Below are positions 1 to 64,000 of a DNA stretch of 64,000 nucleotides, piece after piece (within the stretch, counting starts at the first letter, position 1; each line of letters opens with the position of its first letter). The notes below the pieces were generated by a model. The model searched no databases, was not told the DNA's origin, and was given only the letters and a program-made list of their open reading frames with translations. The stretch spans positions 62,001 to 126,000 of the forward strand of contig LSRY02000016.1 of the NCBI GenBank assembly GCA_001643675.2, given 5' to 3'. Origin of the DNA: Monocercomonoides exilis PA203. Taxonomy: Eukaryota > Protista > Preaxostyla. The translations under genes were made by a program, and so were the position numbers.

Positions 1-1926
1 AACGAGATGAACAGGCAGAAGCAGCTTCTGCTGGAAAAGGAGCGAGGCGAGCGAGAACTGAAAGAGATGGCAGAGTGCACATTCAAGCCAGCCATCAAAG
101 AGTCGAGGCGCAGTCTCTCTGCGACGAAGAAGGGGCCTGTGTACATCCGCGGCCTGATGCACCATCTGGAGATGCAGGACATTGCGAGGCGGATCGAAGC
201 AGAGAAGAAGGAGATGCTGGAGCGCATATCCATACACGGCTCGACGATCTCTCCGGCCCGCTCGTCAGGCTCGCTCTCAAGCACAACCAGCTCAGACGGC
301 AGAAAGAGCGGAGCGTCGGCTGGCGGCGAGAAAAGGAATGGGAAAAAGGGAGGTGCTGCTGCAGCACGGCCATTTTCCGCATCAACCGCGTCGCAGCAGA
401 GAACACCACAGCGCCGGCCTCAGACAGCACTGGGGCTGGGCAATTCTTCTTCTTCTTCTTCTTCACAAAACACATCATCACCTTCATTCACAGCAACCTC
501 GACATTCTCCCCTACGATCTATTCCTCACCTCGCAGCAGTCTGAATCTGCGAGGCTCGTCGCAGCAGACGTCGTCTTCTCCTCTGCCGGCGTCGCATTTG
601 GAGGCGAAGCAAAGAAGGCAGGAGCAGATGCGGATGAGCGGGAGGAGCAGAAGCACAGAGCTTAGCAGAACAGGAAGAAGTCGCAGCAGAAGCGGCAGCA
701 GAACAAGAGGAGGAGGGAGGAAAGGAGAAGGATACGGCGCAAAGGGAAGGAGAGCATCAGCGCGGAGAAGAAAGAATGGAGGAGGCAGAAGCAGAGGCAG
801 AGGCTCCGAGGACGATGGCAACGACGAGGACAGCTCAAGCGGAGATTCAGAGTATGGATTGAGCGACAGCTATTATGACGACTCGGACAGCGACGATTCG
901 ATCGAAGAGCTTATTTTGCGTGCGACGATGACTCCGCGCGAGAGAAAGCTGTTTGACTCGAAGAAGAGAGAAAGAGAACTGATAGCGTCGAAAGACAAGT
1001 GGAAGAGCGGCGATGGGACGATGAAGCGGAAGGGGGACGAGCAGATAAAGCCGACGCGCCCGACCATCTTCAGCGAGATAGTCGATGCGCCTGCGAAGGA
1101 GAAGGAGAAGAGGCAGAGGCTGCTTAACTCCACGCGGGCGCAGCAGACAGCGGCAGCGTCATCAGCACAGCAAGGCCGCGGTGGAAGAGGATTCCGCGAC
1201 GGAGAATCGAGTCCGTCTGGGCTGAGCTACTCGCCGTATGCGGGTGGCAGCAGCGGGGCAGACGACGAGTGGGGCAAAGAGGGACGCGGGGGCAAGAAGA
1301 AGCAGAGCGTGAAGAGGAGCAGGGGAAGGCAGCTGCAGACGGTTGATCAGAAGCTGCTTTTGTCGACTCTGATGGACGACGAGTCGAGCGACATGCTTTC
1401 GTCGTCGAGCGAAGAGGATGTGCGATGGAAGGAGCGGACCATCAAGCGGAAGGAGAAGCTGCAGAGGGAGAAGGAAAGGCACGCAGAGTTCGAGAAAAGG
1501 CTGGCGGAGGAAGAGAGGAAGGCGAAGGAGGAGGAGGAGGAGCGCAAGAGACAGGAAGAAAGAGAGGAAAAGGAGATGAGGGAGAAGGCGATGGCTGCTG
1601 CGCTGAGGGAGCAGGAGAAGCAGAAGGAGAAAGAGGAGAGGAGGAAAGCGGAGGCGCAGCGGAGAGAAGAGGCAGCCCTGCGGAACAGCCGAAAATACGG
1701 ATACGGTGCGGGGGTGAGAGGCAGGGCCAGAGGGAAAGAGAACTCCACACCCACAGGCAGAAGGAACTTGTCTGCATCTTCGCTATCTCCGTCCCTTTCG
1801 CCGTCGATGTCGACTTCTCGTTCTCTGTCGGCCTCGTCTTCGTCTTATTCGCCCTCTCCGTCACCTTCCATCGCTCGCACTCCTCCTCGCCCTGTCTCTT
1901 CACGAACAACAGCTGTTCGAGCTTAG
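1..1926 (+). CDS. 5'-partial gene; low-complexity Ser/Arg/Gly-rich and charged coiled-coil protein with an ECTFKP motif
   Basis: Frame open from base 1 to TAG at 1924-1926; GC-rich coding composition followed by an AT-rich 3' region. Confidence 0.75.
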   Translation, partial: NEMNRQKQLLLEKERGERELKEMAECTFKPAIKESRRSLSATKKGPVYIRGLMHHLEMQDIARRIEAEKKEMLERISIHGSTISPARSSGSLSSTTSSDGRKSGASAGGEKRNGKKGGAAAARPFSASTASQQRTPQRRPQTALGLGNSSSSSSSQNTSSPSFTATSTFSPTIYSSPRSSLNLRGSSQQTSSSPLPASHLEAKQRRQEQMRMSGRSRSTELSRTGRSRSRSGSRTRGGGRKGEGYGAKGRRASARRRKNGGGRSRGRGSEDDGNDEDSSSGDSEYGLSDSYYDDSDSDDSIEELILRATMTPRERKLFDSKKRERELIASKDKWKSGDGTMKRKGDEQIKPTRPTIFSEIVDAPAKEKEKRQRLLNSTRAQQTAAASSAQQGRGGRGFRDGESSPSGLSYSPYAGGSSGADDEWGKEGRGGKKKQSVKRSRGRQLQTVDQKLLLSTLMDDESSDMLSSSSEEDVRWKERTIKRKEKLQREKERHAEFEKRLAEEERKAKEEEEERKRQEEREEKEMREKAMAAALREQEKQKEKEERRKAEAQRREEAALRNSRKYGYGAGVRGRARGKENSTPTGRRNLSASSLSPSLSPSMSTSRSLSASSSSYSPSPSPSIARTPPRPVSSRTTAVRA

Positions 1927-2641
1927 CTCACACTTCTTTTTTCTTTTCTTTCTTTCTTCTTCTTCTTCTTTTTTTGGATGGACTTCATACGTCTTTTTGC
2001 TGGTATTTTCTCTCTTCTAACTTATTTTGCTTTATTGCTCGTCTTTCTGTTTCCTTTTCTTATTCAAAGCATCTCATTGGGTGAAAAAGGGAATATTTTT
2101 GTGTTAAAAGATTTTTTTGAAATTGTGTTTATGAAAAAGATAAACATTTTTCTTTTTTCGATGCTTCTATCGTCCATAAAATTCAAGGGAATTAGCTGCA
2201 AATGATCTCTTCTCATTTCTTGTTAAAGATTCATTTCATATCAGCAAGTTATAATAAAGTGAAATAATCTAATTATTATATTACTTGATTTTTGTTCTTT
2301 CTCTTCATTGGATTCAAAATTAAAATAAAAGAAATAGCTTACTAATTATTGCGTCATTGGAGGGCAAATGTTGAACCTAAATGTTATGGAAGACAAATTT
2401 TTGCTAATATACAAATGGAACGAAATTTTTTGCTTTATGAATTTTGTTCCACACAATGTTTTAAAAGATTCTCCTCAACTTTTTATTATTTATTCATTTA
2501 ATTTTGCTTGAGAATGTTGGAATTGCAATTATTCGAAGCAGAAATAGTTCAGAACAATTTTTCGATATTTTCATAAATGAAAGAATTCGTTTCTATTTAG
2601 AATTATTGATCGTATTCCCATCATCGTATTATACATGAATT

Positions 2642-5600
2642 ATGTTGGCTTTTTTTTGTTTCATTGAATTATGTTCAGCACTTATAGCAAACAGTTGCAC
2701 TAATTCAATTATATTTTCAAGAGATTTTGAATCAAAATTTTTGCTTAAAGTTCGAAATGGTTCTCTTTCTCTGTCCGCACTGAATATGGAATCAAAACAC
2801 GCAAACAGTCTTATTTTGAGTAGTAATAACGGACGCTTGAACATAAAAACTTGCTCTTGTTTTTTAACTTCTTCTTTACAATCATTTTTTCAATTAGAAG
2901 AAAGTGCATCTTCGATCCAAAATATTTCTATTCTTTTATCTTCTTTTCGCCAACTTTCAACTCCATTAATGCTTGCTACTGGATTGAAAAATTATATTTC
3001 GATTTGTGACTCATCATTTATCAACATGATATTCACAAATGATGAAGCTTTTCTTCTTTCTTCATGTTTTTCTTCTGTTTTTGCTTCATCAATTTATTTT
3101 TCAAACATTAGTTCAAATCCAATGCGACATGGAAACAGAAATAAATTTGATATGGGAGAACAATTTATCTCAGAAAATAAAGAATTTTCAAATTGTGAAG
3201 TTTATAAATGTCAAAATTCGAGAATTGGAGACCTTTTACCCCATCACGATGCTATCAAAGTCAGGATGTGCAATAATACTGTCAGTGAGTGTAATGCAGA
3301 TCGCAAAATATTTTATTCCCGTCAACATCTTTTCGCTTCTGAAAACTTTACTGAATGCGCATGGATTAATTGTAGCTCAACACAATCGGAAGCTGGTGCA
3401 GCTATTTGCATTGAGGGATGCGAATCATTAAGTGCTCACCACTGCAAATTTTCTTCATGTAACGCAAGTTCCAGAGGAGGGGCTATCTCAACGAAAAACA
3501 TAAGATTTGTTTATTTTAACGATTGCTATTTTGTTGATACGACTGCTTATAAATACGGTGGTGCTTTGATTGATGACAGCAGCGAGTTGTATGAAGTGCA
3601 TAACAGCAACTTTTCGAATTGCACTTCGCGTAGGGAAGATGGAGGCGCAATATGGGTAACTTCGACAAGTACCTTTTCAACGAATGGTTTGTGGTTTAAA
3701 GATTGCTCCACTGAGAAAAGCGGAGGAGGAATGAAATTTCTTTCGGTGGATTATCTTTATTTGCATAATTTGTATCTTGCCAACTGTAGCGCACAATGCG
3801 GAGGAGGAATTTATCTTGTTAATTCAAGTACGTATAGATATGTAAAGTTAGATATTACAATGTTAAAGTTTATAAGGAATAAAGCAAGTCAAGGCTCTGA
3901 TATGGCTATTTACAATTATTCAATAAATAAACTGAAACTATCCGATTCAATGTCACTATCTGGAGCTGGAAGATTGTTGGTCAATGGATTTACTCGTGAT
4001 GAATGGTTGACAAGCTTGCTGTATGTGGGCCAGCCTGGGTCATCCGAAAATGATTGTGGCATTTTTGAAAAGCCATGTGATTCAATTTTGAGATATGCAA
4101 AGGCAATGGCGCCTAACGTTTCTTCATCAGTGGTTATATATCCTGGTGTTTATTACGAGAATGAAACAAACTTTGTTGACATGAACTTGGTTATGATGTC
4201 ATCTGAACAAATTTCACTTTCATCGTCCAATTCTGATGTGAACAGAATACGCAGGATTCAGAACCTTTGTTCTTCATTCAGGAGAAATGAAATTGAAGCG
4301 CCCGATTTCATTAGCGAGCTGAACAAGATCAAAGGAGCCTGCTATGGATCAAATAGAAACAGTTCAAGTGACAATGAAACCACAATAGCTTTGGAAGTCG
4401 GAGAATTTAGCAGAACATTAATGACACTGGAGAATACTAACATAAGTTTTTACTCACTTTTTTTTATAATCGATGCGTCAAATATTTTTAATAGCACTTG
4501 CATGCTGCTTTCTTCGCTGAATAGAAACTCTTCAGCTGTTTTTGTACAATGCACAATAAATATAACTTCATCTGGTTCATTAAATGACTATGCCGATGAT
4601 ATAGTGCTCATAACTTCAAAGAATTCAACATTATATTTAATGGAGGTCACAATTAGACAATGCGAATATGCATTTTATTCACAAGAAGCGTTTAGCAATC
4701 GTTTTTCATTAGATCTGGACAGTGCTTTGAATGGGAATTCTTCTGAGGTTGTTCCCATTGAAACAAGAACACAGTCAAGGAAGAACAGAAGAAGCAACCG
4801 ATTACTCTCTTGCGAAAATGCATTGGACGAAACAGAATATGTTTGCGGAATTGGATGCAGGCTTTTTGAACTGACAGACAGCACCGCAGCATTCTCGAGC
4901 TGCGTGTTTGCAAACGCCACTGGAGGAATCATTCGACAGAGCGGCGGGACTTTGCTGCTGACAAATTGCACTTTTGATCACAGGGCTGTTCAGAGCCATT
5001 ACACCTTCCTCCACCGCTCTCATCTGTCGTGCAGCGGAGAAGGCAACGTGAGCATCAGCGGAACGAAGGTCAAGATTAAGGACGAGGAATACACAGAGAG
5101 AGACGCCTTCGGATTCGATGTGCAGGAATGCCTGGCATATGGCGAAGATTTGTATGCGGAAAAAGACATGACGGAATTGTCTTCGTTTTCGAAGGCGGTG
5201 TTTTTCCACCCGACTTTGAGCAACGCTGATCTGTTCTGGCAGGACGAGATGCACTCGCAGATTGCAGTAAAAGTGGAAGGAAGAGAGCTTTATGGATGCG
5301 ATCTGACATTCACCATGCAGAAGGCTGTGCCTGATGTGGAGCATGGAATGACAGGGGAGGGGACAGAGCATATGTGCTCGTTCATTACAATCACTGGGAC
5401 TGCCAAGGCACAAGGCATCGTACCTCTGTCGCTGTTTGATGAAAGCACGGATTTTGTAGCTGTTCGCCTTGTCTTCCCAATGAAGAAAAGCATTCACTAT
5501 GTGACTGAACCGTATTATGCGTTGATGCCTCTTCGAGACCCAAACAATACAAATACGTCGAGTGATAATGCTGACCCAACTGTTTCTAACAACAGCAGTT

Positions 5601-6514
5601 ACCTTACAAGCATCATTGCCATCAGCACAATTTTTACTGTGTTTCTTTTCTCTTTGACTCCAATTGTTTACATTATAAGACGGCAAAGACGAGCGAAGAA
5701 TAGAAACAACAGAAATCAAAGCGGAACTGGCAGTTCGCATCCTGATGGTGCTGGTGGCAACGCAGCTGAAACAGAAATGGTTGGAGAAGACGCGGTTTAT
5801 GAAAACAGCAATAGAAATGAGTATGACGAGAGAAATGGGCTTATTTCCAACGAGGAGCGTTCTATTTTGTCTGTTCCATTGGATGCATTGCCCGATGAAA
5901 TGGATGAGAATAATGTTAATAGAGCACAATTTCGATATTCACTGCATTCAAGTTCCTCTTTGCCTCCTCCTCCTCCTCCACAGCCAAATCTAATGAGTGT
6001 TTCTGCTTTTGGTGCTTCCTCGTTGTCGCTTAGCACTTCAAACGGGCCAGCAGCTGAATTGCACATGTCAGTTGCTCTTCCTCCTCCTCCTTCCTCTTCT
6101 CAGTCTGCATTGTCAAGGTCATCTTTGTCATCTTCTGTAAATGAGTTATCTTCTTCTATGATGCAGACGAGGCAACTACCTCCCCCGCCACCCCCTCTTC
6201 TTTCATCTGTTTCAAGCTCTGTAATTTTACCTTCTTCTTTTGAGCATCATCCGATGGAGAATTCGGGAAGGTTGACACAATTTGCGTTGCAAATGCAGCG
6301 AACGCAGATGGCACAGAGCAATTTGCAGAGGCAAGCATCGTCATCTCCTTTGCAGCTACACCACACAGCTGCTGCTGATGATGCTGCTGCTGCATTACCA
6401 CAAAATGTGCCAATTGCTTCGCAGCCTTCATCTCGTCTTGGGATTTCTGTAAATATTCATGACCAGCCTATGTTTGAAGACGAAGATGATTACCGAAATT
6501 CTATCACTGGATAA
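2642..6514 (+). CDS. Single-pass surface protein with pectin-lyase-like/polymorphic-membrane-protein (GGAI/FxxC) beta-helix repeats and a Pro/Ser-rich cytoplasmic tail
   Basis: 1290-aa ORF; hydrophobic N-terminus; repeats GAAI, GGAI, GGAL, GGAI, GGGM, GGGI preceded by FxxC-like motifs; CGxxEKPC motif; TM helix IIAISTIFTVFLFSLTPIVYII followed by RRQRR. Confidence 0.8.
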   Translation: MLAFFCFIELCSALIANSCTNSIIFSRDFESKFLLKVRNGSLSLSALNMESKHANSLILSSNNGRLNIKTCSCFLTSSLQSFFQLEESASSIQNISILLSSFRQLSTPLMLATGLKNYISICDSSFINMIFTNDEAFLLSSCFSSVFASSIYFSNISSNPMRHGNRNKFDMGEQFISENKEFSNCEVYKCQNSRIGDLLPHHDAIKVRMCNNTVSECNADRKIFYSRQHLFASENFTECAWINCSSTQSEAGAAICIEGCESLSAHHCKFSSCNASSRGGAISTKNIRFVYFNDCYFVDTTAYKYGGALIDDSSELYEVHNSNFSNCTSRREDGGAIWVTSTSTFSTNGLWFKDCSTEKSGGGMKFLSVDYLYLHNLYLANCSAQCGGGIYLVNSSTYRYVKLDITMLKFIRNKASQGSDMAIYNYSINKLKLSDSMSLSGAGRLLVNGFTRDEWLTSLLYVGQPGSSENDCGIFEKPCDSILRYAKAMAPNVSSSVVIYPGVYYENETNFVDMNLVMMSSEQISLSSSNSDVNRIRRIQNLCSSFRRNEIEAPDFISELNKIKGACYGSNRNSSSDNETTIALEVGEFSRTLMTLENTNISFYSLFFIIDASNIFNSTCMLLSSLNRNSSAVFVQCTINITSSGSLNDYADDIVLITSKNSTLYLMEVTIRQCEYAFYSQEAFSNRFSLDLDSALNGNSSEVVPIETRTQSRKNRRSNRLLSCENALDETEYVCGIGCRLFELTDSTAAFSSCVFANATGGIIRQSGGTLLLTNCTFDHRAVQSHYTFLHRSHLSCSGEGNVSISGTKVKIKDEEYTERDAFGFDVQECLAYGEDLYAEKDMTELSSFSKAVFFHPTLSNADLFWQDEMHSQIAVKVEGRELYGCDLTFTMQKAVPDVEHGMTGEGTEHMCSFITITGTAKAQGIVPLSLFDESTDFVAVRLVFPMKKSIHYVTEPYYALMPLRDPNNTNTSSDNADPTVSNNSSYLTSIIAISTIFTVFLFSLTPIVYIIRRQRRAKNRNNRNQSGTGSSHPDGAGGNAAETEMVGEDAVYENSNRNEYDERNGLISNEERSILSVPLDALPDEMDENNVNRAQFRYSLHSSSSLPPPPPPQPNLMSVSAFGASSLSLSTSNGPAAELHMSVALPPPPSSSQSALSRSSLSSSVNELSSSMMQTRQLPPPPPPLLSSVSSSVILPSSFEHHPMENSGRLTQFALQMQRTQMAQSNLQRQASSSPLQLHHTAAADDAAAALPQNVPIASQPSSRLGISVNIHDQPMFEDEDDYRNSITG

Positions 6515-6849
6515 TTTCATATTTTTCAGTTCTTTTGCGATGTTTTATATTGAGTATTAGTTATTTTGCTTTTCTTTGCTATGCATTATGTTTACATTAT
6601 TTTATTAATTTTGTATTTCGGTGTATGCATTTAGTTAATCATTGTTATCAAAAAAAATTTTCAAGTTCGTTTAATTTTAATTTAAAAAAAAAAATGATTG
6701 GATAAAAGCATATTTGTGGATATTAATTGTTCACTAATGCTATAAAAAAACAAATAACTCAATCCTGGTTCTTCAAATTTTTTTTTAAATATGGTGCCCA
6801 TAGCATTTTCCATCACAAAAAAGATCAATATTCAAATTTAATTTTTCAG

Positions 6850-9800
6850 GTTTCAGTCTTTATTTAGAGATTTGAGCAAAATGCCAAGAGTTGCATCCAC
6901 TATTGAATTCAAAAGCACATGCGATGATGTTGCGATTTTTGCCAATCTTGTGAAGGTCATGGAACTATGTGAAGATCTGGGCCAAACTCATGTCCTATCG
7001 TTAATGCATCAGTACCTTGATGGATGCGAGCGTAAAAATATGAAATATTCTTCTTTGACTTTGCACAAGCAGAAAGAAGCTTTAAAATCAAAAGAAACTC
7101 TTTGTATTCAACTTTTAAAGGATTTCAATGCTTTTCCACAGAAAATGAAATTTTCAAAAGAGAACAGTACAATGAAAAAAGAAAATACATTTTTATACAG
7201 TAAATCAGATTATTGTGAATTTGATTTACCTCAAGTTAAAGAAATGACTGATTCGTTTTCAAAATTTGGAGAAAACATGATTTCAACATTTGAAAGTTCC
7301 CAGGAAAGCATCAATTTTTATTCAAAAACATGCGTCCCTGTATCAATTGTACAGAAATTCTCAGGCCTTGTTGCTGTTTTGTTGAAAGTTGTGATACAAT
7401 CATATCAGAATATTGAGATGCGAACTATTCAAAGTTTAACTCATGCATCTGTTCGTTTTCTTTCATTGCACATCCTCCCAACAGAGTCTGCGCAAATTCT
7501 TAGGTTTTTATCGGATTTGTTGCAAAAGCCAGCTCGGTACGCAGGCGCAATGAAAGAGTCATCATCTTTATCTCAGACGAATAGCTCAATTGTTCCTGTA
7601 CAAAAATGCATGGAGAACATACAATGCTTAATCTTCTCTTTTCCGTCGCATCTTCCTCTTTTAGTTCAATCTTCTATTTTTATCAGAACATCCTGTTTGA
7701 TTCCTCCTCAATCACTTCTTATCCAGTTATCGGTTTGTCTAACAACACTTCTCATGGAGTGTCAAAAGAATCTGCAAGAAAACAGTGTCAACAAAACAAT
7801 TTCTTCTTTTTTGCAGGCATCTCCAAATCTTCAGCGAACATTACCAGGATCACCGCCTTCAGATTCATATTTGTTAAAACTTCTTCGTCCATTTTACCTT
7901 TCATTGTTTCACATTTGCAGGCGTTCTTTCGATCTAATGCCGACTTCTATTTTTAATTTATGTTCAAATATTCTTTCTTTCAGTGAAAAAGACGATTACG
8001 AACTTTTCTTCGAGTATTTGGGCGTACGCAGAATGGGAGAATGCGACATGTGCAAAAAAGCAAGGCTTTTAGGGAGTAAAGTGGAGCAAAGTGAAGAAGA
8101 TACTCATTTTGATGATAATGATGATGAAGAAAAGCAAAGCACATTTATTGAAACAGACAGGAGCATTTGCAGTGAAAACGATTTTGATGTTTGGAACGCT
8201 TTGCGTTATCACAAGCACCAATATGAAATAATCAACAAAAAGCGAATTCAACTTTGCCGTGTTGGTGGCTTTCCATCAATTCATAAAGAACCAGCAACGA
8301 ATGGACTGAAAGACTCGAAGAGAGAAGATGTCGCAACTGAGAATGATAATGCTAGCAGAAAAGTTGCAGCAGCACCACAAATTCATTCAAATGAAAATAT
8401 ACAGACGACAAAGTTTGCATCACTTCAACCACAACAAAATGAATCGTGTGAAGAAACTCTCATTTCGTTGAGTGAAATCGATGATTTGAAACAACGTGCA
8501 GTTGACTGGATTCTGAAAAGCGCCAGAGACTGTGAATGGTTGGAAGCTGCAGGCAAAGCATTCGATGAATTAGCAGCAATAAAAACAAATCTGAGGATTC
8601 CTAACAAAGAAGAAGTGAAAAAAGCTGGAGCTGAATCCGCTATCTCAAACAAAGAAAATGTGTTTAATGTGACTTTTTCAGGGCAATCGATGCTATTTCA
8701 CTATCACTTTAATCACTTAATCCAAACTGTTCGCCACCTCTTTCATTTAGCGCGCTTTTCTTTTGATGCACAAGAGAATTTGATTGAACTTTGTAGCAAT
8801 TTGCTGATGGCACTGACATTAGTCGTCTGTGAATCACTTCGTTTTTGGATGAAGACAAGAAATGAAAGCGACAGTTGCAATGCATCTTCGGCTTGTTCTT
8901 CTGCTCCTTCTGCTCCTTCTGCTGTTTCTGCTTCTGATCCAACTCCTTCTGATTCATCTTCCATTTCAACCTCTGCTTCATCAGGCATAAAAGATTCTTC
9001 GTTATCATCTCCTTTAAGCCAATCTCCGTTATGTCTAAATTCAGATTTTTCATTGTTTCTAACATATTCTTCGGAATTAGCCTTGACTTTTTCTCTTATT
9101 AATGAATTATACTCAACTCAATCTGAATGCTCTGAATGCACTTCAAACATCATCCTTGTCTCTTGCTCTTTTATTCTTGCACACACTTCACTCGTCAATA
9201 ACCAATCATCACACTATCTTCCATTCTTCTTGAAATCACAGTCATCCTTCATTTCATCATTCACACAACATTCACCTTCAGAAATGCCTCACACTGAATC
9301 ATTCTTTCCTTCACTTCTTTTCACTTCTCGGCAGCCGACTTATTTACCTCCTCTTCATCTGAATAATCAGATGACTAACATTCTTGTAACCGAATATTCA
9401 GGTCTTGTTCATTATGCTTCTCGCAACATCGCAACTTTCTACTCGTCTGCATCAAAAGAATCACAAGCAACCGCTTTTAAAAGCATGTTTATTGCATTAG
9501 ACTGTTTCAAAACGCACACTGTATGTCATCCATCCTCAGCAATCTTCCAAAAAATGAGGGTGATGAAACAAGAAGCAGAAGCAAGGCAGAGAAGCAGCGA
9601 TGAATGGGGAGAAAGTTTTCTTTCTGAAAAGCAAATTTCAACTCCAACATCGCCTCACACTCCTTTTAAAGCTTGGATTGCTCCGTCTTCAAAGAAAGCC
9701 CAAGAAATTGCCCTTTCAATGCCTTCCTCCTCTTCTTCTTCTTTAGCTCTTTCAGAAGAGAAAGGAGCAACCTCTTCTGACACAACAGAATTACATCCAA

Positions 9801-12800
9801 TCATCATCTCAGCCCCACTTCCGCTTTTTCCCTTGGAAGAAACAAATAAACTTTCTGCTTCTCCTTTTGCTGCATCAGATGATTCGAGTGTTCAAACGTC
9901 GAATGAATCAAATGTTCTCAATCAAAAACTTGTTTCTCATTCTCGCATTCAAATTCCATTGCGGACAATATCTACCTCATCGTCTTTTCCATCTTTCACA
10001 CCATCAATTTCTTCTGCTTCAGCCCCAAGCACAGCCCAGCCTGTTCTGTCGTATTCAGATGGATGCTGCATCATGTCAGTCGCTCTCACTCCGCTCACAT
10101 CTCATCTCTTTCGCGTGGCATCTGAAGCGTTGTTTGGCACTGCATTCTATTTGTTCCATCAGTCAGCCAGAACAATGATTCTCCCTTTTCCAACTGCTGT
10201 TTCTGTCTCGTGGTGCTTGGTGTTGGTGAAGGCTATTCTCGATTGGATGCCCCTGTCTCTGAAGAGCGTTCCCCTTCCGTCTGAAATTCCTTCCTTTTTC
10301 AGTTCTGCACAGGTCCTTTTTGATGACTCGGTTGACCAAAAGATAAAAGATCTTATGAAAGAAATCATCTCAACGTTGCAAATAGCTCCTCCCACAAAAC
10401 ATCACAAGAAATCAAAGAATGCCACTGGGAAAACAGTCAATACGATTGCAAGCCCTTCAATCAGTCGGTCTCCAACTGCATCTTCAATCGACATTGATGC
10501 ACTTTACGACTCGCTGTATAGAAGGCCTTCATCTGCGTCTCTTTCATCTTGTTGCACGCAATCCACGCTTTCAACTCTTACAACGAATGCCATGGGTGAT
10601 TTTCTTGATGACGATCGAGACGAATGCAGCAGCGGAAGAGAAACAGATGGAGACAGCTATGCAAGCTCTGGGGGAGATGATTTCTCAGCTGACAGCAATT
10701 CAGGGACTGGTGAGTCATCTACAGTGTGCTTCGAGAAAGTGTCATTTTTGAGCAATGAAGAGAGCTTAACGAGAAACAGCACAGAATTAAAGAGTTTTCA
10801 AAAAGAGAAAGCAAAACACTCCAAAAGGAGGAGGAGGGGCTTAAAGCAATCCAGTAAAATGTCGCTGTTTCTGCAGATTCGCCCCAAAATAAGCGCAATT
10901 TCTGCTGAATCAACAGCGTCTTATCACGAACTGCGCCGCGTTGTGACAAAGAAGTCTCAAATTGGCGATGGATGGTTTCTTCCAATGTCTGTCATTGCCA
11001 ATCGCCGGCAGCTGAAGAAGATGATGATGGAAGACACAGACGGAACAGAATTCTCACAAGTGCCAGCTGTCCAGCAGCCACTACACATCCAACTTATGAA
11101 ATCAGAATCCGCTCCATTTTCGTTGAAGGCGATGGAGCAGCTCCGAATGCACACGATCCTTCACACAGACTCTTTTGGAATTGAGTTTCTGTTTGGCTCT
11201 CTGTTCGTTCTTTTGGATGCTCTCGTTCAGGTTCAGCTGAACACAGCTCTGACGAAACAAGCTGAAACTGAAGCACAAAACGAAGATGATGAAAGTCCTT
11301 TGAAGGATTGCGGGATAATTCGTGAAGAGACTGAGCAAGAACAAGTCGCACTTTCTGTTGAATCAACTGCCAAATCTTTATCTCTTCAAAGAACGAAGGT
11401 AGATTTCGATAAGAATGATTCGCTGAGGAATTCTCAATCCTCAGAATCACGAAATTCCATTGGCAAAGGGTCTGTTCCTACAAACGTTCAGCAAAAATCG
11501 AAAAATATGTATGAATCGAATGCTTGTTCAACTTCTTCTTCTCCTCCTCCTTCACTTTCTCCTTCTCCTTCTTCTCCTCTGAAAAAGAGGAAAGGCATTT
11601 TCTCTTCGAAGGAAGAGAACACCGCAAAGGATTCGTATGTTGAGAATCTTGGCTTGTTCCTCGCTTCTCTTCTTTCTTCTCCCTTTTTCTCGATGTTTTC
11701 CATCGCATTTCGTTCCATGCTGATCTATCCTCTGGCTGCCCAGAGCGGACTTCTCTTCATAAATTCGTTTTTCAGACTCTTTCGCATTTGGCTGCGGTGC
11801 TTTTCGCTGAAAGTGCCAAAAACACTTTCCATTCCTTTTCTGCAGCAGAAAGAGGAGCAAGAAAATAGCACAAATATTTCTCCAGCAGCAAGCGCAAGCA
11901 CATTTGCAGTGAAGCAGGCTGCGCAATCATCCACGCCAAATTATATTCAGAACAGAAAGCCGTTGTATCAGCCTCAATCAACAGCATCTTTATCTTTAAA
12001 GACTGTCCAGCACTCTTCGTTGAAGAAGGAAGACTCCAAACTAAAAATGCAACCACATACCCAGCTAAGTAAAAGCAGCATTCCTGTATCGTCATCTGCC
12101 ATCAAAAGCAGCTTGCAAACAAGAAATACTGCAAAAGCAAGTGGCCTTCCACAAATCCGGTTGTTGCCATCAACTCGTCTTTCTCAAGCGACGAGCACGC
12201 CTAAAGCAGCCTCGCTTTCTATTTCTCATCGCTCTGAGGCTGACAACAGGCACCCTCGCCTTTCTCAAATGCCTTCGTCACAGTTAAAGAATAAGCAAGA
12301 TTCCGCAGACACGAATGTCGAAGAAGATTCATCAGATGATATTTCATTCAGTGAAGGCCCAATTGAAAGCGAAACAGGAACAGAAACAGAAAACGAGCAG
12401 TATTCAAGCAGAACAGCCGGCTTGGCAAAGAAGCTGAAGAAGCATTTTGTTCAACGTGCAAATAAGATCGATGCTTTTGATGAGCAAAGAAAAGAAAGAG
12501 AAGTTTGTTGTGAATTGTTGCCATTTTCGTTGACGGCAATCGATTTGTCCGATTCTTCTCTTCCAATTCCTCCTCTTCAACGAACATTCCGTCTTGTTGA
12601 ATTGCTTTCTTCTTCTCCGTTGTGCAAGCCGTCACTTCTTCAAGCATCTGACTCCGAAATCTTTCAGAGCCAAGATAAACATCCGCTTTCGCCATTTTCT
12701 TCGACTTCAATTGATTGCTGTGTGGATGCCTCTTCTTCTTCTTCTTCTTCTTCTTCGCGTTCTGCTGTTCGTGTCACTCCCATTTCGTTGTATCTTCTTC

Positions 12801-13153
12801 TGCCTTCTTTGTTCTCCTACAATGTCCTGCTAAGTCGTGCGCATCCTCTCTTCTTTTTGTGGGATTCCATATGTGCAACTGTCATGCTCCATCCTTCATT
12901 GACGCCGCTTGCCTCTAGCGCACTCACTCAATTGCAACTGTGTCTCAAATCATTCAGAATAATTATGAGAGGAGACAAACAGGAAAAAGCGCAAGAAAAG
13001 CTTGAAAGAAAAGCCGAAAAAGAAAGAAAACTCGAAGCACAACGCGAAAAAGAGCGGAAATCTGTACTAAATGAATATAAAAAGAAAGCCATTGAGAGAA
13101 AAAGAAGAATGAAAGCATTTGAAGAAAGGCAAAAACAGATTAACAAATTGTAG
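6850..13153 (+). CDS. Large (~2100 aa) Ser-rich hypothetical protein with C-terminal coiled coil; 5' end uncertain
   Basis: 6.3-kb uninterrupted ORF; probable acceptor tttttcag ending at 6849; no recognisable domain. Confidence 0.7.
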
Positions 13154-13481
13154 AATATGTCATTTAAAAAATTTTTTATGTAACAAATATGAAATGAAAT
13201 AATGCAATTATATTTTGTTGTTGTTGTTATTGGACTTAGTATTTTTAGGTTTTGTGTTTATGTATGTATTTAATTTTCATACCACTAACAATGTTTTATT
13301 TTTTCCCAATAAAAATTTTTAATTATTAATCTTTCTATTTAAAAAAATTATTTATTAAATTTTTTATTTTAATTTTTTTTAGTTCAAAGCAATAGATATC
13401 GCACTCATTCCCCAGAAATAAATGGATTGATGATTGATATTAAACCATAATTACTAATATTCCGGAAATATTCCCTTAATA

Positions 13482-15489
13482 ATGAGTGAAACGGATATTT
13501 CAACAAAACCTTCCAAACCGAAGGTTCATTTATTGAAACTGTTAGCTGCTGGATGTGCCGGATCTTCTCCAACTATTATGATGGCAACCGTAATGACAGT
13601 GTTACAACCTCTTTTGATAAGTATATCAATTATTTCATTTTTCAATTTATTTACGAAGAATTAATCGCATATATATTTGATGATACTGTTGTTCAAAAGG
13701 ACTTGGTGTTTCAAAATGGGCCAGCCCAATAATACAACTGATGGCCCCAATCATTGGTATTACTCAGCCGTTTATTGGATCAAAAAGTGACAAATGCAAA
13801 AGTAAATGGGGAAAAAGAAAACCGTTTCTTTTATTCGGTTTCATTTGTGCTCTTTTGTGTTTTGCGTTTTTTATAATGATCGATGAAAATGGTTTGAGTT
13901 GAAATTAAGAAAATAAATTCATTAGTTCATTACTAACTTTCAAATCAGTTTTTGGAGACGGAAATGCTGCGATAGCAATGGCAATAGTGGGCTTTTTTAT
14001 GTGTACTTTATCGATGAATTTCATGATGGGACCAGGAAGGACAATCGTTTTTGATCTTGCTGGTGACGGGCAGCAATTTGCGGGAAATTTGATGATGATG
14101 GTGTTAACTGGAGTGTCAACGCTTGCAGGACTTGGATTTATGGCGTTTACAAAAAGACCATTTATTTTTTCTGCTGTGTTCTGTTCGCTTCTTTGTTTGC
14201 CAACGTTTCTTTTTGTGAAAGAGCCTCCACTTGCAAAAGAGACAACTGCAAGCAAAGGATCAGAGTCTGCACACAAAAAGAAAGATGGAACCTTCAAAGA
14301 GATGAAAAAGGGATTGTGCTTGATTATTAAGAATCGGCAAATGCTTATGATTATAATTTTTTCGTTCTTTGAGTTGATGTCATTGATGTGTTTTTCTTCG
14401 TTTTTCTCATTGTTTATGACGTCTGCCATCTACCGTTCAAACGACCCTGGACTGACGCCAGAAGAGTCAAAGATTCGATATGATAAAGGGATTCAAATGA
14501 CTTCATTTTCGAAGATGGCGTCAAATCTGATGATGACCCTCTTCTCTGCAATTGCAGCGCCTATCATCATGCTGCTGGGGATGCGTCTGTCGTTCATTGT
14601 GACCTGCGTCTGCTCCACTGCAGCGGTGTTTGCGCTTGTGTTTGTGTCTCCGATGGACACGTCTCTCGTCTGGCTGGCGTTCCTCGCAAACATCCTGTCC
14701 TCAGTCAACCTGGCGATGATTATGTCTGTTCCTCCAGTGGTGATCGCAGCAGAGTGCCCGCAAGACCAGCTCGGGATGTATATGGGCCTGTTTGCGCTGT
14801 TTGCAATGGGCGGGCAGATGCTGGCAAGTCTCATCCCGGTTGGCATTAACAGTAACATCGGGCTCTATTCAGGCGGGAGGCATTACCTGCAGTGGGACTT
14901 CTTGTTTTCCGCAATCTGCGGGGTGTGCGGGATAATCGTCATCCCGTTTCTGAAGGAGGTGAACATCCGATCGAAGAACAGGAAGCTGCCAGGGAAAGAG
15001 AAGCAAGGCAAGAAAGATGTGAGCAGCAAAGAGCAGGAAGCCGGAAAGGGAGACGAGAGTGAGAGCAGCTCCGGCGAGGAAGTTACGCCGCTGCTGGCTG
15101 ATGGCGGATACCAGCGTCTGGGCGGAGACTCTTCGGCAGGCGCTTCGCTGGTAGACTCGCCCACAATGAAGAACCTCATCAACACAGCTTCTGCGACCTC
15201 GGCCTCTGCGATGACGGCAGCCTCGTCAGCCACACTGTCTCCGATACCGATGGGAGCAACGCCGACTTACAGCTCGTTTGAGACGACGGGGCAGACACCT
15301 TCGCACCCAGTCAGAAATGACTATTACGAAGTGTCGCCGAAGCTGACACCGTATTCGTCCTCAGCGAACCAGGGCAATCCTCCTTATGCTCTTGCTTCTT
15401 CTGAGGCTGGATATCGAATGCCAAGCGGAGGAATCAACGATGAGGGCTTTTTGTCACAGCCTCTTTTGAACTCTTTGGATACAAATTAG
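13482..15489 (+). CDS. MFS sugar transporter, sucrose/H+ symporter (SUC/SUT)-SLC45 family; exons 13482-13620, 13700-13891, 13949-15489
   Basis: Splicing two GT-AG introns gives an in-frame protein with the family motif QPFIGSKSDKCKSKWGKRKPF, plus GPGRTIVFDL, GLYMG-like (GMYMG) and about 12 hydrophobic helices. Confidence 0.85.
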
Positions 15490-17313
15490 AATGCTCCTCT
15501 TTCGTTTATTTTATTTGAGAGGAAATAATGTTGTTTTCATAAAACTTGAGACAAATTGTTTCTTTCTCCGTTATTTTGAATCTGACTGTAGCTGGTTTTT
15601 CCTTCAATCATCTTTGGCGATTTCAAGTTTTCTTGGCTTGAAACAGCTTCTCAAATCACTCGAAGGACTACACGCCATTAAACATTTCATGATGTACCTA
15701 TTCTTATTCTAATTATTCTTCTTCTTCAAATAACTATTATTATTCTTATTATATATATACATATATATGCTTTCTATCTACTTTTAACTCACTGCCTTTT
15801 TTATTGTTGAAGATATTTGTTTAAACGCTGATATATTTTTTCATGTTTTAGATTGATTAATCAGCAGCTTGTTTTTTCGAGGGCATTTATTGTTTGAAAT
15901 ATATAAATGTATATTTTTATTTTTTTTCTTTTCTTTGTGGTAAATGCTTTCTTGATTTTGTGTTTTGTCGAATCTTATTGCAAGCATGTGAACATTTTCA
16001 TGTTTCAATCAACTTCTGAGATGTTTTATTTTTCGAATTATTTTAGAAAAGATTTTCAATAGTAGTAAGTGGTTTAATTTTAAATTTTGTTGATTATCTT
16101 TTTTTTTTTTTTTTTTTTTTTTTTTTCATTTCTTGAATTTTATCATTTTTTTCATTTTGGTTTCTTTCGGAAATATTTGCACGGAATTTGATTTTTCTGC
16201 AATTTTTTCCAATTTGAATTATCTTTTGAGTTTTAAAGAGTGAAAAAAGAATCAAAATCTTTCTCTTTTATAAATGAGAATTAAATTCTTTCATATCCTA
16301 TTTTAAATAAATATTGAAATGAATGATGTGAATTTTCAAAGTTAGAGTGAATTCGCGGAAGATGAATGTCGTGCATATGCAACTTCTGTTTTTAAAATGT
16401 GAAAAAGAATCATTAGATATTATAAATTTGAATGTCACACATTTAAAGCGCAAATGAAGAAATATTGTTAATTTCTTTATTCAGAGAAAGAACAATATTT
16501 TATTCATATTTCTATATTTATTTTTTAATTTTTTTTTTGAAAAATACAACAAAATATTTTATAATATATTAAGATCAATTTAAAACAGTTGATTCTTAAT
16601 GAAAATTGTTTATTTTCTGCGTAATAATAACAGGAACATGCGAGCTTTTAATTGAAAGGTTTGTAATCAATGAGGATCGAGGATAAACTTTTATTTAAAG
16701 AGCATGAAATGATGAAGAAATTAAAAAGCAAGGATGGTTCTCATAATCGTATTTATATGTGTCAAAATTGTAAATACAACGGCAATTCTATTTTCTTCCT
16801 TTCATTTTATGTGATCGGATGAAAGGGATTTAGCTTTTGTTTTTCTTTGATATATATTAATAATGACATTTGAGGAGTATGCTTGTCGAAATACCTATTA
16901 AATTAGCAATACGCAATATTGCTTATGTTTAATATGGACCATGATCGAATAATCTTCTCACTGATTCATGTGGAAAACTTTTTTGGAAAAAAAATTTTTT
17001 TTGAATCAATTTATGATTTGACTTTTTTTTTTTTATTCCGAAATTATATTTTCCTGTGCATTTTTTTCATAAATATTTGTTAGTACTGCATTCATAAAGT
17101 ATTGAAGAATTTTTTGGAAATTATTCTTTCTTTTTTGTTTTTTGAAGTTCAAAAAATATTTTTAATTCGATTCTTGCTTTATCTTCATCACCTTAGCATT
17201 ATGCGTACTATTAAATTATTTTTTAATTTCTTCAAGAAAAAATATTTATTTTCAAAAACTTTGAAAATAATTTTTCTATTGAGGGTACTGATCTTGACAA
17301 AAAGTGTTGAAAA

Positions 17314-19319
17314 ATGAATTCTAATGTTATTATCGTTAAGCCATGGGTTAGCCGTGGTTATTTGTTGGAAGTGTGCAACATTTAAAATAATTCTACTGTG
17401 AAACAATATTTTTCTTATTCGGGAAAAAAACATGTTTTTTTTTATGTAAAAATATAAATTTAAATGTGATATTTGTATTGTTGTTGTTCTGAATGAAATA
17501 ATACAATTTTTAAAACTAAAACAGGTTCGTGAGCTTGAAGAATTGAAATCCATCATTTTAACGCAACGTTTTTTTAGATTTGAGGCATTGTCTCAACTTC
17601 TAATTGCCTTTATAAACAGTTTGATGAAAATATATGACTTTATTGTATATATTCGTGTTTTTGAATTTTTTATTTATTTTGTCGCTTCGTTTTTGAAATT
17701 CAGATTCAAACAATGGTGAAATGATGATTCATTGCGGTATTGTCGAATCTTTGTTACAAATTTTGGAAAATGAGGAAGAAGAAGATGTTCAACAGCTTGC
17801 ATTAAGCGTTTTAAATTTACTATGTATTCATTTTTCATTGAAATTCGCAAAAGGAGACATGAAAGATTGGACATGTGATATTTTAATCACAAATCTTCTT
17901 TCAATCGCATCTGTATGGAATTTTTCTTGTAAGTTTAAAGGAGTTTTTATTAATTTTATGTTTATTATTATAAAATGACATTTTTTTCTTTTTATTTTGT
18001 AAGGTGCGAGATGCATCTGTAAGCAGAATGGGAATAGACTCTATTTCTTCTTTAGTCAAAGAGAAGCCCTGCCTTTGCAAATTGATTGCTAACTCAGACT
18101 TTATGAAAAGTGCAATTCAAATTGTTCTAAAGAATCAGGAAGCAAAATTTCTGTCAGATTTAGACGTCTCGCCTTATCTTTCTAAGACACCGACAAATCC
18201 AACTGATTCTTCTGCACTTTTTTCAATGTATCTTGCTTCAAATAGAGCGACTGCAGCGTCCAGTTGTGCTTTTCCGGGTATTTCGTTGTCGTCGATGACT
18301 TCGTCCTTCGCCCTATCTCCTCCGCTCTCCGATGAGTTGCCTGAAAATTCACCATTGCTTTCTTATCCTCAAGGCACACAAGACGATCTGCATATGTTTA
18401 ATGTTTCGCAGCAGCTTTGTTCTCTCTTTCGATTGATGACGCTCCTTCTGGCTAACGGCGAAGGGAGATGGGTGACACAAGAATTGATACAAGGGCTGCT
18501 TCAATTGGAAGAAGCTGAATGTTCTTCTGTGTCTGATGGTGCAACATTAACTTTGAAGCAGTTCGGACGGTGGCAAAACACTCAAAAAGTGGGAAGTTTC
18601 GCTCCTTCTTCTTCAGCCTCTGTTGAAGCATCATCAATCCCTTCTGACGACATGGCCGGCTTTTCTATTACTCGGTCAACACCTTTTCCGTTTACGAGTG
18701 TGTATGGGATTGAGCGGACTATCAACAGGCTTCGGGGCGAGCTGCAGGATCAGCGGGAGCAGACCGAAAGAGAACGGGCACAGAGAGAAAAGCTGCAGAG
18801 AGAAAGAGAGAACGAGCAGAGGCTGTATGACGAAGAGGTTGCGGCACGCGAGAAGGAGAAAAAGGAAACAGAAAATATGAAAGGAGAATTGGAGCTTATC
18901 AACAAAAGGTGCGCAGATGTATCTTCAGAGATTAAGACGTTGGCCGCAAAATTGAGGGAAGAAGCAAAAGCGAAACGTTTGTGTTTTGTAAGAGGTTCTT
19001 GATTGATGCTCTATATGTGAAATTTCCTCTTTTGTTTCATAAAAATATCACATGTTTGCAAATGTGATTATTCGTGGTTATTTGCATATTTCGTTTTATT
19101 CTTTCAACGTCGGTCTCTGAAGCATCGTCAGCAAGCCGCTTTTTATTCCTGACGCCAAATACTTTTGCTGAAAACAGAAACATCATAACTCGAATCGGAT
19201 CAACTTCTGCAAAATCATTTATGTACAATCAGATTCTGGAATCAGTATGTTTTTTGTATATGTTAATGTGAGTGTCCTAACTATGAGTACAAGTATTTAG
19301 ATCTTTCTTTCTTCTCTCT

Positions 19320-19353
<34 letters not shown>

Positions 19354-20463
19354 TTCAGTTTTGTTTTAAAGAATGATATATTGATTTGCTGTTATTGAAT
19401 GAATAAAATATATTTTCATTTTCTATTGTGTTATTAGGGAATATGGCAGCTGTATGAATGTTGTTTTTTTGAAATCTCTTCTTTTTTTAACGTTGCTCAA
19501 TAATTGGATTTTGAAGTTCCTTTATGATAAAAGAAATTAAAAACTGTGTAAGTATGCTTCTTTCTTATTCTGGAAATCAGCTTTCATTGAATTACTATTT
19601 TTCTCTTTAAAGCAATGGGAGTTTTTCCGACAACAACTGAATTGAAGCAGACAGAGTTTTCGCGGCATGCTGGATATCATGGCACTCGTTTGTTCAGTTT
19701 ATTATTATTGTTATGTTTCTGTTTAATTAGTTGTGTGATTTCAGCCGGTCAAAGTTTGTGTTTAAGTGGAACGTGGTATGCTGAACTTGAGCATCTTATG
19801 AGCCATTTGAAAAATGAGAAAATGACAAATTGAAAGTTTAGTAGCCTTTTTCGCAAGCAAAATGAATTGTTTCATTGAGGAAATGTTGATTTTTTCTTGA
19901 CTGTTAGTTTTATATGCAAATTGGTGTATTAATTCATTATTTTCTTATTTGCATGCCCATCCTTTTTTGCAATAATATTCAATTTGCTTGATAAAAGTGG
20001 ATACCAAGATGCGCACATGGTGAGCTGTGCAGTTCGATCTGACGGCTTTGTTTTTGAGGCAGGTGATATAGTTATGATGGAGTTAAATATGACAAAAATA
20101 CCTCGAACTGTTCATTTCTTTAAAAATGGAAGGCAATGTGAACAAATTTACATAACCGATGTACCACCTTCTGTTAGATTTGTGGTTTGTGATGTCATCG
20201 CTTTCAAATAATTATAATCGTATTTATTTCAATTAATGTTTAATTTTACTATAACTTTATCCATTTTGAATAAATCTATTTTAATTCTTTATTGGATAAC
20301 ATCTGCATGCCCTTACAAACTTATTTTTAATTTTGCTTATTCTTCTATAATTCAGGTTATGATTTTTAAGGTGGATTCTTGTGTTGAATTTCTTGCAATG
20401 AACAAGAAAGAAACGGCCACAGCAAAACAAAACATTGGTAAAGCAATTGGTTGCAATTTATAG
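17314..20463 (+). CDS. Multi-exon (~11) protein: helical/ARM-like N-terminus, coiled coil, C-terminal SPRY/B30.2-like domain
   Basis: In-frame exons 17314-17370, 17525-17618, ~17704-17927, 18004-18976, 19123-19244, 19438-19451, 19517-19551, 19613-19687, 19745-19775, 19998-20184, 20356-20463; C-terminal GDIVMMELNMTKIPRTVHFFKNG..ITDVPPSVRF is SPRY-like. Confidence 0.65.
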
Positions 20464-20526
20464 TGAATGAATTCAAATCAATCCAAATTTTTATTTTGAT
20501 ATATTGAAAATTATTCTGATTTGATA

Positions 20527-22200
20527 TATAGGGTGATTTTTAAACCCGAATATTTTTTTGAAAACCAGAACAAAAAATAAATAAATTTATTTTTGTGCGT
20601 TGTGTATTGATTTCGTTTTTAAAAAAATATTAATAATAAATATAATCAACAAGCTCTCGTTTCACAATTTTTCGAGTGTTTGTTTTTCTTTTTCTTTTCT
20701 TTTATTTTTATTTTTTTTTTATTTTTTTATTTATTTATTTTTTATTTATTTTTTTTTTTTTTTCATCAGAAAAATTATCAGTTATAATTTTTCACAAAAC
20801 TGCATTTTCTTTTTTCAGTTTTTCATCTTCAAGCAAAGCCTTCTCTGATTCTTCATTATCTTTTTCTTCATTTTTTGACTCTTTTCTTTCATCCTTTTCT
20901 TTTTTCCATTCTATTAAAAATTCTTCGTTGGTGATTAATTTTCCAAAATAGTCAAACATATGAATCATCGTCTTCGTGATGACTGAATGTTCTTTTGGAA
21001 GCTTGGCAAACGCTTCGTACTACTAATGAGACAACACTCCGCTCTTCGCAAATGAAGATTTTATTGTTGAAGGCAACAAAGAAGTTTGCAAAGCTTGTGG
21101 AAGCACATCAACTAGTACTTCTCATCGCAAAATAATTGAAGAAGAAGAATGTGCTTCAAAATTAGAACTAATCGTCTTTTAAAAAACGGCAAATACTCCA
21201 CTATCCAATGGCTGTGCGATGTGAGTATGGTGGGGTACGAAGGTTACTATATCTATAGAAAAATCAGCAAACTTCTTCCAGAAGTTTGGCTGCGCTCTCG
21301 AAGAATGGGAATCAGAAAGGAGAATGCACCATTCTTCTCTTTTCTTCAAAGTTTCTCTTCTTTGTGTGATCCCTTAGAGCAACACTTCTTCAGCGTATTT
21401 GAGGAATAGTGCTTCAATCATCCAGCCTTCATTTTCTCCCCTAACATCCAACTGCGAACTCAAAACAAGGCGTCGTTCATCTGAAAATTTGCGGCATGGC
21501 AACAGAACGACATTTTTCGGTGAATAGCCATCAGCTACAGCTGCAATTAATGGAGCTGCATTTTGTATATTCAGCGATGTTTTGGAGAAACCAGCAAACT
21601 TTTCGGTTGGATGGAAAAATTAAAGAAGAGAAAGAAGCAGAAAGCTGAATAGAAGATTCATCAATACTGAAGATGAAAGAATTAGAATACTTATGCTTTT
21701 CAAGAAGGATTCAAGTTGAGTGAAAAGGGAAATATAGTTTGTTGATTTGATTCAGATAGCCTTTGAATGTCGACATTTCGAGGGTTTGAAGCCTTAAGCT
21801 CGGGGTTCCCTCTGGTGTATTGATAGTGATATGCTTTAGAAATGTTCACTTCATCATCTTCTTCATCGAAATCATCTTTTTTCCTATCATTGATAACAGT
21901 GTTCAGCTGAATATATATAAAAAATTGATAAATGTAATAAATAAAAAATTGTAGCAAACTAGTTTTCTCAAATGCTCTGCATTGTGAATTGTCCCACTTT
22001 CACATTCTATTTTAAGCACTCCAAATATAGATTTCTTTTCTTCCTGCTCGAATAATTCTGGTCTTCCATTTTTTCCTGCCTTCCTTCCTTTTTCTTCAGA
22101 TGCAACTACCCTATCAAATGCAGAGCGAGTGAATTCCATGTTAGCAACGTCAAAAACCAGAGATTCTCCTTAAGCAATCAAAGTTGCAACACGTGTTAAT
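20527..22200 (-). pseudogene. Decayed pogo/Tigger-like (DDE_1) transposase element with a phase-0 intron at 21907-21959
   Basis: Frameshifted minus-strand translation gives GRPELF (HTH region), IFSIDES, GWM, CILLF-DSHSSR and PHHTHIAQPLDSGVF, with stops and frameshifts; TIR-like TAGGGTGATTTT near 20527. Confidence 0.8.
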
Positions 22201-22203
22201 CCA

Positions 22204-22277
22204 CAGTCGAAATCGGATATAATCACATCAGTTTTTGCACATCTTTTTGTGACTATATCCGATTGTGATTATAGACG
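22204..22277 (+). mobile_element. Left-end fragment related to the CAGT-TIR MITE at 33051
   Basis: cagtcgaaatcggatataatcac...tttttgtgactatatccga aligns with the first ~75 bp of 33051-33479. Confidence 0.6.
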
Positions 22278-22315
22278 GTGTAGGTTAACTCAGCAAAAAA
22301 TAGAAATTAAATAAT

Positions 22316-22582
22316 TGGAACGAATTATTCCACTTCAAACATTTTCATAGAAAAAATATGAACAGCTGATGAATTTTTTTTGAACAAATAAAACAAATAA
22401 ACTGTGCTCATTTTAAGAAACAAGAATGATGTAATAAAATATTATGTTGTGAAATCTATAAAACATTTTGACAGATATTTATTAACAATTTTTTTTTAAA
22501 TCTGGGAAAGAGATATAAAGTTAAGAATGAATCAAAAATTTTTGATTAGTGCAAAAAAAGCTTGACAGTGCGTATTTTCCAC
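22316..22582 (-). mobile_element. Degraded copy of the ~268-bp GGGG-terminal MITE
   Basis: gtgcaaaaaaagcttgacagtgcgtattttcc matches the end of 35133-35400; attttcatagaaaaaatatgaac matches the other end; similar length. Confidence 0.55.
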
Positions 22583-22596
22583 AAAGTCGAATGATG

Positions 22597-22858
22597 TTTG
22601 TGTGATTGCAACTGAAATCATAACTTTTTTTCGGGATATTAATTTTTCTGAAATTATTTGTCATTGAGAAGTGATTTAGTATTTTAATGCTCTATTCATC
22701 ACAAATATTTCAAAAACAAATATTGAAGCTGAAATGAAGATGAGGATATCTGTAAAAAGTCTTTTCACTTTTCGTCGTTCTTTTGTACATTTTCAAGGGA
22801 TATTTTTGAACCGAAATTATCGAATAGAATAATATGATGTCATAAACAATCGCCCATA
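22597..22858 (+). mobile_element. 262-bp TATGGG-TIR MITE, copy 1 (degraded)
   Basis: Shares tgaaatcataacttttttcgg, ttgtcattg and caaaaacaaa blocks and the terminal cccata with copies at 33735 and 37568; same length. Confidence 0.7.
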
Positions 22859-23599
22859 TGCATCCAATTTTGTCCCATTCGATGTGATGGAGTGAACTGA
22901 CAAAGTGAAGCCCACAATGCTTCAAAGAACAGTCAAAATTGGACATAATCACTTCGAATGAAATCAACATCAGTCATATTCACTAAATTCGATGCACCAT
23001 AATTTTTTCCTATTTCTCGTTTATTCTCATTTTCAAAAAAAATTGCAGGGCTTAACATTTATAATTTTATTTTGTTTTTTTTATGGGTGGTTTTTCCAAT
23101 GAAAAATGGGACAAAATTCTTGCGTTTATGAAAAAACAACGATTTGTTCCAAATTCTTTCTACAATCATATCATAAAAAGCGTAGCATTCTCAAGTAAAA
23201 ATAATTATGAAAAATCAAAAAATGTGAAAAAAATTAGGAAATAAAGAATGGAACAAAATTCATGAAACAAAAAATTTCGTCCCATTTCATAAATGCAAGA
23301 TAGAAAACTGAAATTCGAAGCTATATGTGCTTTATCTATCCCAGAAAATCACATTTATCCATCATCTTTTAATTCTGTTATCATTTCAAAAACTACGATT
23401 GGTTATCATATGCCAGTTTATATTTAATTGGGAAAGGTAGCGTATAAGCACCATTTACCATTTGCAACTTAAATATCGAAACGAAAGAGCATTTAAAAAG
23501 AAAACGAATCTAAAAAATGTAACAAAACCTATTCATCCACTTCACTTAAAGTTTCACCATTTTGTTTTTCTTTATCCTCCATTTTTCTTTCAAAAGAAG

Positions 23600-26500
23600 A
23601 TCTCGTTCCAATTTCACATCAATTATCCATGTTTCTATTTGCTTTTAAAATGCCTCTTTTCTAACTCTTCCTCTTCTCCAAAAGCCAATTCATCTCATGA
23701 ATACAACCATTTCCGTCTTGTCTCATCATCCCCAAACAACGATGCTATCAACTCTTGTCTATCATCCAGATTACATTGTGTCTGCAGTTTTTGTGCAGAT
23801 AATAACGCAACTATCCGACAGAATGCCCTTTCTCAAAATGCCTCTTTCAACTAGTGCAGCACGTGCATTACTCCCCAGTCCTTCTCGCTTTTCACAACTT
23901 CCAGTGCATCGCCTACAACTTCTTGCTGCTCCTCACTGCTGTCCTGGCAGCGCAGAAGCAAAGTGAGTACGCCAAATGTTTATGGTCTGAAATTTATCTT
24001 CATCCTTGCAAACTGGAATAAATGAATACCTCTGATGCTTCAGCAATGAAATGCATCATTTCTCTTCTCATCAATTTAATGATTGTCGCACTCGATGCAT
24101 CAGCTTCACATGTGCCACTCATCTTGAATATTTCCTTGCCTCTTAGGAAGCTGTGCAAAATGAAAACACTCCTAGTTGCATGCTTCACTTGAATTGTCAA
24201 GCGATGTGGTGCTTCAGCCATTGTCTTTGTCTTTTTCTGTTTCCCTCTCATTCGTTGTTTGCTTTGTCAGTTGATGCGAAATTTCTGAGCTGGCAAATAG
24301 TTATTGCAGCTGACGCAAATGCTTAATTGTCGAAGCGATGCGTTTGATCAGTTGCTGTTGCATTCAACTTTTTCAAGGCTTTTGTCCAGTCAACTGCAAT
24401 CGATGCAAAAGAACTAAATGTGATTATGATGTGGAATATTATTGTTCTTTTCTATTCTCCAGAAGCAATTGCGTTGGCTGTGCTGGAAGAGCGAGAAGAG
24501 GTGGAAGAAGGATGGGAAGAAGGATGGCAGGAGAGAGGGAGGCGATGGAAACCAGACTGAATGCGAATATCACTCAGCTCATAGAGAGCATAACAAGAAG
24601 AATGGAAAAGGTCAGACGATTCAGCAAGAGGAGATGATGCCACCGATCGTGGAGGTGCGTGTCTCGCTGAACAAGAATTTTGTGAAGACAGAGACAGTCG
24701 TAGCAATATCACCAGGTAGCCTGCCATCTGCAAAAATTGAATGCTGCAGCACTCTGTAAGTCGATCCCATTCAGCTGAAGAATGCAACAGCAGATGACTG
24801 TCGAACAAAAATGGCAGCTGACGGGGATGTTCGCTTTATTTCTCATGAATGTGCAGAAGCTGAAGAGGAAAGTCGTTGAGCTGCCACAAAGCTCAACGAA
24901 TGGTTTGGCAATGAATGAGGAACAAGGAAAGGCCAGAGAACATGTTTAAAGAGTTGATTGTTCCATAAATGCTGAAAAGGAGGAGGAGCAGCAGCAAATA
25001 TTGGATGTTCTATCTCAACCAATTATTTTGGCGCATTTGGTCAGTGCGTGCGTGTGCAATTAAAATTGACAAAAGTGTACATGGAAGCCGATGAAATCAT
25101 TTTGAAACGATGAGTGCAGCATCTGCGCTGGCGGAATCTTCTGAAGAAAAAGATAGGATTGCGATGAACCCAGTTGACGAAGGGACGAAAATACCAGATG
25201 GGATGATCAATATCACATTATTTGCGGAGATGCAGTTTGAGAGGAAAGTGGAAGGGTGTCACTTTGGAAAAGAGGTGCGGGAGAGAAGAAGGAATGGAGC
25301 GATGGCAGAGTGAAATGCAACTGTATGTCTGGTGTCTGATGGAGTATCCTCACATTTCTGTGCAGACAGATGGGGAGGCAGACAGACAGATAGGCAGGTA
25401 GATGGAGATGATCATAGTGTTGGCTGTGGTTGTGGCAGTTGTGACGAGGAAAGTGCCATCTGAATACTCAGAAAGATGCAACATATGCAACTAACAAAGA
25501 AAGTCGCAGCAAATGAATGATTGAATTGGTTTCTTTTTCGCATTTGGTGTTTTGTTTATAAAAAACGTTTATTTCAGATTAATGGAGAGAATCTTTATGT
25601 GCTTCCTCTGCATTCCAGCGAATGTCTCATTTTCCGCAAGGAGACATCGAGATCACCTCGGGAAACATCCTCCCTTTCATCCCACATCAGCGCTCATTCT
25701 CTGCACACCACTTGTACCCCATCTTCTCTTTCTTAACAAGCAGCTGCAAATCTGCCTTGCCACATCATCAGCAGCTTTGAAAAGAATGACTCCCCCCTCG
25801 TCCTTCACTTTTCCGACTTCTTCTGCATATGTGGACATTTCACTTTCGCTCACACACTCTCTTTCCAAAGCTCATTCTATCATCAACAGCAATCGGATGT
25901 GCCATGCAACCAATTCTTTTCCAACTGCCAGGAACATAACATCAAGCTCGACTTCTGATCCAGATCAACCGATTTGGCCAAGCAGACACAAGCCCTCTTC
26001 ATACAGTTCGTGAGGCTTTTTGTGTTCGAGGAGCCTGCTGTCATCCCAACTCAGACTGCTCTTTCTGCTCCAAAGGCTGTTGCAATGAATGTTCAATGCC
26101 AACCAATCGCTTCTGTGCTCACTTCAAGCAGAGCTGAGCCAATTCCATTCACACAAAGAATCACAAAGGAATTGAAAACAGATGCGAAGACAACAACAAT
26201 AACATTTGTGGTGAAGGCTGCCCATATTCCAATTCGTCCTTTGAAGATGCTTCTGTTGAACTGCTTTTCATCTGCTCCCACAATCCCCTTTCCTCCGTCC
26301 CTCCCTCACACTTTCATGAACAAACTTTCCATTCCCCAAATCCAAATGACCTCCCACTTTCAAGTGTGCATTCAACAGCTCAGCCATTTTGACATCTCTC
26401 TCTCTCTCTCTTCTCTCTCACAAATATTTGATGTGCCATATCGAATTGTTCCTCTTATCTTTCTTGCTGCTGTGGAGTTAAGGCGTGCTGATGCCATCCT

Positions 26501-27850
26501 TGCAGGCTTCGCAAAAGGAAATCCAGTGCAACAATCAATTCCAATCCAGGCCCTTTCCTCCTCTTCAATTGATCCTGTTGTGCTAGCTGCCCAAGATCCA
26601 TTCAACAAAATGCCTCTCAATTCTGCTTTCTGTGCCGCTTCCAGGCAATGAGGCCAATGGACATCCACCCAGCACAATTGAAGAAGCCGAGAATAAATAA
26701 ACACTATCAGTACCATCCAGGTTTCAACAGACAAGAGCAATGATGCCAACTTCGATGAAGAACTTTGCAAGGGAAAGAGAGCATTCTGGCAGTGTCGCCA
26801 AAGGCGAAGATGAAATAAAGCCTAAGCATGCTAAAACAGAAGCAAGAACAAAATAAATCAGGTTCCTCATTTCTGTTTCTTCACATCGTCTGATCAATAG
26901 ACCATTCGACACATTCTCCTTGGCATTCACAGAACTCTCGCTGTTCTTGCAACTCTCTTCACTTTCATTCCACCCCTTTTTGCAACTGTCCTTTCATCTC
27001 TCACAAAAAAAGAAAAAAGAATTCATTCCATTCGCTGCTGTTGTCTTTGCCCTTGCATATCAAGTGAGCAGATGTTTCAAAGTCAAACATGGGGACTTGA
27101 CTATTCCACAATGATAATGAACAGATGCTTCACAATTTCTCACAAAAATGTTTCATCTGGACTGGGAATGAGATAGATACAGAGAGGAATGGAGATGCTG
27201 GTGTTTCTGTTGTCACTTCTTCGCACCTTGTAAACATAATCCAGTGATATAGGAACACTTGTAATTATTCGTGATTTCGCAGTCACTTCCTGATTTGTTG
27301 AAATGGCAAAGATGCTTCTGTTCCATTTGGCTATGTTTGCTCCAAAGGTTGAAGATATCATGAAATCTGGATTTTCATTCATCAGCCGAATAAGGATTCC
27401 TCCTCACAGTCCGCGCAATATTGAACAAAAGCACTCATCAAAATAGCCTCATTTCACACTGATTTCATTTTCATCTCTGCGCACATCATCATCCACCCTC
27501 TGTTGGCTGATGTTATGCTTTCGCATCTAGAAAATGAGCAAGAATTCATGTCGATGTTTGCCTTCATCATTGGAAAACAAAATTCCAGCTGCTCTGCTGG
27601 TTGTTCTTTCTATTCCATCAAATGCACATTCTGAAAGTGACAAGACAACTGTGCTTGTTAAAGATAACAAAAATTAAGAAGTGACAGAGATAGACTTTGC
27701 CCGGTTCATATTTTCCCCATCTGTAACGACTCATTCTGAACATTTATCTGAGCTGCGGAAAATGCTGCGTTTTCGGTCTGTCCACTTCCAAAAGATGTGT
27801 TTATCATGTTCATGCCTCTTTCTTCTGCCCCTCTCATTTCCATCATCCTC
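23600..27850 (-). pseudogene. Heavily decayed coding-like DNA, probably remnants of GGAI-repeat surface-protein family genes
   Basis: Coding-like GC content but only short broken ORFs; minus-strand fragments STIGGIISSC, ANNVILIIPSGIF and DCEEESLFG resemble motifs of the 2642 protein. Confidence 0.4.
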
Positions 27851-28566
27851 GAATCACGATTATTCGGTTGAGTCTAATCATACAAAAGAGCAAGGCCACT
27901 GACGGATAAAATGCTTGTCAAGATAGAAAAAAAAGAAGTATAGGCTTTTTCAAATTCTATTTGCTCCGTTCTGCTTTTGTCATTTTGATGCAAACAAAAT
28001 AAAAAAGCATGCCCCAGGACGTATGAAAAGGCATCCTCCAAATAACAATCACGATTGCATGCCCGTAGGTGTAATTCCGTCTTCTCCAAAAAAAATTCTA
28101 TTTGCAGGAATGTGAGTGCAATTCAAATTATCAAATGTAGAAACTGAAAAAAATACATCCAAAAACAAACTTTGAAAAACAATTTTCTTTAATTATTACG
28201 CATGTTTGTAATGAACAGAGTAACAACAGTTCCCAGGATTTTTGTGGGAAATATGAGAAAGGGGCATTTGTTTTTCAAACAAATCTTGTTTGCCATCATT
28301 CAAAATAATGATTTTTTCGTGTAAATAACTTATTTCCTCATTTCAGCCAATGGCCATCAGCCAATTTATTCTATGACCAAAAGGCTGTTCACAAAAAACA
28401 ACAAAACGAAATAAAAAGATATGAATCAAACAATTGTGGGTTGTTTTCTGATCGATCTGATCATGCAGCCATATTAACGAGTCTGATCTGCCGGTTTTTT
28501 TGAATCGACCGCAAACGCTGTTTCTGAATCCAACCGACGTGTCAGCGCTGCAGGGGCATAGAAGCA

Positions 28567-31332
28567 ATGAGTTTTCAACGAGAACACGAAAAAGAAGTGA
28601 TTGACAAAGCGAAATCCGATCCAACTGCCATGGATAAAGATGGAAGGACAGAGGCGATGAACTGGATCATGAAAAAGAAAACAGAGCCTCCAGCGCACAT
28701 GCGGCACGATATAACGCTTGGGGGCAAAGACGGGTGGACGATGGCGATGCACTGGATTCAATATGTACAAACAGAACCACCGCTGTGGATGAGGCACGAC
28801 AACACGCTGGGCAGCCGCAGCGGAGCAACAATGGCCATGCTGTGGATAGGGAGCGTGAAAAAAGAGCCGCCAGAGTGGATGCGGCACAGCACCACGCGAT
28901 GCGACGCGATGGGATGGACGATGGCCATGCACTGGATTCGGTTTGTACAGACGGAGCCGCCGGAGTGGATGCGGCATGGCACAACACTTCAAGACAAGAA
29001 CAACAGGACGATGGGGATGCACTGGATGGAGTTTGTGCAGACGGAGCCACCGGCGTGGATGAGGCATGACAACACGCTTGGGGATGAAGACGGGAGAACA
29101 ATGGGGATGAAGTGGATCATAGAGAAGAAGACAAAGCCACCAAAATGGATGAGGCACGACGCTGCACTTGGGGACAGCAATGGGACCACGATGGCCATGT
29201 ACTGGATCAGCTGCGTGAAGACAGAGCCGCCAGAGTGGATGAGGCATGAAGCCACGCTTGAGAACAAGAAAGGATGGACAATGGCTGTGTTCTGGGTTGC
29301 AAGCGTGAAAAAAGAGCTGCCGTTGTGGATGAGGCACAACGCCGCGCGTTGGGACGGAACAAAAAGGACACTGGCCATGCATTGGATTCAGTTTGTGCAA
29401 ACAGATCCGCCAGAATGGATGAGGCACGAAGCTGGACTTTGCGACAACGATGGATGGACGATGGCCATGCACTGGATAAGATATGTTAAAACAGAGCCGC
29501 CGTTGTGGATGAGGCACGACATCACACTTTGCGACAAAAATGGGTGGACAATGCCCATGCTTTGGAAAATATCTATTGAAGCTGAACCGCCAAAGTGGAT
29601 GACTTATGACAATACAGTTGGTGATGAAGACGGGTTGACTATGGCGATGAACTGGATTATTGATAAAAAAACTGAGCCTCCACTGTGGATGAGGCATGAA
29701 AAAACGCTTTGCAATAAAGACGGATGGACAATGGCCATGATATGGATTCAAGAAGTCCAAACAGAGCCACCAGTGTGGATGAGACATGACATCACACTTG
29801 GCGATAATGACGGATGGACGATGGCCATGATATGGATTCAGTTTGTTCGAACAGAACCACCAGAATGGATGAGGCATGACATTTCACTTGGCAATAAAGA
29901 CGGATGGACAATGGCGATGAACTGGATTATCGATAAGAAAGCAGAACCACCGATGTGGATGAGACATGATGAAACACTTAAATCTGAGAAGGGAAATACA
30001 ATGGCAATGCTGTGGATTCAGTTTGCCAAGGCAGAACCACCAGAGTGGATGAGGCATGAAAAAACACTTGCGGATGAGGACGGATTCACAATGGCGATGA
30101 ACTGGATTGCTGAAAAGAAAACAGAACCGCCAGAATGGATGAGGCATGAAAAAACGCTTTGCAATAAAGACGGATGGACAATGGCCATGCTGTGGATTCA
30201 AGAAGTCCAAACAGAGCCACCACCGTGGATGAGACATGACATCACACTTGGCAATAAAGACGGAGATACAATGGCCATGATATGGATTGCAAATGTTAAG
30301 ACAGAACCATCAGAATGGATGAGACACGATGCAGCGCTTAAAGATAACAATGGAAGTACAATGGCGATGACGTGGATTCAGTTTGTCAAGACAGAGCCAC
30401 CAGAGTGGATGAGACATGACAATACACTTGTTGATAAGGATGGATGGACAATGGCGATGATATGGATTCAGTCTGTGCAAAAAGAGCTACCAGAATGGAT
30501 GATGCATGAAAAAACGCTTTGCAATAAAGATGGATGGACAATGGCGATGATGTGGATTGCAAATGTGAAGACAGAACCTCCAGAATGGATGAGACATGAT
30601 ATCACACTTCGAACTGAGAAAGGAAATACAATGGCGATGATATGGATTGAGAATTTGAAGAAAGAGCCACCAGAATGGATGAGGCATGACAATACACTTG
30701 GAAATAAAGGCGGATGGACAATGGCCATGATATGGATTCAAGAAGTCCAAACAGAGCCACCAGTGTGGATGAGACATGACATCACACTTGGCGATAATGA
30801 CGGATGGACGATGGCCATGATATGGATTCAGTTTGTTCGAACAGAACCACCAGAATGGATGAGGCATGACATTTCACTTGGCAATAAAGACGAAGTAACA
30901 ATGGCGATGATGTGGATTGCAAATGTGAAGACAGAACCTCCAGAATGGATGAGACATGATATCACACTTCGAACTGAGAAAGGAAATACAATGGCGATGA
31001 TATGGATTGAGAATTTGAAGAAAGAGCCACCAGAATGGATGAGGCATGACAATACACTTGGAAATAAAGACGGATGGACAATGGCCATGATATGGATTCA
31101 AGAAGTCCAAACAGAGCCACCAGTGTGGATGAGACATGACATCACACTTGGCGATAATGACGGATGGACGATGGCCATGATATGGATTCAGTTTGTTCGA
31201 ACAGAACCACCAGAATGGATGAGGCATGACATTTCACTTGGCAATAAAGACGAAGTAACAATGGCGATGATGTGGATTGCAAATGTGAAGACAGAACCAC
31301 CAGAGTGGATGAAGACTGATAATTCTGCGTAA
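28567..31332 (+). CDS. Intronless 921-aa protein of 30 tandem 30-aa repeats (consensus DGWTMAMxWIxxVxTEPPEWMRHDxTLxxx); ankyrin-like hairpin plus first helix
   Basis: Intact ORF: 24-aa leader, 29 full units and a 27-aa last unit; no signal peptide or TM helix. Confidence 0.9.
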   Translation: MSFQREHEKEVIDKAKSDPTAMDKDGRTEAMNWIMKKKTEPPAHMRHDITLGGKDGWTMAMHWIQYVQTEPPLWMRHDNTLGSRSGATMAMLWIGSVKKEPPEWMRHSTTRCDAMGWTMAMHWIRFVQTEPPEWMRHGTTLQDKNNRTMGMHWMEFVQTEPPAWMRHDNTLGDEDGRTMGMKWIIEKKTKPPKWMRHDAALGDSNGTTMAMYWISCVKTEPPEWMRHEATLENKKGWTMAVFWVASVKKELPLWMRHNAARWDGTKRTLAMHWIQFVQTDPPEWMRHEAGLCDNDGWTMAMHWIRYVKTEPPLWMRHDITLCDKNGWTMPMLWKISIEAEPPKWMTYDNTVGDEDGLTMAMNWIIDKKTEPPLWMRHEKTLCNKDGWTMAMIWIQEVQTEPPVWMRHDITLGDNDGWTMAMIWIQFVRTEPPEWMRHDISLGNKDGWTMAMNWIIDKKAEPPMWMRHDETLKSEKGNTMAMLWIQFAKAEPPEWMRHEKTLADEDGFTMAMNWIAEKKTEPPEWMRHEKTLCNKDGWTMAMLWIQEVQTEPPPWMRHDITLGNKDGDTMAMIWIANVKTEPSEWMRHDAALKDNNGSTMAMTWIQFVKTEPPEWMRHDNTLVDKDGWTMAMIWIQSVQKELPEWMMHEKTLCNKDGWTMAMMWIANVKTEPPEWMRHDITLRTEKGNTMAMIWIENLKKEPPEWMRHDNTLGNKGGWTMAMIWIQEVQTEPPVWMRHDITLGDNDGWTMAMIWIQFVRTEPPEWMRHDISLGNKDEVTMAMMWIANVKTEPPEWMRHDITLRTEKGNTMAMIWIENLKKEPPEWMRHDNTLGNKDGWTMAMIWIQEVQTEPPVWMRHDITLGDNDGWTMAMIWIQFVRTEPPEWMRHDISLGNKDEVTMAMMWIANVKTEPPEWMKTDNSA
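28639..31329 (+). repeat. 90-bp coding tandem array (30 units) with a 360-bp higher-order duplication (30541-30900 / 30901-31260)
   Basis: atggc(c/g)atg...tggat...cc(a/g)gagtggatgaggca recurs every 90 bp with no indels. Confidence 0.95.
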
Positions 31333-31511
31333 GTGTTTGTTTCATTTGCATTGAAAATATTTTTTTTTTCGATGCCCCGAATAAACGAACAGATTAGCAA
31401 GCATCCAATAAAGGTTATTCCACAGCCTATCGAAATGCAAGGCTTTTCTTTCTTGCTTTTTTCTCCTTCTTTCTTTCTTTGAAGGCATTTCACTATTTTA
31501 TAAAAAATCTG

Positions 31512-32916
31512 GGCAAATTCTAAATATAACGGAAATTCATAAATCGGTGTTTTATTAAGTTTTTCAAGTTTGAAAAGTGTTATGTGTTAATTGGTGTCAG
31601 AATAACTTAATATTATTTTGAAATATCAGAAGGCAACATGAAAATATTCCGTTTAATTGTTTATTGTGAACAATTAATTATCTTCATATTCTGAAGCATC
31701 CATTCCATCCTCAGCCCCTGATTCATCATCCTCTATTTCACTTTCATCATGAACGCCAAGAATGTCATCTGCATCTGGAATTTCTTCGTCTATTTCTTCG
31801 ATTTCTTTTTGATCAGAAATAATAATGGGCTGATTTTCAGGCTGTAATTTTATTAATTCAAAAAATAGATCTTCGAAATTAATGTTTAAATTACGTTGAA
31901 CAAGCCACATTGATAAGCAATCAGCAATAAATGTTTTTCTGACGCCATGGTGTGGGAAAAAACCCCTTAAATGATTCCAGAGACCTTCCACAGTATTCGT
32001 GCACGCCTTTGTCATAGGATCGACAAAGTTTCTCTTGTGACAAACAGTCAAGTGTGTGTATCCACATTCTCCGAGGCAAGAATAACTTTTCCATTCATCG
32101 CTGAAAATGGTTGTCCCTGGGAGAATCCATTTTTTTAAAATCGGGATTAATGTTTCTTTAGAACGATCGGGTCCTATCATTACGAAATTTCTTCCTGCGC
32201 CTCCACCTTCTTTTCTTTATACTACACCGAATATCCATAAAAGATCCTTTTTTCTTACTCTCGCATGTTTTCTCCTCCTCCAAACTGCCTCATCGATTTC
32301 TACCACTTTTCCAAGCCCTCCAATTTTCTCCATCGATTGGTTCCAAATCCTTGTGCAAACAACTCTTATGACGCTTTTCCAATATCCAATTGTGAAGTTA
32401 GACACATCTGTCAACATATTAATATGCTTTGTTGCCAATCCAATCCAGCTGCATAAAATAACAATCATTATTTTGTGAAATGGCAATTTGCTTTTACTGA
32501 ATACTGTTCCGTGCAAAAATGATCGTTTTAATCTGCAAGATGAGCAATGGAAATATCGAAAATTTATTCGTTCGCTGTATATTTTCATATCTTTCCTGCA
32601 TTTTGAGCATTTTTTCGGTTGATTCGAAAAAGCTTTTTCAAAAAACCACTTCCAGGCTTTATCAGCATCATGAAATATATTGGACAATTCAGCAATAGAA
32701 ATTTTTTTACTCTATTGCTTCAGGAAATTGTATCGCAAGAAAGATCATAACCCATTGACATGTGAAAAACTATCATTTCAAAAATTAATGTATATGAATA
32801 TCAAAAAAATAAATTTTTTCAACGAAAAACAATTTCATAAACAACCAATGTTGACTTAGTTGTATTTTAAAGCATTAACAATCAAAATAAAATTTCCGCT
32901 ATATTAACAATATGCC
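31512..32916 (-). mobile_element. Full-length Merlin (IS1016/IS1595-like) DNA transposon, 1405 bp
   Basis: TIRs ggcaaattctaaatataacggaaatt and (revcomp) ggcatattgttaatatagcggaaatt (22/26); perfect 8-bp TSD AAAATCTG at 31504-31511 and 32917-32924; internal ISXO2-type transposase. Confidence 0.92.
31674..32687 (-). pseudogene. Merlin/ISXO2-like DDE transposase with an in-frame TAA at 32217-32219
   Basis: CxxC..CxxC zinc ribbon, IGGLGKVVEIDE, WIFGVV*R, GTTIFSDEWKSY, HLTVCH, TNTVEGLW; the two ORF-track pieces share one frame. Confidence 0.9.
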
Positions 32917-33050
32917 AAAATCTGAATACACTTCAAACGAATAACATTTTGATCTCCTTCCAATTTGCTTTTGATATTTTTCATTTCATCTCACTGCCTT
33001 AAGCAAATCACGTCGACTCTTCATTATGTTATTTAATTTTTTTCTTTATA

Positions 33051-33479
33051 CAGTCAAGCTCGGTTATAATCACAATCCATTTTGCATGATTTTTTGTGAT
33101 TATAACCGAACTTGATTATAACCGAACCATCTTTTTCATTGAAAAGTTTTTCAGAAAAAATTTTTTTGAAGATTAAAAAAGAAAATTTTCAATATTTATT
33201 TAAATCCACACATTTGAATCGATTTTTCAATTTTTAATGTTTTAATGAAAATTTTTGTTCATTATAAAGCAGAAAAAAACAACTTTCATTTTTTCAAAAA
33301 TTTCAAAATATACAGAAAAATACCCATAAATTTTCAAATTTTGTGATTATTCACGATTTTAGTGTGATTATAACCGATGAAATTACACAAGGAAAAATGC
33401 AAAATTTATCGATGCACGAAAAATTGTGATTATTCGCGGTCTTGATTACAACCGAGGTGATTATAACCGAGCTTCACTG
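33051..33479. mobile_element. 429-bp Tc1/mariner-pogo-type MITE with 23-bp TIRs and TA TSD
   Basis: TA|cagtcaagctcggttataatcac ... gtgattataaccgagcttcactg|TA (1 mismatch); several internal tgattataaccga copies. Confidence 0.92.
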
Positions 33480-33734
33480 TATTATATTATTTTTTTTATT
33501 GCATGAACATACAAAACGCGTACCAAATTTTTTAACTTAATAATCATAACAGAAGTTCCATTTGATGATTCTGTAAATATTCAGCACGAAACATTTTGCG
33601 AAAAGTAATGTGCGTGAAAAAATGTCTTGTTTTTTCGCAAAAACTTTAAATAATAAACTATATTGATTATTCAAATTCCGAAGAATTTTCTCCTATTCCA
33701 GCTCCAAATGGATCTGAATCCTCGCTTTCTGATA

Positions 33735-34268
33735 TATGGGTAATTATTTTTGAAATCATAACTTTTTTCGGAGTGTTGATTTTTCAAAGGTTGTTTGTCA
33801 TTGGGAAGAGATTTAATATTCAAATGCAAAAATTATCACAACTGTCTAAAAAACAACTGTTTTAACCGAATTATAGATGAAAACGCCTTTTATAAGCCTT
33901 TTCTGTTTTCAGTGTTCATTTGGGGGTAAATACGGTCTTTCAAGCTTATTTTGCACAAAGCACAAATAAATTGCTTCATTCATAACTTTCTTTCGCTTTC
34001 TCAGATTTCGAAATGAATATGATTTTAATATCCTTTAACATGCATCATTGAAATCAAAATATAGAGAATTGTGTCATTTCACGAATTTCAAATAATCGAC
34101 CCATTTTTCTAAATTTTTTTGTTCTCAAAGAGTCAATGAAAAGTTCATAATTTTTCAATGAAAATTCATGGAGTGAAATATTTTACCCCATTTGTTAATG
34201 TTAAAGGGAATTTTTGAAAACCGAAAATTTTGTTCGAAAAAATAAGATTTTAAAAATAATCACCCATA
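33735..34268 (+). mobile_element. 262-bp TATGGG-TIR MITE, copy 2, containing a nested GGGG MITE
   Basis: TA|tatgggtaattatttttgaaatc ... gattttaaaaataatcacccata|TA; removing the nested insert plus one TSD leaves 262 bp. Confidence 0.85.
33922..34189 (+). mobile_element. ~268-bp GGGG-terminal MITE, copy A
   Basis: attt|gggggtaaata ... tattttacccc|attt; homologous to the reverse complement of 35133-35400. Confidence 0.85.
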
Positions 34269-34844
34269 TAAGAATTTTCTTTGTATCTTCTTCATCTTCA
34301 ATTCCCAAAATGTCATTTTCATCTGGACATTCTTCGTTTTCATCAACTTCTTCATCATTTATTTCCAATTCAAATTCTTCTTCAGATTGAATATTTTTGC
34401 TTTTTCAATAATTTCTCCATAGGATAGTTGACCTGATCGTTTCACAATGAACGTTGCAAACACTCCATAAATGAATCGCTCTCTCACTCCTTATCTTGGG
34501 GAAAAAGATCGTTAACGCTCCCCTATTCCATCGATTATGTTTGTGTTGTCATTCGTGACAGGATCAACATCATGACACTTGTGGCAGACAGTTTGGCCTC
34601 TGAATCCCATTTCTCCCAAACAAGAAAAAACTTTCCACTCGTAGCTTGTGATTGTTGTTCCTTCTTTTATTCGATATTTTATAATTAAGATTTCGGTTTC
34701 TTTTTTTCGACATGGTGCAGTGTCCACAATTTTTTTTCATAAATCTTCTTCACCTTTTAATTCGACAGCTCTAAATATCCTCATCAATATAGTTGTCTTC
34801 CAAATTCAAAAATTTATTAAATTCAAAATGAATATTTGGGGTGA

Positions 34845-35008
34845 ATTTTAGCATTGGTGTAACTGCGTCCCTTTTGCAATTCTTGTTTTTAAACATTAAA
34901 TTTGAGATGTTTGAATAGCAAATTTTATTTAAAAACTTTTGTATGGACCGATTTTTTGCAAAACTTTGTGCTTCTTGTTAAAAAACTTTTTTTAAAAAAT
35001 GACCCATA
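34845..35008 (-). mobile_element. 5'-end fragment of a pogo-like element (TIR plus first ~17 codons)
   Basis: Reverse complement aligns with 35933-36095; ATG at 34896 gives MFKNKNCKRDAVTPMLK versus MNKNAICKRSAFRPMPEK. Confidence 0.7.
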
Positions 35009-35132
35009 AATCTGAGTATTTTTTCAAAATTTTAATAAAAATTGATAGTTTTGAAACAAAAAGTAGATGAAAGGTTATTTATTATAATATTGTCCTATTT
35101 TAATAATAAAAATTTTGAGAAATAAAACATTT

Positions 35133-35400
35133 GGGGAAAAATATTTGACTTTAGGCATTTTCGAAGAAAAATTCTGCACTTTTCATTGACTTTTTTATAT
35201 CAAAAAACAAAATAAAAATGGGTCCATTTTTTGACATTCGTGAAATGTCACAATTTTTTATGTTTCGATTTCAACGATGCCTGTTTACGGATGTGAAAAT
35301 CTTATTTATTTCAAAATCTGTGTGAGCGTAATAAAGAAATGATTGAAGCAATTTTTTAATGCTTTGTGCAAAAAAAGCTTGAAAGTCCGTTTTTTCCCCC
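35133..35400 (-). mobile_element. ~268-bp GGGG-terminal MITE, copy B
   Basis: attt|ggggaaaaata ... gtccgttttttccccc|attt; same length as copy A, opposite orientation. Confidence 0.85.
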
Positions 35401-36043
35401 ATTTAAAAAAAAATAAATTATTAAATTTGAAATATTTTGATAAATCCCACGATTAAATTTTTAATATCCAAAAAAAAAGAGTATGAGATGTCATAATGAA
35501 TTGAAAAACATTCAACTTCAAAGGCAAACATGCAGATAAATCTATATCAAATAATGATTAGAGTTATTGATAAATATTCTTCACATAGTTGATAAAAAAC
35601 AATAAAATCAACGATTGAACAAAAGTATCGAATTAATTTAAGCATGTTTAACATTAAAACTTATTATACTATTTAATAATATTGCACATTAAAGAATATA
35701 TGAAAAATATAATAATAATCGCTCAAAAAAGCATAATCAACTTTTCATATTGTGTCAAATTTTATTGTGGGTCTGATCAAAGATATTTTATTAAATTTTT
35801 TATTTTCAATTAATATTTTTGTGATGAAAATAAACAAATAAAATAAATTTATATTATAATGAAAACTCATTGGATGTCCAAAAATCACGTTTTCTTTTCA
35901 ATTTGAATATTTTTCGATGAAATTCATGTTTTTATGGGTCATTTTTCAAAAATCATTTTTTTCAACAAGAAAAATTTTTTTCGAAAAATCGGTCCATAAA
36001 AAGTTTTTAAATAATTGTTATCTATCTATTCATCATAATAATA

Positions 36044-37503
36044 ATGAATAAAAACGCAATTTGCAAAAGGAGCGCATTTAGACCTATGCCTGAAAAGGAC
36101 ATGAAATGCATCAATACGGATGTGATTTCAATCATGTTTGAAGAATGCGAGGGCAATAGAGAGGCAATTATGAAAAAAGCACTTGATCTTTTCGAAAATA
36201 GAGTGATAACAAAGAAAGAATTATTCGACTCAGGAATCATTCATAAAAGCAGATTTTTCAGGGCACTTTCAGCGAAATCAAAAGGAAGAGATGAATGCTC
36301 TCTTGGACGACCTCCTTTATTAAACAAACAAAATAAATCAGTTGTGAAAGAATCAATAAAGGAGGAAGTCATGCAAGGTGGATATCCTTGCACAACGCAA
36401 GTAAGAGAGATGGTATATTGTTATATTTTTTATTGTTTTATAATTTTTTCTTTCACTGTATTTACAGGCTCAATTGACAATATCTGAAAGTTCGGGGAAA
36501 CCGACGGATGAAAAAACTATAATCAAGGACATGACCCTATCGATTTTTGAATGATCAATCAGATTTGTTTTTCATACACCCAATTCAACTTCCAGCTGCT
36601 CGAGCAGCACACTCAACAAAAGAGTGTCTTGCTCCATGGTTCGAAAAAGAAAAATTATAATATGATGAGTTCAGGTATTCACCTGAACTCATTTTTAATC
36701 TTGATGAAGTATATTAATTTGTTTCTGATATCAGGCCTGTCAAAGTGGTAAATACTGAAGATGCAAGTGTACCCTTTGTACCAGAACCAGTCTTGCCTCC
36801 ATCAATTTCTTCTCTATTCCTTATTTCAGAAGATGGTGTGAGGTATCCTGTTGTAATAAAAATTCGAGCAAAAAAGCTCCCCATTGAATTTCAAAAAGCA
36901 AGCGAGCACCAGTTGAGATTTGAACTTGATGAAACTTGCGCAATGACGAAAGAAAGCTTTCAGATGATATTTGACAGAGTAATTATTCCCTCCTTTGTTC
37001 ACAGAAGAATTATAATAAATGAAAAGAACAAATACTGTTTACTGTTTATGGATTTTCTTGCAGCCCATTTGTCCCCTCAGATTATACAACAATCTTATAT
37101 TTATAACATTGACTTATGCTTCCCACCATCTCACACTTCACATCTTGTCCAGCCATTGGATCTATATGTCAACGCCACATTTAAAAATTCGCTGAGAACA
37201 ATGAATTATGAAACGCCTGATCCTTCTGCGAGTGAAAAAAGAAAATCATTTCTTGACAAATATATTAATTCATTACGCGCAGCATTCAAGTCTTCAACAA
37301 TAAAAGTTTCATTCAGAGATTCAGGAATATGTCCATTTAATCCAGAAATTGTGTTATCAAAAGTCCCTGAGAAAAGACCAGAATGGGAAAAAGTTTCAGA
37401 AAAAATTATGGATCCTTCAAAGCCTTTTTTTGCTGGAAAAATGTTTATATCGTCTCATCTAACTGATTACATTGATAAAGATGTTCACCCTAATTTTTCT
37501 TAA
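36044..37503 (+). pseudogene. Pogo/Tigger-like DDE_1 transposase pseudogene; intron 36413-36467
   Basis: GRPPLL (HTH region), IFNLDE, CLLFMD, PSHTSHLVQPLD, FRDSGICPFNP; one frameshift near 36537 and two TAA stops. Confidence 0.85.
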
Positions 37504-37567
37504 AAAATTTTTAAACCTATTTGTATTTTGACAATATTTTTTGCTCCTAATTTTTAGAAACATACAA

Positions 37568-37829
37568 TATGAGTGAATATATCTGAAATCATAACTTTTT
37601 TCGGTGTCACGAATTTTCACATGTTGTTTGTCATTGTGAAGTGTTTTCGTATTTAAATAATAAATTTCATCAAAGCCATTTCAAAAACAAATGTTTCAAC
37701 AGAACAAAAGATGAAAATATCTTTAACAAGCATTTTCACTTTTTACTATTCTTTTGTTAACGTTCAAGTGAGATTTTCGAATCGAAATTTTTGAATGAAA
37801 AAATCTGATGACAAAAATAATCACCCGTA
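37568..37829 (+). mobile_element. 262-bp TATGGG-TIR MITE, copy 3
   Basis: tatgagtgaatatatctgaaatcataactttt ... aaaaataatcacccgta|TA; 262 bp. Confidence 0.8.
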
Positions 37830-38471
37830 TAATAAAAAAAGCTTCATTATTTTCTAAATGTTCTTTATTTAATGAACGAAAAGATTAAAAACAGCTGAAG
37901 TTTATTCATTGTCCCGGATTTGTGACACACTATATGCCAAGAAAAAAAGGAAAAACTTTTCAATGAATGGGATGAATATAATGAAAAACACAAGATGAAA
38001 ATTGAAGAAATTGAAGAAAAAGAAAAGGAAATCGAAGAAAATGTTGAAAAGGAAAAGGAAATTGAAGAAGAAGAACCGCCTTTGGAGAAAAAAGTGAAAA
38101 GGATATTCATAACAATTAAGAATGATGACGATGAAACAAGTGATGAATTTGACCCCTTTGAACGTGAAAATGGAAAAAGAAAAGTTAAAAGAGTTATTTA
38201 TTCTTGTTTTGTATTTTTTTGATGTGTTTTTAATTTTTTTCATTTCAAAAAATTATGGTACCAATAAAGAAATAAGTTCCAATAAAAAGATGACCCTATG
38301 TGGCACGTAATAAAATTTTGTTATCCAGGATTTCAAATGATCTGAGAAGTAAAAATAGTTAGCTAATTGTAACCAGGTATAAACATTTGCATTGAACGTG
38401 CAAACCGAAATCACTGAGTTTAGAAAATAACAGAAAAATAAGTTTTATTTTAAAAAAATTGATAACCAATC

Positions 38472-39781
38472 CTATGAAGAATTCGAAGCAGCCTCATAAC
38501 ATAATATTTCTTGAATCTGTGTAATCAAAGATTGATTTTGCATTGCAAGGTTTGATTCATCAGAATAAATGGAGTTAGCTTCTCCAACAACACCTGGCTG
38601 TTCTATCTCTAAACGAGATGGGCCTTGCATCTCAGATAATTCACACTGTTGATTCAAAAATTGGTCTTGACGATGATCGACAGGGAGCTCTGGATTAATA
38701 TTTGACTGATGATAGTCCTGTAATTGCATAGAATGTTGATAAAAAGGTAAAGACACTCGACAAAGCTCCAAATCCAACGAAATTACAGATTTGTGAATGC
38801 AGCGAACACATCCGTCAACAAGAGCCGAGTAATACCTTTCATATGTATGTGGCGAAACATTAACGTCATACGTTAATAGATGCAAAATCAAGCGTTCCAT
38901 CTCATTTATCATCCGCAACGGTGCACGAAACGTCCTTGACCACCATCCATTTAAATATGGCTTGTCACCTTTATAAAATGGTCAATCAGTTATTATTTCA
39001 CACAATAATTATTAATATATTGAGAAAATCATTTGAAAATGCGAATGATCACGAAAATCACACATGAACACTTATGAGCAATCATCACTGTAACCAGAAC
39101 AACGAGAAATACATTTTCTTTGTTCAGCGCGAACCTTCCGTGCTGCCAATGCCGACGTGATAGAGAATCAATTAATGAAAGAGCCACGAGCAACTCTGAA
39201 GTCACTAATCCAGCATGATATCTAATCCCACATATAAATGTTGCCACTTCCCTTTGAGTTTTTAATTCTTCCGAATGATTTTCTGCTTCATCAATTGCTA
39301 ACTTGTTTGCTATTTCCATTTGAGTTTCGACAATATCAACCGAAACGGTTGAAGGGTTCGCAAAAGGTTGAAGTGATGTCGAATTATGAACAATGCTATC
39401 TGGAGAAATTAGATTTCGTACAGCATCACAATCATTGCACATTTCATTTGGAAACTGATATATCACAGGTGAGGAAGAAGTTGAAATTGACATTGCAGGA
39501 GATGTATGCATTTGTGAACTATTATCTACCACTTCACTTGACTGAATAGCAACAGGAGTTAAATGAACAACTTGCGCAATACCTTAAAAATAACGAAATT
39601 ATTACGAAATGTATCTTGTTACAAAAAATTACAAACAGTAAGCTGCAAATTCAATAACAACAGTTCGAACACAAGAATTCTCAAAAAAAACTTTTTCAGA
39701 AAGGACCTCAAATTGTTGATTCGGAGAAAACGAATATATCTCCTTTTTATCAGTTAGCAGCTGAAAAATGCTTGTATCCAT
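38472..39781 (-). CDS. PHO80/P(U)-type cyclin; exons 39781-39637, 39582-39064, 38968-38472
   Basis: Spliced cyclin box ELLVALSLIDSL...NVFLVVLVTVMIAHKCSCDKPYLNGWWSRTFRAPLRMINEMERLILHLLTYDVNV. Confidence 0.85.
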
Positions 39782-40084
39782 TCACTTTCGTGCTTTGTTC
39801 GAGTTTGTAAAAATTTTCAAGTACAACTGTTGCTTTTTTTCCAAATAGTGCAATGTTGCACGCATTGTAGTATTTGCTGTAGTTAAACATAAATCTTTTT
39901 TTCACATAATTTGTGAAAGTTCCACTTCAAGTTCATCAAAAATTAACATATGGGATCAAAGTTTTTGAGTTTATCATTTTTAATTTTTCAAATTACGTTT
40001 GCACATAGAAATTGTTAAACAGATTTTTTTGACGAAGTTTAACCATCATTTTTGTATAATGAGTTAGATCAAACATTTGTTGAG

Positions 40085-40662
40085 ATGATGGTACCTCAAG
40101 GAAGTCTAATGTTAAAAATCCTATGGATTTCATTATACGTGCAACTTGTTTGCATTATTTTCAATTGCATTTTATTAAAATTTTGTTTCTTTTTTTGAAA
40201 AGCTTCTTTCACTTGTAAATGCTTTTTTCATTTTAAATGACCGAAATGGATGGATAGCATTAATAGGAATTGTAACAATTTTAGAAAATAGCATTTTAGG
40301 TGTTCGACTATTTTGCTATACAGCAGGCATTTCTGGAGTCATTGATATTGTACGATGGGCACAAAAAAGTTTGAATAATATTTGAAAATTATGAATCTTT
40401 TCATTCTCTTTGTTTTTAATATTAAAATTATTATGCTGTTGTCGTTAAGATATGTACCATATTGATGGAATGATTCCTTTCACAGTTTTCACTGCAATAG
40501 AATTCGTTTTAAAAAGTGTGCTTAAATAATTGTTTCAAAGTTATAGCTAATCTTTTATAATAATTTTTCTAAATTTCAAAATTGATTTGTGTTTTTGCAG
40601 TTGGAAATGCTGTTATTTTCTTTTTAGTTCACAATGAAATTATGGCTGGTTCAAGAAAATAA
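40085..40662 (+). CDS. 118-aa small multi-pass membrane protein; exons 40085-40147, 40203-40368, 40450-40515, 40601-40662
   Basis: Four exons join in frame through GT-AG introns to TAA; 3-4 hydrophobic segments. Confidence 0.7.
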
Positions 40663-40973
40663 AAATCAAGCAATCAGTTATTTTTTGTTGAATCATTTGT
40701 TTTTTTATCGTTAGGAGCGTTGACGTTGCGCAATAATATTTGCTAATAATTTTTTAATGAATAAAAAAAAATAAATCACTTCATTATCAAACAAAAACAA
40801 ACAGAGTCGAAAATAAAGGAAAATATTATATAAAGGAAAGCCTAAAATTATTATAATTTATTTAGTGGAATCTGACTGTGAACGGAATAGAAATTTGAAT
40901 GGAGAAAATAAGTTGTGCATAAAAAGTGTTATGGTTATTAAGATCTTATCAAGAAAATTGTTTCTTCATCTTA

Positions 40974-43156
40974 ATGCAATATGACACCATAATTCAAGGG
41001 CTTAATGACATTCTAAGTGCTGCTCCTATATTTAAATTCAAACAGTTGAAGAACGAATGCGAGGAAATTCGCGGTTTTCATTCATTATTTCATTATTGAC
41101 TATTTACGTGTTTTTAACTTTATTTATTCAAGATCAAATTCTTTCAAAGAAGCCAAAAACCTGGTATGCTGCATAATAGAGTTTTCTTGAGATAATACTG
41201 AGCTTTTTAAACTTATTGAAGTTCACGTTCTCTGTTTGCTCCGATTCTTAATGGAATCGAAACAGGACATCAAAAGGTCACTATTGCTTCTTTAGGATGT
41301 GCACAGGTTAGAAAATTTTATTTTTATTAATTATTAACTCCAATAATGATGAAAATTGAAGAAATGGATTTCTGCAAATTTTATTGTTGGGTCATCTTCA
41401 ACTCATGGAAAAGATGAGGAAAGAAACCTAATAGATGTGCTTGTTGGATTGACAGAAAAATGTTCAAAGCTTCATTCCGATGGGATTCCATTTGCCTGTG
41501 CAACAGTGTGAATTTGCTGAGATTCATATATTGAAGATTATTTTTTTATGTTTGTTTTTTTTTTATAAAAAGCTCATTGTTACCCTTCTTTCTTCAGAAT
41601 GTCAGATACATGGAGATGTTCTATCCAGATGCATACTTTGCTACGTTAACGTGCATGTTAATCTTACAAAAAGAGAACAAATTGAAGGATCTCTTCGAGC
41701 AATTAGTCGTGTCTGCTGCTTGGAAATTGATAGATCCCTTGTTTCTGCTGCTGCAGAATATCATGCGCGATTAAGCAAAGAGAAGACAAGACGAACAGAG
41801 GAAAACAAAAACGAGTCTCAAAATGAGAAACCGCAACCTTTAGACACAAAAGAAAAAGAAGAAGGCAAAGAGTGGAGCAGTATTCCAACACAGCACTTCG
41901 AAGAAGCACAAAGCATAAAGTGTGAAGCTGATGGTATCGAAGGGAAATTAAAGAACGAGACAAAGCAATCCGCAACTCCTGATTCGCACAGCAAGAGCGA
42001 AGGAGCATCTCAAAAAGAGTTATCAGTCGAAAAGAAGCCTGCCCAGTCAGTTTTTGCTTCGTCTTCTGTGCTGTCGCCGTCTGTTGTCGAGTGGACAGGC
42101 TTCCGCGATGCAGTGTCTCTGATCACTTCTCTGTGCGATGGGCTTTCTGACTCATCTTCTGCGCTCTCTGCAGCTGCCGGCGGAGCACCGTCTGCGACAT
42201 TCTCCACCTCCACCAGCTACTCCACCTCTGCCCCGTACACAGACCCTTCCCTGAAGCGCAAGATTGTCGTATTCACTGCGCTGGCTGCTGTCTTCACGTC
42301 CTCAGAGCGCTGCAGCTTCATCCTCGACTCCTCAAAAATCCCCTTTTCGCCGCTGCCGCATCTGGCAGAAGGGCGGGTGATGGATGCAGTGATCGAGAAC
42401 ACAGGCGTCCCACACCCAGTCGTGCTCAGCCACGTCTTCTCCATCGCTGCAAAGATCCTCGTCTACAGCACAACCATCGCAGGCGCTGCTTCCACATCGC
42501 CTGCTGCACGCTCTGCTTCGAGCTTTCTTTCTCCTCCACCGGCAGATGATGTGGTGAACTCCTCATTCATTCATCCCTCGCTCTACGTCGATTGGCTGGA
42601 GACAGCTGCACACAAACAAGATATCACACTTTGTCATTCATCTTCATCATCGTCATCTTCTTCTTCCTCCTCCTCATCTTCCTCTGCATCAACTGCACTT
42701 ATTCGAGCAGACTCATCCAATCCCCTCTTTTTCGTGCCCACGGCGTGTCCTGCTCTTCCCTTTGCCCTCTCGTTCGGGTCGCTCTTTGTGGTGGTCGAAG
42801 ATCTGCTGTCGTCTCCCTCTGCTGCGCTGGACGTGGTGAAGTCCTCCTTCGTCACCCTCTTCGCCCAGCTCTGGTTCCGCGGCGATGTCCTCGCTGCTCT
42901 CTTCCGCGCCTTCGACGCAGAGTTCGGAGAGCAGACACACTTCGAGCGGCTCCTCGTGCTGCTCTGCCGATGCGCCAGCACCGCCTTCTCGCCTTCCACG
43001 TCGGCCATTTCTTCTTCCTCCTCCTCGGCTGCAGGGCAAGGGAAGGAGAAGGAGGTTGTCGTTGCGACACTCCCTGGCATCCCTACCTCACTCAACTTCT
43101 CCCCAACACCTCCTCCTGGCAATGCACATACGTCTGCACTAAATCCACAATTGTCT

Positions 43157-43187
<31 letters not shown>

Positions 43188-44701
43188 TTCCTTCTGCTGC
43201 TTCTGCTTCACATTCAGAAACAACTGATTCATCATCATCCTCACCACCATCACCATCATCTTCCTCTTCCTCTTCCACCTCTTCACCATCATCCAATGTG
43301 CCTCCTCGTCTGAACGAGGCTGAGGCTGTTGCTGTGTCTGCAGCTGATCTGCCGAGTGTCTCTCTCTCTGCTGTCTGTCTGGCTGTCCAGGCAACAGCAC
43401 AGTTCTGCGAGAGATTTGCAGTAGATGGATGGCGCATGTATGAGAAGGAGAGGAGCAGGAAAGAAGAGAGAGAGAGAGAGGACGATGAGAAGTCGCAGGC
43501 AGAAGTGCTGCCCACTCCGGCTGCTGGACAGACACAGCATCAGAATGGAATGCTCGCTGGCTCTTCATCTGAGCTGACTCTACAGCACACACGCAATCCT
43601 TCATCATCTGGCATTATTGGTTCATCATCATCATCGTCGTCTTCTTCTTCTTCTTCAATTTCATCTTCTGCCTCAGCTGCCAATGCCTCCGCAGCCTCAA
43701 AGCTGCTGACGACGTCTGCAGCTGTGGACGATCTGATGGAGAAGAAGAAGCTGACCGACCGGTTCATCATCCTCTTCAACATGAAGCCGAAGAAGGGCAT
43801 CCAGTTTGCTCTGAAGCATCACCTCTGCTCCTCCACCGAGCAGATGCAGCCAGAGGAGAACGCGCCTTCCATCGCAGGTAACGTGCAGCTCACGCCGCAG
43901 CTTGCGCCGTCCGTGGCGCGCTTCCTGTTTGACACGGCAGGCATTTCACGGATGCAGCTGGGGGACTACATGGGACAGAACGACCCGTTCAACCAGGAGG
44001 TGCTGAGGGAGTATGTGAAGTGCTACTCCTTCGAGAACATGGTGGTGGACGATGCGATGCGCAAGTTCCTCACCACGTTCCATCTGCCGGGGGAATCGCA
44101 GCAGATCTACCGGGTGCTCGAAGTGTTTGCGGCAGAGTATGTTCTGCAGAACCCAGACGAGTTTCCTGATGCTGACTCGTGCTTCATGATCGCATACCAG
44201 TCGCTGATGCTGCATTCGCTCGCACACCAGAAGAAAGTGCAGGAGGAGAACAAAAAAGGGTCAAGCAGCTCGTCGTCGATGCCGGAGTATGGCGGGATCA
44301 CGAAGCAGGTGTTTATCAACCAAGGGCAAGGGATGGGGAAGAGCGACGAGTTTCTGGGGGAGCTGTACGACAGGATACTGGCGAATGAGATCAAAGTGGT
44401 GGATGACGATGACGAGAGGAGGAGGCTGGCGATTGAGGAGGAGGAGAAGAGGATGGAGGAGAAGTGGAATGGGAGGAAAGCGGTGGAGAGGAAGAGGAGG
44501 GAGAGGGAAGAGGAGGAGCGGAGGATGAGGGCGAGGGTGATGGCAGAAAGGAGCAGAGATCAGAGGAGGAGAGAGAGGGAGCTGAGAGAGAAGCAGAAGA
44601 GAGAGGCACTCGCAAAGGAAAAAGAGGAGAAAGCAGGCGAAGTGTCGTTGGTGTCTCATTCATCTGCCTCTTCTGATGAAGCAACTTCATCATCATCTTC
44701 T

Positions 44702-44736
<35 letters not shown>

Positions 44737-47700
44737 ATCATCCTCCTCTTCCTCTCTCAACACCTTCGAAGCTGCCACACCCTGCCCGCTCTTCACCCCG
44801 TCCCATGCGCGCTCCATGCTCTCAGCAGCCTTCTGGCCAGCGCTGTCGTGTCTGATCCCTGCCCTCGACGCCACCCGCGACAACAGCACAGCCTCTGCCC
44901 TCTTGTCCTCCCTCGCTGCCCTCATCCGCGCTGTGTCCTTGCACAAGATGGACACAGAGAGAGACGCCCTCATCACTGCCCTCTGCAACTTCATCGGCTT
45001 TGCCTCGCCTGCGGCGTCTGACAGGCATCTGCAGTGGAAGCACACACAGGCAATCATCGTGCTCTTCAAGCTCTCTCGCCCCTTCTGCTCACTCACCATG
45101 AAGGCAGTCTATGACCCTTTCTTCGACACAAAGAGAGAAATGTGGCTGAGGAAGAAGCTGGCGAAGGGAAATGCCGGAGGAACTAAAAAACCTTTAGTGT
45201 CTACAACGCCTCCTCCATTTGCTGCATCTTCTTCATCTTCTTCTTCTTCCTCTTCCTCTTCCTCCTCATCTCATTCCTCCTCCTTCCCTGAGTCCACCTC
45301 GTTTGTGCCGACTGCCACGCGCCCTGCATATCTTGTGGACGAAGGCGGAGTGGGAGACTTTCTGCGGGTGCAGAACTGGAGGTGTGTCCTCCTTGTTGTG
45401 CTGCATCTGATTGCGCTGCATGAGCTGAAGGGGCAGCTCAGAGAAGACGACATCCACAACGCCTTCGCTGCCCTCTCACAGCCTGACGGAAGAGCAGAGG
45501 GCGATGGATCTGCAAGCAGTGTGTTGTTATTTATTAATTGAAAATTTGTCATTTTCTTTTAATATTCATATTTATTTATTTATTTATTTTGTTAATCACC
45601 TTTTTCCTTTCCTCACCAGTTGTCCGATCATCCCAATCATATTCCCAGTCCTCCTCCTTCCCTTCTTCTTCCTCCTCCTCCTCCAAAGCGCCTTCCAAAT
45701 CCCCCGTCAAGCCACCCCCAATCCTCAAAAGCCAACGCCAATCGAATGCCCTTCCACTCGTCCCCACAAACATCACTGTTGGGCGTGCCCTCATCCTCCG
45801 CCCCCTCTTCTCCCGCATCGATGCACCCCCCGTCCCCATCAGCCACGTCCACATTAATCCGCAGTTCAGCTTCGCCTCTTTCGTTCCTTTCTGCAAAGCT
45901 AACCTTGTCCCACTCATCCTCGCTGGTGACTCCGTCTTCGACGTTTCTGCCCCTTCTGCTCAGCTGGTTGATCCGTCTGTCACCACACAGGACTCAGTGG
46001 CTGAGGCATCTTCCTACTTCCTTTCTTACGTCCCCGTCCCTTCCTCCCGCTGCGCTGCCCACAATGCTGTCTTCCTATTCAACACACTCTCCCTCCCCTT
46101 CGACTTCCTCACCTCCTGCTTCGCCTTCTCTGCCCGTCTGGACTCTCTTTCTTACCTACACATGCTGTTTGCGCTGTGTGAGATGACCATTTTAGCACCT
46201 TCCTCTTCTCATCACACCCCTCTCCGTGTGACTGCCCTGCAGCGTCTGCAGGAGCTGCTCGCGCACAACTCCCGCCGCTCTCCTGCTGTGTGTGCAGCTG
46301 CTGCTGTGGTGTGTGCGTGGTTCCTGGAGAGGAACGTGAGGGACAGCAACAACCTGAACATGGCGATGCTTGCTGTCGTGACTGAGAGGCAGCTGGCGAC
46401 TGCTGCGCTGAAGAAGGCAGTTGGATTGGAAGGGAAGCAGAGAGGGCTGTGGGGCGGGTGGCAGGTGAAGGACGTGGTGGTTGATGGCAACGAAAGAAGA
46501 ATTAGCGACTTCTGCGGGGTTGTTCAGGAGGAGAAAGGAGAAGGCGCATCGGGTGAGAAGAATTCTGATGAGGCAGAAGCAACAACGGCAGCAGCAGCAC
46601 AACCGCTGCCTTCCGGCTTTGTCTCTCTCTCCACCCCAATCCATTCCCCCAAGCACTCTCCCTCTCCTTCTCTCTGCTCTTCTCCTCTTTCTGCGTCTTC
46701 CTTCTCCCTCCAGCCAATTACCTCTTCTCCCTCCTCTTCCTCTTCCCAATGGCCCCTTTCTTCTCTCCCTGATCTGCTCCAGCAGCAGCGTGCATACAAC
46801 CAGCATCTCCTCCAAAATGTGCCTTTCCCTCCCCTCCATCTTCTGTGCATTGATTACCAGCAGCTCCTCCTCCTCCCTCTCCTCTCCTTCGTCTCCGTCG
46901 GCTCCTGGTTCCCTCTCGCCGTCAACGACAGCTACTCTTCCTCCACTCTGCAGCTCGTCCTCTCCAAGTCCCACAGCAGGTCTCCTTCTCAGCCTCCTCT
47001 CACCTCTCAGCAGCTGCCTCAGACACAGCCCCAGCCCCACTGGCAGCAGACAGGCACGTTCCTTCAACCAGCAAAGGCGCCTCTGGCACTGACAGACGCT
47101 GCACAAAGAGAGCAGTTTATCAGCGAGATACAGAGAGCAATGATGGACACGCTGGCACAGATGCTGGAGCCCATCTATACATCTCAGCAGCGCCCTCTCT
47201 CTGCAAGCGATGTCAGAACATTGGCATTGAATGCTCCGAACACTTCTGCCAACAACAAGCAGAGTGGAGTGGATGCACAACCGACTTCTCCTTTGTCTCC
47301 TTCTAATTCTTCATCTTCATTATCTGCTTCATCATCTTCTTCTTCTTCTTCATCTCCTTCCTCTTCCTCTTCTCCTTCCTTCTCCCCTCCTCCTCTCCGC
47401 TCTATCGGCGCCCAGCTGAAGTCTGGCTGGTGTGTCGTGTTTGCTGTCTGCTCTGTTGTCAGCCAGAATCCAAAGATGAACCACAAAGTGTATCTCTTCC
47501 TGAACGACATTCTCCACCTGCCCCTTTCGCTGCAGACAGAAGAGTCACTCGAAGACGACGATGCTCTGCTGATGGAGCTGATGGAGGAGGAGGCAAGGAG
47601 AGAGGCAGAAAGAGAACAGAGAGAAGAGGAAGGCACAGGAGATGAGACTAAAAATAGCGATACCGACGCTCCAGCGCCTTTGAGCGATGAAGTCGAATCG

Positions 47701-50700
47701 AATTCATCAGCATCTGCTTCTTCTTCTACTTCTCCATCTCATCCTCAACAATCATCAACACCGTCATCATCATCTGGCACCTCCTCTGCACGCAGTACCC
47801 CTCGTGCCTCTTCTTCTTCTTCTTCTTCTTCCAATCAATCAGCCACCCTCCGCTTTCTTCCTTATTCCCCTCTCTCTCCTTCCCCCAACATCACCGCCAG
47901 CACTCCCCAGCCTGCTCCCCTGCCTCCACTTGCTCTCTCTGACATTCTTCCCTTTGCCTTCACTGACCTCCTCGCTGCCCTGGCAGACGTGGCTCTTCAC
48001 ACAGACATGCAGAGGGTGGCTACTGAATGCATCGCAGGCATCGAGCATCTCTGCCGCATTTTGGGCTCAGACGCTGCAGAGAGAGAGGAAGAGAAGGCGA
48101 GGCAGAAGAAGAAGCTGCAGGAGATGCTGATGAAAGACAGAGAGAGAGAGAGAGAGAATGTTCGTATTCAGACAAAAGACGATGATGAGGCATCACGTTC
48201 AGGCACCCCCACCTCCCACCGATCAACAGACTCCCCCCTGCCTCTGCCTCTCCCCTCTCCTTCTCCCACCCCCTCCTTCACTCCATCTCCATTCTCTTCC
48301 TCTTCTTCTCTCTCTTCCTTTGCGCCTCCTCCCTCTCCCTTCAGCAACATGAAGCCCTTCAGCCACACCCACTTCTTTGCCGTGTGGCTGCCCTGCATCC
48401 GCATTCTTGCTGCACTCACAATGGCAGACCCCCTCTCAGCCACAACTGTCTCCTCTCTCTCCTCTCCTCTCCCTTCTTCCCACCCTCCCTCTCGTCCGCC
48501 TCCTTCTCATCCACACTCCAATGCTGCTCAGCCTAATGCATCAACATCATCCAGTTCTCAATCATCCTCTTCCAATCAGCAGCAGCAGCAGCAGATGAAT
48601 CAAGAGAAAGGCACAGCCGCTCTCTCACAAGGCATCGACATCCGGATGCCTCTGCCAGACGTGGCGATTGCAGCGCAACATGCACTGGAGCGTCTGCTGC
48701 ATGACGATGGAGACAGGTTGGACGGGGCAGAGTGGGCAGTGCTGTGGAGGGAGGTGCTGATGCCGATCTCAGAGACAATCAGAGATGCCATTGTGGCGGA
48801 AGACGGGTGGTGGAAGGAGAAGAGGCAGATGGTGGAGATTGAAGAAGAAGAGGAAGAAGAGGAAGAAGAAGAAGAAGAGGAGGAGGAGGAAGAGGAAGAG
48901 GAAGCGAAAGAAGTGAGTGTGGATTTGAAAGAAGAAAAGGATAAAACAAAAGAAAATGTCAAAAAAGACAGTAAAGTTGCTGAAGATAAGAAGGAGAAAG
49001 AAACAAAAGCACCAGCTGTAGACATCTACAGTCAAGGATGTGGATCATCTACGTTTGTCAGCCATCTGTCTGAACTTGAAGATGAAGAAGCTGAAAACAA
49101 AGAAGGAGAAGAAGAAACAAAAGAAGAGAAAGAGAAAGAGAAAGAAGCCACAAATGAAGAGAATGCCAAGCCTGTCAGCAACACTGTGAGTAGCAGCATT
49201 TACGAATCAGGATGTGGGTCAAGCACATTTGTGAGCCATCTTTCAGAGCTTGAAGATGAAGTTGCTGAACAGAAAGAAGAGAAGGAAGGGGAAGGGAAAG
49301 AAGGAGAGAAAGAAGGAGAAGAGAAAGAAGAAGAAAAGAAGAGTGAAGAAGCAGACAACAAAAAGGAAGCAACGTCACAGCAACAGACAGAAGTGTATGA
49401 CAAATACAGCCAGGGCTGTGGATCATCAACATTTGTTAGCCAACTTTCTGAGCTGAGCGAAGAAGAAGAACAGCAACAGAAAGAGAAAGAGAAAGAGCAA
49501 AAAACAGAAGAAGATTCAGTTAAAACATCATTCGACTCTTCATCATCAGCCTCTTCTTCTTCAGCAGACAAATACAGTGCAGGATGTGGTTCATCAGAAT
49601 TTGTGAGTCAGCTGTCTGAAGTGGAAGAGAACAGCACAATTGAAACAAGTGTTGCTGCCAGTGAGAAACCAGCTGAAGAGAAACAGACACCAAAAAGCGA
49701 ACAGAACAAGACAGAAACAAAAGAAGAAGCCAAAAAAGATGAAAAAGACAAAAAAGAAGAAAAAACTGCAATTCCAACAAAACGTGTGAAGAAAGTGAAG
49801 AAAGAGAAAGCCAAAAAACCGAAGCAGAGGAAAGAGGCAGAAATAGAGACGCTGACCATTTGGGAGCAGAAGAGGCAGTGGGACAAGCTGAGAAGAGAGC
49901 GAATGTGGCAGTTTATGGAGAAGATGACAGCGGATGCAGACAGACACTTCTCAGGCAGATTCAAAGAAGGAGATGGAACATGTGCAGGCAATGAACAAGG
50001 ATGCTGTTTGTCTCAGGAAGAAGGAAAGAAGCAGAAGGAGCCATCGAGAATACGGTGGATGTGTGGAAGAAGACTGCTGGAGCCTGTCGATGCCTCTATC
50101 TCATACAGCGATGAACAGAAACACCATGCTTTCGCATCACCATCATCATCTTCTTCTTCATCTTCACAAAAGAGCAGTCAACACAATGACTCAAACAATT
50201 CTCATATTCCTTCCACAGTCTGTGAGTGCACTACAATCTGTGTAGAGATCCACCACAGACAGCAGCTGCGTCGCCAATGGAAAGTGGAGGCGACCCGCTG
50301 GCTGGAGAAGCTGATCAAGTTGTGTGCAAAGTTCGATCGGTCGATGAGCAGAGGAGGAGAATGGCGATGGATTGAGCTGGAGAGCACACAGCCTGTTGAG
50401 TCTGCTGCTGCTGCTGCAGGAGAAGGCAACGGCAATGGACAAGGCGTGTCTGTGAATGCAATGTCGAAGAGTGCGCAGGCAGAGAGTGTGCAGATGAAGG
50501 ACATGGAGGAGATGAGAAGAAGGAAGGAGATGCTGTTTGGGAGGGACGACGGGATTGTGCTGGTCTTCCCAGACAAAACAGGGTTTGTGGAGTGTGGGCA
50601 GATCCAGATGAATTCTGACAAGACATCTGATGAGGCAGCTGAGTCAGCTTCGTCTCAATCACTGAAGAAGCTGATGACTCCGCCATATTCGCATCTTCCT

Positions 50701-52981
50701 CCACCCACACGCTGGTCGCCCCATCGTCTGTCTTCGTCTGCCATTGCCTCCTCTTCTCTTCCATCTTCTCTTCCATCTTCTCTTGCTCAGCCAAATGCCC
50801 TGCTGAATGGAGCAGTCATCAGAGACGAGCGGCAGACAGAGAATTCAACATCGAATGCAGCTGAGTCTGTCACAATAGACGAGCACGGTGTTGTCTCCTC
50901 CTCTTCCTTCACTCCTTTCTTCTTCGACACTCTCTTTGAGCTCGCAGTGGATATAGCGCTGCACAACAACCCATTCACTGCCCTCACCCACTCCCCCTCT
51001 CCTCCTGTGCTGAACATGATAAAAGACTTCGACCGCTTCAAGATGCGCGACGCAGAGTCCCGCCGGCTGGCGACGCTGCCGTTCTCTCTCTTCTTCTCGC
51101 ACGAGCTGACCGCGCTGCTGAACGGGCAGATGTGGCTGAGGATTGTGCGTGTGTGTGAGTTCTTGCTGGCAGCATCGATGCCAAGTGAGATGTGCCCAGC
51201 AGGACAGAGGCACCTGACGAAGTGGATGGAGGAGGAGGCAATGCTGAGGAGAGAGGAGAGAGAGGAGATGAGAATGAAGATAAAAGAGAGGAAGAAGAAG
51301 ATAAGACTGATGAAGCGGAGAGCAGATAAAGAGCAAGGGAAGCATTTGGGTGAAGAAGGAGTGGAGAATGCTTCAAAGGCAGAAATTGAGAGAGAAGAGG
51401 CAGAGCTGGCAAAGGACATGGAGGCATTGCAAATGCTGATAACCAACCACCACAAGCCTCTGTGGCTGTCTCTTGTTGATCCGTCTGCACCCACCAACAT
51501 CTTTGCGTTGAGTCTTGCGCTGTGCATAGCACCTACTGAGGAGATGCTGATGATGCCCTCACGCCCTGGCCAGCGCCCTCTCCCGATGACACTCCTCTTC
51601 CACTCCATCAGCCTGCGCGTACACTTCTTCGCAGAAGTCGCACGAGGAGTGGATCGCCTGCTGCATCCGCCTCCTTCTCCGCTCCGCCTGCTGTCTGCTG
51701 AATGCGCCACGATGCTTCTTCATTCTCTTTCCTCTGTTGTCTCGTTCGTGTTCTCCATCAGCTTCGACCTCCCACTCAGGTCTTTCCTGATGAACACAGT
51801 CTTCTCTCAGATACCTCATCTGTTTCTCTTCTTAAACGATGCAGGCATTATGCTGTGGAGCAGGCTGTCTACAATTGTCGATGAGGCACTCGGAATTGAG
51901 CAGTTCAATGTGCAAGAAAAGAAGAAGAATAAGAAGAAGAACAAGAAGAATAAGAGCAAGAAAAATAAAGCTCAGAAGGAAGAACAAGAACCATCATCTT
52001 CTTCTTCCACAGCATCACCCACAACCCAACCAAACCCCAATATTTCTCTTCCTGTCTCCTCCTCTTCCTCTGCCTCTGCCTCACCAGAATGCACCTTGTC
52101 ATTCGCAGATGGCGTCGCAGCTGAGCGGCGTCTGCTGCACAGCCTGCTGTTTGTGCTGAGTGCAACAGGCACTCTTGTCTCTGTCTGTGGACGCATCGAA
52201 GGCTGCAGCGAGGAGAGGCTGCTGGCAGCAGAAGGGAGCAAGATGGGGATGGTGGAAGAGAAGGGAAGAGGAGAAGAGAAGGAGAAGAAGACGGATGAGG
52301 ACAAGAAGAAGGAGTCAGAGGCGATTGTTGGACATTCTCTGGTGCTGGTGAACACGCTGGCTGTGCCTGCGCCTCCGAAGCGGCGAGCAAAAGGAGAAAG
52401 AAGAGCGAAGAATTCTCACAATGCGAAGACTCCATTGACGGCAGGAGATTTGTTTGAGAGTGAAGGAGCAAGCGTGCCAGGGGTGTTGGAGTTCCAAGGG
52501 GAGAGGATGCTGAGGATGTTGAGTGCATACACCTTCTGCTCTGCTTGTGCTGATGACTCTGATGAATCTAATAGAACAAATGAATCAAATGGAACAGATA
52601 AATCTGAAGGGAATGGCTATGCCAGTGGAACTGTCTGTGCAGATGCCACACCTTCAGATGCTGTGTGTGGGGTGATGATGGCTCTTCCATCGCTCTTTGC
52701 ACGACGCAAGAGCAATTCTAATGAATGTGCAGACAATGAGGAAATCTCATCATCATCATCATCTTCTTCTTCTTCCTCTTCAAAGAAGCATTCAATTAAG
52801 CTCTCTTCATTTGTCACTGTTCCTTCTCTCCCTCAAACAATCACTTTTGACACTCTTTCTGCTTTGGAGGTTGACGTAGGAGCAGTTGCATCGATCAATG
52901 AAATGCACCTTTTGGAGCCATTTGTCATCACTGCCTTCAACTTCTTGTCTCATTTGAGAAGAGATGTGGTATGTTATCTTA

Positions 52982-53023
<42 letters not shown>

Positions 53024-53318
53024 TCATTAATGATTTCCAATCTATTTCTCTATTTTCTAATTTATTCTCTTTTATTCTCTCTCTCTCTCTCTCTCCTCCC
53101 AGCTGCGTGTGAATGCTCCTCTTCTTCTCCCTCTCCTCCTTGTCCACAGCACAGCCCCTCTCCAAAAGTGGAGGTCGACTGCCCTTCTCGTCCTCCGCCG
53201 CTTGCTCCCCTTGTGCATCTCTACCCGTCTGCCCAGACTCCCTTCACTTCTGTCCGCTGGTGGTGATTCGCTGGAATACGAATATCAAAGCGACGATGAA
53301 AGCGATGATGATGAATAA
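40974..53318 (+). CDS. Large Sec7-domain ARF guanine-nucleotide exchange factor (BIG/Sec7-like), ~3900 aa, multi-exon
   Basis: FNMKPKKGI, LGDYMG and AMRKFLTTFHLPGESQQIYRVLEVFA (catalytic Glu); DCB-like first exon; HDS-like LKSGW and WLP; introns 45519-45619 and 52969-53102 join the long ORFs; several small 5' exons. Confidence 0.85.
49021..49630 (+). repeat. Four copies of the peptide motif YxxGCGSS(T/E)FVS(H/Q)LSE in an acidic insert of the ARF-GEF
   Basis: Copies near 49021, 49198, 49399 and 49568. Confidence 0.85.
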
Positions 53319-53600
53319 GCAGTTTCGAAAGATGCATTCACAATATGTTGACTATTTTTTGAGAGTTAATATTTCTTACAAAAATTCTTTTTATTTTTAT
53401 AAATTGAATTCTTAAACTCTTTTCCCTTTCACCGAGATTTGAGGTCATCTAAAATTATTATTCACTTCATTTTAATTATGATAATCCTTCAAACATTATT
53501 ATTTATAAAAAAACACTTTTTTGGAAATATTCAATGAGTTTTAATAAGGGGATGATCATCAATCTGGGGAATTTTGGAAACAATTCTTTGAGACAAATCA

Positions 53601-54085
53601 ATGCAGAACGAAAAAGTTTGCAATTTTTTCACATTAATAAAGAATAAAACGCTTATAACAATTTTTGTGATTCATGCGATAGGGAGAAAACATCGAACTT
53701 TACATTCCGCGCAAATGGTATGATATTTTTTTCCTTTTTAGTCTCATTTTGATAAATCAAATCCAATAGCTCTGCAACAAACCGCATTATTGCTGCTGAT
53801 GATCATGCTTCCGTTCAAATCACTATTCCAAAAGTGTGAATTCATTTTCTTAAAGACTTTTCACACATATCTTTTCCTTCGTATAAACCTCATAATCACT
53901 ATTGCTTTTCTTTTAAAATACAATCTTTTTAACAGTTGGATAAGAATGGAGTTATGACTAAAAAGTCAAAGACTTATGCTCTTTGCGGAATGGTTCGTGC
54001 ACGTTGTGAGGCTGATGCAACTTTAATTCGTCTCTGCACAAAAGATAAAATTGTTAAAGGACTTATTAAATCAACTTCAGCATAA
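53601..54085 (+). CDS. RPS21: 40S ribosomal protein S21 (eS21); exons 53601-53615, 53683-53717, 53770-53833, 53936-54085
   Basis: [34 protein letters not shown]...YALCGMVRARCEAD. Confidence 0.95.
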
Positions 54086-54353
54086 AAATGCAATCATTTT
54101 GTTGAACATATCTTAACACACAAAAATTCGCTTTAATCTTGTGAATTTTTTCATCTCACCAAAATTTCTTCAAATTTTTTGAAAAATTAACATACTGCCT
54201 CACAAAGTGCAAAAAAATCAAAAGTTAAATAATTTTTCTGAAAGATATTATAATTGTCAAGATATTGAAGAATTAAATATTTCAAATTTAAATAATGGTT
54301 CAACAAAAATTCCACGATTGGCTAGTTTGATCTTGTCGAACTTTTGTTTCGCG

Positions 54354-55178
54354 ATGGACAAGGGGAAAAAGAAAGTACAAGCATCAAAAGCTCCTGCAAA
54401 GAAAGTCGAGTCAACAAAGAAGGTTGCAACAAAGCCAGCAGCAAAGAAAGTTGAAGCACCAAAGAAGGCACAGGAAAGCAAACCAAAAACTGAGCAAAAG
54501 CCAAAGGCCGTTGCAGCTGCAAAACCAGCACCAAAAGCAGAGAAAAAAGTTGCTGCGCCAGCGAAACAGCCAGAGAAGAAAGATGCAAAGAAAGCAACAA
54601 AGAAGGTTCAAGATAAGAAAGGAAAGAAAGAAGAAAAAGTCGTAAAGAAAGTTAAAAAGGTTATCAGAAGAAAGAATGGCAGACCTTTGAACAAGAACGA
54701 CTTTCATGCAAAGAGATTGAAGATGCTGAGACGGAGGAGATATGTTAGATTTGTGATTGATTGCCATCAACAAGCAAAAGATCACATTTTGAAAGCAAGA
54801 GAGCTGGTTTGTTGTTTTAAATTGTATTATATTAATTTATTAAATGATTTTCTTCTTTTTTCCCCTTCATTTCATGAAAATCATTTCAAAATATTTTTTG
54901 CTTATTAGGAAAAATATCTTAAAGAACACATCAAAGTTCACGGAAAAACTCACAACTTTGGAAAGAAAGTCAGAACTCTCGTGAAGAGAAACAGAGTTTA
55001 TGTTCTTTCACGTCCACCATTCACCAAAAGATATTTGAAATATCTTACACGTCGCTTCCTCAAGAAGCAAACTCTTCGTGATTGGGTTCGTATCATTGCA
55101 AATGGAAGAAAAGGATATAAGATGAGCTACTACAAGATTGAGTCACCAGAAGACGAGGAAGAAGAAGTTGAAGCATAA
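54354..55178 (+). CDS. RPL22: 60S ribosomal protein L22 (eL22) with Lys/Ala/Pro-rich N-terminal extension; intron 54807-54908
   Basis: FVIDC, EKYLKEHIKVHGKTHNFG, FTKRYLKYLTRRFLKKQTLRDWVRIIA and an acidic tail. Confidence 0.93.
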
Positions 55179-55397
55179 ATGTTATGATTTTTCATTCTTT
55201 TTCACTTCCTCTTTGTCCGTCAAACATGTCAATTTCCATCAATCAGAAGTTGAAAGTGATCTTTTTTTAATTTTAAAATGATAATATTAATTAGTTTTTG
55301 TGCTTCATCTATTTAAAAATGAAACGCTGATCTGCAATTCAAAACCACAAAGACTTTACTCTTGATCTCCAATAAAAAAAATTATTTTCTTTATTGA

Positions 55398-56093
55398 ATG
55401 AAGTCTCGTGTTTTGTTTGTTGGAAACATCAATTTTTCTACAACATCAGAACAACTAAGAGAGTACTTTTCTGAAGCTGGAAATGTGTCTGTTATTTTTA
55501 TTACTTAATATTTGTCAATTTCTTGGTTTTTAAAATTTTTAAACAGAGACGAAATTTATATTCCTCAAAAATATGGAAAAAATGCTGGTTATAGTTTTAT
55601 AATAATGAGAACTCCTGAAGAAGCCGAGCGGGCAGTTGAGATGTTTGATAGAAAGGAATTAGATGGAAGAATGATTGGAGTTGAAATCTCACAAAAAAAT
55701 CCATCAGAATTTTCCAAATATTCTACACCAAAGCCAAAAACCCAAGAAATTAAAATGAACCAAAGGAGAACATTTCGAAGTTTTCGAGGAAGTGGAACTG
55801 CAACTCCAAGTTCATTTTCATCATTTCAACCAAGATCAAAGCAAATCATGATAAGAAATTTTCCGGTTACCGCATCGATGTTGGATCTCCAACTATGCTT
55901 TAAGGGATTTTCAATACGAAAGGCTCTTATTCTTGGTCAATCATATCCTGAAGGAGATATAACGAGCTGTTTTGTGGAATTCTCCTCTGAAAACGAAGTG
56001 GAACAAATACTTGGGGGACACAAAACTTTTAAAATTGATCCTTTTGTTTTAGATATAATCATATCACCAAGAAAAATAAATGAAATTCTATAA
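55398..56093 (+). CDS. Two-RRM RNA-binding protein; intron 55487-55546
   Basis: RNP2 LFVGNI, RNP1 AGYSFIIM, AVEMFDRKELDGRMIGVE; degenerate second RRM (IMIRNFP, CFVEF). Confidence 0.85.
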
Positions 56094-56179
56094 TAAAGCT
56101 GATTTTTCTTGTGTTATTTGATCTTTCACCTTAATTCACTCCCACTCAAACCGTTTGGATATATTTCGGTGATTTTGTG

Positions 56180-59100
56180 ATGATGCAAGCTCAATCACCT
56201 CAAATGGCCCAAGCAATTCAATCGCAAATGCAACAACAAGCGATGATGCAAATGGTTTACTTCCTTTTTTGATGATTGGTTTTTTACAAGTACTATAATA
56301 TATTGGTTGGTTTAAATGTTTTAATTCACCTATCGATGAATAATCACAAATTACCTTTGATGGAAAAGGGAGTTGGAAGTCAATTATCGTTACAGCAACA
56401 GCAGCAGTTGCAGCAGCAGCAACAGTTACTTGCTCAACAACGACTTGCGCAAATGCAAGCTCAAGGAGCTTCTCAAGCTGGGTTGGCAACATTTCAATCA
56501 CCTAGATGTATGAACGATTTATTCGTTGCTCTTTCTTTTTGTGTATTGATATGTGTATTTGTTTATTATTATATTTTTTATAGCTCAATCACCTCAAAAT
56601 CAATACACTCCTCAACAGCTTCAAATGGAGCTTCAAAATACGAAGCAAGCAATTCAACAAACCGAATCTGCTATTAAGCAAAATGAAGAACAGCAACAAC
56701 AAATTCAGACTCAAAATGAGACTCTTTCAAATCAATTTCAAGAGCAACAGGCTGCTATGCAACAGCAATTGCAACAGCAATTAGCTCAAGCACAAGCTCA
56801 AATCCAGCAATCAAACATTCCTCCACCGCAGCAACAGCTACAGCTTCAACAAATCCAGCAACAACTTACGCTGGCTGGACAACAACAACTTCAACAGTTG
56901 ACTCAAACTGCTCAAGCCCAGCAACAACAACTTCAAATGAACCTTCAGCAAACAGTACAGCAAAAAGAAATGCTTGATCAGCAGTTGGAGCAGCTGAACC
57001 AGCGAGAAGCGCAGATAGAGATGATGCTGGGCATTCCGCACCAGACCGAAAATGAAGCCGACAAAGAAGAGCAGAAGAATGCACCGCCTGCTGACAAGTT
57101 TGATGACGACAAGGAAGCACAAGGGTTTGTTGCAACAGAGTCATTGTCAATGTTCAGAGACCAGTCATCTGTGTTTCCTCCGGCCGAAAGCGAGAAGAAA
57201 GACGAAAAAGACGAAAAAGAAGGCGAAAAGGCGGGCGAGGACGGAGCTGCCGGAGCGCAAGATAAAGAAAGCTCGAAGCAAGTTTTGATTGACGAAGACT
57301 CAAGAGAGCAAAAAGCAGCCAAAGGCGAAAAGAGTTCAGAAGCCGAAGAAGATGCCTTTCTGTCGCAGAGTCACTCATCCATTTCACCTGAGCGACACAC
57401 AAAACAGACAAAGACTCAAAGCCCGCGTATTTCGGGGCATCTGCGTAGCACTCTATCAAAAGAGAAAGACAGCAAGAAAGCGAAGGGAGGAGAGAAAGCA
57501 GAGTCTGCTGGAGAGAATGCGGCTGCAAAGAAGAAGAAGAAGAAGAAGGCAAAGACAGTTACATTTGCTGGGGATGAAGATCAATTCGAGCAAGGGAAGA
57601 TACCAGAAGAAGGCAACTTTGACGATTGGATCGTTTCTCAGCCGAAAGAATCGAACGACAAAGCCAAAACAGCAATCAAGCCGAAGTCAAAAGCCAGCAA
57701 AGACGACAAAAAAAGCGAGAAGTCCAAACAGAAAACAGGTGCCAGCCAAGACGGGGCTGTCTCTCCGAAGAAGAAAGAGACCAAATCTCCTTCGAGAGCA
57801 GGCGGTGCATACAGCTCTTGTGCTGCTTATGCTTCGGGTGGGAAGCCGCCTCGCAGTGTGTCGCCCACATCCATTTCAAACAAACACCAGGGCAGTGCAT
57901 ATCCATCTTCGAATTACGCTTCCTCTTCCTCTTCCTCCTCATTCAATTCTTCCAACACACACACACTCCCTCCTCTTGCCCACTCATCTGAACCATCCCT
58001 CAAGGAAAAGAAAGAGAAGAAGTTGTACTCGGCATACGGATCTCTGCCTCCGCCTGTCTCGCAATCACTGTCTGTGCCCAATGGAGCAGGGCAACGAAGA
58101 CGTTCTCCATCGCCAAGTGGGAAAAAAGCGACTTATAACAAAAAAGGTGAATATATTTTGTTTATATTTAATAAAAATATTTATTAATTATCAATTTTTT
58201 TAAAAATTAAATTCAATATTTTTTTTTCCTTTCAAATTTTGCACTAAATGAACAGTTATAACAGCCACTCGTCGTAGCATCTCTCCTTCTTTTAGCTCTC
58301 CAACGAAATCGAAGTCCAACAGACGCGGGGCAGCGATGCGTTCATCTCTTATTACTCCTCCGCCGACTTCCTCTTTCTTCTACTCGAATGCGACTCCGCC
58401 ACACACAGCAGGCAGCCTCACGAACGGCGATGGCGACAGCGACGATGCGAAAGGGAGGAGCAGAAGGCGGAGTGTGGCTGAGCGGGAGGGCGATTCGTCG
58501 CGGCTGGAGTGCCCGTCGCCGAAGAGAGGGGCAGAGAGTGCGATGGGCAGGACGAGCAGGGTGGGAGATAGAGGAGGGATGACGCTGCGGACAACAGGGA
58601 CAGAAGCAGGTGTCATCCGCAACCACGCGATGATGGAGGCGAAGTCAGCAGAGGAGGAGATGAGGCAGCTGCAGCGGAGGATTGAGAAGATGATGAGGGA
58701 GGAGGAGAAAAGGAAGGCGTCGGCAGAGGCACACAGGAAGAAGCTGGCAGAGCTGGAGAGGATCCGAAAGGAGAAGGAGGAGCAGGAAGAGGCGCAGCAA
58801 GTGAAGGAGGAGAAAGGTGCAGCGCAAAAGGAAGAGGAGATGAGGAGGCGGATGGAGGAAAGAGAGCAGCAGCGGAAGCGGATTGAGGAAGAGAAAGAGC
58901 GGATCATCCAGATGAAGCACTCGGAGTACGTGGCAGGGAAGGAGGAGGCGTCGCAGATGGCAGTGCAGATGAGCAAAGCGCAGCAGCAGCAGATGAAAGA
59001 GAAGCTGAAGCGGAAGGAGGAGATCGCAAGATCGAAGGAGTATGCGCAGATGAGAGCAGCGCAGCAGAGGGAAGAGAACGCAGAGAGGGTGCGGATGGAG

Positions 59101-59604
59101 ATGGAGGCAGAGGCGGAGAAGTTTGCGAAGGACGAGCGGAAGTACAGGGCAGAGGCGGAGAAGCTGAGGGAGATGGAGAAGGAGCTGAGGGAAAGGCTGC
59201 AGAAGGCGGTGGAGGAGGACGAGGAAGTGAAGAGAGAGATCGACTCTGTGAAGAGAGGAGACAGGAAAACAGCGAAGAAGAAGGAGGTGAAGCCGCAAAA
59301 GACATCTGCGAACTCGCCGAAGGACGGAAGCAGCCGAGGCGAAGGAAAAGGGAAGGGTGGAAGGAGTTCATCGAAGGAAGAGAAGGAAGACAGAGAGAAA
59401 GAGGCAGAGCTGAGGGAAGATTCCAATGAACGATTGGGCGACACAACAGGAACAGATGGCCTGTCAAACGAAGACAGCAAAGAAGAGGAAGTGAGAGTTG
59501 ACAGAGGAAGCGATGAATTTGGAGGCATGGAAGATCAAAATGAGTCAAGCGACATGAGAAACGATGAACTGATGGAAGATGGAGGAGAAAGGATTAACAG
59601 GTGA
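56180..59604 (+). CDS. Multi-exon protein: Gln-rich N-terminus, disordered middle, long charged coiled coil
   Basis: Exons ~56180-56254, ~56369-56507, 56584-58147 and 58255-59604 bounded by GT/AG. Confidence 0.7.
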
Positions 59605-60106
59605 ATAAAGGGGAATAAAGGAGCAAGGGGATGAAAATCATTTCATTTTTCATGAAAAAGACATAATTTCGCAACATCTCTTTCTTCTATAAAACCATTT
59701 GAATGTTCGTCAATTTATAATTCTGTTTGATTTTAAATGCTTCCTCTATATTTTGGTGGTGAAGTCATATTATTACTTTTTATTGTGATATTTTTAATTC
59801 CTTATTTTGTTCTTTTTTATGTTCTCTTCAGAACATTGTATGTAACTTTGTTAGTCTTTTTCCAAGTTAAAAAAAAAATACCTTTTAATTCGAAAGGGAA
59901 TTTATATTTTATAAAAAAGTTTGTCGATTTTTTGTTTATATATACATTAACGTATTTTTCCTCATGAAATATTGAAATGGTTAAATATTAATAAAGTTGA
60001 TTTCGCTTCATTATTATTTGGTATTATTCGGATATGGAAAAATAAATATTTATTTCAACATTTTTCGTAAGATAAGTGAAAAAAATTAGAAGTATTTGAT
60101 CACACA

Positions 60107-63100
60107 ATGAACAAAAATACGCCAATTATTTTTGCACCCTTTGTTGGTTCCATTCATCAAGTCTGCTATAGTTTATATACAATGAAAGTTAAATGTGCTT
60201 TATTAAAAATATTTGCGATTCTGTCTTAGGCAGAAGCAATTGCTGCATTTATTGATAGATATTCTGGGCAAGTTTTTGTATATGATGTGTGTTATTGTGT
60301 TTTGTATTTTATTTTTCTTTATAATTTGCAAATTGTTTTGAGTGGGATCCTCAAAAAATAGTGGCTGCTGAATTCTTCCGTTCGATTTCAATAAGCGTCA
60401 GTCTTTTTTCTCCTCAACATTTCATCGAAGCAATTAATGAAAGAGGAAAAGATCATTCAATTGTCATTTTGCTCACCGAACAATTAAATTATGATGCTTT
60501 TAATGAAGCACAATCGGAAATATTCTGTTTGTTTTCAATCTTTTTAGATTATTTAATGCGAAATTAAATTCAAATAATGCAGCATCGATGAAAACTTTGT
60601 TCCCCAGAATTATAAAAGATGTTGTCATTGTGAAAGACGAATGTAAAATTACGTTTAACCTTCAGCTCACTCGTTATCTTCGGTCAAGTTCTTCACAAAT
60701 TTTGTTGAGTAAGATTTTAAAATCTCACAATGGAATATCATCGGTATTTGTTGATCTTGGTGAATTTCCATCTCACATATTTCGTGATGCTGATGTTCTG
60801 GGTCAATTGTTGAAAGTTTGCAATTCATGTTAGGTTTTATCATCACTTATTTTTCGCTTTTCTATTCGCTAAAATTACAAACAATTTCAAACATTGATAA
60901 TTTTTCACAGTTTCATTTAGAAAATCCTGGTATCGTTCTAAAAATTCGGTTTCCTCCATGCTTGCATCCAGACAAGCCTGCCACATTATTTCAATTTGAT
61001 GAAGAAACTCCAAATGTTGTGACTTCAAAGCCCTCAAAAAACCTTCAAGATGACAATCTCCCTGCCAAAGACAAAACGGTCGATGATGATTTATATGCAT
61101 CATTTTGGCTGAACAACTTCTCTTCAAATGCTTCACAGAACTGTATTATTCCGTTGAATGAGTGTTTGGCGCCTCTTTCAGTCATTGCTGAATGTGATGT
61201 GATAATTGCACAGGATGATTCTCCTTGTGCATTCTATGCATTGTGGATGAACGAATATGCTGAAAATGAGCAGCACAACTCAAAGTCGTTCAAGCATGTT
61301 TTGTGTTATGCATCATCTTTGGATGAGAAATCATCCAAAAGTCGGAATTCTTCATCTGCTTCTGCTTCTGCATCGTCTTCTCAGAAACCAAATTACGAAC
61401 ACGAAAAAGCAAATAACATTTCTGATGGAAATGACCTCCCATTGACATCGCAGCTGAAAGGCTCAACTGTATTCTCAGACGGCAAGCAACTTGGAGAGAT
61501 ACTCAGTTCCATTCTCAGCAGCACCTCAGAATCATCAGAAGAAAAAGCAACAATGGAAGCAAGCAAAGCCGATTACATGCAGAAATATTCAGACGCGATT
61601 GGTATTCCAACAACATTGGAATGTGAAGAAGTTGCAGTGATGAGAAAGTGGGTTCTGCCAGAAGATTGCTCCAATCCAGCACTTCTAAAAGCTCTGGTGC
61701 CTCCCTCTGAGTCATCCTCAACGACAAACCTATTGGAGACTGAAGAATCCATAAAAGCAACACACAGCAAGCGGATGGAGACATTGGCAAGCTCTTTGTC
61801 TGCCTCACGGGACATGTTGCCCCAAACATCAGGAAGTCATCCTCTTCTCCCTCTTTCTGATTCAATGTCTCTCCTTCGAATCAGACTGCTTCAGCATTGC
61901 GAAAATTCTGCAAAGCTGTGCGACTTCTATTCAACCATTTTGTCTCCGTATGTTCCGAACTCGTCAGATATGCCTGCGCCTGTTTCAGCGCTTGGTACAC
62001 CAAAATCGCTGCCTTTCCCTCTTTTCCACATTGCAGAATCAGCTGCTGCTCCATTGTCAGAATATGAGGTCTTTCTGAAAGACAACATTGAGCAGCTTCT
62101 GTCGCTTTCGTTTCCTCTTCATTTGATAAGAAAGCTGTTTGATGACTGCACCAAACACAGATTTGAGAGTGGAGAGCATCTTATTTCAATGCCAATTGAA
62201 GATCTCAATGAAGATAGCGAAAATGAAGAAAATGAAGAAGAGGCAAGCGAGCAAAATGCGCCGTCTGCTTTGCTGATTGATGAAAACGTGATTTCGCCTC
62301 AGCTTTTGGTGACTTGTGTTCGACCAGACATCCAAACAGTTTCGACAAATGGCTCTTCATTTTCATCAGCCACTTCATCAGCAAATCGGCTGCAGCCAGC
62401 AATCAAGCAGGAGTCAACACTGTTCTTGTTTTCACACAATTATTCATTGTGCACTTCTTCGTCTTCTTCAAACACAGATTATACATCCACATCACAGTGT
62501 GTGTCGACAGATCTTCGGGAAAACAGCGACATTCTGAAGTTCGTTGAGAGAGCAACAGGTGTTGACTATCATTTTGACGGAGATGAAGACGAAGGTTGTG
62601 ATGAAAATGATGATGAGCAGACTGAGGAAGCAAATGAAGAAGAAGAAAATGAAACTGAAGAAGATGAAAATGAACCATCTGAAGTTATTGAGACGGTGGA
62701 GCAACTCATGGAAATGATCAAGACTGTTAGTCTGCCATTTTCTGTTGACAATCATATTTCATCAGCTGAATCATCATCGTCGTCTTCAAGTTCCTCATCT
62801 TCAAGCGAAGACAGTTCTGCATATTCACTCACACTCGATGACACACAACTCTCTGAAAGTGTCCTCTGTGCATTTGCCAGTTTAAATGATACAGCTTCTC
62901 AATCAAGCTCCTCCTGCCAGACAGAATTCAAAGAGCTTTTCGAAAAGCTGAACCATGTCGTTTCACTTTCATTGTGCAGATGCAACATTCTTCGTGTTCC
63001 AGATGCACTTCGTTCATTACTTTTGTTGTGTGCACCGTCTCTCACTGCGCTCTGGCTGAAAGATCGTATTTCTCTGGAACAGCTTCAAAAGGAAAGTTCA

Positions 63101-64000
63101 TTGAAAGCAGATGAGCAAGATTCAAAACAGAAAAAACAACCAATTTCTGAAGCAGAAGTTCAGACGCTATGCAAACGTATTGAGATGCTAAATGGGCATT
63201 TCTTAGACAACTACACAGAACGAGGTGTGTTGTGTGTAGCTGAAATGACTCTCAATCGTGTTCCATCTGTTTGTGAATCTGAATTGCCATCAAATGTTGA
63301 TGAAAAAAGCGAAAAAACGGAGACTGAACAGGAAGAAGGCAATGCTGAAGACGATGACTGTGATGATGAGTTCGCGTATCATCCATATTGCTCATCAATA
63401 ACAACACAGAACCGTATTTCTTGTCACAAGTTTGTACCAAATTGTCGTCCTCTTCTTTCTCTGCATCCAGATGATTTGTGTTTGGAGCACTTAAGTTCAA
63501 TCTCATTGACTAACAGGAATCTTTCTTCACTTTCTCCATCTGTTTTCTCTCGATGCCTTAACTTGCGAGTGTTGAATGTTTCACAAAATCCAAAATTAGC
63601 ATTGAAACTGTATGAAGAGTATATTTCATTGGTGAAAATGAGTGAATCAGAAAAGAAGGATGAAAATGTTGGACAGCGCACTCCAACTTTAGCAGTTTTG
63701 AATTATTTGATTGAGTGTGGAAATTTGACACGTTTGGAGTGGACTGATTTGAGTGTGACTGTACTTCCAAAATTGATACAGGAAGACAATTCACTTTCAG
63801 AGGAAAAGAAAAAACTGTATCAACAAATTCTATCAACTGAAAATTCGGATAAGAAATCATCATTGCCTCTGTCTGCCTCTCAATTCGAAGAACTTTCAAC
63901 AATCTATCAAGAATTTGTGACTCGTGTGTTCCCTTGCCTTCAACAGTTCAATGGTGTATCACCACATACTCATTACAACTTTGCTAAAGTTTTTGAGTCA
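60107..64000 (+). CDS. 3'-partial multi-exon protein with C-terminal leucine-rich repeats
   Basis: Frame from 60911 stays open to the window end; LSSISLTNRNLSSL, LRVLNVSQNPKL and an LRR-cap-like YQEFVTRVFPCLQQFNG; small 5' exons from ATG 60107. Confidence 0.7.

Follow-up and report, generated by a model that had tools for sequence, protein, structure and literature searches.

Thirty 30-residue repeats in a Monocercomonoides exilis protein predicted to form a shortened, diverged ankyrin-type solenoid

The 64,000-nucleotide stretch of Monocercomonoides exilis DNA analysed here (the window) codes for a 921-aa protein that, beyond a short head, consists of 30 tandem copies of a 30-residue unit. 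The predicted structure marks this thirty-unit array as a shortened and highly diverged ankyrin (ANK) solenoid, i.e., a known fold. The protein is very probably a cytosolic ankyrin-type alpha-solenoid of 30 shortened repeats from a family of about 70–100 genes, with the binding of other proteins as its most likely scaffold function. An earlier note on this DNA had read the repeats as a distinct solenoid; this did not hold up, as the predicted fold is ankyrin in every structure search and sequence intermediates exceed the Pfam Ank_2 cut-off.

The coding sequence (28567..31332, + strand), delimited by ORF calling, unit parsing and hydropathy, is an uninterrupted ORF from ATG to TAA with no internal stops, in which a hydrophilic head of 24 aa precedes the tandem units. 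This head, MSFQREHEKEVIDKAKSDPTAMDK (28567..28638, +), is common to the closest paralogues (contigs C68 and C19), and its residues 1–13 are disordered in the AlphaFold2 model. From residue 25 onwards, the parse yields 30 units back to back, each of exactly 30 aa and without indels; T4 and W9 (numbered within the unit) are present in 30/30 units, while P17-P18 and W20-M21-R22-H23 are almost invariant. The strict repeat length, the invariance of T4 and W9, the near-invariance of PP and WMRH and the list of 11–12 di-residues, item by item, had all been described beforehand and are borne out by the parse, as is the lack of a signal peptide or transmembrane segment: neither was found in the protein, whose N-terminus is hydrophilic and whose highest Kyte-Doolittle mean over 19 residues is 0.7. 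It likewise has no MG start or anchoring domain, and a RING or other catalytic domain is absent both from it and from all 30 paralogues examined. Met and Trp make up 10.5% and 8.1% of its residues, and it is acidic (pI 5.64, net charge −27), the paralogues being mostly acidic or neutral.

Tandem Repeats Finder (TRF) detects a 90-nt period in 28.7 copies and a 360-nt (4-unit) super-repeat in 4.6 copies. Units 1–11 (28639..29628, +) are old and diverged, with a best within-gene nucleotide identity of 69–78%; unit 1, DGRTEAMNWIMKKKTEPPAHMRH, has a first-unit form also found at the start of many examined paralogues and is probably an N-terminal cap. Units 12–21 (29629..30528, +) are of intermediate divergence in the within-gene nucleotide comparison and include units 13–14, the source or copy of a QE-QF pair recurring further along the gene. 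By TRF and nucleotide identity, units 22–30 (30529..31332, +), the last third of the array, are recent, exact duplications of a 4-unit (360-nt) block, AN-EN-QE-QF. The nucleotides of units 23 and 27, of 24 and 28 (and 13) and of 25 and 29 (and 14) are identical or nearly so, with 100% identity between the pairs 13–14, 24–25 and 28–29 and between units 23 and 27; this identity means that roughly one in three of the array's units has arisen by recent copying and does not count as an independent sample. The final unit ends in WMKTDNSA, a C-terminal ending shared by several paralogues.

Expression of the gene, on which the earlier proposal had been staked in advance, is supported by exactly matching contigs from three RNA libraries that cover the gene region 28485..31509 in pieces at 28485–28852, 29101–29715, 29875–30147 and 31269–31509; these contigs, all from one study, record presence only and carry no strand or true ends. 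The adjoining transposase has no RNA-library contig match. Codon-level constraint is evident overall (pN 0.07 vs pS 0.20), with scaffold positions near zero. Since this constraint pattern fits the + frame, a 467-aa antisense ORF lying over the repeats in the ORF list (28474..29877, − strand) was set aside as an effect of the sequence's periodicity and not a gene.

As had been proposed, we predicted the structure and searched it with Foldseek. The AlphaFold2 run on residues 1–324, with a paralogue alignment of 75 rows, gave a model with pLDDT 94.2 and pTM 0.85, in which each unit forms a 9-residue helix and a 3-residue (one-turn) helix. According to DSSP, the first helix begins at position 5, right after T4, and helix 2 is confined to the three residues E19-W20-M21, in agreement with the earlier suggestion that ankyrin helix 2 has been altered. 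When the model was compared with 48,161 chains using VIA-align, 50 of the 50 best matches were ANK arrays. The topmost, 5y4f_A (AnkB R13-24; Z 18.4, rmsd 4.7, 302/324 residues), aligns residues 13–324 of the model with 447–791 of the chain, one unit per ANK repeat; the ANK domain of MIB1 is also among the structural matches (Z 15.6). Foldseek against PDB recovered ankyrin-1, AnkB and DARPins at E 1e-9, and the ten nearest models in the ESM Atlas all belong to Ank families (TM 0.65–0.76); language-model neighbours are Ank clusters too, which is a weak lead (0.81). At the helix-1 cap, the G-x-T motif is present with Thr capping, and the P-L-H portion of ANK is replaced by M-A-M. As modelled, the protein belongs to the ankyrin structural class, its stacked units matching solved ANK arrays.

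Similarity at the sequence level was examined with the family profile, which aligns with the canonical ANK protein P0086 in a single register through eight or more repeats: G2-x3-T4 lies on G-x-T, and a 3-residue gap follows H23, at the end of helix 2. Positions 28, 30, 1, 3, 11 and 12 thereby fall on DARPin positions 33, 2, 3, 5, 13 and 14, which are reportedly among the positions randomised in the DARPin design of Binz et al. 2003. This repeat-for-repeat alignment upholds the ankyrin/DARPin register previously assigned to the variable positions. A profile search of 1.84 billion proteins retrieved P0086 (E 8e-21) and a second canonical ANK protein, P0122 (E 4e-15), both scoring several hundred bits to Pfam Ank_2. 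The relatives P0005 (profile E 2e-62) and P0024 (E 1e-34) reach 29.8 and 30.3 Ank_2 bits against a gathering cut-off of 27.3, and by eye each mixes ANK-like and family-like units within one chain. Summed repeat scores alone are no proof of ANK homology, because Sel1/TPR proteins, too, are retrieved with the family profile (P0067, E 3e-23; another, E 1e-10). An hhalign comparison between the family alignment and 11 segments of canonical ANK sequence from this genome was not significant (E 0.25), although it recovered the same register.

None of the Pfam Ank models (PF00023, PF12796, PF13637, PF13857, PF13606) matched the 921-aa protein in hmmscan at E<=10. The sole Pfam match at that threshold was YycE-like_C (PF22659; 42.9 bits vs a cut-off of 27), a score that sums four short stretches, the best of which spans profile positions 26–51 of 55; it is caused by an E-x-P-x-W ... 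T-L-x-D-x-D-G-W motif. A YycE-like_C (glyoxalase/VOC-type) identity was discarded as spurious, since the stretches are partial-domain and the model is helical ANK as against beta-alpha-beta-beta-beta; YycE in the PDB matches over 25 residues at E 0.42. Searches of PDB sequences by phmmer and profile returned chance matches only (obscurin, titin, YycE), at E 0.18–1.

Variability was computed over 709–718 units from 30 paralogous loci, and the unit spacing is exactly 30 residues in 718 parsed spacings. Positions 1, 3, 8, 11, 12 and 28 each exceed 3 bits, and G2, T4, M5, A6, M7, W9, I10, P17, P18 and W20–H23 stay below 1 bit, with G2 in 608/718 units and T4 in 718/718; the positions earlier named as variable are thus the same ones that vary most across the family. 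Positions 3, 8 and 12 are often occupied by Trp, Arg, Tyr, Phe or His. The 632 distinct units contain 127 distinct 11–12 pairs, and the mutual information between these two positions is strong (z 30). The covariation with position 8 that the earlier note reported stands in part: N8 goes with K13 family-wide (32% vs 6% background), whereas H8 does not go with an aromatic residue at 12 (30% vs 36%) nor M8 with A-N (12% vs 9% and 25% vs 22%), and the latter two patterns inside the gene reflect copied blocks. On a helical wheel of helix 1, the conserved positions 5, 6, 9, 10 and 13 lie at 0–200 degrees (7 at 200 degrees) and the variable positions 8, 11 and 12 at 240–340 degrees.

Selection was tested on 118 and 276 disjoint nearest-neighbour unit pairs and by collinear comparison with the two closest paralogues. 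The scaffold is under purifying selection, with a pN/pS of 0–0.1 vs about 1 at positions 1, 3, 8 and 28. Change at the variable positions is close to neutral (pN/pS 0.76–1.25), with values of 0.4–0.5 for positions 11 and 12 in recent pairs. The nonsynonymous excess at variable positions that the earlier note had looked to was not found: none is clearly >1 in either test design, and their pN/pS is what an exposed surface under relaxed constraint would also show. Hence, these tests give no support for diversifying selection.

Under the ankyrin reading, each unit would keep the ANK beta-hairpin tip (positions 24–3) and the inner helix 1 (5–13, TMAMxWIxx), with the outer helix 2 cut down to a Pro-Pro linker and one turn (E19-W20-M21); this short helix would be packed by the invariant Trp, Met, Arg and His, and three residues would have been lost at the helix-2/GA turn. 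The variable residues would then constitute the canonical ANK binding surface, with 28/30/1/3 at the hairpin tip and 8/11/12 on the exposed side of helix 1, and we infer from the ANK register and the helix periodicity that they lie on one face. The protein would serve as a repeat-only scaffold or adaptor for protein–protein binding, presumably in the cytosol and through that face, and the family would diversify by unit duplication and shuffling together with near-neutral drift at surface positions.

With canonical ANK repeats (PF00023, PF12796 and others) the predicted unit shares its L-shape, made up of a hairpin tip and inner helix 1 with a G-x-T N-cap, the one-to-one stacking into a curved solenoid and the clustering of the most variable residues in two places, the tip of the hairpin and the end of helix 1. 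It differs in its length (30 vs 33 residues), in having a T-E-P-P linker and one-turn E-W-M in place of a helix 2 of ~9–10 residues, and in its Trp/Met-rich core (TMAMxWI and WMRH vs TPLHxAA and LLxxGA).

The genome contains ~1,600 units, distributed over roughly 70–100 genes of 17–52 units each; some of these paralogues begin with MG(N), an N-myristoylation-like start. A word-indexed search of 5.8 billion proteins yielded a single relative, P0001, and the wider family becomes visible only through the exhaustive profile search of 1.84 billion proteins. The relatives elsewhere are unnamed; they fall into >250 metagenomic protein clusters, of which some are RING-fused and some lie on virus-like contigs. 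In the closest foreign relatives, P0001–P0004, the same 30-aa-type repeat is followed by a C-terminal C3HC4/RING-H2 finger, which is how a substrate-binding E3 ligase of the ANK-RING kind is laid out (MIB1-type, XB3-type), unlike the RING-less proteins encoded in this genome that were examined. A scan of IMG/VR viral contigs with the family profile gave no confirmed relative, and a full-text literature search found no paper describing the family.

The alternative that survives best, though we consider it unlikely, is that the family forms a natural library of diversified binders, comparable to DARPins or VLRs, in which diversifying selection maintains the recognition of many changing targets (e.g., viral, bacterial or host gut proteins) and one unit provides one contact patch. 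Six hypervariable positions per unit in the DARPin register, the residues common at positions 3, 8 and 12, the number and length of the genes, the shuffled units and recently duplicated blocks, and the relatives on a virus-like contig are all in keeping with it. The naturally variable positions here do map onto those randomised in DARPins, and DARPin structures rank near the top of the fold matches; however, DARPins have 2–3 internal repeats, dedicated caps and in vitro selection as against 30 units here, position 8 is additionally variable, and selection for diversity lacks support in the pN/pS values. Moreover, the pattern is unspecific, because variable positions in this register are a feature of all ANK families. 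A more specific form of this idea, which we hold to be slightly less probable still, is a binder repertoire shuffled by recombination, built on a minimal ankyrin scaffold of 30 residues, exchanged with or originating from giant viruses and used in host–virus or host–microbe recognition. If true, such a repertoire would be used by an amitochondriate gut protist or against it, and the compact unit with its Trp/Met core would offer protein engineers a new scaffold.

Improbable to a greater degree is a mechanical or cytoskeletal element, in which the ANK superhelix would act as a spring or tether (e.g., at the oxymonad axostyle, preaxostyle or membranes) and the surface variation would be functionally minor. 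The long arrays resemble the spring-like arrays of 24–29 repeats in ankyrin and NOMPC, which rank high in the structure searches, the paralogues with an MG(N) start would be tethered to membranes, and near-neutral evolution of the variable positions is as this role would have it. Yet the 921-aa protein has neither such a start nor an anchor, a purely mechanical role needs no such number of paralogues with different surfaces, and the relatives that carry a RING finger suggest a role in binding substrates.

A TALE/PPR-like nucleic-acid reader, in which the 11–12 di-residue of each unit specifies one base, had been raised as a possibility by the earlier note and is now strongly disfavoured. Fixed-length tandem modules of 30 aa, in each of which the same site holds a variable di-residue, are indeed reminiscent of these systems, and positions 11 and 12 share the mutual information described above; however, such covariation is expected anyway among units related by descent. 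Charge and alphabet size led us to reject a TALE-like code, as the protein and most of its paralogues are acidic or neutral and 127 pairs, with four more hypervariable positions in each unit, make no small code; furthermore, the fold differs, being predicted as ANK, and the ANK fold usually binds proteins. Equally remote is a Sel1/TPR-type or other distinct solenoid with the ANK-like model as a prediction artefact: Sel1/TPR proteins are reached through a common G-N-T-x-A-M ... E-P-E ... W motif and Pfam Ank models miss the 921-aa protein, but it has no Pfam Sel1 or TPR match either, and the reading was rejected on the predicted fold, since such proteins are absent from the 50 best of 48,161 chains and from the Foldseek and Atlas lists (all ANK), the unit is one long helix and a hairpin and not two antiparallel long helices, and the Sel1 unit has 36 aa vs 30 aa here.

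The protein-binding ankyrin solenoid remains the reading that we adopt, and the family is accordingly a new 30-residue variant of the ankyrin fold, not a new recognition system. It shows the extent of trimming that an ankyrin unit can undergo: with helix 2 down to one turn and a core of Trp and Met, stacking into a regular solenoid is still predicted, which may interest designers of repeat proteins. Standard annotation leaves this family, which ranks among the larger ones in a model amitochondriate eukaryote, with no meaningful domain, and Pfam attaches a wrong label to it. The assignment as an ankyrin variant gives it a name and a testable function, namely protein binding via the hairpin and helix-1 surface, and brings the same benefit to the unnamed metagenome protein clusters.

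The gene at 28567..31332 (+) is one uninterrupted reading frame of 921 codons with a TAA stop. Parsing of its product from residue 25 onwards reproduced, without a single indel, the array described in the earlier note: 30 back-to-back units of exactly 30 residues each, with T4 and W9 in 30/30 units, P17-P18 and W20-M21-R22-H23 almost always kept, and residues at positions 11-12 in exact agreement with the list given there. Tandem Repeats Finder detects the array at two levels, the 90-nt unit (28.7 copies with 70% matches) and, above it, a super-repeat of 360 nt (4.6 copies with 83% matches). Units 13-14, 24-25 and 28-29 are nucleotide-identical pairs, as are 23 and 27, and mean identity at a lag of four units is 0.88 over the last 12; thus, the C-terminal third consists of very recent copies of the four-unit block AN-EN-QE-QF. 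The old, diverged part comprises only units 1-11 (identity 69-78%). As had been noted, the product contains neither a TM segment nor a signal peptide, since its top 19-residue hydropathy is only 0.7 and its N-terminus is hydrophilic.

To predict the fold, residues 1-324 (the head and 10 units) were modeled with AlphaFold2 from a 75-row alignment in which the paralogues were represented by N-terminal windows and by internal windows in register, yielding a model with a mean pLDDT of 94.2 and a pTM of 0.85. Each unit of it contains one helix at 5-13 and a short one of three residues at 19-21, the remainder being loop or hairpin. VIA-align against 48,161 representative chains placed exclusively ankyrin arrays at the top ranks; the best match, AnkB R13-24 (5y4f_A; Z 18.4, rmsd 4.7, 302 residues aligned), superimposes model residues 13-324 on chain residues 447-791, i.e., ~10.4 units on 10.4 ANK repeats. 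Foldseek against the PDB returned the ANK domains of ankyrin-1, AnkB, espin and latrotoxin, as well as DARPins, at E 1e-9, and the nearest ten ESM Atlas models all belong to Ank families (TM 0.65-0.76). Sel1, TPR, HEAT and beta-solenoid proteins are absent from all three lists. Language-model neighbours are likewise Ank clusters, with a weak score of 0.81. The three independent structure searches thus agree on an ankyrin fold for the model, and the distinct solenoid proposed earlier is not borne out: the predicted fold is a trimmed ankyrin.

At the sequence level, Pfam Ank models do not match the protein at E<=10. Its sole Pfam match, PF22659 (YycE-like_C), collects its 42.9 bits from four short stretches, of which the best spans profile positions 26-51 of 55; we rejected it as spurious because the model is helical ANK and the YycE match in the PDB extends over 25 residues at only E 0.42. 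Compared by hhalign with 11 segments of canonical ANK from this genome, the family alignment gave no significant score (E 0.25), in a register that sets D..G.T on D..G.T. When 1.84 billion representative proteins were searched exhaustively with the family profile, 265 clusters scored at E<=1e-3, 150 of them at E<=1e-10; we sorted these clusters into four groups: repeat-plus-RING proteins (P0001-P0004), intermediates, canonical ANK proteins and Sel1 proteins. The intermediates P0005 (29.8 bits) and P0024 (30.3 bits) exceed the Ank_2 gathering score of 27.3 and, by eye, combine ANK-like and family-like units within one chain, and the profile also reaches the fully canonical ANK proteins P0086 (E 8e-21) and P0122 (E 4e-15). 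The Sel1 proteins P0067 (E 3e-23) and P0149 (E 1e-10) were reached too, their unit having a G-N-T-x-A-M ... E-P-E ... W motif in common with the family unit; these matches warn that summed repeat scores alone may link unrelated solenoid classes and would be no proof of homology. P0067 is a bacterial-type protein with trypsin-like peptidase, AAA and Sel1 domains, matched at residues 873-1159 via G-N-T-D-A-M ... E-P-E-V-A-R-H-W in a 36-aa unit.

Aligned to P0086, the profile keeps one constant register through at least 8 consecutive repeats, setting the family D24-I-T-L-x28-D29-K30-x1-G2-x3-T4-M-A-M-x8-W-I-x11-x12 on the ANK D-I-N-x-x-D-x-x-G-x-T-x-L-M-x-A-x-x-x; the three extra residues of ANK always come in where helix 2 ends, behind family H23. 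In the module numbering of Binz et al. from 2003, the DARPin reportedly reads D1 x2 x3 G4 x5 T6 ... x13 x14 ... x33. The family's variable positions 28, 30, 1, 3, 11 and 12 are then DARPin 33, 2, 3, 5, 13 and 14. On a helical wheel of helix 1, the arc of 0-200 degrees takes in the conserved positions 5, 6, 9, 10 and 13 (and 7, at 200 degrees), and that of 240-340 degrees the variable positions 8, 11 and 12. The ankyrin/DARPin register read from the sequence was therefore correct; the altered second helix was also rightly recognized, being the three-residue helix of the model.

Searching beyond the genome uncovered relatives in metagenomes, including a virus-like contig, and no confirmed relative among IMG/VR viral contigs. 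P0001 and P0002 both come from a single JGI metagenome, on contigs of 2 kb. P0005, on a 10-kb contig with the eukaryotic housekeeping genes Rce1, IscU/NifU_N, RPB10 and EF-hand, belongs to another cellular eukaryote, judging by these ordinary neighbours. P0055 comes from a 35-78-kb groundwater metagenome contig with dense, co-directional, mostly orphan genes; a 21.6-kb part of it has a GC of 0.32 and 24 genes, including a deoxynucleoside kinase and a T5orf172 protein, with family-profile matches in adjoining genes at 10001-11593 (E 8e-34) and 11622-12806 (E 4e-24). By its gene content this contig looks like a large DNA virus. A full-text literature search found no published description of the family.

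Within the assembly (82,301,135 bases, 101 contigs; the ONT assembly published for Monocercomonoides exilis PA203 has 101 contigs and ~82.3 Mbp, PMC8767320), a six-frame search with the protein as query gave 135 matches, which fall in at least 47 distinct open frames (600-1,661 aa); contig C80 has at least 22 of the family's genes. A DNA pattern encoding P-P-x-W-M-R-H occurs 1,584 times in the whole genome, versus 0 for the reversed control, and extrapolation from ~22 motifs per gene in 31 fetched ORFs gives ~70 genes or more. Across 709-718 units from 30 loci, entropy exceeds 3 bits at positions 1, 3, 8, 11, 12 and 28 and is below 1 bit at G2, T4, M5, A6, M7, W9, I10, P17, P18 and W20-H23; parsed unit spacing is exactly 30 residues in 718 cases and 31 in 15. 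Canonical Pfam Ank_2 has 34 matches genome-wide in ~20 open frames, several of 2,000-7,400 aa; the trimmed 30-residue form (~1,600 units) is far commoner than classical ANK in this genome.

At least eight paralogues (L005, L006, L015, L018, L020, L021, L022, L028) start with MG(N/S), an N-myristoylation-like signature that suggests a membrane-tethered subfamily; the gene under study starts MSFQRE. It also lacks the ~40-aa conserved non-repeat C-terminal tail of another subset (L002, L003, L008/L009, L012, L026, L030), whose pattern is ...D(A/E)M..(L/I)KE(M/I/S)L(Q/K)KH.(N/G).(S/T)GK(E/K)(I/M)HL..K(I/L)E. L009 (G000:C80:92147-93679, +) and L008 (G000:C80:100664-102196, -), each an 859-aa frame, lie 7 kb apart in inverted orientation; they have the same E, bits, identity and frame length and near-identical products, and hence reflect a recent inverted duplication.

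Nei-Gojobori counts were made over 118 disjoint pairs of nearest-neighbour units, 85-99.9% identical in nucleotides, and gave a global pS of 0.203 and pN of 0.071. At scaffold positions pN/pS is 0.00-0.09, which implies strong purifying selection and therefore real functional proteins read in the + frame. Positions 1, 3, 8 and 28 have 1.22, 1.07, 1.25 and 0.97, and 11 and 12 have 0.50 and 0.41; in 276 more distant pairs, all six are at 0.60-0.94. Against its closest paralogue, L023 on contig C68, the gene gave 0.87 (1/3/8/28), 0.86 (11/12) and 0.07 (scaffold) in a collinear comparison, and against L029, 0.76, 0.75 and 0.10, respectively. Surface positions thus drift at about the neutral rate, and the anticipated excess of nonsynonymous change there was not seen beyond it (0.41-1.25); relaxed constraint and diversifying selection may both fit such ratios. 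Among the suggested covariations, N8-K13 holds family-wide (32% vs 6%); H8 with an aromatic 12 and M8-A11-N12 do not. Positions 11 and 12 also share much mutual information (z 30), as expected of units with a common ancestry.

Eight public runs contain the stretch, of which four are recorded as RNA (metatranscriptomic libraries, one study). Contigs of three RNA runs, informative on presence and not on strand, ends or level, match 28485-28852, 29101-29715, 29875-30147 and 31269-31509 without any difference; the parts covered have no introns. The adjoining transposase remnant (31602-32800) has zero depth in 3/3 RNA runs and is covered throughout by the DNA run, an internal control that supports transcription rather than DNA carry-over, and so expression of the gene; 27948-28469 has zero depth in 2/3 RNA runs.

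This IS1595/ISXO2-like DDE transposase remnant (31674-32687, -), directly downstream of the repeat gene, is represented in DNA contigs and in none of the RNA contigs, and comprises a DDE_Tnp_IS1595 ORF (31674-32180, -) and a treble-clef zinc finger ORF (32217-32687, -). All ORFs of at least 500 aa in the window (1-64000) are on the + strand, including three very long ones without a Pfam domain at 2642-6514 (1,290 aa), 6872-13153 (2,093 aa) and 45538-53112 (2,524 aa); MFS_1 (13978-15489, +) and Sec7 (41480-45541, +) are the only recognisable domains among the long ORFs. GC is 0.55-0.57 at 1-2000 and 42000-48000, versus 0.24-0.45 for most of the window, and 1-2000 has a strong AT skew (0.27).

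As to function, the suggested TALE/PPR-like nucleic-acid code is disfavoured by the acidic charge, the ANK fold and the 127 distinct 11-12 pairs. Less probably, the array may serve a purely mechanical role, or the family may form a selected binder repertoire. We favour a putative cytosolic ANK-type protein-binding scaffold or adaptor because the product is repeat-only, acidic (pI 5.64, charge -27; most paralogues likewise) and free of TM or signal segments, Trp, Arg, Tyr, Phe and His are common at surface positions 3, 8 and 12, and the nearest relatives outside the genome have a RING finger. On the predicted structure, the family is a variant of the known ankyrin fold rather than a separate solenoid, which gives an annotation to a large, previously unannotated family.
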